DNA from: Trypanosoma brucei
Taxonomy: Eukaryota
Assembly (NCBI GenBank): GCA_000002445.1
Contig: CP000070.1
Coordinates: 1,696,001-1,760,000, forward strand
DNA length: 64,000 nucleotides
Direction of reading: 5' to 3'
Translations under genes and position numbers: made by a program
Notes under the pieces: generated by a model
Database searches by the model: none
Seen by the model: only the letters and a program-made list of their open reading frames with translations
What the model was told of the DNA's origin: nothing
Shown here: one piece after another, positions 1-64,000 of the stretch
Layout: every line of letters begins with the position of its first letter
Position numbering within the stretch: the first letter of the stretch is position 1

Positions 1-834
1 TGTAGACGACTTGCTCTGTCGTATGATCTCATTCGCTACAACCCACAGTCCATACGCTGCGCGACTGTTGTTGGGATGGTCATTCAACCGAAGCGACTGC
101 GCGTACTCTACAAGACTGTGCCTGTGATCGCCCGCCATGTAATACAACTCGGCGAGGCGCGTATGAGAGAGATAACAACTACTGCTAAGCAGCATGGCCT
201 CATTGGCATGGTGTAGGGCCTTGGTATAGTTTTCGCACAGGTAGTGCAAGTTTGAAAGCTCACGATACACGCTGAGACAGTTACCGCCGTGCAACTCGAG
301 AAACGTATGTTTCTCATCGTTAACATCCGTGTAGACTAGCTGCTTCTCCAGCACCTCGATAGCCTTGTGATACTTTCCTTCACTCTTGAGCATAGTGGAC
401 AGTCGCTTCACGGGGAAATCATCACTTGGAAAGTCCTTCAGTAACGCGCGATAGTGACCTTCCGCCTCCTCTGCACGACCCTCTGCCTCTAAGCACAGGC
501 CTTCCAGGCGCCGCACGCGTACCGACTGCCTGCCAAATTGCTTTTGAAGCAGCGAGAGGTATTGCCGGCTGGTGTCTACCCTTCCGCAGTCCAGTGCTGC
601 AATGAGAATCTGCTCGTAAATGCAGAAAAGCTCTTGTGAACCAATGCCACTAGTACCGCCAGCGAGCAGGTCAGTTCCTAGCAGAAGGACGACATTTGAG
701 TTTCGCGTTTCCTTTTCTCGGTGCAGCTGGAGGAGCTCGCGCTTCTCCTTCCTGGAGAGTTGTTTAACACCAAGAGGTGTAAGAGACTGCAGCGAGATGT
801 TTGATTCCGCCACGTTGTCGGTTGGCCCTTTCAT
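1..834 (-). CDS. EMC2: Partial CDS whose C-terminus runs off the window start, encoding a TPR-repeat ER membrane protein complex subunit 2 (EMC2/TTC35)-like protein. ATG at 834-832 on the minus strand; about 278 codons are open to position 1.
   Basis: I translated the reverse complement by hand. It reads MKGPTDNVAESN...ELFCIYEQILIAALDCGRVDTSRQYLSLLQKQFGRQSVRVRRLEG...LAELYYMAGD...AAYGLWVVANEI with no stop. The blocks IYEQ-IAALD-GR, RV-RL-G and LAELY match the human EMC2 sequence as I recall it. The ORF is absent from the track only because it has no in-window stop. Confidence 0.6.
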   Translation of the reverse strand, partial: MKGPTDNVAESNISLQSLTPLGVKQLSRKEKRELLQLHREKETRNSNVVLLLGTDLLAGGTSGIGSQELFCIYEQILIAALDCGRVDTSRQYLSLLQKQFGRQSVRVRRLEGLCLEAEGRAEEAEGHYRALLKDFPSDDFPVKRLSTMLKSEGKYHKAIEVLEKQLVYTDVNDEKHTFLELHGGNCLSVYRELSNLHYLCENYTKALHHANEAMLLSSSCYLSHTRLAELYYMAGDHRHSLVEYAQSLRLNDHPNNSRAAYGLWVVANEIIRQSKSST

Positions 835-1446
835 AGCCAACTTTTAATATCGTTCCCTTTTCTTTTTTTGTGCGTGTGTTCCCTTGTTTTCCCTCCCTTG
901 ATGCCGCCGTGGTTGCTTATGCTTTCCCTCTTGTTACTTGTTGTGCTCCCTTCTAGGCCCGATGCCCGCGCTTTTGTACAACAAAAGTGAGGAAAAGACA
1001 AACAGGAGCAGCAAAACGATCAGAACAGAAGAACAATGGGAGAAAACGAAAGAAATTAAGTACGTTGAATCCGTTTCGCTGAATGGTACTCCAGAGAGAT
1101 GAAGACACACGGGCCGCGCAAAAGAACAACAATGTAAACGTAAAAAAAAAGACATGCCCAGTGGAAAGAAAGTGGTGGCCGTGAAAAATTAAGGGAGTAA
1201 ACAAATAAAGGTGGAACCAAAAGCGTAAGAAATATTGGCGCGGAATCCGAGTTAAGAAAGTGGCGGCAGGCTCGGAGAAACATGAAAACTACAACAGAAC
1301 CTATTATGAACGCGGAAACGATAGCAAAATGATAATACCGATAATATTACTACAGAAAACAACACCACGAAAGAGGAATGAGAAAACGAAAACATTGCTC
1401 CCTGCCAACCAACCACCATGTTCAAATATAAATCTCCAGACACGTG

Positions 1447-1472
1447 TATATATATATATATATATATATATA
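1447..1472. repeat. (TA)13 microsatellite. Similar (TA)n runs occur at about 3565-3584, 14462-14481, 15403-15424, 16408-16436, 19523-19544, 25747-25770, 33747-33771 and 60919-60946.
   Basis: Direct reading of the sequence. Confidence 0.9.
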
Positions 1473-1524
1473 CAAATGAACGGAAGGCATGTAGGGGAAC
1501 TAAAAAAGAAACTAATGGCGGTCT

Positions 1525-2787
1525 TCACCGTTTCCGCAGCTTGGGTAGCTTCGTGGCCAATAGTGCCAACTGCCGCGTGACCTCATATGACTTGACAAAC
1601 GACGGAATGGGAAGGAACTCAAACTTCGAGTGGAAGTTGTGTGCTCCTGTAAAGTAATTTGGGGTCACAACACCCCGGGAAGACAAAACAGCTCCATCGG
1701 TCCCGCCACGCATCGGTGTTACTTTTGGCTGCACACCAACGCTGCGCAATGCATCGAACAGAAGGTCCACTGCAGAGCGATCGTCACCCAAAAAGTTGGC
1801 AATGTTGCGGTACTGCTCTGAAATGCTTAGCTCCACAACACCAGTTGGGTAGCGCAGCCGAATGGACTCCGCAACCGAAAGAAGCTGTTGTTTGCGTGCT
1901 TCAAACCTGACTGCATCAAACTCGCGTATTTTGACATCCAATACCGCCTCATTCTGGTTGGCGTATATATCAGAAAACCACCAATAGCCATCACGCCCCG
2001 CCGTGCACTCGGGTGTTTCGTTGCGGTCAAACTGCGCAATGTAATCCATCGCCATGAGTAGCGGATTCACCAGCACACCCTTCGCAGACATGGGGTGAGC
2101 CGTGACGCCAGTGAAAGTGATACGTGCTGCCGCCGCATTAAAGTTCTCATAAACAACTTCACCCAACTCACAGCAATCGATCGTATACGCAAAGTCCACA
2201 TCAAAACGAGCCTTTAGATCGAGATTCTTCGCACCCAAGAGGCCAATCTCCTCATCAGGCACACAACATACAACAATATCACCATGTTCATCGTTCGGCT
2301 GCAACCCTGTGATCATTTCCATGACCGCCGTGATTGCTGCTTTGTCATCCGCCCCAAGCACGCTGGTACCATCGCTAAACAAAATATCCTGTCCAACGTA
2401 GGCCTCAATTTCCGGGTGCTCTGTCACCCGTAACCAAATATCCTTTTCCTTGTTGAGGCAAACGTCACCCCCGTCGTAATGCAGCTTCTGCGCCCGTACA
2501 ACCGGGCTGAGACCAACATCAACTGTGTCGAGATGAACAATGAAACCGATAGTTGGGCAATCCTTCACAGTGCCCCGTTTAATCGCTGTTACTGTGGCGT
2601 GGTTGTCACACAATACATCCTCCAAACCCACATCTCGCAGTTCTCCAGCAATCAGCTCAGCGAGTTCCTGCTGCCCAGGGGATGTCGGTAAGGACTTCCC
2701 TGCAAAGGAGGCGTTGCTTTGACTGCTTATGGCAGAGTATCGCATGAAGCGATTCACAAGCCGCTGCTCAATGGTCTCTGCTGGCAT
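1525..2787 (-). CDS. Peptidase T / tripeptide aminopeptidase (MEROPS M20B family).
   Basis: The 420-aa ORF carries the M20 signatures HLDTV, LGADDKA, PDEEIG, ENFNAA and RGGTDGA and aligns along its whole length with E. coli PepT from memory. Track codon 2793-2791 is TTG, so I moved the start to the first in-frame ATG (2787-2785), giving MPAETIEQ... Confidence 0.85.
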   Translation of the reverse strand: MPAETIEQRLVNRFMRYSAISSQSNASFAGKSLPTSPGQQELAELIAGELRDVGLEDVLCDNHATVTAIKRGTVKDCPTIGFIVHLDTVDVGLSPVVRAQKLHYDGGDVCLNKEKDIWLRVTEHPEIEAYVGQDILFSDGTSVLGADDKAAITAVMEMITGLQPNDEHGDIVVCCVPDEEIGLLGAKNLDLKARFDVDFAYTIDCCELGEVVYENFNAAAARITFTGVTAHPMSAKGVLVNPLLMAMDYIAQFDRNETPECTAGRDGYWWFSDIYANQNEAVLDVKIREFDAVRFEARKQQLLSVAESIRLRYPTGVVELSISEQYRNIANFLGDDRSAVDLLFDALRSVGVQPKVTPMRGGTDGAVLSSRGVVTPNYFTGAHNFHSKFEFLPIPSFVKSYEVTRQLALLATKLPKLRKR

Positions 2788-3270
2788 GGCCAATAATTTC
2801 GGTGGTGGCTCGATTTATCAGAGAGTGAAGATTCCAATATACGTTCTGGCACAGCGGTTGCAACAAAAGAAAGCCAAAACTGTAATATTTATTTTTCCCC
2901 CTTTCTAGAGTGATTTCGCCAAAGACCTCAGAGGAAAGGGAGGGCATATCTGCGAAGTAAGCACACTCCCACACAATCACAAATACACGTATTCAGATTG
3001 TACTTAGAACAAAAACAGCTGAAGATGAAGCAGACGGCAACACAAAGTATACATCTTTGCTTGTTACAAAGCAAAGCGAAGGCATCAGCGATCGAACACA
3101 CGCTTGCGAAGAAAAGCAAGCAGGGGAAACGGGAGTAAAAAAGGCAGTGCAAGTTACACACAGTGAACGCGTCGTGGTGAATCAGCACAAAGTGTCAGGA
3201 AAGGGTTCCTGGTATTTCTTGTGGCCCTTCTCCTCCGCACCTTGTTTCATCTCTAATACTCAAAACAGAC

Positions 3271-3301
3271 AAATGTAATAAATGTAATAAATGTAATAAA
3301 T
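3271..3301. repeat. (AAATGTAAT)x3.4 tandem repeat.
   Basis: Direct reading of the sequence. Confidence 0.85.
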
Positions 3302-3637
3302 GCACGAACCCTCTACAAACATGCCCCCAAATTCTTTCCCCCGGATTCCAACGAGCATTGCCTCTCATTTTTCCCCCTCCTCTCACATGTTGAAGACGCC
3401 CTTGACAGCCCTCAAATTAGCTTCTTTTTTTTTGCTTCCTCCTGTAGTGTATTACATAACTCCTCACCATGATAAAGTAACAATGCCATCATGGTGGAAA
3501 AGATGAAAATTGTACAGTCATCCCTCCATGCTACGGAGACAAAAACACAATCATGTAGAGACGCATATATATATATATATATATGTTTGTATGTTTGTTC
3601 AGACATATGCTTACACACGAGGCTAGACCCAAACCCT

Positions 3638-5560
3638 TTAATACAGGAAGGTCTTCTGTACCGTCTCGATTGCTGATGTTTTGGTGCCACGAAGCCCCTT
3701 TAAGTACTGTACCGTCCTTGGGGGTTGCACGGCGATATCTTGCATTGTCTGCGTTGAGTCGTCTCTGGGCGGCCTACACTGCGTCGCGTTATCCCTCCTG
3801 AAGTGGGAGGCAATCGTTTGGGTTGAGTGAGTCCGCATGTCAAGCAGATTCACAAGTTTCAGCGCCTGCCGCCGTAGATCCCATTCATTCCAACGGTAGT
3901 TGCGGTCAATGTAAGAATCAATCTGGCCGGTCTGCGTGCTAACGGTCTGGCGAGCAGCTAGTGCTTCCTCCTGTTGATGCTCATATCGACGCGTGCCCTC
4001 AATGTACAGCTCACGCGGCAAAAGATCCACCAAACCAAACAACCCAACCATCACCATGTTAGACTTCACTAAGGTCTTTGCGTGGTCAACAAATCGTTGG
4101 GATGAGGCTGCGAACCTTAACAACTTTGAGGCTGTTTGAAATGCGTACCACTCCACCCTCTCGTTATCTACCTCGGAACGCATTACGAATCCCGGGAAAG
4201 CGGGGTCCCTAGAACCTACACGGCCCTCGACACAGAGACCGTCCTCTAGAAGAGTTACAGGGCACATGCCATTCAAAGCACAGACTGCAGAGCGAGCGCG
4301 CAGTGTCTCAGCGTCTCGAGCGTAAAAAACTCTGTCTAATTTGGTGGGTAAAGAGGCAGTTACAATAGATTCGAACCGTGCCTCTGTGGAGCATCGATCC
4401 GCCGGACCGTCCTCTTTTTCAAGGTTGATAGCCTCCTGTAAAAGTGTAGGTGGAAGCGACGAATTTGACACCTTGCCTAGTGAGAGAGAGAGAGTCATCA
4501 GGGCCTTGATATCTTCAAATGATTGAAAACTGCGCTGCGCCTCCTCATACACTTCAGCAAGCTCGATAAACTTGGGGTACACCGTAGCTTTTGAAACATT
4601 CTTCCGTAGAGAAACTCCATCAGAACGCATGGACCTTGTGCCAAGAACGTCTTTAACAGCTTCCAACGCCGCTTCGTATGATGGAAGCAACTCACCAAAT
4701 ATTTGGTTGTTAAGGGTATCTAGCTGTTGCTTGGCCATACGTATGTTTAACAATAACTGAAGTTGTCGGTGATACTCTGCACAGATCGCCTCACGCATCG
4801 ATCCTTCAACAGGCGTTGAGGGGGAGCGCAGCACAGCCACGTACCTGGCGCACGCTGAAATGGCCTCCTCTAGTTCTTTTTCTATATGTTCCCGCAGAGA
4901 TGACATCAGTAACTCTGCTTTATCCCTTGGTGGAGTGATGCCTGTGCCAACACTCTTACCGCAGGCCACGTTATGAAGCCGTATACCCCACACGATGCGA
5001 CGAAGTTCCTGAAGTTGTCGTTTTTTCTCTTCAGGTGGCTGACTCGCAAACGCGGGGACTTGCGATTTGGGGAGCACCGCGGTGAGCACCAACGCCGTCT
5101 CCTTCCGCGCCGGAAGATTCGACTGACTCTCTTCCGCTTGCCCATAACAGTGCAAAATAAAGAATGTCATTTCACCTAGAAGCTCCTCCGGCAAACGCTC
5201 CGAATTATCACACAGAGAGGTAAGGAGCTTCAACGTGACTGTCTCAAACTTCACCCGCTCTTTATGACGCTTGGCCTTCAACTTCGTGGGGAGTGATAGT
5301 GTTCGGCACTGGAGTGAGAGGGTCGCCATCAAATCCTCCGAACAGGTAACGAGAAAATTTGCAACATCTTCCACCATGGTTTCGATTGCTTCCGGCGTCA
5401 TCTCGACATCGCCCTTCGCGTCACGGAAGGGGGAGTTGCGCAACTGCAAGCGCAGGACAAAAGAGGCGAGCTCCGTCGTGAGGGACATGGAAGAACCTCC
5501 AGCCGTCAGTTTGCCAAAACGGCGAACAATCTCCCTTGCAACCACAGGCGTGACGTCCAT
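3638..5560 (-). CDS. Conserved 640-aa protein, tentatively a cilia/flagella-associated protein 206 (CFAP206/FAP206) orthologue.
   Basis: ATG confirmed at 5560-5558. The blocks QLQELRRIVWGIRLHNVACGKSVG and YRWNEWDLRRQALKLVNLLDMRTHS...HFRRDNATQ match what I recall of CFAP206 (QLKEL..IVTGIRLFN..CGKG and YEWNEWELRRKAIKLANL...MRRDNTSQ). GC-rich third-position codon usage is typical of coding sequence here. Confidence 0.5.
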   Translation of the reverse strand: MDVTPVVAREIVRRFGKLTAGGSSMSLTTELASFVLRLQLRNSPFRDAKGDVEMTPEAIETMVEDVANFLVTCSEDLMATLSLQCRTLSLPTKLKAKRHKERVKFETVTLKLLTSLCDNSERLPEELLGEMTFFILHCYGQAEESQSNLPARKETALVLTAVLPKSQVPAFASQPPEEKKRQLQELRRIVWGIRLHNVACGKSVGTGITPPRDKAELLMSSLREHIEKELEEAISACARYVAVLRSPSTPVEGSMREAICAEYHRQLQLLLNIRMAKQQLDTLNNQIFGELLPSYEAALEAVKDVLGTRSMRSDGVSLRKNVSKATVYPKFIELAEVYEEAQRSFQSFEDIKALMTLSLSLGKVSNSSLPPTLLQEAINLEKEDGPADRCSTEARFESIVTASLPTKLDRVFYARDAETLRARSAVCALNGMCPVTLLEDGLCVEGRVGSRDPAFPGFVMRSEVDNERVEWYAFQTASKLLRFAASSQRFVDHAKTLVKSNMVMVGLFGLVDLLPRELYIEGTRRYEHQQEEALAARQTVSTQTGQIDSYIDRNYRWNEWDLRRQALKLVNLLDMRTHSTQTIASHFRRDNATQCRPPRDDSTQTMQDIAVQPPRTVQYLKGLRGTKTSAIETVQKTFLY

Positions 5561-6924
5561 CCTTAATGTTTCTAACCCTGTTGCGTGAAGACGTGGGCGC
5601 CTCTCAAACCTCTAATGTCTGTTTCTCCCCTTGATTTACTCTTTCCTTCCACCGATCCGCCGCAGTGGTAAAAGCTTAACCTCGGCCACACTAAACAACT
5701 CGGTCCTCTACTTCCCTCTTTCGCTCCTTTTTAAAGTCCCCTTCTTGGCCTTCAGAAACCGATAAAACCACCAACCAGTACCTTGCTCGTACAGTGGCGT
5801 GCAGTTTATAAATACGTACGCCCGTACAGCCACGCGTATTCGATTGTGGAAAGTGTACCAGAAGTAAAAATGGGGAAGAAATGAACAGCGTACCGAAGAA
5901 AAGTTCACAAACGCGGAAAACAGCATGTTATGCGCACAGTCATAAAGAAACATATATGCATATATGTAAGCCCCAGACGGAGAGGTGCAAAGGAATGAGG
6001 AAACTTATAATTTCTTTGGAAAGACAACGGAGTGAAGGAACCATATATATATATATATAATACAACAAAAAGAAAAAAGTGGGGCAAAGAGAAAAAGGGA
6101 AACTGGGTAACTCAAGCACGGTGGCACAAGGTGGTGGGGAAAGGCGGTGCACAGGTGGAAAGTATGCTTGTACCATCAATAAAAAGCATATAACAATCCA
6201 AACAACGAAAGGAAACGTTGACATGTGCAGAAGAAAGGGAAGAGCAGGTAACGTGAGGTAATGCTATAAGTACAAACACGGGCAACAGGCGGAAACAAAA
6301 AGATTGGGAAGGAAAGAAAGGTAAGTTGAGGATCGAATGAAGTCCTTAAAAACATTATTACTTCGACCTAACAAACGAAACGCCTCTCCCTTCCACCACC
6401 GCCACCACTCCCCTCTCCAACCTCTCTGACCAGTTGAGACCGCAACTCCCACAATCATCACCGCTAGAGTTTCTCAACACATGCATCCTTCCTTTCAATA
6501 CTCACTAATAGAAACACATTAACACAAATGAATATACATATGCACACACACACACACGCGTGTATGCATGACAACATGTGCAAACCTTTGGTATGAATGA
6601 AACACTAATCATGTCTCTTTCCCTTCCCCCTACCACAACCTCTTTACATATCCTCTTCTTCACTGACATGCGCGATTCCATGTGCAGAAACTCCCTTCCC
6701 TCCTCTTCACCTCTCTTTTTTTCTTTTGCGCATTCCCTACACTTCCGTCGACTGACGATTGTAGGCTACTTTTCCTCGGAACTTTTCTTTTTTTTATTTT
6801 TATTTTTTGCAAAGCTCACATGAAATTTCTAAAAATCGTGAGCCGATACTAATAGTAAACAGTGTGAACATTTCCCTCTCCCCTCTAAATTCCATCGCCA
6901 CATCTCACACCGGAGCAGGAACAC

Positions 6925-6925
<1 letters not shown>

Positions 6926-6967
<42 letters not shown>
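6926..6967. repeat. Compound microsatellite (CA)13 followed by (TA)8.
   Basis: Direct reading of the sequence. Confidence 0.9.
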
Positions 6968-7147
6968 GCAGGGGAATAAGGATGTATGTTACATTTTTGT
7001 GGCGACGCCTTCTCATTTATGCGTTTCTTTGCTTCGTTGGAAGCCGCAATGTTGGACTCTAAAATGCATCAAACGTCACGACTCCATTGTATCATGAACC
7101 TTGTTGTGGTCTCCACATCACCAGTTCATATCCCTATTACTCGCTGG

Positions 7148-9823
7148 TCACCGCGTGCTGGGAATGGTATCCACTTTGAGCATGGGAATCGTTGCCTTAT
7201 CCACCTGTTGTGCCACTAACGACTGTAAGCTCATTTGATGCCAGTAATTAAAGTTGTTCATAAATTCTTCACGAAGTCGATCAAGTTGGGATGTTAATAG
7301 ACTTTGCTCCGTCTTCGCTCGGGTCAGCGCGGTGGTAACATGCCGCAAGTGCAACTTCCTCTCCTCGGGTTTCATATTGATTAATTGCTCTAACTCTGAC
7401 GTGTCTAATGCATCAGTGGGACGTCCGGGGCTGTCGGTAGCCGATGCCATGGCCTCAGCTCCCGTTTCGCCAGCAGTTGTTTCATTAAAAACATGTTGTG
7501 TAGGACTCCCGTTAGGGACAATAAACGGCAAATGACCACCGCCGGGCTCGGCGTTCTCCCTCTTCGGGTCAAAGTTTCCGTACCTTTCCATAACTCCCTG
7601 AACATCCTTAACCTTCTGCCGAAGGCGGTGCATCTCGTCGTTCTTGCGGGCGAGTTTCTCTTGCGCTGAGTTTATGGCCTGAACGTGGCATATGCCCGAT
7701 GGGGTTTGTTTGTATATTTCAAAAGCCGCACGCTTGTCGCGTGTTATACTTTCCAACCGCACTAAAGATTTGCCACCAGGCGCCGGTGAGGAAGGACCGA
7801 CAAAGCCAGCAGTCGGTGCGACGCCAGGCTCAAGCCGGGTTTCAATTGCAGAACCTCGTCCACCATGTGGCCGAGAACGGTCCTTCCCAAGATCCCTTTC
7901 TAACATTGACGCGGACTCCGAGGACGCATTTAATTTGAACCGGTGAGTAGTATTTGAGCCACCGGGAAAATCCGACGCGGCAGCAGATGCACTGGTAACA
8001 GGAGTTAGTGTCCTTCCTGCTGCAGCTGCCGCACCTGAAATGCGCCTGTCGCCGGGGCGCATGGTGGAAGGCATAAATGTATCCCGGGGGCTAGTGATAC
8101 TCTGGTGATGCTGTTGTTGCTGATATGGTAACTGTAATGGTTGTGGTAGTTGTTGCTGCTGCTGCAGCAGTTGCTGTTGCTGAAACATATCTCCTAGAGC
8201 AGTACTGGCCCTTTCCGCTGTACCAACACTCACACCAACATTGGCATCCATGGTACTATTTACATGTCGTGGGGTTTCCTTCGGCTCCTGTGAGCCAGTT
8301 GGTCTGGCGACGTTTTTCGTCCTCTGCTGAGCCCTCTGGGAGCTTGTGGGTGGCGGAGACGCCGACCGTTCCGCGGTACGGAGCTGCGATTCCATATCTA
8401 ACAGCAGCGTCTTGAATACGGAAAAACATGCATACATTTCACGCACGCATGAGACACGTATTTGGGGTATGGATCCCTCCACGTACGCCATCACAATATC
8501 CCGAGCTCCATTAATCTCGTCACTTTCAAGTGGAGCCGTTGGGATCGCCACTCGACCCGCGAACTGATCCTGCATGCGAAGCTCCGACTTGAGACTGTTC
8601 ACCTGCTTCTGCAGTACACGGATTTGGGCCTCAGGGTCTAACGCCACATTCGGGGTGGGATTGGATTCCACACGCATCAAACGCTTAGCAAAGTTCAGGG
8701 TAGCGAGTGTCGCTTCCATATGCTCAGGTTGTGGCCAAACGTTCGCGATAATTGTCGTCATAGTCCCACCCCCCAACGAATCCTTCAGTAGCATCGTCAA
8801 CTTACTTTGTCTAAAAGGGACGTGCCGAGACCGCGCAGACGACACAGCAAGTATCACCTGCTCTAGCATAATGAGCGACCGGTTGATCATGTGGGCTTCC
8901 TGTTTCTCCGCCTCTGTGCTGGTGGCGTGCGTCCTCTCACTTCCGGCAAAATCAACAAAACTCATCCGTGAAACAAGAGTAACTGCATCGCTGTCCAACA
9001 GACTCGTGCTTGTAACATAAACCGTGAGCACAGCGTGTGAACGGGAACTTTCACGGTTGAGTGCATTGGCACCAGTCAGGCGACGCCCAACCCCTTCAGA
9101 GACGGCAGCCACCGCATCCGCCTCCGTTGGGCACTGCCGTTCGTCAACCCCACGAAGCACAACAGTCCCCTCACCGCTAATGGTTACAGTGGCTTTACCA
9201 TCGCCTTTGGAATTGGAGGGCACGTTCGCTACATCATAGTTGGGAGAACCTGTGCGCTGCCTGTTGAAACCGCCATCAACGTTTTTGTCACGGCCGGGCC
9301 GCTTGGTTGCAACTGCCGTCTCCGACGCGGACGGGCCTTTTCCCAACAGGTCAAACACCTGTTCATTGTACACCTCCACAAAAGTTACCTTGACGGTGTA
9401 CCTTCGGTCGGTGGAGGTGCGTATCGCTTCGAAGAGGACCTCAATCGCCCGCTGCACACATCCACGTGTGGAGAAGGTGTCGGTTCCAAACATGGTGTAA
9501 GTTTTCCCCGCCCCGCACTGTCCGTAACAAAGCAGCGTGCAGCTGTAACCCTGTAGTACGGAATCAATCAGATCCGATACAGCGGTATTGTAAACTGACT
9601 CCTGAGATGCGTTATGAAGTACTGCAGCGGCTGAGAAAGTGAGTGTTTCCTCCTTGACAGCAGTTTCAGCTCTATTGATGCCCGCTTTCGTGGCTGTTGG
9701 GCCTCGTGCTCCCACTCCCATCGGTCGGGAAACAGACACAACATTATTGGGTAATATGCGGAAGGCGCTAGCCACCGTATCAGTAGGTTTTGTACGAATA
9801 ATAACACGCACCTGTGACCGCAT
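7148..9823 (-). CDS. Kinesin with an N-terminal motor domain and an internal poly-Gln tract.
   Basis: Motor motifs GQCGAGKTYTM (P-loop), SSRSHAV (switch I) and VDFAGSER (switch II) are present. Track codon 9832-9830 is TTG, so I re-set the start to ATG 9823-9821 (MRSQVRVIIRTKP...). The Q-rich stretch QQQQLLQQQQQLPQPLQLPYQQQQHHQ is encoded by the CTG/TTG-rich plus-strand DNA at about 8100-8190. Confidence 0.85.
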   Translation of the reverse strand: MRSQVRVIIRTKPTDTVASAFRILPNNVVSVSRPMGVGARGPTATKAGINRAETAVKEETLTFSAAAVLHNASQESVYNTAVSDLIDSVLQGYSCTLLCYGQCGAGKTYTMFGTDTFSTRGCVQRAIEVLFEAIRTSTDRRYTVKVTFVEVYNEQVFDLLGKGPSASETAVATKRPGRDKNVDGGFNRQRTGSPNYDVANVPSNSKGDGKATVTISGEGTVVLRGVDERQCPTEADAVAAVSEGVGRRLTGANALNRESSRSHAVLTVYVTSTSLLDSDAVTLVSRMSFVDFAGSERTHATSTEAEKQEAHMINRSLIMLEQVILAVSSARSRHVPFRQSKLTMLLKDSLGGGTMTTIIANVWPQPEHMEATLATLNFAKRLMRVESNPTPNVALDPEAQIRVLQKQVNSLKSELRMQDQFAGRVAIPTAPLESDEINGARDIVMAYVEGSIPQIRVSCVREMYACFSVFKTLLLDMESQLRTAERSASPPPTSSQRAQQRTKNVARPTGSQEPKETPRHVNSTMDANVGVSVGTAERASTALGDMFQQQQLLQQQQQLPQPLQLPYQQQQHHQSITSPRDTFMPSTMRPGDRRISGAAAAAGRTLTPVTSASAAASDFPGGSNTTHRFKLNASSESASMLERDLGKDRSRPHGGRGSAIETRLEPGVAPTAGFVGPSSPAPGGKSLVRLESITRDKRAAFEIYKQTPSGICHVQAINSAQEKLARKNDEMHRLRQKVKDVQGVMERYGNFDPKRENAEPGGGHLPFIVPNGSPTQHVFNETTAGETGAEAMASATDSPGRPTDALDTSELEQLINMKPEERKLHLRHVTTALTRAKTEQSLLTSQLDRLREEFMNNFNYWHQMSLQSLVAQQVDKATIPMLKVDTIPSTR

Positions 9824-11146
9824 AGTAACCAAATTGCTTACTTAACAATACGCCTTTCGCTGTTGCTGCTGCTTTTGTCGTTTTAAATACTTTGATGTCT
9901 TTTAGTCTCGAAACAAATGACGCAGACTTTCACGTATGGTACCCTCAGTCTTACTGGAGCGCACACACTCTTCTTCTTCCTTTCAATGCTTTCGGGTTCC
10001 TTCTTCCCTCTTCGTGGCTTCGCTCTGTATTTAACTGCTTTCTTTTTTTTTCCCCCTTCGCCCTGTTCCTTTGCTTTGTTTTTTTTTTCTTTCTTTCTTT
10101 CTTTCTCCCCTAATGCGCTCCCTCTCCTCCTTGTCGATGCGTCTGCCACTTCCCCACTAAATGGATCAGAGGTGTTAAAAAAAAAAAGTAAATAAATAAA
10201 TAAATGGAAAGTTGATAGGTAAGTAGGGGCAAAGAAGGCAGAATTAATTTTGAGGCTAAGAAACTACCCGTAAAAAGACGGCACAACATAATGTCCCCCA
10301 AAAAAAAAATGCATTGGCAAATCTGAGAAATGGGGCAACTAAAAAGGGATAAAAGGGAGGATGGATGGAGAAAAAAAAAATTCATTAGGTGGGAGAGAGG
10401 GAAATAAATAAACCGCAACGCATTCAGCGCGTTTCTTTTGCGGCTCCTCAGGTCAAATGATATACCCGATATCGGGAATAAGGGGGGGAAATCATTTATT
10501 TATTCATTCATTTGTCGAGGGGGGGTTAGGGAAGAGGGGTTTCACATGCAAATATATACATTAATTAAATTAATTAAATATATATTCATTTATATATACT
10601 TGCACTTCCTCTTCAGTAAAGGAAAAACAAAAATAAAAAAAATAACAATCAAAGGCACTTGCTCCAACTGTGAAAAAAAAAACACAAAAAAACAAAGAAA
10701 AAAGAAAAGAAAGACAAGGGAAATGGCAGGTGTAAAAAACACAAGTGACGAGAAAATACGGAAGTAGAGAAAGAGAAGGGAAGGTTAAAGATAGTCACAA
10801 CACGAGCGTTTACGCCACAACACACCCGCTGTCAAATACATAAAACAAAACAAAACACAGCGACAAAAAAGAAAACTAAATCATTCCAAAGGTAGGTAAT
10901 TAATTTTAAAGTAAAATAATAATAATTATTATTATTATTAACTACAAATAAATTAAAATAATTAGCGGATCAATGGCAACATCAACACAAAAAGAAAAAT
11001 AATTAAAACTAATTTACCCTCATCCTCACCCTTCATACTCTCAGTTTCGCATGTGAATGGAGACGGTACTGAAATTTTGCTTTGCAGTGTCCAGCCGTCA
11101 CATCCCTCACACATTTCCAATATCAAATTTTACATTCCCCTTTCCT

Positions 11147-11176
11147 GTTTTGTTTTGTTTTGTTTTGTTTTGTTTT
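11147..11176. repeat. (TGTTT)6 pentanucleotide repeat in an AT-rich inter-CDS region.
   Basis: Direct reading of the sequence. Confidence 0.85.
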
Positions 11177-12583
11177 ATCTTCCATAACCCTCGTAGTTGT
11201 CATGCAAATGAACACAAATAATATAAATAAATATATATATTTATTTATTTATTTAGATTTTTTTTTCGTGTTGCAATGGCAGTAGACAAAGGGACCGAAA
11301 GAAATAAATTCACGAAAATAGAAAAATACAACTTGGGAAACGGTAGAGAACAAAATATTTTTTTTTACAAAAAAAAAAAAAAAACATGGTTATAATAAAA
11401 ATAAAGCGAGCGCGCAAAATTAATAAAAAAAGAAACAAAAATGCTACATCCACATTCTTTGACATTGTCCATCTGCACAAAAAAAAATAATCAAATAAAT
11501 ATTAGTACAAACATAAAAAAAAAAAAATACTCGTTTATATAACACCTATCATATAAAACATATTATATTATATGATATAATAAAAATTCAACATCACATA
11601 CCGCCTCAGGACGGGTATTATCACACATTAAAGAAGATAAGGGGAAAAAACAAAAAAAACAAAAAGTAAAAAAGAAAAGAAGTAAAAGAAGTGCTGGAAA
11701 CGGCAGTGAGTTCCATCCCAGGGAAAGAAGCCGTACTAAATAATGCTGGACGCACAAACAAAAATAATAATAATAATAATAAGAGGTAAAAATAATATAA
11801 GAACGAGTAACGGCTAACTAATCGCCTCCGTGATTGAAGTGAAGTCGTCAGATGCCACAAGCGCGCGTAAAGCACATGAGTGCAGCAATATAAAATAAAA
11901 TTTAAATTTAAAAAAAAAAAAAGAGAGAGTGTACACACAAGAGGAATGACAAAATCAAATTCTTTTTGAAAAAGGAAAACGCTCAACCTAAACAAATAGA
12001 AACGCACGAACAAAATGCTCTGAGAGCGAAAAGTACGGCGGTTTCCATGCTGCTGTTAAACAAACAGACGAGAAGAGGGGGAAATATATATATATTAAAA
12101 ATGACATAACAGCAGCAAACTATCGTAGGTGAAAAGGAACCAAACGAGTTATGCTGGCTGCGGCACATGCTTCGTTACCACTACGCCGTACTCATCGGTA
12201 CATCTATATTGGCGTATGAGGACAGATGGAACATGGGAAATCAAATATATACATATTAACACAAACAGATAAATATATTGTAAATAGGCATATAAACACC
12301 AAGAAAATAAAAAGGAAAAATACTGCAAATCAATCCAAAAGAAAATTTTTCCGTTCGACCTTCAATTACCGCTCCTTCACAAAGCCGGTTTTGTTATCTA
12401 AAGAATCATCAGCCAAGGTCACAAACAGAAGCTGCTGTCCGGGAAGGCAACAAAAAGTAAAAAAAAAAGAACAAAAACGAGGCAATGGGGTTAAATAAAC
12501 AAATAATAAAACAAACAAACAAACAGACAGACACATATATAATATTTATATGCTCACTGGAAACACCGGCAGGAAGGGGCACG

Positions 12584-14233
12584 CTACATGAGTTCTTGGA
12601 TATATATATTCCCAAAAGTATCACCGAACGCCACTGTGCTGCACCTACCACGTGTTAAGGCATACACGGGCGCCTTGCAGAACGTACTAGCGTATTCCTC
12701 ACCGGTTCGTACATCAATCAAGTACACGAATCGGTTCGCACAAGCAGCCACAACGTAGTGAGTGAAGGCTCCTGGGGCAGAACAACATAACGTCCACCCC
12801 AGTCTCCGTACCTTTGGAATACCACCACATTTCCTCACAAACTCAGCTACCGACAGCCGCATTGTGCAAACACCATCTTTGGGGTTCCACATACACAAGA
12901 AGGCCTCATCATTGCTAAATATGTGCTCACCATCTGTGGAATAACTGCAGGACAACACAACGCCCACATGCCCAGAGAGCACCGTGCGAGTGCCTCCCCT
13001 TTCCGCACCCCACACGCGTAGGGTTTTATCAGAAGATCCACTACAGATGCTCCCGCCGTCAGGACTGTAACAAACGGCTGCAATAATACCGCAATGTCGA
13101 GTATACGTGACAACCTGAGCACCCCGCATCACATCCCACACACGACACACACGGTCCTGACAACCCGCCACAATGCGTTTACTGTCTGGGCTAAAGCAAC
13201 AGCATATGACCACCTTTTCATGCTTAAATACCGTCAGTACCTTTGTGATGGCGGCGTCCCAAAGCGTAAGCGTTTTGTCTTTGCTGCCCGTTGCCAAGTA
13301 TTTGCCGTCACCGGAGAAGGCCATACACATGACCACATCACGGTGACCCGAAAAGGAACCCCTCTCCTCGTCAGCCATAAGATTCCGCAGCGTCGCATAT
13401 GTCTCCTCATTTGAACAACTCACTAAGGCCTTCTCATTAGGTGAAAGGGAAAGACACCTCACACGCGCCGAATGGCCAATTAATGTCCGGATGCGGAAGT
13501 CTCTTATGTTACGCGGTACACCGAGTTCTGCAAGTTTTAGTTTCGAAAATTCCTGCTGAGCAATCATCCGAGCCCGCAACACGGCAAAGGCATTGGGTCG
13601 AGTGGAACAAGTAAAGGAAACCCGAGCACCCTTGAGGGCCTCATCCTCCTCAGAGCTCCTACTCAGGATGGAGAGGCGTTGTTTGCCAACCTTCACCATA
13701 CCCTCATTTGCTCCCGTTTCCATTTCATCGACCCACACCTTGAAGTCCGCAAAGCAAAAGACGTTGTTTTTCCCTTTCCTGGGTCCCATGGATAGTCGAC
13801 GGCTTCCTGACCGACTTCGCCGCATCTCTTGCGGCTGCCGGTTCACTTCAGCCTTCCACTGCCTAGAGTTAACTTCATCCTTTGCCACAACGACATCATC
13901 GTAGACAAAGAGATTCTCATCGATGAGATCGGGTAGCTGCCGGCGCTGATGCTCCAGATCTTCTAGGGCAAATGAGGTTCTAGCTAACATCGAATGCACA
14001 TCAAGCAGCGAGCGGCCAGACGATCCTGCAGAACTGATGTCCGATAGCATATCCTCTTCATCAATTCTAGCGCCGCTACTACTCCTTCTTATACCGCTCG
14101 ATTTCCGACGCAATCGCCTCGCATTCAGAAAATTTTCGGATGACTGGTGTTGACTCACTGTGCTCGGCTGCCGCTGAACCCTCATAGCAAAACCAGGGTT
14201 CACCACATCAGGGACACTCGAACCGCAACCCAT
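12584..14233 (-). CDS. WD40-repeat protein whose N-terminus MGCGSS is a predicted N-myristoylation/palmitoylation motif.
   Basis: Several WD repeats are visible in the C-terminal half (GH...WD-like blocks: LATGSKDKTLTLWD, VAGCQDRVCRVWD, CSGSSDKTLRVWG). Track codon 14302-14300 is GTG; the first in-frame ATG is 14233-14231, which gives MGCGSSVPDVV... Confidence 0.75.
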   Translation of the reverse strand: MGCGSSVPDVVNPGFAMRVQRQPSTVSQHQSSENFLNARRLRRKSSGIRRSSSGARIDEEDMLSDISSAGSSGRSLLDVHSMLARTSFALEDLEHQRRQLPDLIDENLFVYDDVVVAKDEVNSRQWKAEVNRQPQEMRRSRSGSRRLSMGPRKGKNNVFCFADFKVWVDEMETGANEGMVKVGKQRLSILSRSSEEDEALKGARVSFTCSTRPNAFAVLRARMIAQQEFSKLKLAELGVPRNIRDFRIRTLIGHSARVRCLSLSPNEKALVSCSNEETYATLRNLMADEERGSFSGHRDVVMCMAFSGDGKYLATGSKDKTLTLWDAAITKVLTVFKHEKVVICCCFSPDSKRIVAGCQDRVCRVWDVMRGAQVVTYTRHCGIIAAVCYSPDGGSICSGSSDKTLRVWGAERGGTRTVLSGHVGVVLSCSYSTDGEHIFSNDEAFLCMWNPKDGVCTMRLSVAEFVRKCGGIPKVRRLGWTLCCSAPGAFTHYVVAACANRFVYLIDVRTGEEYASTFCKAPVYALTRGRCSTVAFGDTFGNIYIQELM

Positions 14234-16403
14234 ACGTTTCGAAAGAACCGCCGGAAACGGATCACGGCTCTCTCTGGAGGAAGGTTTCAAACACAATGCC
14301 ACTCAACGTAAAATAAAGAAAAAAACAAAATAAGAAAAAAACGTGGAAACAGGGGGGAAAAAAGAAAACAAAGGTACCTTCTGTAATAGACTTTTGAATT
14401 GACTTTATTACCTTGCGCCTCCACAGCCTTGTGTAGCTTTCCGCCTCTTTGCTGGTGTATAAATGTTTATATATATATATATGATAACCAGTGAGGTCGG
14501 TGCTGTCACAGTCGGTGAATTCGCACCTTCAAGTAATGGCGATAATAATTACCCTTAATACAAATACTACCTTAACCACCTTCTTCCGGTCGCTCTTCTT
14601 TTGTTTTGTTTTGCTTATGTTTTGTCTCGTTGTTGTTGTTGTTATCTATCTGTCCCTTCAACGTTACACTGCTCAAGTTAAATATGGTTGGCCGCGCCAA
14701 CTTTTCCTTTCGCTGTTTGTACACTTCTGCTGAGAGAACTTTCTGCCTCACCGCCACCACGTTAGTAGCAGATGCGGTGATAAATAAAAACAAAATAACT
14801 ACACTATTTATTTATATTTATATATTTATATATATATTGATTTGTAATAACGAGTAATTCAACTGAAACAAATATTAAGGGCTAGTCCCCGCGCAAACTC
14901 GTGATATGTAAGGACTTCCCTCGCGTACACTAAATAAGGACCCTCAGCCTTCACACATAAAGAGAAAGATATTAATATTAAAAGTAAAAGACAAAGAGAA
15001 ACACCAATGGTGAGGGAGAAAAGAAGATAAACGTAAAGAGTGGAAATAATAATAGTAGAAGCAACAATAACAGCAATTTTTTTTCTTGAAATAAACAGAA
15101 ACAATGACAGAAACACCACGCTGCAACGAGGCGGGAGCTTTGTGTTGTCGCTGATATATAATCATACCTCGTTGGATCTGAAGATACGAAAATAAAAAAG
15201 AGGGGAAAAGAGGGGAAGGAACAAAGAGAGGCAAAAAAAGAAAAAAAACACGACGTGAGAACGAGCCGAAGAGATGAAACATAAAACAACAAAAAAAAGA
15301 GCAAACTGTCAAACATCTGAACACAAAAAGGAAATCACCTTGCCTCACCTGCAGGCGCGTAGCAAATTCGTGACCTGTTTCATATACATTCACATACGCA
15401 GATATATATATATATATATATATGTAGTTGCAAATGAACGTTTGCTCGTGTATTACTTCCTCTTCAGCGGTTCCACCATCGTAGTTGTGTATTTAATGAT
15501 ATATTTTTCTATAGCTTGCCGACGATGTTGAAAAGGATCGTGGCATCAAATACAAAAGAAAGGAAGAATTAATGAATGAAGGTGAAACAAAAACAAAAAA
15601 AGGATGGAAATGGAAATGAAAGAACAAAAAGGAGTTGAAAGCGAATACAGTGTATCATTTCCCTCCAGATGGAAGCAATAGAAAGAGAGGAAGATAAAGA
15701 GAGAGAGAGAGAGCAACAAAGAGAGGAAATTCAGTACATATGGAAAAAAAAAACAAGAAAACACATCACATCACAAAAACGTAATAGCGACGAGTACGTG
15801 GAAAGAGAGAGGGGGGGACAAAAAAAATAACAAAAAAGGGAGGGAAGTGATCTAGTGCTTTTTATGGGTCTTATAACGCAAAATAACAATGCGTAGATGT
15901 GGGTTTCATTAATATTTTTTTTCTATTTCTCTCTCTCCTCTCTTTTCAACACCTTCATTTCATTTCATCTCTTCTCTTCTCTTCCCTTCGCCCCTTCTCC
16001 CCGGCCTCATTTTCGAATCTAGCCCCGCCTGAAGCCTCATATACCCAAACAAGTGGCGGAAATAAATAAATAAAAATAAAGAAAGAAAGGGCCTCATATG
16101 GCTTGCATATCGACTTATACGGTGCAGCAGTGAAGTAAAATGCTTCACTCCCTCATCCTGTTTTTCTCTTTTGTTTTTATTTAATTTATTTTTTTTATTT
16201 TTTTTTTTTTTTTGAGATAAAGGGGAGGAATAACAAAGAAAAAGGGTGTCACATAATACTAGGGCCCACCTGTAAACACCAAAATAAACAAACAAAAACA
16301 CAACTTCTGTTCTCCTTCCCTGTAGAGAAAGAGACGTAAAACGTAGATAGAACGGTAACAAGAAGAAACGAGAGAATAATGTCCCTTCGGGTATTCATAT
16401 ATA

Positions 16404-16435
<32 letters not shown>

Positions 16436-16533
16436 CTCGTCCTTTTTTTTCTTTTGCCTACACAGTTCATCTGTCGAAACGCTATCACACGTTTTTCTCT
16501 TTTCTTTTTTTTTATTTTTCATTTCTTTTCCTT

Positions 16534-18840
16534 CTAAATATCACGGTTTTGTATGAGCTCGCTGAGGATGTCTTTGGTGTAACGAAGCCGTGCAGCAATT
16601 TCTCTAGAGCGTGTCGCAACAGACGATAGCGACATTGTCACGCGGTTGCCAGTTGGTTCTGTATATGTAACAACACGCGACTCCGAACTTAGAATAACTT
16701 CCGCCTTATCATGAAAACAAACCTGAATAGTTTTGTTGGATAGACGGAATATAATTGCTTGTGGTGTGATCAACCAGCGCTTGACATATACAATATCTTC
16801 AATCATGTGCGGTCCGCTAAGTGACGGAGTAACTTCGGACACATATGGTGAGCACCGTACAACCTCCACGTTGGTATGAGAATTACGCGTTCGTGAGAGG
16901 TATGATTTAAAGTATTTGATCAATGTCACCTTCTTGGTCAGGCTTTCAGGGAACATATCCATGTGAAACGCATGTTGTTGATCTCGCGCCTGCAGGACGT
17001 TGGCATTACCACGCGCAACAACTTCCTTCACTCGCATATAATACTCTACACGGTTTGTAATGGGCTCCCACACCATTTTAGTGGAGTCGTTGAAGTGCAC
17101 ACCGGTATGGCCGGTGCTCAACCGGTAACACAACCCGTATTTTTCGGAGAAATCCGCGAAACTCGTCACCCAAACAGTGGGAAGTGGCAACGATGGCGCC
17201 GGCTCGTCTTCGCATCTGGGCGTTAATGCAGGAACTGTAGATGTTGTGGGTGAGTTCGGCACTGGCAAGGGAGCCACTTGCGGTGACCGTTTGGTTTGTG
17301 TGCGGGTGGCAACCTCACGTGGGGAAATGTCGCCTATTTCCCGTAACGTCTGATGAAGTTGATCATGCACGGCGGTGAGTTCATTCTTCTCCTCTTCCTC
17401 TATAGCTGGGTGAGGTCTCAGCTGCACACGCGGAGTTGTTGCAGTGGTTTCCGCGGATTCATCAGCACCGCCCGGTGCGGCAACTTGCGTGAGGGGTCGA
17501 ATCGCATCTGCACGAGGTGACGGGATGCTCACCGCAGCACTGTTAATGTTGTTGTTGTTGTTGTTGTTGATGTTATTGTTATTGTTGTTGTTGTTGTTGT
17601 TGCAGTCACCGCCCAAAGCCCCATGAAACCTTGCGGAAGCTACCGCCGGGCAGCTGGGTTTTAGGTGGTATCGGTCCGTTTTGGGTAGATTTGTGCTGAT
17701 AGGTTGAAGCACTTCGCGGGACACACGCGGACTCGAAATGCAGCGAACAGCTTCAACTGATTTGGGCTGCGACTGCGGTTGACGGCGTTGCGGTGTTTGT
17801 TTCTGCAACGCCGCCTGAATGTCCCCTGATTTTTGGCGGCGAAGTGGAAGTGGTCCCTGCGCATGTCCTCGGGGGTCATCCGAATGCTGACGGCGGCGTG
17901 AACTGTAGAAGAGTGTGGTAGGTGCTGTCGTCGGTGGCGGCGGGAGGCGGAAAAATGGATGTGAACGAATTTCCAGCAACGTCGGCCGTTGGTCGGGGCG
18001 GCTCTGCAGAATACTGTGAATAAGTTCCTTCCCACTCTCTGGCACATCTACATGTGAAGGAAATTCATACCGGCATTGCCTAATACGACGGTAAGTGGCC
18101 TTCACATCTGATGTCTGAAACGGCGGCTCTCCAACCAACAGCGTGTAGAGGATCACACCGAGCGACCACACATCCACTTCGTAACTATGTCCCTCGCGCG
18201 AACCTTCAATGATCTCCGGTGCGATATAATTGGGCGTGCCACAAATAGTGCGTTTCCGCTCCCCGTCGTACTGCAACTCAGCAGCCAAACCGAAGTCCCC
18301 AATCTTCACGTTCATATTTGCATCCATCATTATGTTACCAAGTTTCAGGTCACGATGAATAACACATTGCTCATGCATATATTGAATGGCGGAAAGCGAC
18401 TGCAATGCAATGTATTGTGTCTCTGGCACACTGAAACGTTGCCGGCGCTTCAATATTTCCATCAGCGTCTGATTGCTGCACTTCTCCAACAGAATATAAA
18501 CATTCCAGTCGTCATGGAAGGTCCGTATGAAGTTAACAATGTGTTTGTGCTTCATGCGGCGGTGAATGGATATCTCAGAGTGGAGTTTCTGTAGTGTCTT
18601 AGTTTTCTGCAGTAGTGAGCGGTCCACAACCTTCAACGCATACGTATCGCCACCCTGCTCCACTTCATAACACTTTGCAAAGCCACCACGCCCGAGCATC
18701 CTTCCGCAACGGAAATATCCCACGAGACGGCCACTTTTATCAAACTCCTTAAGAGTTGAACCCTCACGAAAGTCCGGCCTGTCATTTGGAGGGCGCCGCG
18801 AACTCGACGGCGTTTCACACGTCTCAGCGGTTGCGTGCAT
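16534..18840 (-). CDS. PLK: Polo-like kinase: N-terminal Ser/Thr kinase domain, a poly-Asn linker and C-terminal polo boxes.
   Basis: ATG confirmed at 18840-18838. The kinase motifs GRGGFAKCY, HRDLKLGN, DFG and GTPNYIAPE are present. Polo-box-like WVTSFADFSEKYGLCYRLS is present in the C-terminal region. The 768-aa length matches my recollection of T. brucei PLK. The poly-N linker is encoded by a (GTT)n run on the plus strand at about 17544-17603. Confidence 0.9.
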   Translation of the reverse strand: MHATAETCETPSSSRRPPNDRPDFREGSTLKEFDKSGRLVGYFRCGRMLGRGGFAKCYEVEQGGDTYALKVVDRSLLQKTKTLQKLHSEISIHRRMKHKHIVNFIRTFHDDWNVYILLEKCSNQTLMEILKRRQRFSVPETQYIALQSLSAIQYMHEQCVIHRDLKLGNIMMDANMNVKIGDFGLAAELQYDGERKRTICGTPNYIAPEIIEGSREGHSYEVDVWSLGVILYTLLVGEPPFQTSDVKATYRRIRQCRYEFPSHVDVPESGKELIHSILQSRPDQRPTLLEIRSHPFFRLPPPPTTAPTTLFYSSRRRQHSDDPRGHAQGPLPLRRQKSGDIQAALQKQTPQRRQPQSQPKSVEAVRCISSPRVSREVLQPISTNLPKTDRYHLKPSCPAVASARFHGALGGDCNNNNNNNNNNINNNNNNNINSAAVSIPSPRADAIRPLTQVAAPGGADESAETTATTPRVQLRPHPAIEEEEKNELTAVHDQLHQTLREIGDISPREVATRTQTKRSPQVAPLPVPNSPTTSTVPALTPRCEDEPAPSLPLPTVWVTSFADFSEKYGLCYRLSTGHTGVHFNDSTKMVWEPITNRVEYYMRVKEVVARGNANVLQARDQQHAFHMDMFPESLTKKVTLIKYFKSYLSRTRNSHTNVEVVRCSPYVSEVTPSLSGPHMIEDIVYVKRWLITPQAIIFRLSNKTIQVCFHDKAEVILSSESRVVTYTEPTGNRVTMSLSSVATRSREIAARLRYTKDILSELIQNRDI
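17544..17603. repeat. (GTT)n trinucleotide repeat inside the PLK CDS; it encodes poly-Asn on the minus strand.
   Basis: Direct reading of the sequence. It is interrupted by GAT and ATT variants. Confidence 0.9.
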
Positions 18841-21800
18841 TCTTTTTTTTTTTTCCCCCCCCCTCCGTTATAATCAAACCAACGCAATACAACACACGCT
18901 GACGGCAGTGCTTCAAATGTGCACAAAAGGGTAATATATGAGCGTATATAATTAGATTTATATATTTATATACACGTAGTTATATAATGAAAATATATTT
19001 TTTTTTGTTTGTTTCTGCCCAACGACGCAATGTGAGCAGCAGGTAGTAAAACAACAGAAAACAAAATAAAGAACTAAAGGGAGCGGTGTGGTGGTTGAAT
19101 CTAGTGCTATTAGTGGAGGGTAAGAAAGTTTGTTGTTGTTGTTGCTGTTTTTCTTCTTTTATTTTTTTTTCTTTTCTGAAGGGCAGAAAATAACAAAACA
19201 AAAGAAATTTAAAGCAAACGACCAAACTGATGTATTGGCGTTTGCGTGATTACCTAATCAACTAATATTTTGCTTCTACGTGACTGACAAATTCAATCCT
19301 CAGTAGCGGTGTCAGCTGTGGGTCGCCCTTTCGTTTCCTTTTTCTTTTTTCCTTCTCTTTTCTGATTTATTTGATTTTCTATATCTGTATTTTAAAAAAT
19401 GTTTCCTCCTCTATTTTTTTTTCTTTTAATTCTGTTGATTCTTTTTTTTTAATTTCGTATTCCTTTTAATCCACGTCTTACCGTCCGCTCAGATGTGGAA
19501 ATGCTTTCTAATTTGTGAAATATATATATATATATATATATATACGTTACGTTTATAAATGTGTAAATGTATGTTTACTCTTTCTAATCTGTTCTATAAA
19601 TATATTATTAAAAAACGCAATGTTCCTGTCGGTGCTTCAATTTATTATAAACTTTTTATTTTTATTTTGTATTTTTGTGAGTCAATTTTATAAACCCAAT
19701 CTCAAGACAAACAAAAAAAAACAATAGAAGCAATAAAACACTTTTTATTGCTTCTATTAGTTGAAAAATAAAAACTATTCTGATTTTCTTATTTTTTTTT
19801 GTATATTTTCTGCTTTTTTTTTTTATTTTCCTTTTCCTCAGTTATTTTTTTTTTTACTGCTTTTGTTCGTCAGGAAGTTAAAAGGGAAAAAAAGTAAATT
19901 TAATAAAACAGGAAAAAATATATGAAAACAAATGAAGATGGTTTAGTGGATCTAGTGCAATGTAACAAAAAAAAACAAAAAAAGAAAGAAACTAAATGGT
20001 TCTATAGCTACTTTATATCTTTTACTTATTTTTTTTATTTCTTTTTGTTATTTTTTTTTACTATTTTTGGAACTTCAAATCCGAAGTGTTGTTGTGATGT
20101 CAATAATAAATAAATAAATAAATAATAATAATAAAGAAGAAGAAAAAGAAGAAAGGAAGGATTTGTCATACAATGATAATAACAAAATAAGGTAAAGAGC
20201 AGACATTAATCAATACAAGAGAGAAAGAAAGAGATAGAGATAGAGAAAGAGGAAGGCAGAAAAAACATGAGGCGGCTCGATGAAATAGAGGGGAGTGAGA
20301 AAATAAACAAATAAATAAATTTATTTTTATTTTTTATAAAGGGGAGAGAGACTTTTTTAAAAAAAAAAATTGGTTCGGAAGGAATATGCATGACAGTAAA
20401 TGGCAACAACAATAATAATAATTATTATTATTATTATTATTATTTCAAAACACCACAGGCGATCTGCCTGTATATTCCCATTCAAATAAACGCCTACACA
20501 TATCTCATGTCATTACCAATAAAATATATACAAAAGGAAAATGACACGGCAACGGCAGTTAATAATAATAATAATAATAACAAACGAAGAAGAGGGGAGG
20601 GGCATTTTTTTTTTCAAAAAAAAAGGTTTTATCTCTTTTCTTTTTCTTTTTTCCTTCTTTTCAAAAAAAAAAAAAACCGCTGCCAGTCAACGCGTAACAG
20701 TACCGGGCTCTGCCGTGAGATGAAGAAGAGGAAAAAAAAAAAAGAAAAAAAAGTGGTATCATCAAAATGTCACGTGCAGAAACTTTTAACAACATGAAAT
20801 TCAGTTGATGACCTCCAGCGCCCTTTTGTATGTTTTGTTTCAACCTTTTCCCTTTTCCACTTTCTACTCATCCTTCCGTTTTCTTTTTTTATATGTATTT
20901 TATTTTATTTTATATATTTCAGTAGTCTTTATTTATTTTTTCCCCAGATCCCACTCCCCACGGGAATAATCATTGCCCATAAATAAATAAATATATGTGA
21001 ATAAAAAAAAGGAAAAAGAAATCTTCTGGGAGACTTACATGACTATGATAAATCCGCCCAACGAAATAAACTCTCATTCTTTTCTCTTTTTTTTTCTGTG
21101 CTTTCGCAGCATATCATACGAGAAATAAAATGTTTTTTTTTTTTTAAAAGAAAGAAAGAAACGTGCACTCGAAAGGACTAAACAAATGCCTCAGGTAATA
21201 GTCGAAAGGGGGGAAAAAAAGTCAATGAGAGTTTATTTCGTTGTTTTCTTCTTTCTTTTGTTTTTGTTGTTGGTGTTATTGTTGTTGTTTTTTTTTCTTT
21301 TTTTTTTCCTCCCCGCCTTTTCGATCTAACGAATCATCACACGCAATATAATTATAATGTAATGTAATGTAATGTAATAATAATAATAATATAACACGAT
21401 TCGGATTCGGGTATAGACCCTGAGTGAAGCAAACCGAAAGCAACAGCAAAAGCGTGAAAATATGAAAGGAAAATACTTTTTCACTGTAAAACTTAAAAAA
21501 AAAACACAACACAACAAAAACAAAAACAAAAACAAAACACGACTGTACGAAAAGTACGCTACTGAATCATAAAGACAACTCGAAGGGATGAAACGTAACA
21601 TATCAAAGCACAAAACGCTAATGAAAGACAGAAGGGGGGAAACAAAACAAAAAAAAAAAAACAAAGAGCCCACAACGGCACAGTACGCTCGCACACACTG
21701 CAGAGGAGGAAAAAAAAGAAAAAGAAAAAAAGAGCCATGTAACTGCCTTCAACATTGTCAACGCATTTTCTTTTTCGGATATGTGTTATTTGGTCAATAC

Positions 21801-22062
21801 CCCGCAACAAAGGATTAATGGGGAAAGAACAATACAAAGAGAAGAAGGAAAGAGTAAAAAAAAAAAAGAAAATGAGCACGAAAAGAAATAAAAAAAGAAG
21901 CAATCGCACGGTTAGCTGAGAGAATTCGCCAAGTTGATTAACAAATGTCTTCGACCCTCTAACACGCCGCGGTCGTATTTACTTCCCTCATCCCTTTTCC
22001 CTTCCTCTTTTCAGACTCCACATAATTTGTCGCTACGGTTCATGAAGTAGTGCATATTTCCT

Positions 22063-23982
22063 TTAAGTTGTTGGGAAATCATCACCACGATCCTCCGCGA
22101 AGACAAATTTGTGACGCAATCCACTCTTAACATTTGTTACATTCATTTCCTCTAAACCTGGAACCAGCCGGAACTGACGATTCACCATCCCACCCTGGGT
22201 CTTACAACCACCAAGGTTATTGCTCGCATTGTTGTTGTTGTTGTTGTTGGAGCCAACATTATAATAATGTTGATTGCTACTGTTGCTATTGTTGTTGTTA
22301 TTATTATTATTATTCATATTGCCGCTGCTGGCACCACTCGAGACGGAACCCTCCGGACATGTAACCCCACCAAATGTAAAGACTTGACCGTGTGTTCCTT
22401 TTGGTTTGCCATCTGGACCTAATTGGCAACACGGGCGCCGACACCATGACTGAGGTCCCTCCATCACAACTACGGTGTGCTGCCGGCCACATGCGATGGC
22501 CCTCGCCACACCACCTGCAACAAATTCAAGATTTACTACTCGATACGGTGAAGTTATTGTGTCGGTTGTTGGACGGGCACCGCACTGCCCAGAAGTGTTA
22601 TCGCCCCAGCAGTACACGGCACCGCGGTCGGTTAAAGCTACGGTATGAAAGGAACCACAAGCAACATCAACAACGTGACGACCGGTGAGTGCACCCACAA
22701 CTTTTTTTGGACGCATTACCGGTCCATTGTCACCGTGACCGAGACGGCCTTGGTAACCAACACCCCATGTGAAGAGCTCACCCGCGGCATTAATAGCGCC
22801 ACTGTGCCATTGACCGGCGTGGATGCGAACAAGTTTGTGCTCAGTTGGAACCCGCACTACCTGTGGCTCAAGCACAACCGTGCGCTCCTCCGCACTCAAC
22901 GACTTACCAATAATAGATATATCCGTAACACTAGCACGCACTTCTGCTTCACTTCCAAGGCCAAGACAATCCAATAACCCCCAACTGTACAACGTGCCAT
23001 CAGTACCCAGAGCAAGGGTAAAGAAACTACCACAGCTCAACTGCTCAATATGTTTACCCTCTAATGTTGTGACTAGAGTTGGTTCCTCCACTTTGCGCAG
23101 TGAACAATGGAAGCTGCGTGGCCCCAATCCACTCTGGCCGTGGTTATTGTTTCCCCAAAAGTATACATGATGATCTGCTGTCAGGGCCACGGCGAAGGCA
23201 TAACCGGCTGCCACATGCACCGCCGGTTCCCGCTCAAACATCGAAATGCGCTGCGGCACCGTCACTACAGTCGTTGTGTCCTCCGGATGCTGCTCCACCT
23301 CTGGTGTGTGACCGAGCCCTAATTGTCCCCAGTCCCCATTTCCAAAAGTATAAACATTACCGTCACTGGCGAGTACACAACTATAACTAGCACCCAGGGC
23401 AACATCCACTACATGAACACCAAACGGCGTTATTTGCACAAATGTTGGGGTATTGCAGTCCTCGAACCGCTGCGTGCCGAGCTCCCCACAAGAACCCGAA
23501 CCCCAACTAAATAACAACTGACGTCTCATGGGGCGTTCGGGTTCCATTCGCCGTATTAAACTCCTCAAATTTAGGTACTCCGCCACAGCCAGCACACCAG
23601 CCTCTGGGACACCGGGAGGTATAACCAACACCTTATGTCGCAAGTAATTTAGTACAGGAGCAAAGTATGTTGGATCTAAATCAAGCAAAATTGCTGAGTT
23701 TCCATCCTTCTCTACATGAAAGGAGTCTCGAAGCTCAGACTGGACCATCACCGCCAGCAAACTGCCAGGTTCAGAGCACAGAGTTGAAACCGTAGTCGTG
23801 AAGGGCGTCCCTCCAACATTTAATGTCACAAAATCCCACCGCCGCGCAAGTATAGAATCCGTTTGTGTGCTACGAGTGAGTGAAACGCCATCACACGAAT
23901 CGCCATCTCCGCAGCGTCCCACATGAAGCGGTGTGGTAAAATTGTTTGGATCCGCATGCATTTCACCCGTCCGTCGCATCAT
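22063..23982 (-). CDS. Protein with a BTB/POZ (T1/KCTD-type) domain and six or more RCC1 repeats, and a poly-Asn low-complexity region near the C-terminus.
   Basis: ATG-ATG at 23982-23977. The N-terminal block DFVTLNVGGTPFTTTVSTL...DLDPTYFAPVLNYLRH is T1/BTB-like. It is followed by repeated RCC1-type blocks (WGSGSCGELG, FGNGDWGQLGLG, FWGNNNHGQSGLG, SWGLLDCLGLG, TWGVGYQGRLGHG, CWGDNTSGQCG). Confidence 0.75.
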   Translation of the reverse strand: MMRRTGEMHADPNNFTTPLHVGRCGDGDSCDGVSLTRSTQTDSILARRWDFVTLNVGGTPFTTTVSTLCSEPGSLLAVMVQSELRDSFHVEKDGNSAILLDLDPTYFAPVLNYLRHKVLVIPPGVPEAGVLAVAEYLNLRSLIRRMEPERPMRRQLLFSWGSGSCGELGTQRFEDCNTPTFVQITPFGVHVVDVALGASYSCVLASDGNVYTFGNGDWGQLGLGHTPEVEQHPEDTTTVVTVPQRISMFEREPAVHVAAGYAFAVALTADHHVYFWGNNNHGQSGLGPRSFHCSLRKVEEPTLVTTLEGKHIEQLSCGSFFTLALGTDGTLYSWGLLDCLGLGSEAEVRASVTDISIIGKSLSAEERTVVLEPQVVRVPTEHKLVRIHAGQWHSGAINAAGELFTWGVGYQGRLGHGDNGPVMRPKKVVGALTGRHVVDVACGSFHTVALTDRGAVYCWGDNTSGQCGARPTTDTITSPYRVVNLEFVAGGVARAIACGRQHTVVVMEGPQSWCRRPCCQLGPDGKPKGTHGQVFTFGGVTCPEGSVSSGASSGNMNNNNNNNNNSNSSNQHYYNVGSNNNNNNNASNNLGGCKTQGGMVNRQFRLVPGLEEMNVTNVKSGLRHKFVFAEDRGDDFPTT

Positions 23983-26900
23983 CGCCGGTATCGTATCACT
24001 GCTGAATATCGTTGTTATTTTCTACGCCTTTTTCAGTTTGGGAATAGTGGCACACCTCAAACTTAAATGTGATGCAGAGCCGCAAGCCCTCTTTTATTCT
24101 TCCTTCACCTTAGCCCACACACGTCACACGCAGACCAAATAACAAAAAGAAAAAAAGAATCCTCCCTCTTTACCAGCACAACAACTGCCGCTATGGAAAA
24201 AGTAAATAATAATAATGATAATAATAATAATGTTGCTGCTGTTGCTGCTGTTCTACCTGTCAAAATATATATAAAGAAACAAAAAAAAAAGGAGATAGCA
24301 CACAACGAAAAGCATTGATGAGGGTAACACATGGTTGCAGCCAAAAGGCGGGGAGATAATCATACAAAACACCACGATCGATAAACAAAAAAAAATAGTA
24401 TTGAGTGGAAGGTAAAACAGTCAACGTAAGCATAGTGGAAATAATAACAATAACAACAACAATAATAATGGTAATGGTAATGGTAGTGATAATAATGACA
24501 ACAGTAAGTGATATAATGATAGTAATGAAGAGAAATATGAACGGGAAGGTACAAAAAGGGGGGCAGTAATCAATACTCCTTCCCTTAATTTAATAGTGTC
24601 GATCTCGCGCCCAGCAATAAAACAAAAAGCAGAAATCCCCGCAACGTCCTGAAAAAAAAAAAGGCAAACAAAAAAATAGATAAATATATAAACATTGCGG
24701 TGGAATACATAGATATATATATTTATATATATGTATATATGTATGAAAGGGGGAAATACGCATGAGAATGGAAAAAACTCAAAGTCATTACGAGGATTCT
24801 GGAATAATTTGAGAAGAAAAGTTGCAACTACAGCTAACAGGAGCTCGCGCACAAAAAATGTTTGTTTTGTTTTGTTTGTTTCCTCCTCCTGATCCTCCTC
24901 CTTCCTTCTTTTTGGTGTCTTAAATAAGGGCACCATTCCATGTAATGAGTTCACAAACACACAAAATACAGAAACACGAAAATATTAAAAGCAAAAGTAA
25001 TTTTACTTCTTCGGTCAAATCGCATGTCACTGGTCCGAATAAAACTGTAAAAATAATAACACATCATTTGCATTGCTTTCCGTTATTTCCTTTATTTCTT
25101 TTCCTTCCCTTATCTCACACATTTCCCCCATCTATTATTTCCCCTTCATATCTCGCAAACGCAACAAAAGATGAGGGGGGACAAAAAAAACAAACAAAAA
25201 AAAAACGCACCCGCACATAAATACAAAAATACAAAAAAACATAAAAATATAAAATAAAATAATGACACACAAGCGCACATATTTTTTTTGTAAAAAAAAA
25301 TGCATCTACATGCAAAAACATACATATAATTATAATTATAATTATGTATCCTCATACCTTCATGCGTTTAGATGTTTACCGAGCACACGGTGAATGAAAT
25401 ACATAAGAAGCAAGCAGCAGTGTAAAAACAAAAAAAAGAAAAAAATAGAGAAAAAAAGAAGGAAAACAAACAAACAAACTCGCAACGCAATGAAAAAAAT
25501 AGGAAGGAAACGATTAAATTTTTAAAAAAAGGAAAAAATGGAAAAAGGGGGAGCGATCGCCAAAAAAAAAAAAGTTAAAAGAAAGCAACGGAAAAATAAA
25601 AAGAAGTGTTGCCCCTTTCCTTTCATTCCTTCTTTTTTTTTTCTTTGCTCCCAGTCGCGCGAGTGTTTTATGTCACTGTTTAAAAGAAGGCCGTTAACTC
25701 AATTTATTTCCTTCCTTATGTCAGTTTCCATAATAATTCCTCTTATATATATATATATATATATATATTAGTATTATTATTATTATTCCCCTTTCTTTCT
25801 TTCTTTCACAAATTTTGTTTTTTTTTGTTTTTTAACGTACTTACGCTTCGAATATGCAAAATATCAGCAACAACCGCAAACACATATCTTCTACCTTTTT
25901 TCTCTCTTTTTTATTTTTCTTTTTTTCCAAACAAATGCAGAGAGAGGGGAGAACAAAAAACAAAAAAAAGAAAAAAAAGAAAAAAAAAGAAGCACACGTA
26001 AAAAAAAAAACGACCACAATAAAACAAGTTTTACTACAACATAAAGCAGTTCACTCACTTCAGGAATCACGAGGTGGCGCTGCTTCTCAGCAGCATTTCT
26101 CAAAAATAAAAAAATAAAAACTCCTTTAAACCCCTTCTGTTGGGGATTTATTTCATAATTGAAAAAAAAACGGAAGAGGAACAAATTAAGAGCACTAAAA
26201 CACGACACGTGAGACAAAACTGAAAAGAAGAAAAAAAGGAAAGAGAAAAACAACGCAGAAAGACAAAAAAAGGAAAGAAGCCCCAAGAAAAATAAATAAA
26301 AATCAAAAAAATGCATACGGTGCTGTAAATCAACATATATTTGATCATGCAACGTCACTTATTCACACTTTTCTTCTCATTTTCTTTTCCTTTATTATTA
26401 TCACTATAAAAATAACAATAACAAACCGAAGCTAACACTTTTTCCACGCTGGTAAAGTAAAATACAAGACGTTTCTAAGGAACTGAAAACAGAAACGAAA
26501 CAAAACAACAAATGGACAACCAATTATTTTTTTTTCTTAAATAAAAATAAACACTTTTTCTCCTATTTTTTTTTCCCCCCTCGTTTCGACGATAATGGTG
26601 TGTTTTACCTTTTCGTTCTTTTCTCGTTCATCCATGGTTTATTTAGCCCCGTAACTTTAGTTTTTTTCAGGAAAAACAAACAAACAAAACAAACAAACGG
26701 AAGGAAAGAAAGAAGGAAGGAACGGAAAGGGAAAAAAAAATGGATCGAAGAAGGAAAAGAGGCAGAACCTGCCGTGCATGACGGCATTAAATTCATCGCC
26801 GTGGAGACGCAACGCTGGTGGAGTGACGCCACATGTGTGAGAGTTGGAAAATCAAAATAACAATAATAATAATTATTATTATTATTACTATTTATTATTT

Positions 26901-27683
26901 ATTATTTATTGTTGTTAGTGGCAACTCATCACCACACGTCAGGTCGCAACACTTCACGCATCTCCGCTCATTTTTTTTTTCACTTCCATCACCATTTTTT
27001 TTTATCTCCCTCGCTACTTAGTTCCTCAAATTCACCTTCCCAGAAGCGCTATATCCCTTCACTCGTACACTTCCCTTCGTTTCCTCTCTTTCTCTCTCTC
27101 TATGAAATAAATATATATATTTTTTTCATACTGTTCTTGCTATTGTTGCGCTCCTAACATATCCGCATCATCCGCACATATGTTTCCCTCTTTTTTACCT
27201 CATTTTAACTTTTGCTTTATTTTAGCTTCCATTTCACTTTGTTTGTTTGTTACACCACAGACACCCCCTTTTTTTTTTTTTGAAACTCTTTAGTTCTGCG
27301 TTCCTCTCGACTTGTTGTTCACACATACACAAACACAAACACGTAAACAATCGTACAAATCACAAATCCTCATGATCATTTCACTTCGTTGGCACGGTTT
27401 CATATCCTTTTCCTCGTCGTGTTGTGCCGGTGGGAATCGTTTCACTTCTGCTCTTGACGAAAAAACACATTCTGGTCCAAAAGCCATTAGGAATAGTGAC
27501 ATGTACACGTACGCATACTTTAGTTCCTCCTTTCCTTCACTATTTGATGGGGCCTTTGCCTTCTTCTCTTTTTCCTTTTTTTTTTTTAAAATCACTCCCA
27601 ATGGCCCTTACAATCCAATTACTTTGTGACTTTATGAATTCACGTAACCGCGCGTTATCCCCTTATCCAAACCCTTGCTTAAC

Positions 27684-29012
27684 TTAATTCGTCCGTTCAT
27701 GATAAGAAACAGCCTGCTGGAGCAGCTTTTGGTACTCCTCTTCCGTGGAGGCATTGTCGTGCAGCATTGCTTGCTGCTCCCGCAGCAGTAGGGAAAATTT
27801 ATCCTTATTCGTTAAATGTTGGGCCCCTTTCGCGCTGGCTCGGAGTTGCACCAACACTTCTTCCTTCGCTTTTGCACTGGTAGGAAGTGTAAATTTTACT
27901 ACTTTGATTTCATTGAGGTTAACAACAGCCGTGGACGGGTTTTTCGGACCTCGTGAGCTGCTTTGAGGTCGTGCGTTGGGGGCGCTAAGGTGTTGGCGTG
28001 GTGGTTGCTCCCCATTGGAGGATTTACTGCCATGCCAAACTTGCCGCAACTCCTCCAGGTACTTCTCCGCTTCCTTAACAATTTTATCGTGTTGAGAAAG
28101 GCCCTCCAAACTCTCCCGTTCCATAGCTTCCTGCTCCCTCAGAAGGTCTTGAAGACGTTTTTTACTGTCCTCTTCACACGGTGCAACGCGGCCAGAGTAA
28201 ACCTTGGGCGGCCTCAGTTCCTTCCTTTTCGTATTGCCATTGCTGTTTAAGTCCTTGCCCCGGCTAAAGCATTCGCCGCTGGTATTCTCTTCATGGGTCA
28301 GTTTGTCGCTGCTGTTGTTGTTGCTATTCGTGACGGTATCGCCCTTCTCCGCGAGCGAAGGAAGCTTTAAGGAGTCTGCTTTAGAGTTGTTAATGTTCTG
28401 GCCGGTACTGTTTCGGCATGGAAGTCCTGTTGAGGAGGAAATTAGAATGCTTGGAGGGTTCGCTTCCATCCCCGCATCACCAAAAATGGGCTGATATCGT
28501 GGTTCTTCCACTTCAACAACGTCAACAACATGAACATTACTCACTCCCTGGGAAGAAGCTCCGTGACGATCCGTGACATCCCCCACATCCGTGCTGAGAA
28601 TGCTAAATACCGGAGTGGCAGCGGCTGGAGTGTAGCGAACGGGCTGCTCAGTCGTCTTTTGCTCCTCCACAAGCACAACACTCGTATGCCGCGAGCCTGG
28701 CGACGAATGGGCTGTTGTGGAGCTTAAACACAATGACGCGGCTGCCGCAGTCTTTTGAACAGCCTTGCCGTCGCGGGATGCGTCTGTAGTGGTGGCACAT
28801 GTGAAGGAAGGAGAAAGTTGCTGTTGATCCAACACTGGAAGGTGCTCATCGCCACTAACCGATACGGCAATGCTGCTGGCCGTTGTGTTGCGGCTGCCAT
28901 TAACACCCCGAATGTCTGGAAATAGCTCAATTGATACACGGGCATTGCGGACCCCTTGACTCTCTAGAAACTCACGCACACCGCAGCTGAGCGCGGTTTT
29001 GGAATGGAACAT
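27684..29012 (-). CDS. Hypothetical 442-aa protein, Ser/Thr-rich with a short coiled-coil region.
   Basis: Long ORF with coding-like codon usage. Track codon 29018-29016 is TTG, so I re-set the start to ATG 29012-29010. I recognise no domain. Confidence 0.55.
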   Translation of the reverse strand: MFHSKTALSCGVREFLESQGVRNARVSIELFPDIRGVNGSRNTTASSIAVSVSGDEHLPVLDQQQLSPSFTCATTTDASRDGKAVQKTAAAASLCLSSTTAHSSPGSRHTSVVLVEEQKTTEQPVRYTPAAATPVFSILSTDVGDVTDRHGASSQGVSNVHVVDVVEVEEPRYQPIFGDAGMEANPPSILISSSTGLPCRNSTGQNINNSKADSLKLPSLAEKGDTVTNSNNNSSDKLTHEENTSGECFSRGKDLNSNGNTKRKELRPPKVYSGRVAPCEEDSKKRLQDLLREQEAMERESLEGLSQHDKIVKEAEKYLEELRQVWHGSKSSNGEQPPRQHLSAPNARPQSSSRGPKNPSTAVVNLNEIKVVKFTLPTSAKAKEEVLVQLRASAKGAQHLTNKDKFSLLLREQQAMLHDNASTEEEYQKLLQQAVSYHERTN

Positions 29013-29858
29013 ATGCAAATCACGTCTTCTCCCTACCTTTCAGTAAACTTCGGGCTGGTTAGACTAGTTACTCCTCCCGAGGGGTCTACCTTCTGAAAAG
29101 AAAAAAAATGGAGATACTCCTCCAAAAAGAAATGTTTGACGGTCACCTTTCTTTTCCTTTTTTTTTTCTGATATCTGCGGGCCGGTGGCTAGAGTTGCAA
29201 ATGGAAGCAACAGCTCTCGCGCTTTTCTCCGACGCGTGTAGACTACGGAAGCGAAACAATGAAGAAAATAATAAAGAAAACATTCGGAAGAAGAATAGGA
29301 CTCGTACTCACTGGATGGAAATAATCTTGAAGTACGTGCACAAGCAGTTGCGTAACCTCGTATGGACTACGACTGCGACCACAAGAGGGAAAAAAATCAG
29401 TGTGTGGAGCATTTATTAAACATGTTCCTCGAGACCATATATCGGTAGGCGCATGTGACCCACCAGTTCGCCCAACGGTTACCAGCACATGAGAGAAATA
29501 CCTCATACGCCACCCTTCAACTTAAATTACTCCTTTGGCCCATAAATACCCACTACGACGGCCAGCAAACCTTGTTACTGTACACACAATAGACTTTAAA
29601 AAGTACGAACGTTATTTTCATCCTCACTAGCACACGATACTCCCCACGCCTTTTCAAAACACCAAGTGTCAACGCCACCCCTCCTGCGCTCTCCTTTGCA
29701 CACACCACACACACAAACACATATACATACATGTATATATATAAATATATATATATATATGCACATACGCACCACGGACCCTGTATGGAGTAAACAAATG
29801 GTTCGGCACTACTGGAAAGGGCTGCAACGAACCAGCACAACAGCAGGTGGGCGCGTTG

Positions 29859-30680
29859 CTACTTCTTTGCTGCGCCGCCGGTGGAGGCGCCTGGTTGTAC
29901 CGGTTTCGCATCTAAGTCCCTGCAATACGGCTTTGGTGGCTCTTTCATAAAAATTGACGTTCTGCCACCTGCCGGTTCCGACCATCGACGGTCTTCTCGA
30001 CACGTCCCCACCTTAAATGGGCGCCCTTCACGTAAGTTCTCAATCAGTTCCTTGACACTATCCCACGTAAGGTCTTCCACAAAGTCATATGAAAAATGTG
30101 GTGGCCGACTGTAGTCGCTTACCACAAGCATGGGTGCGTTCACACAAGCCCCAAGGCACTGCATCTCACCCAGCGTAATGAGTCCGTCACGGGTTGTACC
30201 ATGCATTTTCACATTGAGGTATGCCTCGGTGCGGTGGACGAGTTCGTCGCAGCCACATAGCATGCAGGGGGTTGTGACGCAGAACTGAATGTGATATTTT
30301 CCCACAGGTTGGCGGTTGAACATGGAGTAAAACGTGACTGTTTCAAATACCTGCATTGGAGGCACCTCACAGATGCGGGCAATTTTGTACATGGCCGTCA
30401 CTGGAATGTACCCGCCCTGTTGCCGTTGTGCGAGGTGCAGCAGTGGAATAATGGCGCTCCTGCGGCGGCTGCGCGGAAACTTAGGGAGGATGACGTTGTT
30501 GATCTCCTCATAGCTTGCCATCGTGAAGTCCCATGGGATGCGAGTGTTGTTGGTGTCGGTGTTGTGATGCCGAACCTCGCCGTGGATCACTCGTCGGGGA
30601 GAACAGACGGGAAAAGGAACCACGCATCCTGTAAGAGCAGGAATAATGGGGGGTAAATTGGCCCCAGCTCGACGCCACAT
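29859..30680 (-). CDS. NDUFV2: NADH dehydrogenase (complex I) 24-kDa flavoprotein subunit, NDUFV2/NuoE, a thioredoxin-like [2Fe-2S] protein with a presumptive mitochondrial presequence.
   Basis: ATG at 30680-30678. LHLAQRQQGGYIPV...VGKYHIQFCVTTPCMLCGCDEL...CLGACVNAPM shows the four-Cys 2Fe-2S ligand pattern. By my recollection it aligns with human NDUFV2 along the whole mature region, including SEPAGG near the C-terminus. Confidence 0.9.
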   Translation of the reverse strand: MWRRAGANLPPIIPALTGCVVPFPVCSPRRVIHGEVRHHNTDTNNTRIPWDFTMASYEEINNVILPKFPRSRRRSAIIPLLHLAQRQQGGYIPVTAMYKIARICEVPPMQVFETVTFYSMFNRQPVGKYHIQFCVTTPCMLCGCDELVHRTEAYLNVKMHGTTRDGLITLGEMQCLGACVNAPMLVVSDYSRPPHFSYDFVEDLTWDSVKELIENLREGRPFKVGTCREDRRWSEPAGGRTSIFMKEPPKPYCRDLDAKPVQPGASTGGAAKK

Positions 30681-33043
30681 CCTCCCGCGAGCTCAAAATT
30701 GTACCCGCACCGGTTCGTGATTTATCCTAACTGCGTACCTTACTGGGGTCGTCCCGACGCACCTTACTCCCACGTGGCACGGACTAGAACACAGACACAC
30801 TGAACGATACTACAAAATTGCTAATACTGCTCCTACTGCTAGAAATGGGACAACAAAACCCAACCCTGCTGTACTACAAAGTATATATATGTATATATAA
30901 CTTCAAACAACGGCAAATAAGTGGATAAAACAGTCCCAAGAATATTAATACTTTCTCCGGGAAATCAGCCACAACTCCCAATACTTCCCTGTACGCTAAC
31001 GGTGTTGTCAAGCAAAGAAAAAAAAGATGGAAGAGGCAACAATTCAGGTAGAAAAAACGAGGCAAGCAACACGTGAAGGCAACGAAGCACGGTGACCCCA
31101 ACCACCACGCATCAACAAGCACATACACAAATACACACAACACCAACGGTTAACGAAAGGGGAAAGAAGATCAGAGTCGTCAATAATGTAACGAACTTCC
31201 GGGTGGCTACGCTCCAAAAAAAAAAAAAACACTGCGGGCACCGTTCCTGGGGCACGAGGTGAGCTAAACTAACTCTCCCATCCTCCTATTTTCCTTTTCG
31301 TTCATCTACGCTCACACACCTCCCCCTCTCCCTCTCCTACTTTCCCCAATCTGCAGCACTTTATTCCCAAAGGGTGGCACGGGTGTCTTCTTGGGGATGT
31401 GCGGTCGTTATGTTGAAACGGAGGCAAATGATTTAGAAAGGAAAAACAAAAAAGAAAAGAAAAATGAGAAGCACGAAGGGCCTGAGCAAGTGAGGAGAAT
31501 GAATGAAAAGGGGGACTGAACGAGTAACAAATTTGCATTACCCGCCAAATGGAAGTCTCACTACGTTTGAAGGGGAGGGTCGCTAGCACTCACCACAGCA
31601 GGATTAGTAACTCTCGCCACATCCCCCTCCTTCCTCCTTTCTTAACCCCACCATTATTCCCCCTCCCCCTTCCTCACACCGGCATTCGAAGAGTTCTATC
31701 TAACTTGCAGTTTAGATCGACAGCGCAAGTGAGTACAAGTGCCGCCAACCTAAACCACTCTGTAACGCTGGCAGCGTACGGCGATCGTTGTTGTGGGTGC
31801 TGTTTCGACAGTGCCGCGCCCCATGCGGTGAAGATGGAATAAAATTTCCAATAGAGAAGCGGCAGAAAAGGAAGAGGTGAGTTGGAGAAGCACGCCAGCA
31901 CACGAAATGCTGCGCAGACTCTTCCTTAACGTAAACATTACATCAACTTCACCACCGACGTCCTTTCTATCCTCCCTCCTCTCTTCTTGTTCACCGAAAG
32001 CACTGACAAACCCTCCACATCGATTTTTATTCAACTCCTATGTGGGTCGAGCAACAAGGAAAGGGGGAAGTGGAGAAGGGGGCTGTCCCACAGATGTTAA
32101 CCGTCCTCGGCACTTCTCCGTATGGTAGAATGGAAATGTGAAGCGTACGAACGGTAATGTAAGTAAAAAAAAGAGGAAAATGGGGTGTTGCGTGGAGGGA
32201 AAGCGCCAATGCGCAGAGGCCGCGGTTTCCCCCCAAAAAAAAAACTTCCATGCTGCACACCCCAGTACTTTTGTGGTCACAAGCGTACCTCTTTTTTTTA
32301 CATACCCTTCTCCCCTCTCCAATCCTCTCCCCCCACACTCGATCTGTACAGTGCAGGAAGCGCTCCCAATGATCATCCCTGTTTTGCCGCCGCGCTCCCC
32401 TCAGAAACATGAACTACTTGGCTCCATACGCACCGCGCCAAAAGTGGAAGCACACAGCCGTCACAGCAGCAAAGGAGAACACAAAAAATAAAAAATAAAT
32501 TGACGCGCACCATTTCTTAGCGGCAGGACGTGGGTAAACGATCATTTTGGTTGTTCCCATACGCACAAACACACACTAAAACGGGCCACCTCTCCCGTAC
32601 TGCTCTGCGTCGCCACCACCACCATCGATCACCTAATCTCTAATTTCTAGTTGCCCTCATCTCAGGCCTTCTGTGAGGTAGTGGTACTGGACATAACAAA
32701 AAATGTAACAAAATACCTCACCCCCCCCCTTTCCTCCATCCACTTTCTGCAAACCATCATCTCATAAGTGGCAAACACACACGCAGACACACTCACACTT
32801 CCTTCCTGGCCCCTTCATCCTGAACTCTTTCTTTCCCCCCCCTCAGATGACGTTTGTTCTGTTCTGCACCTGCTTGGTCTTCCTCTTCTCTTTCATTTAA
32901 ATATGTCCAACTTCTGTGTACAGTGCATTCTTACCTCTCTCCTCTCATCCTTACTTCCTTCGGGGCCCTTCTCTATTAAACATCTAGCGAGCTGAAGGCA
33001 ACAACAACAGAGCATAAAAGTGAACAATTCACCTCCCTCTGGT

Positions 33044-33583
33044 CTACGAGCCCCTCTTCGATTTCTTGATGATTTTCTTTTCCAGGCTCTTGTGCACAAA
33101 TGGCACCACACCTCCCCGGGCAATTGTGGCGTTAACTATCTGGTTCAGCTCCTCGTCACCACGAATAGCCAGCAGGAGATGCCGCGGTTTGATGCGCTCC
33201 GTTTTCTGCGCCTTAGCTGCAGCTCCAGCGAGCTCAATTACCTCCGACGTCAAGTACTCAAGCAGCGCAGCACAGTAAATTGCGGCACTCGCACCACAGC
33301 GCTGCTTGCGGTTCAGTCCGTCCTTTAAACGCGAGTGAATGCGACCGACGGGGAAGTTGAGGTCAGCGCGGGCTGCGCGGGTCATCTTGTCGCGCCGGCC
33401 GGCTTTACCGCCAGTTTTACCTCCTCGCTTGCCTTTTCCTTTACCTTTCCCCTTGCCGTGCGCCGGACCAACGGCCTTCCCACCGAGCTTTCCACCGGTG
33501 AGGGCACTCGCCTGCTCGGGACTCATCGCCACGCCGCCGACGAGGGGGGCCTGAGGCACCGCATCATCACCTGTAAGAGACAT
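33044..33583 (-). CDS. H2AZ: Variant histone H2A.Z with a kinetoplastid-type Lys/Gly-rich N-terminal extension.
   Basis: ATG at 33583-33581. The histone-fold region [15 protein letters not shown]...[53 protein letters not shown] is H2A-like. Upstream sits a (KG)n-rich tail, [20 protein letters not shown]. Confidence 0.85.
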
Positions 33584-34056
33584 GACGCAAGTGCTTTAAA
33601 TGTGGTTACTGTGTACAACTGAATAAACCAGTGAGTTTTTATTCGTTCGTGTCCGTGTATAATGCGCTTTAGGCTCTGGCACCGAGATCCACGTACTCTA
33701 CCTTTTCCTCTTTCCTTCTGCGTAGCCAAATGACATGTGCACGGCGATATATATATATATATATATATATAGGAGAGATCAAGAACGGGAGAACATTCGA
33801 GAGATGGTTCAAGAGATGGGATCAAAAATGGACTTTACAATTCTGAGGGGTGTAGACACAGACCATAAGAGAAATCACTGGTAACTACGAAGAGAAAGAA
33901 CGGAAACTGCCGAAAGAAGCCGCTGCCATCGTAGACAGATCAAATGGTAACTATATCTAGTTATTAATACGTTCTTCCATAAGCGTACATGGAGCGATGA
34001 CGTTAGCAAACATTTGCCTCGCCTTCGCCAGCCGTCTAGTGTTGGTACCGCCACGG

Positions 34057-35358
34057 TTAGTGTTGCCCCTGACACTCCACGCACACAAGAATACCAAACA
34101 CGTCAGACAACTGGCACACACCTGCGCCCGTCAGCAATGCACACGGGTAGTGATACGACCGCCTCCCGCAACGTGCACACGGCACAAGGCAAGTGCCAAT
34201 CTTTATGCGGCAGAAGCTACAAATAGTCTCGCTGTCACCTGCGTGCAAACTCTGAAGTACGGTAGCCGCAACATTCAATGTCAGAGCGTTTGCCCCCTCG
34301 ATTATGCGGCGCCGGAGCATACACCACTCCAGGCACGTCTGGTGCAGCAGCACTGCGGGGAGCTCCGAAGAAGGTCCCCCATCACTTTGTCCTCCGCACG
34401 CAGCACCCTCCCTCGTATTGACGTCCGATCCGTTGCTGAGGCTGGGGGAGGCCTGACCGAAGGCCCCGAAGCGCAGCTTCCACAGCGGACCTAATCTCAG
34501 CCCAAGCGTCCGTTGGCTAACCAAACGAACCTGCCCCTCGTTACAAGAAGGATCCATGGTGAGCACATGCCGCAGAAGCTTTGAAACCTGTTGACGATCA
34601 GATATGTCAAGACCACATAAAGCACATGTTCCCTGGTATACAAGTGCATAACCGCCCGCGCCCTCCACCCGTATGATACACCGCTCAACTTCCACACGAT
34701 AACTCTGCGGTTGGTGTTGTGGCGGTGGAAGCACCTCCTCTGCGGACGGCCATGTCTGCCGTTGAGCCTGCTGCTGCAGAGGTGGCATCGTAGTGGATAC
34801 AGGCTGAGATCGTCCCTCCCCCGCTATCGAGGGCTGCACGGTCGGGTCCCCCGCCATCTGACTCCCCAAACTCATTCCGTTCTCATGCAAATGCGTGAGC
34901 GGCGTCGACGGCGTCGAGGGTTCCGTCTCACCGGGATCTAGGGAACTGTTTGGAGCCGTTGCTTGCGGATCCGCTCCATTAACTCTGGGAAATGACGAAA
35001 CGGGTGCATTGTCGGTCGTTGGGGGAGCAAGCAACGCATTATTTGTGGCTTTCCCCCCACCCTTAGCAGCAACAGCAAAGGTGGTATCGCCTTGGCTGTG
35101 CGGAACGTCGGCAGCGCCGCCTAAGCTGCGCACAAAAGAAACCAACTTGGCAAGAGCTGGGAGCGGCCTGGCCTGCCGAATGTTCTGGACTGATGAGTTG
35201 CAGAGCGGGCACATCGGGCGGCCACTGATGCAACGATCAGCGCAGTTAGCGCAGTAAACGTGTCCGCACCTAAAGCACATAGGGCGATCCATAAGATCAA
35301 AGCATACGGGGCACGAAAGAGTCCCCTGCGCTAGCTCAAATAAAGCCCGGGCAGCCAT
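34057..35358 (-). CDS. Zinc-finger protein with an N-terminal RING (C3HC4) finger and a C-terminal Cys/His-rich PHD-like cluster.
   Basis: The RING is CPVCFDLMDRPMCFRCGHVYCANCADRC...CPLC. The C-terminal cluster is CSFCRIKIGTCLVPCARCGRRSYHYPCAL...CVECQ. Track codon 35382-35380 is TTG, so I re-set the start to ATG 35358-35356 (MAARALFEL...). Confidence 0.65.
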   Translation of the reverse strand: MAARALFELAQGTLSCPVCFDLMDRPMCFRCGHVYCANCADRCISGRPMCPLCNSSVQNIRQARPLPALAKLVSFVRSLGGAADVPHSQGDTTFAVAAKGGGKATNNALLAPPTTDNAPVSSFPRVNGADPQATAPNSSLDPGETEPSTPSTPLTHLHENGMSLGSQMAGDPTVQPSIAGEGRSQPVSTTMPPLQQQAQRQTWPSAEEVLPPPQHQPQSYRVEVERCIIRVEGAGGYALVYQGTCALCGLDISDRQQVSKLLRHVLTMDPSCNEGQVRLVSQRTLGLRLGPLWKLRFGAFGQASPSLSNGSDVNTREGAACGGQSDGGPSSELPAVLLHQTCLEWCMLRRRIIEGANALTLNVAATVLQSLHAGDSETICSFCRIKIGTCLVPCARCGRRSYHYPCALLTGAGVCQLSDVFGILVCVECQGQH

Positions 35359-35989
35359 GGGGGGAACAGTACGTGGCAACAAGCCAAATGCGTATGTAGA
35401 CGCTCCTCAGACTGGACAAAGCCTGCAAACGTGAAATGACAAGAATAAGACTATCCCCGCCAACCTTGTAGAACAGGTAAGCTGATGTTGTTCAACCGAG
35501 TCACCTCATACACTCCGTAGGTGGGGAATAAGGTCTCCTCAGCCTTCTTACTCCCGCCTGCGCAAAACAGTGGACCGAGGTGCGAATGCACGGAAGGGGG
35601 AAACTAGACGTGAAAGCACAACAAGTGAGTGAGCCTTCTGTCGTGCGATCTTTCCACCTTTTCCCCTTGTAATCTGGGACAGCTGAGAACAGGGGCTATG
35701 AAGATATTTCTAACCACAGGGTCGGGGAAGAAAGAGAAGAGATTTTCCATTTTACCTCTGCTGCAACGAACAACGAAAAAGTGAGACAAAAACGCCAGCA
35801 CGGGTCGGCATGGCATCGCCAAGCTGAATAGGTATATGTGAAAGAACGGGGAGGCAAACACACTTGGCAAAGCTGGCAGCCAAAAACCTTCCGCATGGCC
35901 ACGAAGGGACAAACATTTTGTAAACGTGAACATCACGACAAACCCCGCAGAACAGTTGTGAGAGAATTCAACTGAAGTTATGAGCTGCG

Positions 35990-36610
35990 TCACTCTTTCT
36001 TTGCTTTGGTCCGTTTGGGAGGGTCTCCCGCCTTCCCCACCAGTGATTGGGGCTTGACTGGGAGCTGCTTCCGCCGGCGGCGCTCCATGCGATTCTTCTG
36101 CCGTTCTAAATTAATTTGCCGCCTCACCTTCATCACCATTGATTTGAAAGCGCCGTGCAGCACACGAGTGGCATTTCCCTCCCCCTGCGGGAACCGTATC
36201 ATCAGTAAATTGCCACTCCGCACCAGCACAGAGCCGACGTATTCACGCCGCGTAGAGGGGCTTGCAGCAGGTGCTGGGAACCCATGCATCGTCAGGAGAG
36301 ACCGCTCCACATCACAGAGGCGCTCACGTCTCTTGGTTGCCTCCGTAAGCGTGACATTGTAGAATTCATCCATGGCAACAAGCCTCCCTTCATACACGTA
36401 GCCGTGGGTTGTCTCCACCTCGACACGCAGTGGTGCAGAGACAACACGAGCCTCAGCGGCCCTCGTCCCATCCTTCTCAGTTCCTGTCGGGCTCTCGCCC
36501 TGGCCTAATGACTGGTCATTACACTGCTGATGCATCTCAAGGAACTCTCTAATGACAGCAGCGGGTAAGGGGTCCTGTGACCTGGTCGGTCTACTCGCCT
36601 CTACCGACAT
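35990..36610 (-). CDS. Sm-fold (Sm/LSm-like) protein with an insertion between the Sm1 and Sm2 motifs and a basic C-terminal tail.
   Basis: Sm1-like block LRVEVETTHGYVYEGRLVAMDEFYNVTLTEA and Sm2-like block YVGSVLVRSGNLLMIRF are present. The tail is RRRRKQLP...KRTKAKKE. Track codon 36730-36728 is GTG; the first in-frame ATG is 36610-36608 (MSVEASRP...). Confidence 0.5.
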   Translation of the reverse strand: MSVEASRPTRSQDPLPAAVIREFLEMHQQCNDQSLGQGESPTGTEKDGTRAAEARVVSAPLRVEVETTHGYVYEGRLVAMDEFYNVTLTEATKRRERLCDVERSLLTMHGFPAPAASPSTRREYVGSVLVRSGNLLMIRFPQGEGNATRVLHGAFKSMVMKVRRQINLERQKNRMERRRRKQLPVKPQSLVGKAGDPPKRTKAKKE

Positions 36611-37199
36611 GATGTCGCACCACGCGTGTGCACAACCCTTTATACTGGTAGGTGATCCGGAGAAATGAAACCAATTTAAAAAAAAAGAAGTAGCATGAGT
36701 GACAACAAAAGGATAAGCAGTGGTGGCCACAATAGGGTGTCGGGACCGAAGAGAGGGGGTAGTAGCTGCAAATGAAAATAACCCCGGACGAAGTAAGGGA
36801 AAAAACGCGCAACTCTCTACAAGTGTAGTATGGATCTATCTATAAGCGACCACACCGATACATGCGTATATGCAACACCCGCTACCTCTGTGGAGGTGAG
36901 ACGACACATCAGAGGATCCTTTTTTCCCCCACCCGTCCACCGGTGCGAAAAAACCGAAGCAAATATATATAACCTCAAGAAGCCCGTCCCTTCCCGTCCC
37001 AATGTTGGCACCAACATCTAAGAAACACGTATTGTCTGAAACTTTTGCCGCACGCAGTGCGGCCATATTACAGCATTTGCGACGCGCAGCGATAGGGAGA
37101 CCTGATAGCTACCATGACGATTCGCCTCGTTTCTTTTGTGTTCAACGGCACAAAGACCGAAGCGAGACCCGATGCACACATCCACAGAAACAACAAGTC

Positions 37200-40106
37200 C
37201 TAAATCGGCATTTGGGTGGGACCTGTCATGTATGTGTTAGACCGAATGTCCAAGTAACACTTCAGAATCGGGTCAAACACAAGGTATTCATCAACCTTCT
37301 CCGCGGGCGCTCCTTGTCGGTGCTTTGAGCCATTACCGCAACTTGTCACTGCTGTGGGGTGGACAGCGGACACATAACCAGAAGATGCAAACGGTCCCCC
37401 AGAGTCACGCACTTCAGTCTCCCGTGTTGCTCGCTCCGCCGCGACGGCATTGGGGACCCCATTACGAACGGGCCGTCGCATCGTGCTGCGGCCTGACGAT
37501 GTAGGAAAAGGTGTCTGTTGTTGATGTCGGGAGTGCGCTGACGGGGTTGGCGAGAGAGGGGGAAGTGAGGCACAACGCGATACTAAGTCCTCCCGGCCCC
37601 TTGGTATGAAGTTACTGCAACTATTTCTGCGAGCAGTGTTCTCACAGTCGCCGAGGCCCCCGCGCCCGCTGTCAAGGACCATGAACCGGCGGTTTGGATC
37701 AAAGCCGGTGCCACCGGATGCGGGAGTTCTTCTATAATCTACTGCACTCAAGCTGCTCTCTTCATCCACACTGCAACCACACCGCTGTGAATGAAGCGGT
37801 GTAACAGTGGTCGTTGCCGTTCCTAAAGCAGAGTTGTATCGCTGGGAGCTGTGGAAAGTAACGACCGAATGATCCAACGATTGCGTCGGTGTCTGCGTTA
37901 ACGGTCCTTCGATAGCATCATTTGTCGCGAATGTCGATTGAGGCACCCCCGTCGGTGCAAACGCGGCATGCCCACCAAGTCGCCCGGCCCTGATTACTAC
38001 TCTGCCCTCATTTCGCCCCGATCTCTCCTCCACTGGTGTTGTTAGAAGAGAAGACGAAACCATAGGCGTATCCTTCTCCGCTTGCGGTGTGGCCCCAAGG
38101 TCGTTCCACTCCAGCGTTGGACCCTGTTCCCCCACCTCAGGTAGCGGAGATAATGAACCACCAGCGTCGAAGGAATCAAAACACAGTCGGTCTACGTTGT
38201 GAACGCTGCTGCGTGGTGCCATGGGGGGCTTTGCGTCAAGTTCAGGTGTGTTCTCCGCCGGGACAACGATCGCTGGATGATCACGGGAAGACGACATGCG
38301 AATGATGTTCACGGTAAAACGCTCGTCCTCATCGGTTTCATCACAGGTGGGGCTAGCACAGTTGTTGCAATTTTTACCCCCGCCTCTTACCTCCCTGGCG
38401 TCGGTCGAGTAAACAGGATCCGCGGCAACGCCACTGCCAGATGTGGCCCTTTTCGATTGCGACCGTTGCGAACAGGGTAGACGCTGTTGCACGCCGTGGT
38501 TGAAACTCGCTACCGTGGAAGTCATCTGCTCAGTGGAGGAATAAGAATGAGGTACCTCATTTTGAACTTCATTCCCCAGCCCATCATCGTCTATTCGCGG
38601 CACGCTAGCAGTTTCGCCCCGGCTGAGCGCGCTGTTTGAACCATAACTCCGGTCAGGATAAACTATGCTCTCACCAATTAGTTCCTGAATGCGTCTGACG
38701 CGTTCCCTCATCAAGTTGAGTGAATTCTGTCCTTCAGAAGCGCTGAACAGGTTTTGAGGGGTACTTTCCACATTTTCTATGGCACTCGACAAATGTAAAG
38801 GCTGCGATACCTTTGTGGCTTTCAACCCGCCTGTCTGCACTTGGGCTCTCCTCTCCAACGGGAGAGACCGAGAGCCTACCACCAGCCCCTGCTCTGCGAC
38901 AACGTGCACGTTCCCCCCGGCTCGCGGTACGGAGGAAAAGTTAGAATGTGCAAGCTGCTCTCGGGTCCGCCGATCCCCATCAAAATTAACTTCCGCGAAG
39001 GGAAAGTGGCGAGGATCATCCGCATGTGTAGATGGTCCTCCCCCACTAAAACGGTGACCATCCACACGAAGGGACGTGCCAGGGTGTCGCTGCTTGGCAA
39101 CTCTTGTTACAGAGTCTTTCGCAGAAAGAACGGCTAAAGGTGATGAGGTTTGAGCTACAGATGCTGCAACGGACGGCTGCGTGCGCGGGGGGCAAAGCGG
39201 TGGAGAGCCACTGCTGCCATTCTTAATTGGGGCAGGTGAAGCGAGTTGTTCGAACGCCTCAAATGGGCAGTAAGGTAGCTCCTCTGTGCCCCCTGTCGAT
39301 GCACACCCAATCCCCTGCGAAGGTAACTGCTGAGGCTCCGGTTGTGGCTCAACCAAGAAGTCCTCCTCACATGTACGGATGATCCGCCAATTGACCGGCA
39401 CCTCCTCCGGAAGTCGGAGAGAGAGTGGCCATTCTGCTGCGAGCACATCCTCTACAACGCCATCCTGATCTATTGGGGGCGTTTGTGGCATACCCAACAG
39501 ACGGCGGACACGACAAACGCTGCTGCAGGTTAGCGTGAACTGGAGCAGCTTACGAGACTGAAAAAGTTCGGGGGGCGAGACACGACCGCCCGAGTCCCCA
39601 TAAAGAGCAGCATGTATTCGGGGGACGTCGAACACAATGTTGGACCACACACGAGGAGTGGCACACTTCAGAGGAACCTTAACGTGCTGCGCGCAGCGCT
39701 GCAGCTTCTGAAAGCTGTTACTAAATATTATACGTCGCCTCCCCATCCTGTCCTGAAGAAGCAACTCGATCGTTAGAGTGAAACCGACGCGCGTGGGTTC
39801 CTCGCAGAATAACTGAAGTATAATCACACGTTGAGACGCCAGTGCCGAGCCATGACCCCCACTCTTTATCCCCGCACTACCGTGGCCACCCCTTGAGCGG
39901 GACGCGGTTGTCGCCAAGAAGGAGACGTGAGAAGACGGCGATATTCGAAGTAGTTGTGACCTTGTAGTTTTGTCATAGGAACAAGTGGCACTTCCACCCA
40001 CTATATCCAAAGCAGCAAGCGGTTTCGAGCCCTGTGGACTGTACAGTACATACGATGGCACGACTGTATCAGCCGCCGTCCCTGATGCGACAGTGTGCGC
40101 TTTCAT
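37200..40106 (-). CDS. Hypothetical 968-aa Ser/Pro-rich, largely low-complexity protein.
   Basis: ATG at 40106-40104. It is a long uninterrupted ORF with GC3-biased codons and no domain I recognise. Confidence 0.6.
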   Translation of the reverse strand: MKAHTVASGTAADTVVPSYVLYSPQGSKPLAALDIVGGSATCSYDKTTRSQLLRISPSSHVSFLATTASRSRGGHGSAGIKSGGHGSALASQRVIILQLFCEEPTRVGFTLTIELLLQDRMGRRRIIFSNSFQKLQRCAQHVKVPLKCATPRVWSNIVFDVPRIHAALYGDSGGRVSPPELFQSRKLLQFTLTCSSVCRVRRLLGMPQTPPIDQDGVVEDVLAAEWPLSLRLPEEVPVNWRIIRTCEEDFLVEPQPEPQQLPSQGIGCASTGGTEELPYCPFEAFEQLASPAPIKNGSSGSPPLCPPRTQPSVAASVAQTSSPLAVLSAKDSVTRVAKQRHPGTSLRVDGHRFSGGGPSTHADDPRHFPFAEVNFDGDRRTREQLAHSNFSSVPRAGGNVHVVAEQGLVVGSRSLPLERRAQVQTGGLKATKVSQPLHLSSAIENVESTPQNLFSASEGQNSLNLMRERVRRIQELIGESIVYPDRSYGSNSALSRGETASVPRIDDDGLGNEVQNEVPHSYSSTEQMTSTVASFNHGVQQRLPCSQRSQSKRATSGSGVAADPVYSTDAREVRGGGKNCNNCASPTCDETDEDERFTVNIIRMSSSRDHPAIVVPAENTPELDAKPPMAPRSSVHNVDRLCFDSFDAGGSLSPLPEVGEQGPTLEWNDLGATPQAEKDTPMVSSSLLTTPVEERSGRNEGRVVIRAGRLGGHAAFAPTGVPQSTFATNDAIEGPLTQTPTQSLDHSVVTFHSSQRYNSALGTATTTVTPLHSQRCGCSVDEESSLSAVDYRRTPASGGTGFDPNRRFMVLDSGRGGLGDCENTARRNSCSNFIPRGREDLVSRCASLPPLSPTPSAHSRHQQQTPFPTSSGRSTMRRPVRNGVPNAVAAERATRETEVRDSGGPFASSGYVSAVHPTAVTSCGNGSKHRQGAPAEKVDEYLVFDPILKCYLDIRSNTYMTGPTQMPI

Positions 40107-40570
40107 AGTTCAACTAACTAAACAGTGGTACTTTCCAGGGTATGCAATATATATGCTCGAACCCATACAAATATATATATATATATGCACGTATTCTAAT
40201 TGCTTCCCCACGGCAGAGGTTGCAGTCAAGGAAACACCGTACCAACGTCAATCCTGCCGCTCCTGTGGGGTACAAAGCGCTCAAGCGGAAGGAATAAAAG
40301 AAAATACAGGAGAAAGGGAGTAAGAGTCAACTGGTAAGGCCACCGCACGCGCGACCGGCTGCACAGCAGAAGGTGAAGCAAAGATTCTGGTGAAACGTGG
40401 GTCCAGCCCAGCAAAGGGCAAAGAAAAACGCGTGGTTACGCGCAATGTGAAATCCAAAGATTAAAAAAAAAAATTAGTCTGTAGCAAGTAACAAATGTAT
40501 GTGAGGACGAAAAGAAACAATAACAACACAGACACCAAGAATAGCAATGGCAGCAAAACCAAAAAAAATG

Positions 40571-41083
40571 TTATATGAAAATTTGCGGGTAAGCACCTCG
40601 CAGTTCAGAAATAAGCTGCTCTGTTGTTTTCCGTCTGGATAGCGGAGCATCTGCTCTGGTTGCGCTGAATCCTGCAGTAACATTCACCACACGAGAAGTC
40701 ATGGATGACCCTGCCAGCTCCACACTGCTCACCTCCTCCGCCGCATTATCATCGATACAATCGACGCCGCTAAACAGGGTGTACGGAATTAAATGAAGCC
40801 TTGTGGTACCCTCAATTTGCGTGATATATTGGCCGATAACCACCTCAGTTCCCATTTCCCACGCCGCTCCGTTGTCAGCCTCCACCATCATCTTAAAAAC
40901 TTTATTGGGAAGTAGTCCAGTACCAGACACAACACCGACTGCTTTACGGCTGATGCCATCGACAAGTGTTGCCCTATCGAAGTTGACGTACAGCCAACCA
41001 TTCATCCAGCGGCGTCGCTTTGGATTACACTTGTTCAAAGCGTATAAAACGTTGAATGAGGAAGCTTCATTAGCAACTGGCAT
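40571..41083 (-). CDS. Hypothetical 170-aa protein. The track ORF 40571..41299 is over-extended.
   Basis: Track codon 41299-41297 is TTG, and the extension reads through a 13-nt poly(T) tract on the coding strand. The first ATG (41083-41081) lies immediately 3' of that tract and gives MPVANEASSFNVLYALNK... Confidence 0.55.
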   Translation of the reverse strand: MPVANEASSFNVLYALNKCNPKRRRWMNGWLYVNFDRATLVDGISRKAVGVVSGTGLLPNKVFKMMVEADNGAAWEMGTEVVIGQYITQIEGTTRLHLIPYTLFSGVDCIDDNAAEEVSSVELAGSSMTSRVVNVTAGFSATRADAPLSRRKTTEQLISELRGAYPQIFI

Positions 41084-41100
41084 GTCTTGAAAAAAAAAAA
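41084..41100 (-). promoter_or_regulatory. Poly(T)13 polypyrimidine tract on the coding (minus) strand directly upstream of ATG 41083; a candidate trans-splicing signal.
   Basis: The plus strand shows A13 at 41088-41100 immediately 5' of the reverse-complemented start codon. Confidence 0.4.
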
Positions 41101-41335
41101 AAACAGAAAAGCAACGGAAAAAAGCGTACGAAGGGAAGAGATATCCAACGGTGACAAGACAAAAAAAAAGAGAGGAGAAATCTCCAATCAACTCACCAGG
41201 TGGCACCTCTACTTGCACTGATGATAATTGTGCTTTGCCGGGGAAACAAGAGAGTGTCCACAAGCAATCATGCGGATGGCACCCGCTCAACCGTTTCAAA
41301 ACTTATATACGCGGGTAATATGCTATGTTCAAAGG

Positions 41336-44300
41336 TCAAGCAGTGGAAGCCGCCTGTGGAGGAAAACGAACAGTCGAAGAGCCTAATTCTTCAGCACCGC
41401 CCGAGCAACTACACACTTGCGTAGTCATGGCCCACAATGGTTCAAGCATGAGGTTAACCTCCTGCTGCAGCTCCAGTAGGGCTTGCGCCGTTGTACGGGC
41501 ACTACATGCAGCTATCACCATAGGGACACGGGGGCTCCGTACGCTAGGGCCTGGCAACCATATGCCAGCCTGTGCAACCAAACTGGCGCCGTTGGAGGGG
41601 TTAACAACCACTCGACATTGACAGCCAAACGTTAACTCAACAAGCAGCTCTATCCGCCGCTTAATGTTGAGGCGAGGGCAATTATTATTCTCCCCCTTCC
41701 TCCACTGAAGTAGCGAAAGCAACCACCCCATCTCCTCCCTCGTGTGATTATCAACGTATTTCTCAACAGCCTCTGAGAGAAGCCGTGTTGAGACAAACAG
41801 AACGTGTCCCCCCGACGCCGGACGACCCCGACTCGCCCCTGCAAGATGGTTATACCCCGCAATACAATGCTGGTGGACGGAAACAATCCCTGTTTCTGCA
41901 GTCCGCCACCTCGTTCCATCACCGTCTTTACCGCCAGTCTCATCATTCTTTTCAGGAGTTAAAGTCCGGACGACTAAACGAACAACAACTGGTACATTAT
42001 TCCGATAATCCCCATCATCCTCACAGACCCTCTCGAAACGCAATGCAACTTTGCCGCCAACCGCTACCCCTAGTGCACCGTAGCAGGCGTGCCATACACT
42101 CTTTGCGTAGTTCGACGTCGGGTCCCACCGTGCAAAGCCACCACCACCGGTACTGCTATAATCCACAACACCTCCCCTGCCGTCCCGGCGCAGCGACAGC
42201 AGAAGAGAATCAACAGCTTCAATGTAAGCATGCGCCGCATGGGTTGCATTTCTAGTGATGACAAGTTCCGAGGTACGGTCTCCGTCTCCTGATGCCGTCA
42301 CCGATTGCACTGATTTCACTCTGCACTCAAACCCACCACCAAGTTCTTCAGCTCTTCGAGACACCGTTACGGTAAACCCAGAGGTTAAACCCAACAAAAA
42401 CAAGTCATTGGGGCGAAGTAGCAGCTCGCAGAGAGCCCTGTGTCGATCCAGTTGCTGCTGAAATTCTGGAAAATTACCCCGAAGGGCCTGCACAGCGGCG
42501 GCTGCCCAAGCGTCCCTTTTGGTACGCCCTCGTCCCACACCCAACAAAAAAAATGGTGACGCATGCGCAGAATTCTCGTAGATGGAAATTTTATGGATAT
42601 GCAAGCTGCACACAATCTCTCCCGCAGTCGTATCAGAAGTATATGTGCAATCGTACCTGCCCGCCACGCCCTGAAGCAGCTCACCCAGCAAATTAGCTGG
42701 TGTGTAGAAACGCGCATCAAAATGGGGAAACCCGTCGCGTGGGAGTAAAGGTGCGGCATCGGCAGCGACTTGCAACAAGGACTCAACGTTCAAGGCGCCA
42801 ACACCTGGCACAACGCGCGCGGCTATCCTCAGCGCCTCCCGGCATGCCAAACTAAGGGAGGGGATCACGCCACGGGATTCCTTCACAGTTGCGGTGGTTC
42901 GAATGTCGTATTGCGACACTAGCACCTCGACAACGCCCTCTACACAAGGCGATGAAGGAGCACCCGTACTCACGAAACAGACACGCGGCTGGGTTCGGGT
43001 TGTGGTTTCCAGCGCCTCCAGTAATGCCGCCACCTCCGAGTCGACATGCATATCAGTTGTAGCACAGTACCCAATCGCAGCGCCGCTGGTCTTCCCCCGC
43101 GTAACGCATCCTCCAGGCCGACGCGGAAAGTTATCACAATCGGGCATATTAAGCAGCACAGCAAGCTCGTTCACACGGCGGACCGCCTCCTCCACCGTAG
43201 GTGCATGTGTCTCGGCAAACAACACCCTCTGCCCCAAAAAGTCGTAGAACAACATGGCGCGTACGATATAGTCAGCTACCAACTGCACCTCTTCATCCTT
43301 TCCAAGAAGCCACCTCGCAGCACGGGTATCAATCTCAAAGCAACGAACCTGTGGTGGAGCCATAAACCAAGAGTGGAGAAGGAAGTCAATGGAGCGTCGT
43401 GCTGTTGGCGAGTTGAGTCCAATGAGAGGGACACTCACACGCCTGGGGAACACACGGTTATAGAGAGCAGAAACCACTAAAAACAGCAGTCGCAGTGGCC
43501 CTTTGTTCTTCTCATTGTCGGGTTGTACAGGAACCTTCTCACAGACACCATGCTGCGGCCCACTCTCCATTTCGACACGTAGATTTGTACCCCAGTGGGC
43601 AACGATGCGCGTGTAAACATCCACATCACCAAAGTTCCCGGCAGCTATTTGTCGCACGCGAAGCGGTACGTCATGGACTGCCTTCTGAAAGAACTCCAAG
43701 ACTGGAAATGAGCACTGTGGCAGACGTAATGCCAAACGAATGTCCTGCAACATCAGCAGCAGGTCCGGGCAATAGAAGGCTGACTGCTCATACTGTTGTT
43801 GCTGCACCGTATCCTGTACTGACAGCTGGAAGACCGTCGAGTCGGTTGTGCTCAACACCGTTCGCCATTTGGTCAAAGAACATCGATATAAAAAGTGACC
43901 AAATGTGTACATTAGATCTCGCACAACATGGCAGAGTTGCAAAGATTGCATCCCTAACGACTCAGAGGTAATGAGAAGCGCCTTATTAAGAACATCACCG
44001 GGTATTGACACCTCCGACACCTGTGCATCCCGGGAAAACAGTTCTCCAATGTGATCTAACAGCCAATTGTTCTGATCGTCCCGATGCTTTTGCAGTTCCC
44101 CATCAGATGTCCAGTAAACCGAAGGAGACCAAAGAGTAAAATCACGGTGGGTTGTGGTGCTATCTGGGGCAACAGCCGCCGCGGCGGTGCAAATAAGCCG
44201 CCAAATATTCCCCAACAAACCAACCTGAGCAAAAGACCTTCCATCCTGCGATTTACTTAGCTTCACCTGTTCCGCTTGCGTCCCAGAGCCGCTGGTTGCC

Positions 44301-45706
44301 ACCATTTCCTCCAGGAACTTCCGATAATGATATGCACCTGACTCATCATGCGGCAGACCCACAATTCTCAGATGCGCGCTTACTAATAAGGGACCCCCAC
44401 TCCCAGATGCGGGAACCAGGTCAAGAGCAATAACAGGTAATGTGCAGCCGCTGAGGCACGGTCTGCGAGTTATTGAAACAAAGCGCGAAGCAGCTAACCC
44501 ATTGAGAGCAAACAGCCCTCTCTCGATAGAAAGTTGCATCACACTAGGCGAGTGTTGCAACAACCCGAGCAGGGCCCGCGCCCCCCGAAAAGAAACTCCA
44601 CCCTGTAGCAAAGGCAACATTGGGGTGGGTTTTGCCCCTCGGGGGGATCTACTAGTATCACAAGTTGGAAGTGCCGACTGTAGTACTCCACAGAGTCGCA
44701 TAAGAACTGAACCTACGACCCAACAACTCGGCCAGGCAAGAGCAGAACCGTACTGTAACTGCACAGCACTGCCATTGCGTGACAATACAATGCGCCTAAA
44801 CGCTTCTGGAGGTGATGTGAGGGGCAAACGAAGTTCTGTCTCGTTCTCCACGCTGTCAACAGCGACAAGGGATAATGACTCCCACCCCTCCCTTGAGAGG
44901 AGTTTTACGCGTTGAGCTCCACGTCTGTGGGCTAACGATGACCACCATGTCGTTTCCTGACTGGCACAAAGCGAACCACACAGGTACAGTGAAAGGAAAT
45001 CCCCATCCCAGTCATAAACGCGCAATCCTTCCTCATAACAATTGAGAAAACGCCAAGCTTCCACTTCCCTACTTTCCAATTCCTCCACGGCGTACCTATC
45101 GAGCTCCTCGAGTGCTAAGGCAAAGCCCACTTTTATTGCATCACGGGGAGATCCTCCCTCACCACGACAGATGGCAATGCCGCCAGTGGGCTCATTTTGT
45201 GAAAGTTCTTCCCATCCTCCTCCAGGCTCTGCGTCGCTTAAGGGAAGCTCGGCTGTGACTGTAGTCATAAATTGCGTTGGCATCCCCTCAGACCGAAGCG
45301 TATCGCCACCCTCGCTGTCTGGCACCCTTAGCAGATGTACTACAACCTTCGCGTCCATACTTTTCAGGGTCGCATCGAGTTCGGCAAATACATCGGAGTC
45401 AACACACTGTAGCATGTGACGTAGGCCCGCCTTCGTATTCACCAGTGAAAGAGCTGCTCCGTGGGCACGCTCTTCAGCTTCTGCAGCGCTCTCTGCAGCA
45501 GCCGACGCTATGTGGAGTGAGCATAACGCATTTACACGAAGGTATACGTTGCTTTCAAAGTAGTTGCTGTTCAAACGGGTAGTTCGAACTTTTGCGCTCC
45601 CAAACACTTCTTTGAAACGCGACCTAATGTGCCTTCGCTGGGCGGCCAGCAACCTCAATTGACGATTCTTCCGTATTTTCGCGGCCAGTACAGCCCCCGA
45701 AGACAT
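41336..45706 (-). CDS. Large 1456-aa hypothetical protein containing a canonical double-stranded-RNA-binding domain (dsRBD).
   Basis: ATG at 45706-45704. The dsRBD consensus is clear in PANLLGELLQGVAGRYDCTYTSD...GEIVCSLHIHKISIYENSAHASPFFLLGVGRGRTKRDAWAAAAVQAL, which fits the alpha1 ... GxGxSKKxAKxxAAxxAL pattern. I saw no RNase III signature (ERLEFLGDA). Confidence 0.6.
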   Translation of the reverse strand: MSSGAVLAAKIRKNRQLRLLAAQRRHIRSRFKEVFGSAKVRTTRLNSNYFESNVYLRVNALCSLHIASAAAESAAEAEERAHGAALSLVNTKAGLRHMLQCVDSDVFAELDATLKSMDAKVVVHLLRVPDSEGGDTLRSEGMPTQFMTTVTAELPLSDAEPGGGWEELSQNEPTGGIAICRGEGGSPRDAIKVGFALALEELDRYAVEELESREVEAWRFLNCYEEGLRVYDWDGDFLSLYLCGSLCASQETTWWSSLAHRRGAQRVKLLSREGWESLSLVAVDSVENETELRLPLTSPPEAFRRIVLSRNGSAVQLQYGSALAWPSCWVVGSVLMRLCGVLQSALPTCDTSRSPRGAKPTPMLPLLQGGVSFRGARALLGLLQHSPSVMQLSIERGLFALNGLAASRFVSITRRPCLSGCTLPVIALDLVPASGSGGPLLVSAHLRIVGLPHDESGAYHYRKFLEEMVATSGSGTQAEQVKLSKSQDGRSFAQVGLLGNIWRLICTAAAAVAPDSTTTHRDFTLWSPSVYWTSDGELQKHRDDQNNWLLDHIGELFSRDAQVSEVSIPGDVLNKALLITSESLGMQSLQLCHVVRDLMYTFGHFLYRCSLTKWRTVLSTTDSTVFQLSVQDTVQQQQYEQSAFYCPDLLLMLQDIRLALRLPQCSFPVLEFFQKAVHDVPLRVRQIAAGNFGDVDVYTRIVAHWGTNLRVEMESGPQHGVCEKVPVQPDNEKNKGPLRLLFLVVSALYNRVFPRRVSVPLIGLNSPTARRSIDFLLHSWFMAPPQVRCFEIDTRAARWLLGKDEEVQLVADYIVRAMLFYDFLGQRVLFAETHAPTVEEAVRRVNELAVLLNMPDCDNFPRRPGGCVTRGKTSGAAIGYCATTDMHVDSEVAALLEALETTTRTQPRVCFVSTGAPSSPCVEGVVEVLVSQYDIRTTATVKESRGVIPSLSLACREALRIAARVVPGVGALNVESLLQVAADAAPLLPRDGFPHFDARFYTPANLLGELLQGVAGRYDCTYTSDTTAGEIVCSLHIHKISIYENSAHASPFFLLGVGRGRTKRDAWAAAAVQALRGNFPEFQQQLDRHRALCELLLRPNDLFLLGLTSGFTVTVSRRAEELGGGFECRVKSVQSVTASGDGDRTSELVITRNATHAAHAYIEAVDSLLLSLRRDGRGGVVDYSSTGGGGFARWDPTSNYAKSVWHACYGALGVAVGGKVALRFERVCEDDGDYRNNVPVVVRLVVRTLTPEKNDETGGKDGDGTRWRTAETGIVSVHQHCIAGYNHLAGASRGRPASGGHVLFVSTRLLSEAVEKYVDNHTREEMGWLLSLLQWRKGENNNCPRLNIKRRIELLVELTFGCQCRVVVNPSNGASLVAQAGIWLPGPSVRSPRVPMVIAACSARTTAQALLELQQEVNLMLEPLWAMTTQVCSCSGGAEELGSSTVRFPPQAASTA

Positions 45707-46313
45707 GCGAACACGCAGCTGTTATTATCATTCACCGCTCTCAGTGGTGGCCGTCGAGTCCTAACTTACCTAGAACTCCCTTTTGTGCAGGAACTCGAAA
45801 AGTAATACCGGGTTTCCCTCTCCCCTTACCTCAGGAGAACAAGTATGCGGTTATAAGAAGTGAGAACAACGGAGCAATTTTCGTCAGATTCAGTGCTTCT
45901 GTGGTGATCAAAGAAAAAAAACAACCAGATGATATCGAACCCCGCGTCCCGTCGCTCAACTCAGCAAAATGGGAAACAAAAAAATCACGGTTAACAACAA
46001 ATGGGGAAAAAATACTGATACCCTTCCTCTACGTCCTGTTACGAAATATTTCGAACGAGTTACTCCTAACAATTAATTTCCCGTCTCGGCACTCATCCCT
46101 ACGCACATAATATGCATTTCACTACAACTGTCGACGATTGGAAGACGAGAAACCGTCTCTGTACTCATCACTCAGACAATTCACATAAATACAAACAAGT
46201 AAATAAATACATTTGAAGCAATGATTTTCCGGCCGTATTCGCGGCACCTTGTTTTCCTCATGTCGAATATTTAATGCCTCACTCAGACGCAAAGATTCTG
46301 AAACCTCTCCAGC

Positions 46314-46706
46314 CTAGGGGCAAGGGGAAAGGTTCACCACGGCGATGCCAAAGTCCAATGAAATTTTGTCATCATCGGGGTGGTAGGTGACCATGAGCGT
46401 CAGTTGATTCCTTCGCAATATGCTACCAAGGCAGTCTCCAGGGTCTTGTGCATTCGTCAGTTCAACATTGCCAGATACTTCGTCATATACGTACGGCTCA
46501 TTCTTACACTCCTCTACATCCCCGGAAATCGTAAGAGATATGTCAAACGTATCCAAATCGACGGGAAAGTCAACTCGGCCCTCCACTATGGAAAAGTAAT
46601 CACCACAGTAAGGACCTTGAGGGCGAGTCTTGATAGTCGACAACCCCTCGGTGACTTGTAGGAAAGGGACCAAAAGCAAAAGGGCAGCAAAAACCATGTA
46701 CCTCAT
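46314..46706 (-). CDS. Small hypothetical protein (130 aa) with a predicted N-terminal signal peptide.
   Basis: ATG at 46706-46704. MRYMVFAALLLLVPFLQVTEG has the hydrophobic core of a signal peptide, with a cleavage-like site before LSTIK. The mature part has four Cys. Confidence 0.45.
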   Translation of the reverse strand: MRYMVFAALLLLVPFLQVTEGLSTIKTRPQGPYCGDYFSIVEGRVDFPVDLDTFDISLTISGDVEECKNEPYVYDEVSGNVELTNAQDPGDCLGSILRRNQLTLMVTYHPDDDKISLDFGIAVVNLSPCP

Positions 46707-49700
46707 GGTGGAGAACTTCGTTTTATTTCTTTTTAATTTGCTTGTTGTGTTCTTGGGTTTTCAACTGATGAAAGCCAATGACTACGACGCAGCGCGCTGA
46801 TCAAGGTTACTCTATATCAAAAAAAAAAAAATCAAAGCGCCAAAAAGAGAGAGAATAGTGCACATTTACAAAACGGAAACCATCGTTGTATTGGCATAAA
46901 CCAAAGAGATGCTGCTCTCGTAACTTTACTCTCACATTACGGGTACTACATGGAGCCAGGTCAACCACCCATAGTAACTTAGAACCGAAGTGCTCAGTTC
47001 TGCTTTTGGTCACAAATGGTGCACTGCCAGTTGACCGGCAGTACCGCAATTATTTCACCCCCCCCCCTCCATCAGAGGATGTAGATAAGGGAACATGAAC
47101 CAAATTACAACGACTGGAAGCTCTAGCGTTGATATTTAAAAGTAAAAAAAATAGTAATAACAAGAATAGCGTTCAAAAGCAAAAGTTTAGCTATAACGGC
47201 TCGTGATAGGTCAAGACAGACACAAATCCTCTGCGACGACTCTGACACACACGAGAATCCAACAGCTCCTCAACCCACGTCTTTCACATGCTGGAGAAAC
47301 AAAACACAGTCCATTAGTACCGAATACACTTTGTTGAAAAGTGTTACCTCTGTCCTTATAAATGTGCCTGTAGTATTCTTCCCTCCCTCGATGTCGCTAC
47401 TAAAATGCCGGTTGCTTAATTGGAAACAGCGGTACCCCTTTAGCAAGATGTAGAATCCTACTAGTCATATCCCCTACACAGACACACGCACACAAACCGA
47501 CGGAATGTACACATATTATCCACTCCTGTAGGCAACAACAAAGGATGATCCCCGGCAACTACCACAAATGCAATGAGCATATGTATAAGTTACAGACAAG
47601 AACACATGCATTATTTGACGCATTTGCCTGCCAAACTGCTTGAAATCACCACCGTAGGCGATGCCCGCCCGTATTTACTGCTTCTCCTTCAGCCGGACGT
47701 ACTGGCGGTGTCGGAACCACCGCAGAGAAACCGGTGGAAGGGCATTAACCCGACAACACGTATAATTTTGCGTTTGCACACTGCAACACAGGGAAAGAGA
47801 GAAAACAGGCTCTCCAGAATCAGTTTCGACCTATGCTAGGTCGAAGCATATCAACATAGAGGAAATCATTGTGAAAACAAAAAAACAAAGTTAACTTAGA
47901 TTACACACCTGTCACAGCAACTCGCTGTCTCCGTCGGTCAACCACACGCACGTACACCACGTCGCCCTCGCGTGGCCCTGCCAACAGCAAGTGCAACCCC
48001 GAAAATGAACCTAGCGGATTGGAAACAGTATCAAGCAACAACCAAAACAGTGTGGGAAAAAGCAAATCAATCAATTTCCGAAGGAGGTTCGGCAGCCTGA
48101 CACACGATAGCCGAAGGTTCCCCAACATACCACCGACCACTTCTTCACTTGAACCAACCATTATGCAGCATACCAGCCGGGAACATACTGTAAGGAAGCG
48201 ACCCATCACAGAAGGTGGTGGGTCCAGCAGAGCCAACACACGGAAAGGCAGTATAGAGGAACCCGCGTGTACCTCCATGGTCATAACAACAATAACAGCA
48301 ACTACCAAATTCCTTTGATTGTTTATTCATCTCAGGGGTAAAAATGCATCGATACCAAATCAGTTTAACACACGTAGGTCGCAACCGCGACGAAAACACT
48401 CTGTCCTTGGAAATTTTTATATGAGGAATGATCATTCTCAGCACGGCAACTGCCAATCAGCCACCCAAACTCCGATATAGCAATGTAGAGCGGACTTACA
48501 CTCGACCGTGAAGCAAAACCGTTTGAACGCAAGAACGGTGCGCATCCACTTTCCATAGTGAAAAGGGCCAGGCAAAAGTACATCACAAGAACACTGCAAT
48601 ATTGTGAGCCCGCGCCGTGGCCACACAACACGTTCCAGCAGTATAATATAATCGCTTGCGTGACATCATACCGAATTAAACGCCACAACCACCCGCAGCC
48701 ATTCTCTGCTGAATAGGCGAGACAACAATCTTATTCACTGCACACAACAGGGTGCCTCTGCAACCAATGCGGTTGTGACTAACAAGTCCCCGCCCTGGGA
48801 CAACTAGTCGCTACGGCGGGAAGCAGTAGCAACCACTGCTGTACCGTCCATTTTTTTTTCCTGACGGCGCCGATGCAGATCAACAAAGGCACACATCCCC
48901 GTTGCTCGGTCACACACGCGCAGCTACCCTTCCGTACGCGCCAATCGTACTCGTGCAGAAGCCCTGACCCCTCAAGAATGACACGCAGAAATAATAAAAG
49001 GTCCAAGCCACAACTTGTATGTACACAAACATACATGTGCACGGACAATATGTGGATCAGAACAACTACGGAACTGCAACATTCTGCACAAATGCGTACA
49101 CTGAGTCCTATTAACTGTAAAAATGCCCGAAACGGAAGCGAGGGGGAAGAAAAAAAACAGCTTACTCCCATGTATTATTCATTGTCATACAAAGTTCAGA
49201 AGTAGCTGCTATAGAAATAATGCGAAAAATGACTCAAAACTGTTTGTTTCTACTGTTGACGACTTTTTCTTTTAGCCCTCGCGGTGAGGGGAAACAATCT
49301 GTGTGAAAGACGAATCAAACCAACATGCAAAGTGTTAGAGTTCGTATTTATTTTCCTGACAGCAGTTTTGTCCCTCTTGAAAGATATTTAAAGGTATCCG
49401 CAACATACCACAAGGGAATACAGATGCCACTTGCTGATTTTTTTTCTTTATTCGGCAATTCCCCATATGTTTAACAACCCTACAACATTAGGATGTCCTT
49501 TCCCTGCGGGAACGGGAAGGGCAGCTTGTATTAGAATTTTCTTCTAAAGGGGTTGGAAAAAACACACCGAGAAGGTGTGCAAATTTCTTCCCATTAATGT
49601 ATTCAAACTGGGGACGTTAGGTACGAAGCAATTTCCAAATGCTAGAATATGTGTCGACTTTCCAAAATGAAAAAAGGGTGAAAGATACCTCAACTGTCCT

Positions 49701-50218
49701 CAATAGAACTCTAGAACGCGGAAACAAGAGATGGAAAAGTAAGCCTTCACTGTTCCGTGGCATACTTCACACCCACATCGCACTCTTCAGGTTCTGTCCT
49801 CCTCTGCTCTGTGTCCATATCCTCCTTTTACCAAAAGGGGAGCAACCTCAATTTTAAACGGCGGCTGTTAGCGAGCTTCAAAACCTCGGTTTGAGATACT
49901 TTCATCAAGCTCCAACCGGTATCTAACACGCCACACAATCTCCACCTAACCACAGCAAATTGGGTGTTATCTATATTAACTGAACAGCTGTACTTTGTTT
50001 TTGTGGAATTTATGTCAAAACATGCCCGTCTCGCGTACCAACTGGGCCTTGGGACTCTAAGGCCATTTAGGAAAGTCAGTGCGGATAGTTCATCCAGACA
50101 TAACGACAGCAAGTTAAAACCAATGCGTCTGGTTATATTGGTCTTTATATGATAATTTTATATGTCCAACTCTCGGCGAGTCTATATTTCTTGTACAACT
50201 CGGAACACTTCACTTAGC

Positions 50219-50824
50219 CTATTGGTTCTCACAGCCGAGATCTTCGGATAATGTCATGGTCTTCCCTTCTACTCCTCCACTGGTACCTAGTGAAGGGGGA
50301 AAGTACACTGGGATACTCTCGCCACTCATCAGCTCAACGTAACTGACTCGCAATGATCCAATAAAGGATTGTCGATCGGAGGGGTTGGGGGAAATAGAAT
50401 CACCATAGTCGTCACTCGCGGATGTGTGAAACGCGGCGGTTAGGTGCGAGGATGACCTCATCTGCCGTAGGGCTGCCCCATTACTACGGACAGCCATATC
50501 CAGAGCATCAACTGACAAACAATGTGTTCCGTCAACGTCGCACGCATTAGCTTCGCATGTTGGCAACGGTACCTCTTCTGTTTGAGTTTCTTTTTCATGC
50601 GATAAATGAATGGAACCAGCCTCATCTTTCAAGGTCCCTGACGCCATATCGCCGCCAGCTTCATTACTTTGGTGACGTTCCCCGGCACCGGCATGGGGTG
50701 TAGCGTCAGCATCCGCGACATCTGAACCTCCTGGAACGGTCGGGTATGCTAATCCCATCCCCTTGTTCACAGGAACGTGCCGCTCAACCTTTAGGACAAA
50801 CTGCCGCGGAAGGCCCCCAGACAT
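50219..50824 (-). CDS. Hypothetical 201-aa acidic protein, the first gene of the minus-strand array next to the strand-switch region.
   Basis: Track codon 50905-50903 is TTG; the first in-frame ATG is 50824-50822 (MSGGLPRQFVLKVERH...). Codon usage is coding-like and I recognise no domain. Confidence 0.45.
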   Translation of the reverse strand: MSGGLPRQFVLKVERHVPVNKGMGLAYPTVPGGSDVADADATPHAGAGERHQSNEAGGDMASGTLKDEAGSIHLSHEKETQTEEVPLPTCEANACDVDGTHCLSVDALDMAVRSNGAALRQMRSSSHLTAAFHTSASDDYGDSISPNPSDRQSFIGSLRVSYVELMSGESIPVYFPPSLGTSGGVEGKTMTLSEDLGCENQ

Positions 50825-50936
50825 ATCCGCGAAAATTACCTCCAAAGAAACTTTGACTTCGGACGGAAACGGAAGCAGTAAAAAGATAAAGGAGTCTAAA
50901 AGCAACGAGTCGACAGAGTCATCTTAACCAGCTTCT

Positions 50937-50968
50937 TCACACACACACACACACACACATACATACAT
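50937..50968. repeat. (CA)10(TACA)3 tract at the left edge of the dSSR; it reads as a GT-rich tract on the minus strand.
   Basis: Direct reading of the sequence. Confidence 0.85.
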
Positions 50969-51690
50969 ACACGGCAAGAATAGATTTTCCACGACCTCTG
51001 CGGCCACACCGATCGCAGAACCGCGCAGCGGCACCCCCTCCGGTCGGAAGGACAAGGACCGGTCCAACTCGCATAATCACTCCACATAGCACAGTGGATC
51101 GAAATTTGCCCCTCCCGCGCCGTGTCATCTCTGCGCGGAAAACAAAAAAGTCGGCGTCGGTCCACCCGGTCAACCGCCGCGACTAACGGCGTCAGTTCAC
51201 CTCTCTGCGGAGGGGACGGACGCACCGCCACCGCCGCTGCGGCCATGGGTTATCGCATCTAAGAAAAAAAAATCTGCAGTGGGGAGGGGCATTCACGTAT
51301 AAGAGTCGGCCCCCAGAAGGGCCGTTGCGTTACGCCGTAGCGTCCCAGAAGGCGGTGGGTGCAGAGATTAGCTTCAGTTCCCGTGCTTGGAGAGGTTTGA
51401 TAACACGCCCTGTGGGAGGGCGGATCCCGCAGGAGTTATTCACTCCTGTCGGCATTGGGACAAAATTTCCGGCGCAAATATTAATATGAGGCAGCTGGTC
51501 ACAGTGCCCCACCACGCGACTCATCCCACAAACTGGAAGTTGGGGTCCGCGTATTTTTTGCTTTTCCTTAACCCATCACCGCTCAGCCGTTGTACGTGGA
51601 GGTGGATGCCCCAGCGGAACAAGGGGTCCATCCGTGGGAGCGGAACTTGGTAATTCATTCAACATGGAAGACAGCGGTGCGCCTGGGTCT

Positions 51691-51720
51691 ACTGCCCGTT
51701 ACTGCCCGTTACTGCCCCTT
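51691..51720. repeat. ACTGCCCGTT 10-mer tandem, 3 copies with the third diverged, inside the dSSR.
   Basis: Direct reading of the sequence. Confidence 0.85.
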
Positions 51721-52119
51721 TACCTCGAGTTTTTCACTCTGCTGATTGCCGGTCCTGGTGACCGAAGTCCAACACCGACGCACTGAATCGCGCAGAGGTC
51801 GTGTGCGTCAACTGACGCTGCGGGGACTTCCTAGGTCACTGTCTCGGTTCCGCACGGTCACGGCAGTTCAAAGTAACTTTGACGCGGGGGGGGGGGAGTT
51901 CTCCGACCAGTAGCTGCCCATGAGGTCGTGGGGGGCCCTTCGGGTGCGGTGTTGGCTACATTGCTTGGACTGCGTGTGCGCAGGATCATTTCCGCAAAAA
52001 TCTTAGGACAGGGTTCTGTCAACCTCTCCCCGTATTTTGGACCACAGACACCAGTGTCAAGAAAAGACGACAGTTGGTCGAAACTGATTCCTCAACGTTG
52101 CTTCAGGTTGCGTTTTGAG

Positions 52120-52262
52120 TTATTTTTTTTTAGCTGCGTTATAACTACTAGGGATGTGTTTCTGTCTGCCTCATCGGTTTTACCTGTTTTTTTTTTTAAG
52201 GCTGAAGAATTTTCCTTTCTACATAAAGCTGCTTTCCAGTGTTGCAGGTTCAAGGAAGGTAA
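52120..52262 (+). promoter_or_regulatory. Polypyrimidine tracts and downstream AG dinucleotides forming the likely spliced-leader trans-splice acceptor region for the first plus-strand gene.
   Basis: T9 at about 52126-52134 and T11 at about 52185-52196 are followed by AG dinucleotides within 80 nt of ATG 52269. Confidence 0.45.
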
Positions 52263-52268
52263 GCAGAC

Positions 52269-52937
52269 ATGTCTAATGCCGAGGCCTACGATAAGAAGCT
52301 TAAAATGCTGGAAGTGAAGGCCCAGGGCTTACTTCGTGATTTAAAAACAACAGCAGATCCCATTCGGCGACTTCGCTGTCATACGGAGGCTCAAAATACG
52401 TTAAATGAGATTCAGCAAAATTACCAGTTACTCAAGACAGAGATACAGTTGCTTGAGGGTGACGAAGGAAAGTTATACAAAAATGCTGAACAGGAGCATG
52501 CGCATGAGCTAAGTAACTTGAAGCGCATGCTACAGCTGGAAAAGGCACCTGTCCCCGTCGTCCCGGGGGACCAAAGCAGCTCAATGTTCGGCGCGTTGCC
52601 GGCGACCGGCGACCGAAGAGAAGAAGCAAGACGCATCGCTCAAAGCGTTGTTACCATCCAGGGCACAACACTGGGCTCACTAGCGCAGGCCGAACGAGCG
52701 CTGCACGACACTGAGGAAGTTAGTGTGAATGCTACAACAAGACTTATTGCGCAGACGGAACAAATACGGAATATACGCGATCGTGTGGAGGACTTAGATT
52801 CCGAAGTTACACGAGCCAGGAAAGAACTAAACGAATTTATCCACCGAATGGCAACAGACAAGATTATCATTTGCTTTTACATACTTATAATGATAGGTAT
52901 TATTATATTTGCTACGTTAAAGTTTTTGCAAAAATAA
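52269..52937 (+). CDS. Tail-anchored SNARE (Qb/Qc-type, Vti1/membrin-like) with a C-terminal transmembrane segment.
   Basis: ATG at 52269. A heptad-repeat SNARE-like motif (TTRLIAQTEQIRNIRDRVEDLDSEVTRARKEL) lies immediately before the hydrophobic C-terminus IIICFYILIMIGIIIFATLKF. Confidence 0.6.
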   Translation: MSNAEAYDKKLKMLEVKAQGLLRDLKTTADPIRRLRCHTEAQNTLNEIQQNYQLLKTEIQLLEGDEGKLYKNAEQEHAHELSNLKRMLQLEKAPVPVVPGDQSSSMFGALPATGDRREEARRIAQSVVTIQGTTLGSLAQAERALHDTEEVSVNATTRLIAQTEQIRNIRDRVEDLDSEVTRARKELNEFIHRMATDKIIICFYILIMIGIIIFATLKFLQK

Positions 52938-55134
52938 TGAAGCCGAGTTTTTTCTCCTTTTTACCCACTTTACAGCGTGCGGAACCACGGCCAAAGAACC
53001 GGCACGGTAAACGAGGGGAGACGGGTTTCTACATTTCGTGCCCCATCAGTAATATATAGTGTATTGTTTACGTTACAGGGTACTTGCGTGTTAAACACAG
53101 CGTTGTACGATAGAATTTCTTCCCTACGCTCAGCCTTTACTCATTGGAGATGTAGCAAGGTGTAGTAAATCACACATGTTTTGGTTCGTACCCGGTTTGG
53201 CTACAGGGAGAATGCAGAAGCATTCCCCTCCCCCCCCCTTTGCAACGCACGAAAGCATCATACTTTGACCTGTCTGCTTTTCTTTTTTTTTTTTCGGCAC
53301 GTCTATGAGCCTGCCCGACCCGGCAGTCTCCCCGTTTGGACCGTGACGTGACCTAGTCGTGCTCAGCATTCCCGCTTGGAGTGTTGTCCTTTTAGAATGT
53401 CGATGCAGAGTTAATACCAGACTGTGTGGGGGTATCACGCGGAGTTGCCTAATACATACTGAGAAGAGCAAAACGTTGTTTATGTGCTTTCAAGTTGCTA
53501 TAATGGAATGCTAAACACCTCTGTGTCACAAGGGAGCAGGATCGGGAGAGAACGTTTAGCACACTGATGTGGCTGCTGCTGTTTATATGTCTCACAAGTG
53601 GAATACCCACTTCGGGTCGAATCATGTTGGCTTCCCGTGTTGCTTTCCTGCGCCCAACTCGCGTACCGAAAGGAAGCAATATGTGTCAGCTGTCGACACG
53701 ATCAAGTGTAAGTGGGTGTTCCGTTAGCTCTTGTGGGACGAAATGAAGGTTCTGACAATCCCAGCCGATCTTGTTAACCAGGATTTTTTTTTGTGTGCTC
53801 TGTGGGTCGGCTGTGGAAGAGAATGTTTGGTCCCTTGCCTGACCAAGTGTTTCTCATGTTTTTCCTTAAATTCGTGTGGTCGGTACCAATACAAAGTTCA
53901 AAAAGGCAGATATTTGCACTCCGGTTTCGGGCTAGTACTGGCGACGCCGGTTTCAGTGAACACCGCAACCTTTACTCGTCACCACATGAGAGTTCCATGT
54001 GGCTCTTCATAATATCAACTTCTTGTGACTGAGGATCGTGCGAGCTTCCGCAGAGTTCTGCGAAAGAATTCGAATTCCATTTTTTAGCCATTGGCCAGGT
54101 GCTCTGAGGCTTGAGTTGTGAGCGTAGTAGATCCCATGACAGTAGTGAAATTTGCACCTCTGGTTACACACAGGTGAATACACTTGTCACGGTACTGGGG
54201 GCATGTTAGCTTGCCGCTGTGAGAACCTTTAAAATTCATGGCTAGCCCAGGTCACTTTTTTTTTTACATCCCTTTATCTCATACGGATGGTTACAAGCTG
54301 CCGATAAAGCTTTTTAAAATAATCTGTGTCACCAACAGTCGTTTCAGTTACGTATCCAACTCTGGGAATTAAAGCAGGAGGTGGAAGAAATGTATGTCAG
54401 CTGGGGGGAAATCGTTATGGTGAGGTCGGCTCTTCTTCGGTGTAGTGGCAAGGCTTTTAGCTCCACAACGTTAGCGAGGGTATGCTTCGCCGGGAAGGGG
54501 GTCTAGCGTTAATGCGGTTGCGAGAGGAGTGTCGTGGCGTCGCCGTTGTGACCACAGCGAAAGTACTACCATGGGGAGGCGACGAATGTTTTACTGTTGA
54601 CGCTGCAAATAATCTTGTGGTAATCTACAACTGATTGTTAACGTAGTCTCGTTATTTTCAAAATATGCGTTTGTTGTTAGTATTCATCCCCCCCCCCATA
54701 TCCTTACTCGCGACTGCTTTCTGTCTTGTTATGTAGTTGATCAGCGGCCGCCGCGTTATTCGACCATATATTTTACCCGCAAGTATCGCTAGGACGAGGT
54801 ACGGAAGAAGTCCCACGCCCTTGCTATTGAGTTTTATTTACTCACTGGTCATCTTTTGGCTCGTTTTGAGCGGCGCCCCATGCACCTCTCCATGGTGTGC
54901 CCGTGCATGGCGACCCGTTGGCGCGTAACTGGTCTGCATCGATGTCGAAACTATGGTGCTACCGTTAGTCTAACGCTTTAGTTTTTCTTTGTTCCTTTTT
55001 TTTTGTTGGTGAACTGGCACCGTTTGTGTCTCCACGTTTGGCAAGTCTCGACCACCTTAAGTTATCCCCGGTGCGCGACAATCGCCTGCAAGTGGGCACA
55101 GAGAACGGAAGTGGGTCATTTGGTGTGCCAATAA

Positions 55135-56721
55135 ATGAGTGACAAAGATGATGGTGGTACTTCAAGTCCCATCCCGGTGGTAACATCCCGCGGCACGTGT
55201 GCAGTAAAGTCGGAGTTCCTCCGACCGGCGCCAGTTCGTGTTACGCTCGATACTGAGGGTCGCACAAGAGGGATGAACAAAGGGGCGGAAAGACTTCGCT
55301 GTGACGTTGTTGAAGGCACTCAACGACCTTCTTTGGAAGGGGAGTCCAATTTCTTTCATGGAGAGGTGCTACAACGAATCAAAGCTGTGGTTCGTGGGAA
55401 GAGAAAGGATACGAAGCGCGACCGCCGTGAGGACTGCCAGGCACCTTCTGGGGAAGCTGAGTCAACTGCAGGGAAGGTGAAACATGATGATGAAGAAAGA
55501 GGGACCCCAGCGCTACAGCAAACTAATACAGATGAAAGCCATATTACCGTCAAGAGTGCTGTCGCGAGGGCAAGTAATACCGAAGAATCCATGCGAGAAA
55601 GGAGTGCGCAACACAAGGCACTCTTCAGCAACAAACTCGTCCTAGCGCCACTCACGACAGTGGGGAACCTGCCATTCCGTAGGGTGTGCAAAGAATACGG
55701 AGCGGATATAACAGTAGGTGAAATGGCAATAGTTCATAACCTTAATCGTCTGCAGAAATCTGAGTGGTCCCTATTGCGTCGGCACTCGTCTGAGGATATC
55801 TTCGGTTTGCAGATAGCTGTTTCACGTCCACATGATGCTATTACGTGGGCACAAGCAGTCGAAGAGTCGGGATTTTCCTATGATTTCGTTGATATTAACT
55901 GCGGGTGCCCAGTCGATAAAGTTGTCCTCTCTGGCTGCGGCTGTGGTCTGTGGGAAAGGAAAGGTAACCGCTTGCGAGATGTTGTTCAGTCGCTAGTGGC
56001 ACATCAATCGAAGCCTGTTACCATCAAGTGTCGAATGGGACCCGACGAAGAGAACCCGGAGCTCCACAAGCATATTGCTGATTACGAAACGTGGGGTGCA
56101 GCGGCCGTGACTATTCATGGACGCTCACGCAGGCAGCGGTACACAAAACTAGCGAACTGGTCTTACATCGACAACTGCGCCTCCCTTACGTCATTGCCAG
56201 TAATTGGAAACGGCGACATATTCTCGTGCGAAGATATTGTTGAACATCGCGCGCAGTCCAAGAATGTTAGCTCCTTCATGATTGGCCGAGGAGCTCTTGT
56301 AAAACCCTGGATATTTGAAGAAATAAAGACGGGGCGAGTGTGGGATATTAGCAGTCATGAACGCTTTGAGATGCTGCGCCGGTTCTGCAACTTTGGCCTC
56401 TCGCACTGGGGAGCTGACGAGCGTGGAGTTCTTAATACGCGTCGTTTCTTGTGTGAATGGTTGTCTTTCTTGTGTCGATACGTCCCTGTGGGACTGCTCG
56501 AAAGACCACCACAGCGCATCAACGAGAGACCGCCCTACTACGAAGGACGGGACGAACTCGAAACGCTGATGGCGAGCGATAGTGCCGTCGACTGGATCCG
56601 AATCAGTGAAATGTTGTTGGGGCCAGCAGGTGACAAGTTCAGATTTACGCCAAAGCACAAAAGCAACGCCTATGCCACGGGTGGAAGCCTGGCCGAAGCG
56701 GATATGGATGTTGAGGGTTGA
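55135..56721 (+). CDS. DUS3: tRNA-dihydrouridine synthase, Dus3-like.
   Basis: ATG at 55135. The Dus TIM-barrel motifs LAPLTTVGNLPFRRVCKEYGADITVGEMA, DINCGCP and HGRSRRQRYTKLANW are present. By my recollection the C-terminal block TRRFLCEWLSFLCRYVPVGLLERPPQRINERPPYY...DWIRISEMLLGP matches human DUS3L closely. Confidence 0.85.
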   Translation: MSDKDDGGTSSPIPVVTSRGTCAVKSEFLRPAPVRVTLDTEGRTRGMNKGAERLRCDVVEGTQRPSLEGESNFFHGEVLQRIKAVVRGKRKDTKRDRREDCQAPSGEAESTAGKVKHDDEERGTPALQQTNTDESHITVKSAVARASNTEESMRERSAQHKALFSNKLVLAPLTTVGNLPFRRVCKEYGADITVGEMAIVHNLNRLQKSEWSLLRRHSSEDIFGLQIAVSRPHDAITWAQAVEESGFSYDFVDINCGCPVDKVVLSGCGCGLWERKGNRLRDVVQSLVAHQSKPVTIKCRMGPDEENPELHKHIADYETWGAAAVTIHGRSRRQRYTKLANWSYIDNCASLTSLPVIGNGDIFSCEDIVEHRAQSKNVSSFMIGRGALVKPWIFEEIKTGRVWDISSHERFEMLRRFCNFGLSHWGADERGVLNTRRFLCEWLSFLCRYVPVGLLERPPQRINERPPYYEGRDELETLMASDSAVDWIRISEMLLGPAGDKFRFTPKHKSNAYATGGSLAEADMDVEG

Positions 56722-57201
56722 TAGGGATGGGGAAAACATGGAGAGAGTGCGAGCACGACGTGGTCTTTCGCTTCTCCACTGATGTACCAACTCGACGCAC
56801 AGTGCAATGTGTGCTTGCTTCTACCAGACATCTTCCGGTATTTTATTTTTCTCTACATAGGCCTACGGCTGCCGGCTGTTCATAACGCTCTTTGTGGTAT
56901 CATTACACCTCATTTTGGATAAGCGAGATAAATCAAGGTTTGATAATTTGTTAAGGGAAGCAGAATCGGTAGTGCACCGTGGTTCGTCGATTAAACGCCT
57001 CGGCGCGCACATATACACGCACTGGAAATTATGGCCAGAACTCACCACGCGCTCTCTTGTCCCTTGTAACATTCGGTCATCTCCGTCGTCCCTCCACCTC
57101 AAGTTCAAACAAGGTAAGAATATACTAAGTCGTGCATTCGGGGGCTCCTAACAAAAGACTGTATCCCACCATCTGCGCCTTGTGCCGTACAAACGAGGCG
57201 A

Positions 57202-59739
57202 ATGACCCTCACAGGCAACATCACAACTATATTTTGTGTCCTTGTCATTCTTTGTACCACCGTCGTTAACGCCATTCCGTTAGAGTGGTCTGAGCCACTA
57301 GCCCACAAGTCACCACACCAACGGGTGCTGCAAGAAGACCTTTTGCCGCATGCAAGGTTCGCCCCCACAAACGCTAGCACAACAGCACACACATGCCGTT
57401 CTGGCGTGTACCTTGAATGGTCAACACGCGTAGGGAGCAGCGTGCTTGCAACCCCACGAATTGTGGACCTGAATTACGATGGGAACAAGGAGATACTCGT
57501 GCCAACTTACTCACAGTACATTGAGGCAGTCGATGGTGCAAGCGGTGCAGATATCGCTGGTTTCCCGTTTGTGCACCCAAACATTAAAACATACGCTAGC
57601 CCAATTCCTGTGGATATCCTGGATGACGGCGCGACAGAGTGGCTCGTTGCCATGTACACTGGTGAACTTCTTCTAATCGGCGGGGAAGGGGAAACACGGG
57701 GAGGGGTTAAGGTACCGTCACTTCCCATAAAAAAACGTTGGTTCCACCGGAACATCAGCAATAGCGTCCCGGCGAATGGTACGCTAGCTGAGACACCTGC
57801 CGAAGTTGTGTGGATGCAAGAGACACTCCGCATGAAGCGCGTAAATGATCTAGTATTTCGGGAGCGCCAGCTTAACAGCACTGATGTGATCGGCAGCAGC
57901 AAGCTGAAAGGTCATGACAGCGCTGGGGAAGATGGAAATGGAGAATCTACAGATGATAAAGGCGGGGAAGTGCTGCCACGGAAAACAGTACATGGAGCTG
58001 TTGACCAACGACCACTAAACCAAGAAGATGCTCAGCGGAGGAGGAAAATGGAGAAGATCGACGAAATGTTTGAGTTTCTTGATCCCGAGGACGGAGCTGT
58101 AGAGGATCCAGCGGATGACCCCAACCACCTGGGCAGTGACGTATCGAAAGATCCCCGAGGTATTGGGACTGACGGTTGGCTGAGTGCAGAAGCAAGGGAG
58201 TCCATGGACCTGTTGTACCACCCAGAGCTGTACAAGAGTAGCATCAACTTCGAGGAGGAATACGACCCCTTCAACTCAAATAACCTGCTTAACCCAACCA
58301 ATGTGGCTACTGCCGAAGACGAAGTGGCTGTCGACCCCCATATAATGTCCACGCCCGTCGTTGCAAGCGTCGACGGGAGAGGAGAAACCGATGTCGTGCT
58401 ACATGTCAGCTATTACTTCGACCCTAGGGATTACGAGAGGCGAGGAGTGGAACTTTCACAGGACGGCGCCCAGGTTGATAACTATGTCGCCGACGTCCTT
58501 ATGGTTGTCAATCTGGCGAGGGGAGAAGTGAAGTGGCTGAAGGTGCTTCATCTCACGACGAAGAACGACACAGCGCCGGCCTTCGCCTTTTCATCGCCGA
58601 CGGTTACGAGCATCAATGACAGAAAGCAGCGTGATATTTTCGTCACCACGACGGCAGGGGCTATATTCGGCTTTCAAGGTGACGGAATGCAGTTAAAAGG
58701 GTGGCCAGTGTGGATGAATAGTTCGATCACAGCCTCTGTTTCTGTGGAAGATGTTGATGGTGATGGAGTGGCCGATGTGTGCACCGGTGATGCCCTTGGC
58801 TATGTGGCGTGTTTCACCAAGGAGGGTAAGAAAATATGGAGTAAGCGTTTCTCCGGTGCTGTGGGGGATCATATAGCTTTTGGAGATATAAACGGTGACG
58901 GAGATATGGACATGGCGTTCGGCACTGCCACAGGTTTAATCTACGCCGTGAAGGGGTCTGACGGCTCCCTGCTGCCACAGTTTCCCATAGCAACTGAAGG
59001 TCCTATTGTTGCCTCACCACTGCTTGTTAGGCTCGATAACGCGTCAGATCCCAAGCAAGTAGACGAAAAGGGGTTACACATTATTGTCCCCTCGCACGAT
59101 GGAGTTCTGTACATTGTCAAGGGCACCACTGGCTGTGTAGATGCCATTGATACTGATGAAAAATCGTCCGTGATGGTCCTCGCTGATGATGTGACAGGTA
59201 ACGGCATGCTGGACCTTGTGGTAAGCACACTTAGTGGGAGTATTATGGTGTTCGGGACAGCCACAAAGTTTCACCCATTAAAAGCCTGGCCAAGCAGGGT
59301 AAAGTCGTTGAATGGCTTCACTGCTGCAGAGGGCCACATTGGGGTCTTCATACACCCAAGCAGTCGCGTGCCACGTGACATCCATGGCGACAAATTCTCT
59401 CTCACAGTGACCATTTACGACGACAGGAAGGGAAAAGATACTGGGCAATTGTACAACCTTGCTTTCACCCTTGGGCCGCATGTTTCTTTGGGGAGGTACC
59501 TCTTCGACACCCCTGGAACCTATGCCATCCAGATGCACTCTCCATTGGTGCGCATGTATGGCACGGTGTCCGTTGTCCTGACTTTGCCCGACGGCCAAAT
59601 GTACGAAGATACTTTAGCCCTTAGCTTCAACATGCACTTCCTCGAGAGTGTGAAGTACACATTCCTCATCCCATTTCTGGCGGTGTGGCTTGCGCACTCC
59701 TTTGTCATGGAAAAACATCAGGTACCTCTTACTGGTTAG
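57202..59739 (+). CDS. FG-GAP / integrin-alpha-like repeat protein of the DEX1 (defective in exine formation 1) family, with an N-terminal signal/anchor and a C-terminal transmembrane segment.
   Basis: ATG at 57202. The N-terminus is hydrophobic (ITTIFCVLVILCTTVVNA). Repeated Ca-binding-like FG-GAP blocks follow (DVDGDGVADVCTGD, DINGDGDMDMAFG, DDVTGNGMLDLVV). The C-terminus is hydrophobic (FLIPFLAVWLAHSFV). Confidence 0.7.
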   Translation: MTLTGNITTIFCVLVILCTTVVNAIPLEWSEPLAHKSPHQRVLQEDLLPHARFAPTNASTTAHTCRSGVYLEWSTRVGSSVLATPRIVDLNYDGNKEILVPTYSQYIEAVDGASGADIAGFPFVHPNIKTYASPIPVDILDDGATEWLVAMYTGELLLIGGEGETRGGVKVPSLPIKKRWFHRNISNSVPANGTLAETPAEVVWMQETLRMKRVNDLVFRERQLNSTDVIGSSKLKGHDSAGEDGNGESTDDKGGEVLPRKTVHGAVDQRPLNQEDAQRRRKMEKIDEMFEFLDPEDGAVEDPADDPNHLGSDVSKDPRGIGTDGWLSAEARESMDLLYHPELYKSSINFEEEYDPFNSNNLLNPTNVATAEDEVAVDPHIMSTPVVASVDGRGETDVVLHVSYYFDPRDYERRGVELSQDGAQVDNYVADVLMVVNLARGEVKWLKVLHLTTKNDTAPAFAFSSPTVTSINDRKQRDIFVTTTAGAIFGFQGDGMQLKGWPVWMNSSITASVSVEDVDGDGVADVCTGDALGYVACFTKEGKKIWSKRFSGAVGDHIAFGDINGDGDMDMAFGTATGLIYAVKGSDGSLLPQFPIATEGPIVASPLLVRLDNASDPKQVDEKGLHIIVPSHDGVLYIVKGTTGCVDAIDTDEKSSVMVLADDVTGNGMLDLVVSTLSGSIMVFGTATKFHPLKAWPSRVKSLNGFTAAEGHIGVFIHPSSRVPRDIHGDKFSLTVTIYDDRKGKDTGQLYNLAFTLGPHVSLGRYLFDTPGTYAIQMHSPLVRMYGTVSVVLTLPDGQMYEDTLALSFNMHFLESVKYTFLIPFLAVWLAHSFVMEKHQVPLTG

Positions 59740-60989
59740 TGGTGGGTAGGGATCAGGTCCATTCTGTTCTGGCGATGTCAAGTGAACCTTGACGTGTAGG
59801 TGAAGGTAACATCCTGTTTTCCAGTGGTATGGAAATGGGAGAATGTGGTGAGAAAGCTCCATCTCAGGCTGCGGAAGGAGGAGTGAAAACAGCATTCGTG
59901 CAGTCCATTTGATATTGTTTGAGTGTATTTGGTTGTTAACCGTGCCCCCAACACCTTGAAAGGTCGTGACACACTCTCTCCACCTCTGTTTCGCTGTTTG
60001 CTGGAAGTAGGATTTCCAGCCACTTCTTTTCGTTTTGGAAGAGCACCAATTCTCAGGCAGTAGTGATGTGGAGAATATCCAATGTGCTCCGCCAGCTTCA
60101 AAGGCAGCCACATGCAGACGCACTCGGGTACTCGGCTGCCTTCGCAGGGGCTACAGAGCGGCCGGTCACAGATTACCAAATAGCAACTGCTCCATACTCC
60201 CCAGCGGCCACGCAACTGGCACGCCGGAAGGGGCATTTGGAGCGGCAGAGGAGGTACACAGAAAAAATTAGGATGATCTCCAGCACCGCTCGATTAAAGC
60301 TAAACATGTGCGACAAAGGATGATAAGAAAAGGTGAAGGAAAAGGAGGGTTCCGTATGGACTGGTAGGGAACAAGGATCGTGCTGCCACCAGGTCTGTTA
60401 TTTCCTAATTCCAAAGTGGGTGGTGAGTGCTTTATCTACGTAACAGACGCGGTCCCAACCGCGTCTGCATTGCACTCCACCTTAGGCATGATGTGAGTGG
60501 AGAAAGCGGGCAACGAAGCCCCCCACACCACCAATTTTTTGCGGCTGTGTAGAGATTGCCTCCCACTTGGTTCATTCACGTATATAGTACAGCCGTTTTG
60601 TTCGTTGTCGGTGTCGTTGCCTTTTTTTTTTTCAGTTCGCAGTGGTAGGGCAGGCAGCTTGGCTACTGCCACACACACTGGCCGTTAAGGAGAAGCTCAT
60701 AGAGTGCTGAAAGCAAAAGTAGAGCAAACCATGGCCACGCTACTGCGTAGCGTTTAGTGTCGTGCGAGCATGCGGTGCTACCACCAGTGACTGAACCGGG
60801 CTTTCTCTGGGCTTGACAGCGCGTTATCTGCATGCCTCTACCCTGTCCCACACTTCTTCCGCGTTTTGTGAACGCTTCCCTCTTATGCATCGAGCGCACA
60901 TTAAAAGACGAAGCATAATAATATATATATATATATATATATATATCCTAGGCATAGTGAAGGAGTGCTCCTTATCATCCGATCAAACA

Positions 60990-62108
60990 ATGAGCGCCAA
61001 CACTCAGCGAATGCTCGCACTGGGAATTGAAGGAAGCGCGAACAAAATTGCGGTTGGTATTGTGGATAGGAACGGAAACGTATTGTCGAATGAGCGTGAA
61101 ACTTATATAACCCCGCCCGGAACGGGGTTCATGCCACGGGAAACAGCACAGCACCACACAGCCCATATTCTGCGACTCGTACAGGCGGCCATGAAAGCGG
61201 CGAAAGTTCATGCCTCTGATATAAGCGTTATATGCTACACCAAAGGCCCTGGAATGGGGGCCCCACTAGCGGTGGGTTGCACCGTCGCCAAGACGCTCTC
61301 GCTCCTGTGGTCAGTCCCTTTGGTCGGGGTGAATCACTGCATAGGGCATATAGAAATGGGCCGTGTCGTTACAGGGAGTGAGAATCCTATAGTGCTCTAT
61401 GTGAGCGGCGGTAACACGCAAGTGATTGCATACGCAGAACATCGCTACCGCATTTTTGGCGAGACGATCGATATTGCGGTGGGGAACTGCCTGGATCGAG
61501 TAGCCCGCCTCTTAAATCTATCCAACGATCCGGCGCCAGGCTACAATATTGAGCAATGCGCGAAACGCGGCCGCGTTTTCATCGAACTTCCGTACGTTGT
61601 TAAAGGTATGGACATGTCATTCAGTGGGTTGCTTTCCTTCGTAGAGGCGCTCCTGCATCACCCCTTGTTTCTGGACAAGGAGAAATGCGCCCCATCATCC
61701 GCATCGTCTCCTTCCACCGGCCAACGCCGCGCCTTACCGAGTGGCGTACAGAGCGCTGTGGCAGAACAATTCGGCATCGATGACATCTGCTACTCCCTGC
61801 AAGAAATAATGTTTGCCGTGTTGGCGGAGGTGACGGAACGCGCCATGGCGCAGTGTTCTTCCAACGAGGTACTTATCGTTGGTGGTGTCGGATGCAACGT
61901 TCGGTTGCAAGAAATGATGCGACAAATGGCGGAGTCACGTGGGGGGCGCTGCTTTGATATGGATGCCCGGTATTGTATCGACAACGGGTGCATGATTGCT
62001 TATGCAGGAATGCTGGAATTCACGGCAGGCGGATTCACGCCGCTCTCGAGTGCAACGATTACCCAGAGGTTCCGCACCGATGAAATCAACGTAGTGTGGC
62101 GCACTTAA
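60990..62108 (+). CDS. KAE1: Kae1/OSGEP, the tRNA N6-adenosine threonylcarbamoyltransferase of the KEOPS complex.
   Basis: [50 protein letters not shown] and [14 protein letters not shown] are present. By my recollection the whole length aligns with human OSGEP. The track start 60813 is TTG, and its extension reads through a (TA)n microsatellite. The first ATG that gives the conserved N-terminus is 60990 ([15 protein letters not shown]...). Confidence 0.9.
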
Positions 62109-62786
62109 TTTTTTCCGCTGAGGTTCTAAACTGAACAGGGCAATGAGGTGATGAGCGAGTGATCGCCCCCGCGTGTCGGTCACACGATACTGGAACACGT
62201 ACAGTGGGTTTCACCAGCGACTTCGTCTCTGCATGTCCCCTCCTCCTTGGCGCGGCCATTTCCACCACTGTAAACTTCCTTTCTTTGGGCAAAGACATCT
62301 CCCAGGCTGCAACCAAAGTTAGGCCCACGAATTTGATGCTTAAGGGTTTAGTTGATGTATGGAGTTGGCAATGGACACCATAGGAGAGGAAAGAGCGTTG
62401 AGTGCACAAGAGATGTTCCCAATCGGCGCTTCCCCACCTTCGCCGCGCACATTCAGTTTGCCATTTGACCAACACGCACCTAAAGAATCGATTCAAAAGA
62501 GTCGCCCTGAGCAATCTACTCCCGGCAGGAAGGGAGCCAAATCTTCTAACCGAATGTGGCCCACGGCTGTGCTGGGGCTTCTTCGCCGGAGCACAGCTGT
62601 TGCGAGTGACAGCAGCACCCTTAATCTGGAACAAGCTCAAACGATGAACACTGCGTGGTGTTTGTGTTAGTTTAGTCAACAGTAGTTGTTCCGAAGCATG
62701 GCGTACGTTGCTTCGGTTTCCCGTCCCCTGTTTCACGAGTTAGGTTTGGAATATAGGGAAGCCTTCCCGCCCAAACGTTCCCGACA

Positions 62787-62877
<91 letters not shown>
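62787..62877. repeat. (GT)n/(CA)n dinucleotide microsatellite of about 45 units.
   Basis: An uninterrupted GT run of about 90 nt is visible in the sequence between Kae1 and the next plus-strand CDS. Confidence 0.95.
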
Positions 62878-62879
<2 letters not shown>

Positions 62880-63149
62880 CGTGTACTTGAGATATTAATA
62901 ATTCCCAATCTATGCACACTGCCAACACCGACCTGACGCTAAAAGGATGGGTAAAGCGATGAGAAAGCACTGTTGGTCCTTTCGCTCAGTGTCTCCCCTT
63001 TTGTTGGGAAAAAAAACTTGGTGCGCTGCCGTGTTGACGCATGGCTGGGTCGTCTGTCATGAATTCTACTTGCCCCGAAGTAGTACGCCTTCCTGTTTTT
63101 CAACCTTTTCGGTGCCTCTATTTTAAACGTGTAAACCCGGTTAGAAAAA

Positions 63150-64000
63150 ATGAATCAAAGCCCGTTTGATCACCCACGTAGTTGTCACGGAAAAGAAGTC
63201 GGGTCGGCCTCTGATACAGCGGCCCGCTCGGCATGCACTCGGTGCCGGGGGGCCGCTACCCATGGGTTTGCCGTTGGCGAAACCGTCTATGCTCCTAAAC
63301 GAAGTGAAGGCAAACCTTTACGCTATGCATTGGCTGAGGTCACAGGGATTCAAGCAACCGCCAGAACAGTAACAGTTAGCTTCCTGGGCACCGAACCTGG
63401 GGTCGACGACGAAGCGGTTCCGTTTTACACAGTGGTGCCGTCCCCGGGTGAGGTGATTCCAACAGTTGACAACACAAACGGCGGCGCGTATTTTTCCCCT
63501 TTTAGAAGGGTTGGGAAAAGTGGTGCAGGTGCGGGATCTACGTTAAACCCGCCTCGGGGTAAAGGTGGTAAAACGCGAGTGGACCCTGCGAAAAATAGCA
63601 ACGACAATGAACTTAGCGGCGTAGAGGTATGCAGGCGCAACGCTGAGGCGCCGGAAAGAGGAATACCCACACTCTGCCAACTCGCCGAAGCGTTCCCCAG
63701 TGACGTGCAACAAAGGAACGGCTGGCGTGTGCTTTGTGTTCCTCACCACCACGACGAGAGCTTCAACGCATTCTCCGCACGTGCATTTGGTGCCGCCTGC
63801 CTTACAATGAATGGGTGCTTGAAGAGCGCTCCCCGCACCACGGGAGGGTGGGTAGTGCTTTCTGTGTTCACGACGTACGACAGCCTGCATCACTTCGATG
63901 TTTATATGACTCTTCGTGGATACCGAGTGTGCCTCGCTGATGGAACCGTACACCCCACAGGTTTCCGCGGTGGGCCAGCGGTTAGCAGCATACAATATGA
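63150..64000 (+). CDS. Partial CDS whose C-terminus lies beyond the window end, encoding a hypothetical protein with a possible small beta-barrel (Tudor/KOW-like) N-terminal region.
   Basis: ATG at 63150. The coordinate = 0 (mod 3) frame stays open to 64000 in my hand translation (MNQSPFDHPRSCHGKEVG...GFAVGETVYAPKRSEGKPLRYALAEVTGIQATARTVTVSFLG...WRVLCVPHHHDESF...). The track lists no ORF in that frame. My reading of the printed sequence near 63240 differs by one C from what the track ORF 63166..63372 implies; I took the track as authoritative. Codon usage is GC3-rich. Confidence 0.5.
   Translation, partial: MNQSPFDHPRSCHGKEVGSASDTAARSACTRCRGAATHGFAVGETVYAPKRSEGKPLRYALAEVTGIQATARTVTVSFLGTEPGVDDEAVPFYTVVPSPGEVIPTVDNTNGGAYFSPFRRVGKSGAGAGSTLNPPRGKGGKTRVDPAKNSNDNELSGVEVCRRNAEAPERGIPTLCQLAEAFPSDVQQRNGWRVLCVPHHHDESFNAFSARAFGAACLTMNGCLKSAPRTTGGWVVLSVFTTYDSLHHFDVYMTLRGYRVCLADGTVHPTGFRGGPAVSSIQY

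What the first reader, a model, noticed from the sequence alone, without database searches (positions are those of the whole stretch)
50825..52268. Divergent strand-switch region with a G-run, a 10-mer tandem and a GT/CA-rich tract
Coding-strand polarity flips here: 17 minus-strand CDSs lie to the left and 5 plus-strand CDSs to the right. In trypanosomatids such dSSRs are RNA pol II transcription start regions, and they are marked by H2A.Z-containing nucleosomes. The segment is compositionally distinct from the AT-rich UTR-type spacers elsewhere in the window. It contains a GC-rich block (51000-51250), a G11 homopolymer (51886-51896), three tandem ACTGCCCGTT units (51691-51720) and a (CA)n(TACA)n tract (50937-50968) that is GT-rich on the minus strand. 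GT-rich elements have been proposed as pol II promoter elements in T. brucei, so the individual motifs are candidate cis elements worth testing.
Basis: partly seen in the sequence, partly recalled or inferred. Interest (0 to 1): 0.5.

Follow-up and report, generated by a model that had tools for sequence, protein, structure and literature searches.

The report
Known trypanosome divergent transcription start region
This 1.4-kb spacer is the already published start point of two back-to-back gene arrays on Trypanosoma brucei chromosome 7; two of the three flagged motifs match known promoter-associated sequence words, but all three vary between closely related strains.

Summary
The window is T. 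b. brucei TREU927 chromosome 7, about 1,696,001-1,760,000. The interval 50825-52268 lies between Tb927.7.6430 (minus) and the SNARE-like gene taken to be Tb927.7.6440 (plus). Every listed feature sits at the stated coordinates. The main interpretation holds and is already published: Kolev et al. 2010, Table S14, lists Tb927.7.6430->6040 (-) and Tb927.7.6440->6490 (+) as "Divergent" putative Pol II transcription units. The G11 run and the (TG)n tract are exact matches to 10-mers that Wedel et al. 2017 found enriched on the coding strand of transcription start regions. Each lies on the coding strand of its own unit. The ACTGCCCGTT tandem is not on that list. None of the three motifs is conserved. 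In T. b. gambiense and T. equiperdum the G-run reads GGGCGGGGG and the 10-mer has two copies. In T. b. gambiense the CA tract is 32 nt longer. The GC-rich core diverges faster than other spacers (2.84% vs 1.34%). What recurs across Trypanosoma species is composition, not sequence: a GC-rich island, with a mirrored G+T skew in three of the five. No tRNA, Rfam family, Pfam domain or conserved ORF lies inside. Verdict: a real, ordinary, already known feature.

The parts
50219..50824 (-). Tb927.7.6430, the first annotated ORF of the leftward unit. It is annotated 'T. brucei spp.-specific' and its coding status is doubtful.
   Evidence: Exact protein match to AAZ12707.1/XP_846266.1. No Pfam hit. 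It diverges 1.98% from T. b. gambiense, against 0.49% for conserved CDSs (p=1.5e-4), which is not distinguishable from spacers. No homologue lies at the syntenic T. vivax position.
50861..50894 (-). Pyrimidine-rich tract followed by AG dinucleotides at 50858, 50852 and 50841. This is a candidate trans-splice acceptor region for the first leftward gene (inferred).
   Evidence: Read directly from the sequence. No splice-site data were available.
50938..50972 (-). (TG)n(TGTA)n tract on the minus strand, which is the coding strand of the leftward unit. It is a microsatellite.
   Evidence: TRF score 49. It contains TGTATGTGTG, GTATGTGTGT, TATGTGTGTG, ATGTGTGTGT and TGTGTGTGAA, all listed in Wedel 2017 Dataset EV1. 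It is 32 nt longer in T. b. gambiense.
50990..51002 (-). Left copy of the 13-mer CGCAGAGGTCGTG, read on the minus (coding) strand.
   Evidence: Perfect 13-nt inverted repeat with 51791-51803. Only 2 of 300 dinucleotide shuffles reach 13 nt. There is no extended similarity around it. It is identical in T. b. gambiense.
51001..52000 (.). GC-rich core of the strand-switch region. The G+T skew changes sign near 51250. This is the presumed zone of dispersed, oppositely directed initiation.
   Evidence: GC is 0.587, the highest 1-kb window in the 64 kb. The + strand G+T fraction is 0.34 at 50800-51100 and 0.59-0.61 at 51800-52300. Divergence from T. b. gambiense is 2.84%, against 1.34% in other spacers (p=7.5e-4). 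GC-rich islands at the equivalent place in T. vivax, T. theileri, T. melophagium and T. cruzi.
51691..51720 (+). ACTGCCCGTT x3 tandem, most likely a strain-specific slippage duplication.
   Evidence: TRF score 56. Only two copies are present in T. b. gambiense and T. equiperdum. It is absent from the Wedel 10-mer list.
51791..51803 (+). Right copy of the 13-mer CGCAGAGGTCGTG, on the plus (coding) strand.
51886..51896 (+). G11 run on the coding strand of the rightward unit, 373 nt upstream of the SNARE-like gene's ATG.
   Evidence: It contains GGGGGGGGGG (132 coding-strand vs 17 non-coding-strand occurrences in TSR region 1), CGGGGGGGGG and GGGGGGGGAG from Wedel Dataset EV1. It reads GGGCGGGGG in T. 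b. gambiense and T. equiperdum.
52120..52200 (+). Two T-rich polypyrimidine tracts, each followed by AG (52120-52133 and 52183-52200). These are candidate trans-splice acceptor sites for the SNARE-like gene (inferred).
   Evidence: Read directly from the sequence. Direct repeat D1.
52269..52937 (+). SNARE-like gene, taken to be Tb927.7.6440 by its position next to Tb927.7.6430. It is the first gene of the rightward unit.
   Evidence: Exact match to AAZ12708.1/XP_846267.1. Weak V-SNARE_C and Sec20 Pfam hits. It is the first plus-strand gene next to a strand switch in T. vivax, T. theileri, T. melophagium and T. cruzi.

Best explanation
The interval is the divergent strand-switch region of T. 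b. brucei chromosome 7, about 1,746,825-1,748,268. RNA polymerase II starts two polycistronic units there, one running left from Tb927.7.6430 and one running right from Tb927.7.6440.

The likely mechanism is as follows; the steps are inferred unless marked.
- The region has no fixed promoter motif. It is a GC-rich island flanked by mirror-image G+T-rich sequence on each coding strand (shown here).
- On the left (minus strand) the G+T-rich sequence includes (TG)n, and a T9 run lies near the skew crossing. On the right (plus strand) it includes G11, G6 and T-runs (shown here).
- Stiff homopolymer and GT tracts disfavour canonical nucleosomes. They favour H2A.Z/H2B.V chromatin and recruitment of Pol II and the SPARC complex.
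- This gives dispersed, mainly unidirectional initiation on each side.
- The first polypyrimidine-AG sites (about 50861-50894 on minus, 52120-52200 on plus) then receive the spliced leader.

The individual motifs are replaceable contributors to composition, not conserved cis elements.
For: - Identity of the locus: four window proteins are exact matches to TREU927 chromosome 7 entries, including Tb927.7.6430.
- Published start-site call: Kolev 2010 Table S14 lists Tb927.7.6430->6040 (-) and Tb927.7.6440->6490 (+) as Divergent Pol II units. The text reports 5'-triphosphate read enrichment at every divergent unit.
- Polarity: 18 minus-strand ORFs lie to the left and plus-strand ORFs to the right.
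- Motif match: G11 and (TG)n are exact matches to Wedel 2017 coding-strand-enriched TSR 10-mers, each on its own coding strand. Synthetic promoters built from such 10-mers drove directional transcription and H2A.Z deposition.
- Skew: the + strand G+T fraction runs from 0.34 to 0.61 with the crossing near 51250.
- Cross-species: the SNARE-like gene is the first plus-strand gene beside a strand switch, with a GC-rich island (0.60-0.73), in T. vivax, T. theileri, T. melophagium and T. cruzi. The mirrored skew is clear in T. theileri and T. melophagium.
- Nothing else is encoded: no tRNA, no Rfam hit and no Pfam hit for the internal ORFs.
Against: - No primary transcription or chromatin data for this locus could be inspected here. 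Table S14 names the units but gives no start coordinates.
- The motifs are not conserved even within Trypanozoon, and the core is the fastest-diverging sequence class. Sequence-specific function is therefore unsupported.
- Two nearby G-runs lie on the non-coding strand of the right unit (C9 at 53230 and C10 at 54688). G-run orientation is therefore not clean.
- GT-rich windows as extreme as these occur in ordinary UTR spacers of the window.
- If Tb927.7.6430 is not a real gene, the leftward start zone could lie anywhere within 46707-51300.
Confidence: 0.92

Rival explanations
1. The three motifs (G11, the 10-mer tandem and the CA/TACA tract) are neutral slippage products of a fast-evolving spacer. 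They have no individual role, and promoter activity, if any, resides elsewhere or in bulk composition.
For: All three differ between TREU927 and T. b. gambiense or T. equiperdum. G11 becomes GGGCGGGGG, three copies become two, and the CA tract gains 32 nt. The core diverges at 2.84% against 1.34% in other spacers. Nothing is alignable with T. vivax, T. theileri, T. melophagium or T. cruzi beyond low complexity. Tandem repeats are abundant in the window.
Against: The G-run and the (TG)n tract are exactly the word classes enriched on TSR coding strands genome-wide, and such words were sufficient in synthetic promoters. Polymorphism in length does not abolish a compositional function. This rival is compatible with the main explanation at the level of the region.
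Confidence: 0.55
2. The GC-rich core hides an unannotated gene, either a small protein or a non-coding RNA, which would explain its distinct composition.
For: GC content (0.587) equals or exceeds that of coding sequence. Internal ORFs of up to 129 aa exist. One weak sub-threshold Rfam hit was found (Burkholderia sRNA model, 18 bits, E=0.32).
Against: No tRNA, no Rfam family at gathering score and no Pfam hit for six internal ORFs. Indels of 10, 4 and 32 nt separate the subspecies, and substitution is the highest of any sequence class. There is no cross-species sequence conservation. The Rfam hit is to a bacterial model far below its threshold.
Confidence: 0.04
3. The region's main role is as an ORC1/CDC6 binding site or replication origin lying between the two promoter zones.
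For: Tiengwe et al. 2012 report that 70% of divergent SSRs carry at least one ORC1/CDC6 site, located centrally between the two H4K10ac peaks. Nineteen early origins centre on divergent SSRs.
Against: No locus-specific data were seen for chr7 around 1.747 Mb. This role would add to transcription initiation rather than replace it.
Confidence: 0.3
4. The conserved strand-switch interval is really 46707-52268 (5.56 kb). On this view Tb927.7.6430 is a spurious or very young ORF inside the leftward start region, so the reader's left boundary is an annotation artefact.
For: Tb927.7.6430 is annotated as T. brucei-specific. It has no Pfam domain and diverges at a spacer-like rate (1.98%; 6 synonymous and 6 non-synonymous codon changes). 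It has no homologue in the 4.4-kb T. vivax interval between the Tb927.7.6420 orthologue and the SNARE-like gene. A G10 run on the minus strand lies at 47058-47067 and is conserved in T. b. gambiense. dSSRs are described as 5-10 kb.
Against: Kolev 2010 lists Tb927.7.6430 as the first ORF of the unit and reports processed minus-strand transcripts Tb7.NT.78 and Tb7.NT.79 at 46928-49114. Leftward transcription therefore starts to the right of 49114.
Confidence: 0.4

Closest known systems
T. brucei divergent Pol II transcription start regions (Siegel et al. 2009; Kolev et al. 2010, Table S14)
   Same: It is one of them. The exact gene pair Tb927.7.6430/6440 is listed as the start of two 'Divergent' units.
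   Different: Nothing differs in kind. The spacer between annotated CDSs (1.44 kb) is shorter than the 5-10 kb usually quoted, unless Tb927.7.6430 is discounted, which gives 5.56 kb.
GT-rich dispersed promoters of T. brucei (Wedel et al. 2017, EMBO J)
   Same: The G11 run and the (TG)n tract are exact matches to the published coding-strand-enriched 10-mers and have the correct orientation. The G+T skew is mirrored.
   Different: Activity of these particular fragments has not been tested. [quoted passage not shown]
Sequence-specific focused core promoters in T. brucei dSSRs (Cordon-Obras et al. 2022, Cell Rep)
   Same: That work describes two oppositely oriented unidirectional promoters between divergent units (as summarised). 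Here an identical 13-mer, CGCAGAGGTCGTG, sits on each coding strand.
   Different: The paper and its motifs were not available, so no motif comparison was made. Staneva et al. 2022 could not find those motifs under other promoter peaks. The 13-mer is only weakly beyond chance.
Leishmania major chromosome 1 strand-switch region (Martinez-Calvillo et al. 2003)
   Same: Bidirectional initiation within a short divergent switch region carrying G/C tracts. This comparison rests on my own knowledge and on the citation seen.
   Different: It is a different genus. In L. major the orthologous SNARE-like gene has no strand switch within 2.7 kb upstream.
Mammalian CpG-island (dispersed) promoters
   Same: A GC-rich island with dispersed, divergent initiation and no fixed motif. 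Kolev et al. drew this analogy themselves.
   Different: CpG observed/expected is raised only at 51000-51300 (about 1.3) and is 0.8-1.0 across the rest of the core. I know of no DNA cytosine methylation system that would maintain such islands in trypanosomes.

Membership tests
T. brucei divergent Pol II transcription start region (dSSR/TSR) | Coding-strand polarity flips outward, with the left unit on the minus strand and the right unit on the plus strand. | tested here: met
   ORF map. Gene identities. The same arrangement is seen in four other Trypanosoma species.
T. brucei divergent Pol II transcription start region (dSSR/TSR) | Primary (5'-triphosphate) transcripts initiate in the region on both sides. 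| not testable with these tools
Kolev 2010 Table S14 lists both units as 'Divergent' and states that enrichment was seen at every divergent unit.
T. brucei divergent Pol II transcription start region (dSSR/TSR) | Flanking enrichment of H2A.Z/H2B.V, H4K10ac, RPB1 or RPB9, and SPARC. | not testable with these tools
   No ChIP tracks or TSR coordinate tables were held. Only general statements were available.
T. brucei divergent Pol II transcription start region (dSSR/TSR) | No Pol III gene (tRNA or snRNA) or other gene accounts for the boundary. | tested here: met
   ARAGORN found 0 genes. Rfam found 0 hits at gathering score. Pfam found 0 hits for internal ORFs.
GT-rich promoter element (Wedel 2017) | [quoted passage not shown] | tested here: met
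   On the + strand, CGGGGGGGGG, GGGGGGGGGG (twice) and GGGGGGGGAG lie at 51885-51898. On the - strand, five (TG)n-type 10-mers lie at 50936-50963 and three T-rich ones at 51137-51149.
GT-rich promoter element (Wedel 2017) | The fragment drives orientation-dependent reporter expression and H2A.Z deposition. | not testable with these tools
   This needs transfection and ChIP.
GT-rich promoter element (Wedel 2017) | The ACTGCCCGTT tandem belongs to the enriched vocabulary. | tested here: not met
   No 10-mer of the tandem is in Dataset EV1.
Sequence-specific core promoter (Cordon-Obras 2022) | The functional motifs of the 75-bp promoter are present. | not tested
   The paper is not held, so the motif sequences are unknown to me.
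Conserved cis-regulatory element (phylogenetic footprint) | The sequence is conserved above background between related taxa. | tested here: not met
   The three motifs are polymorphic within Trypanozoon. The core diverges at 2.84% against 1.34% in other spacers. No non-low-complexity BLASTN hit was found to four other species.
G-quadruplex-forming element | Four G3+ tracts with loops of 7 nt or fewer. | tested here: not met
   A regex scan finds none in 50825-52268 on either strand.

The most novel reading that the evidence does not exclude
The promoter signal at this strand switch may be purely compositional and structural. On this reading a GC-rich island with mirror-image G+T skew is re-created in each Trypanosoma lineage, while the underlying sequence turns over faster than neutral spacers (2.84% vs 1.34% between T. 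brucei subspecies). That would imply either selection on composition rather than sequence, or initiation-associated mutagenesis (R-loops or DNA damage at start sites). A weaker sub-case is that the identical 13-mer CGCAGAGGTCGTG on both coding strands is a true core-promoter word.
Probability: 0.3. Interest if true: 0.45.

Novelty: already known. Interest (0 to 1): 0.15.

Why it matters
The finding adds little on its own. The locus is one of roughly 70-90 divergent start regions already catalogued in T. brucei, and the motif classes flagged are the published GT-rich promoter vocabulary.

Its use is as a compact worked example (1.4 kb). It shows that the promoter-associated words are strain-polymorphic and that only composition is shared across species. 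That is relevant to the open debate between dispersed compositional promoters (Wedel 2017) and sequence-specific core promoters (Cordon-Obras 2022).

Tried and rejected
- Hidden RNA gene: ARAGORN and Rfam (gathering and E-value modes) found nothing credible.
- Hidden protein gene: six internal ORFs have no Pfam hit. The indels between subspecies are not multiples of three.
- Phylogenetic footprinting: MAFFT and BLASTN against the orthologous spacers of T. vivax, T. theileri, T. melophagium and T. cruzi gave only low-complexity matches.
- T. congolense, the most useful outgroup, had no contig on record.
- The T. grayi contig ends inside the SNARE-like gene.
- L. major shows no switch within 2.7 kb upstream of its SNARE-like gene.
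- Ancient inverted duplication of the two halves: local alignment does not exceed shuffles.
- Canonical G-quadruplex: none in the interval.
- Splice-site and UTR tables for Tb927.7.6430/6440: not found in the held supplements of Nilsson 2010 or Siegel 2010.
- TSR coordinate tables: not present in the Wedel supplements.
- Cordon-Obras 2022 and Siegel 2009 are not held.
- The bacterial promoter and terminator scanner was not used because it does not apply to trypanosomes.
Full report
**Identity of the window.**
The 222-aa protein at 52269-52937 is an exact match to a T. equiperdum contig and to T. b. brucei TREU927 and T. b. gambiense proteins. Four window proteins match TREU927 chromosome 7 entries exactly. 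The 201-aa minus-strand protein at 50219-50824 is Tb927.7.6430, annotated 'T. brucei spp.-specific protein'. By position, the SNARE-like gene is Tb927.7.6440 and the tRNA-dihydrouridine synthase at 55135-56721 is its plus-strand neighbour.

Kolev et al. 2010 give a poly(A) site for Tb927.7.6420 at chr7:1,741,962, with what I read as a 352-nt 3' UTR. This places the window at Tb927_07_v4:1,696,001-1,760,000, an offset of exactly 53 x 32,000. The finding therefore covers about chr7:1,746,825-1,748,268.

**Check of the observation.**
Everything described is present at the stated coordinates.
- The minus-strand ATG is at 50824-50822 and the plus-strand ATG at 52269.
- (CA)11(TACA)3 lies at 50938-50972.
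- Three ACTGCCCGTT units lie at 51691-51720; the third has one mismatch.
- G11 lies at 51886-51896 and is the only G-run of 8 or more on the plus strand in the 64 kb.
- To the left, all 18 plausible ORFs are on the minus strand. To the right, the ORFs are on the plus strand.
- The spacer is the most GC-rich of 20 intergenic spacers (0.536 against 0.30-0.51). The stretch 51001-52000 is the highest-GC 1-kb window in the 64 kb (0.587).
- Tandem repeats and CA/TG microsatellites are common in the window. Those two items are not unusual in themselves.

**What the region contains.**
There is no tRNA and no Rfam family at gathering score. Permissive mode gave only a sub-threshold hit to a bacterial sRNA model. 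The internal ORFs are at most 129 aa and have no Pfam match.

At fine scale the plus-strand G+T fraction rises from 0.34 at 50800-51100 to 0.59-0.61 at 51800-52300, crossing 0.5 near 51250. Each half is therefore G+T-rich on the coding strand of the unit it faces. These values lie at about the 3rd and about the 90th-93rd percentile of 300-nt windows. They are not the most extreme in the window.

Polypyrimidine tracts followed by AG lie just upstream of each first gene: 50861-50894 on the minus strand, and 52120-52133 and 52183-52200 on the plus strand. These are the inferred trans-splice acceptor regions.

**Published evidence for this locus.**
Kolev et al. [quoted passage not shown] The text states that reads from a 5'-triphosphate-enriched library were enriched at every divergent transcription unit, on both the sense and antisense strands.

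The same paper lists processed novel transcripts that map to window 46928-47780 and 47893-49114 on the minus strand, and to 53134-54879 on the plus strand. These fit leftward and rightward transcription from the interval.

**The motifs against the published promoter vocabulary.**
Wedel et al. 2017 (PMC5579346) found primary transcripts and Pol II at the 5' ends of H2A.Z domains, with a 4:1 sense bias. They also showed that synthetic promoters built from coding-strand-enriched 10-mers drive directional transcription and H2A.Z deposition. Their Dataset EV1 is headed by GGGGGGGGGG, with 132 coding-strand against 17 non-coding-strand occurrences in the first fifth of TSRs. It also includes CGGGGGGGGG, GGGGGGGGAG and several (TG)n-type words.

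I scanned the window with all 157 usable words on the list.
- The G11 run gives four hits on the plus strand at 51885-51898.
- The CA tract gives five hits on the minus strand (TGTATGTGTG, GTATGTGTGT, TATGTGTGTG, ATGTGTGTGT, TGTGTGTGAA).
- Each set lies on the coding strand of its own unit.
- The ACTGCCCGTT tandem gives no hits.

G/C runs of 9 or more cluster near the switch: four of six lie within 47058-54697. Two of those four (C9 at 53230 and C10 at 54688) lie on the non-coding strand of the right unit. No canonical G-quadruplex motif lies in the interval.

**Conservation.**
I aligned TREU927 with T. b. gambiense DAL972 and T. equiperdum OVI.
- The G11 run reads GGGCGGGGG in both relatives.
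- The 10-mer has two copies in both, not three.
- The CA/TACA tract is 32 nt longer in T. b. gambiense. The T. equiperdum contig does not reach it.

Substitution divergence between TREU927 and DAL972 varies by sequence class.

| Sequence class | Divergence |
|---|---|
| Conserved CDSs | 0.49% |
| Other intergenic spacers | 1.34% |
| Tb927.7.6430 'CDS' | 1.98% |
| GC-rich core 51001-52000 | 2.84% |

- The core against other spacers gives Fisher p = 7.5e-4.
- Both G/C and A/T sites are elevated in the core.

For other species I fetched the orthologous region through Dus3 orthologues. In T. vivax, T. theileri, T. melophagium and T. cruzi the SNARE-like gene is again the first plus-strand gene next to a strand switch. 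A GC-rich island (0.60-0.73) lies just upstream. The G+T skew is clearly mirrored in T. theileri and T. melophagium but less so in T. cruzi and T. vivax. MAFFT and BLASTN find no alignable sequence beyond low complexity. What is shared is composition, not sequence.

The left flank is not syntenic in T. cruzi and T. theileri, so the switch is also a synteny breakpoint. In L. major no switch lies within 2.7 kb upstream of the SNARE-like gene.

**The left boundary.**
Tb927.7.6430 has no Pfam domain and diverges at a spacer-like rate. It has no homologue in the 4.4-kb T. vivax interval between the Tb927.7.6420 orthologue (E = 3.7e-30) and the SNARE-like gene. If it is not a genuine gene, the conserved switch interval is 46707-52268 (5.56 kb). 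That would match the 5-10 kb usually quoted for dSSRs.

**A minor unexplained feature.**
The 13-mer CGCAGAGGTCGTG occurs once on each coding strand, at 51002-50990 on minus and 51791-51803 on plus. Only 2 of 300 dinucleotide shuffles give a perfect inverted match this long. There is no extended similarity around it. I could not compare it with the Cordon-Obras 2022 promoter motifs because that paper is not held. Staneva et al. 2022 report that those motifs are not found under other promoter peaks.

**Mechanism.**
The best-supported model is two oppositely oriented, dispersed GT-rich promoters flanking a GC-rich centre. Homopolymer and GT tracts are thought to exclude canonical nucleosomes and favour H2A.Z chromatin and Pol II recruitment. 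Initiation is mainly sense-directed on each side, and the first polypyrimidine-AG sites receive the spliced leader.

What is shown here:
- the divergent polarity;
- the composition and mirrored skew;
- the motif matches to the published 10-mers;
- the lack of sequence conservation;
- the published listing of both units.

What is inferred:
- the nucleosome effects;
- the exact start sites;
- the splice sites.

ORC1/CDC6 binding in the centre is plausible on general grounds, since 70% of divergent SSRs carry a site. It was not checked for this locus.

**Verdict.**
The feature is already known, and the motif-level candidates are ordinary members of a published vocabulary and are polymorphic between strains. 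Interest is low. The only mildly new points come from a single locus: the elevated divergence of the core together with a compositional island that recurs across species, and the doubtful status of Tb927.7.6430.

Noticed in passing
window 50219-50824 (-): Tb927.7.6430 behaves like non-coding sequence. It diverges 1.98% from T. b. gambiense against 0.49% for neighbouring CDSs, with 6 synonymous and 6 non-synonymous codon changes. It has no Pfam domain and no homologue at the syntenic T. vivax position. The T. b. gambiense annotation extends it to 260 aa, through the (TG)n tract.
   Followed up: partly
window 51001-52000: The GC-rich core is the fastest-diverging sequence class between TREU927 and DAL972 (2.84% against 1.34% in other spacers, Fisher p=7.5e-4). 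Both G/C and A/T sites are elevated. This could reflect relaxed constraint or initiation-associated mutagenesis.
   Followed up: partly
window 50990-51002 and 51791-51803: An identical 13-mer, CGCAGAGGTCGTG, lies on each coding strand as a perfect inverted repeat 788 nt apart. Only 2 of 300 dinucleotide shuffles reach this length, and there is no extended similarity around it.
   Followed up: partly
window 51249-51272 (-) and 52120-52145 (+): A similar T-run + TAG(A/C)TGCG..ATAAC string occurs on the minus strand near the skew crossing and on the plus strand at the presumed SNARE-like gene acceptor. The alignment score is no higher than shuffles give (26 against a shuffle maximum of 30), so it may be chance. 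If real, the minus-strand copy could be a splice acceptor about 430 nt upstream of the Tb927.7.6430 ATG.
   Followed up: no
window 47058-47067, 53230-53238, 54688-54697: C9-C10 runs cluster within 5 kb of the switch. The one at 47058 is a G10 on the left coding strand and is conserved in T. b. gambiense. Those at 53230 and 54688 are G-runs on the non-coding strand of the right unit, and the 54688 run is interrupted in T. b. gambiense.
   Followed up: partly
L003 and L004 (T. theileri, T. cruzi) against window 37200-50824: The left flank of the switch is not syntenic. T. cruzi, T. theileri and T. melophagium have a WD40 protein of about 900-920 aa and a small 147-176-aa gene there. T. brucei and T. 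vivax have the 1456-aa (1412-aa in T. vivax) protein and Tb927.7.6420. The switch is therefore a synteny breakpoint.
   Followed up: partly
window 52938-55134 against L003 6860-8800, L004 7638-8192 and L006 1128-6304: Other trypanosomes carry extra genes between the SNARE-like gene and Dus3. dCMP deaminase is present in T. cruzi, T. theileri, T. melophagium and T. grayi. A 411-412-aa protein is called in T. theileri, T. melophagium and T. grayi, and a BT1 gene in T. grayi. T. brucei has only a 2.2-kb spacer there, which carries Kolev's 'novel transcript' Tb7.NT.81.
   Followed up: no
L001 (T. equiperdum OVI contig end, about window 51233) and L006 (T. grayi contig end): Draft-assembly contigs break at or near this strand-switch region. 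The T. equiperdum contig also has an N-gap flanked by a duplicated stretch of about 65 nt. The two copies differ at the same sites that separate the TREU927 and T. b. gambiense alleles, which suggests heterozygosity collapsed badly during assembly.
   Followed up: no
window 62788-62877: A long (TG)45 microsatellite lies on the plus strand inside the right unit. In T. b. gambiense it is interrupted by GAAC units.
   Followed up: no
window 40571-41299 and 41336-45706 (-): Two minus-strand ORFs are separated by only 36 nt. This could be one gene split by a frameshift or stop, or two tightly packed genes.
   Followed up: no
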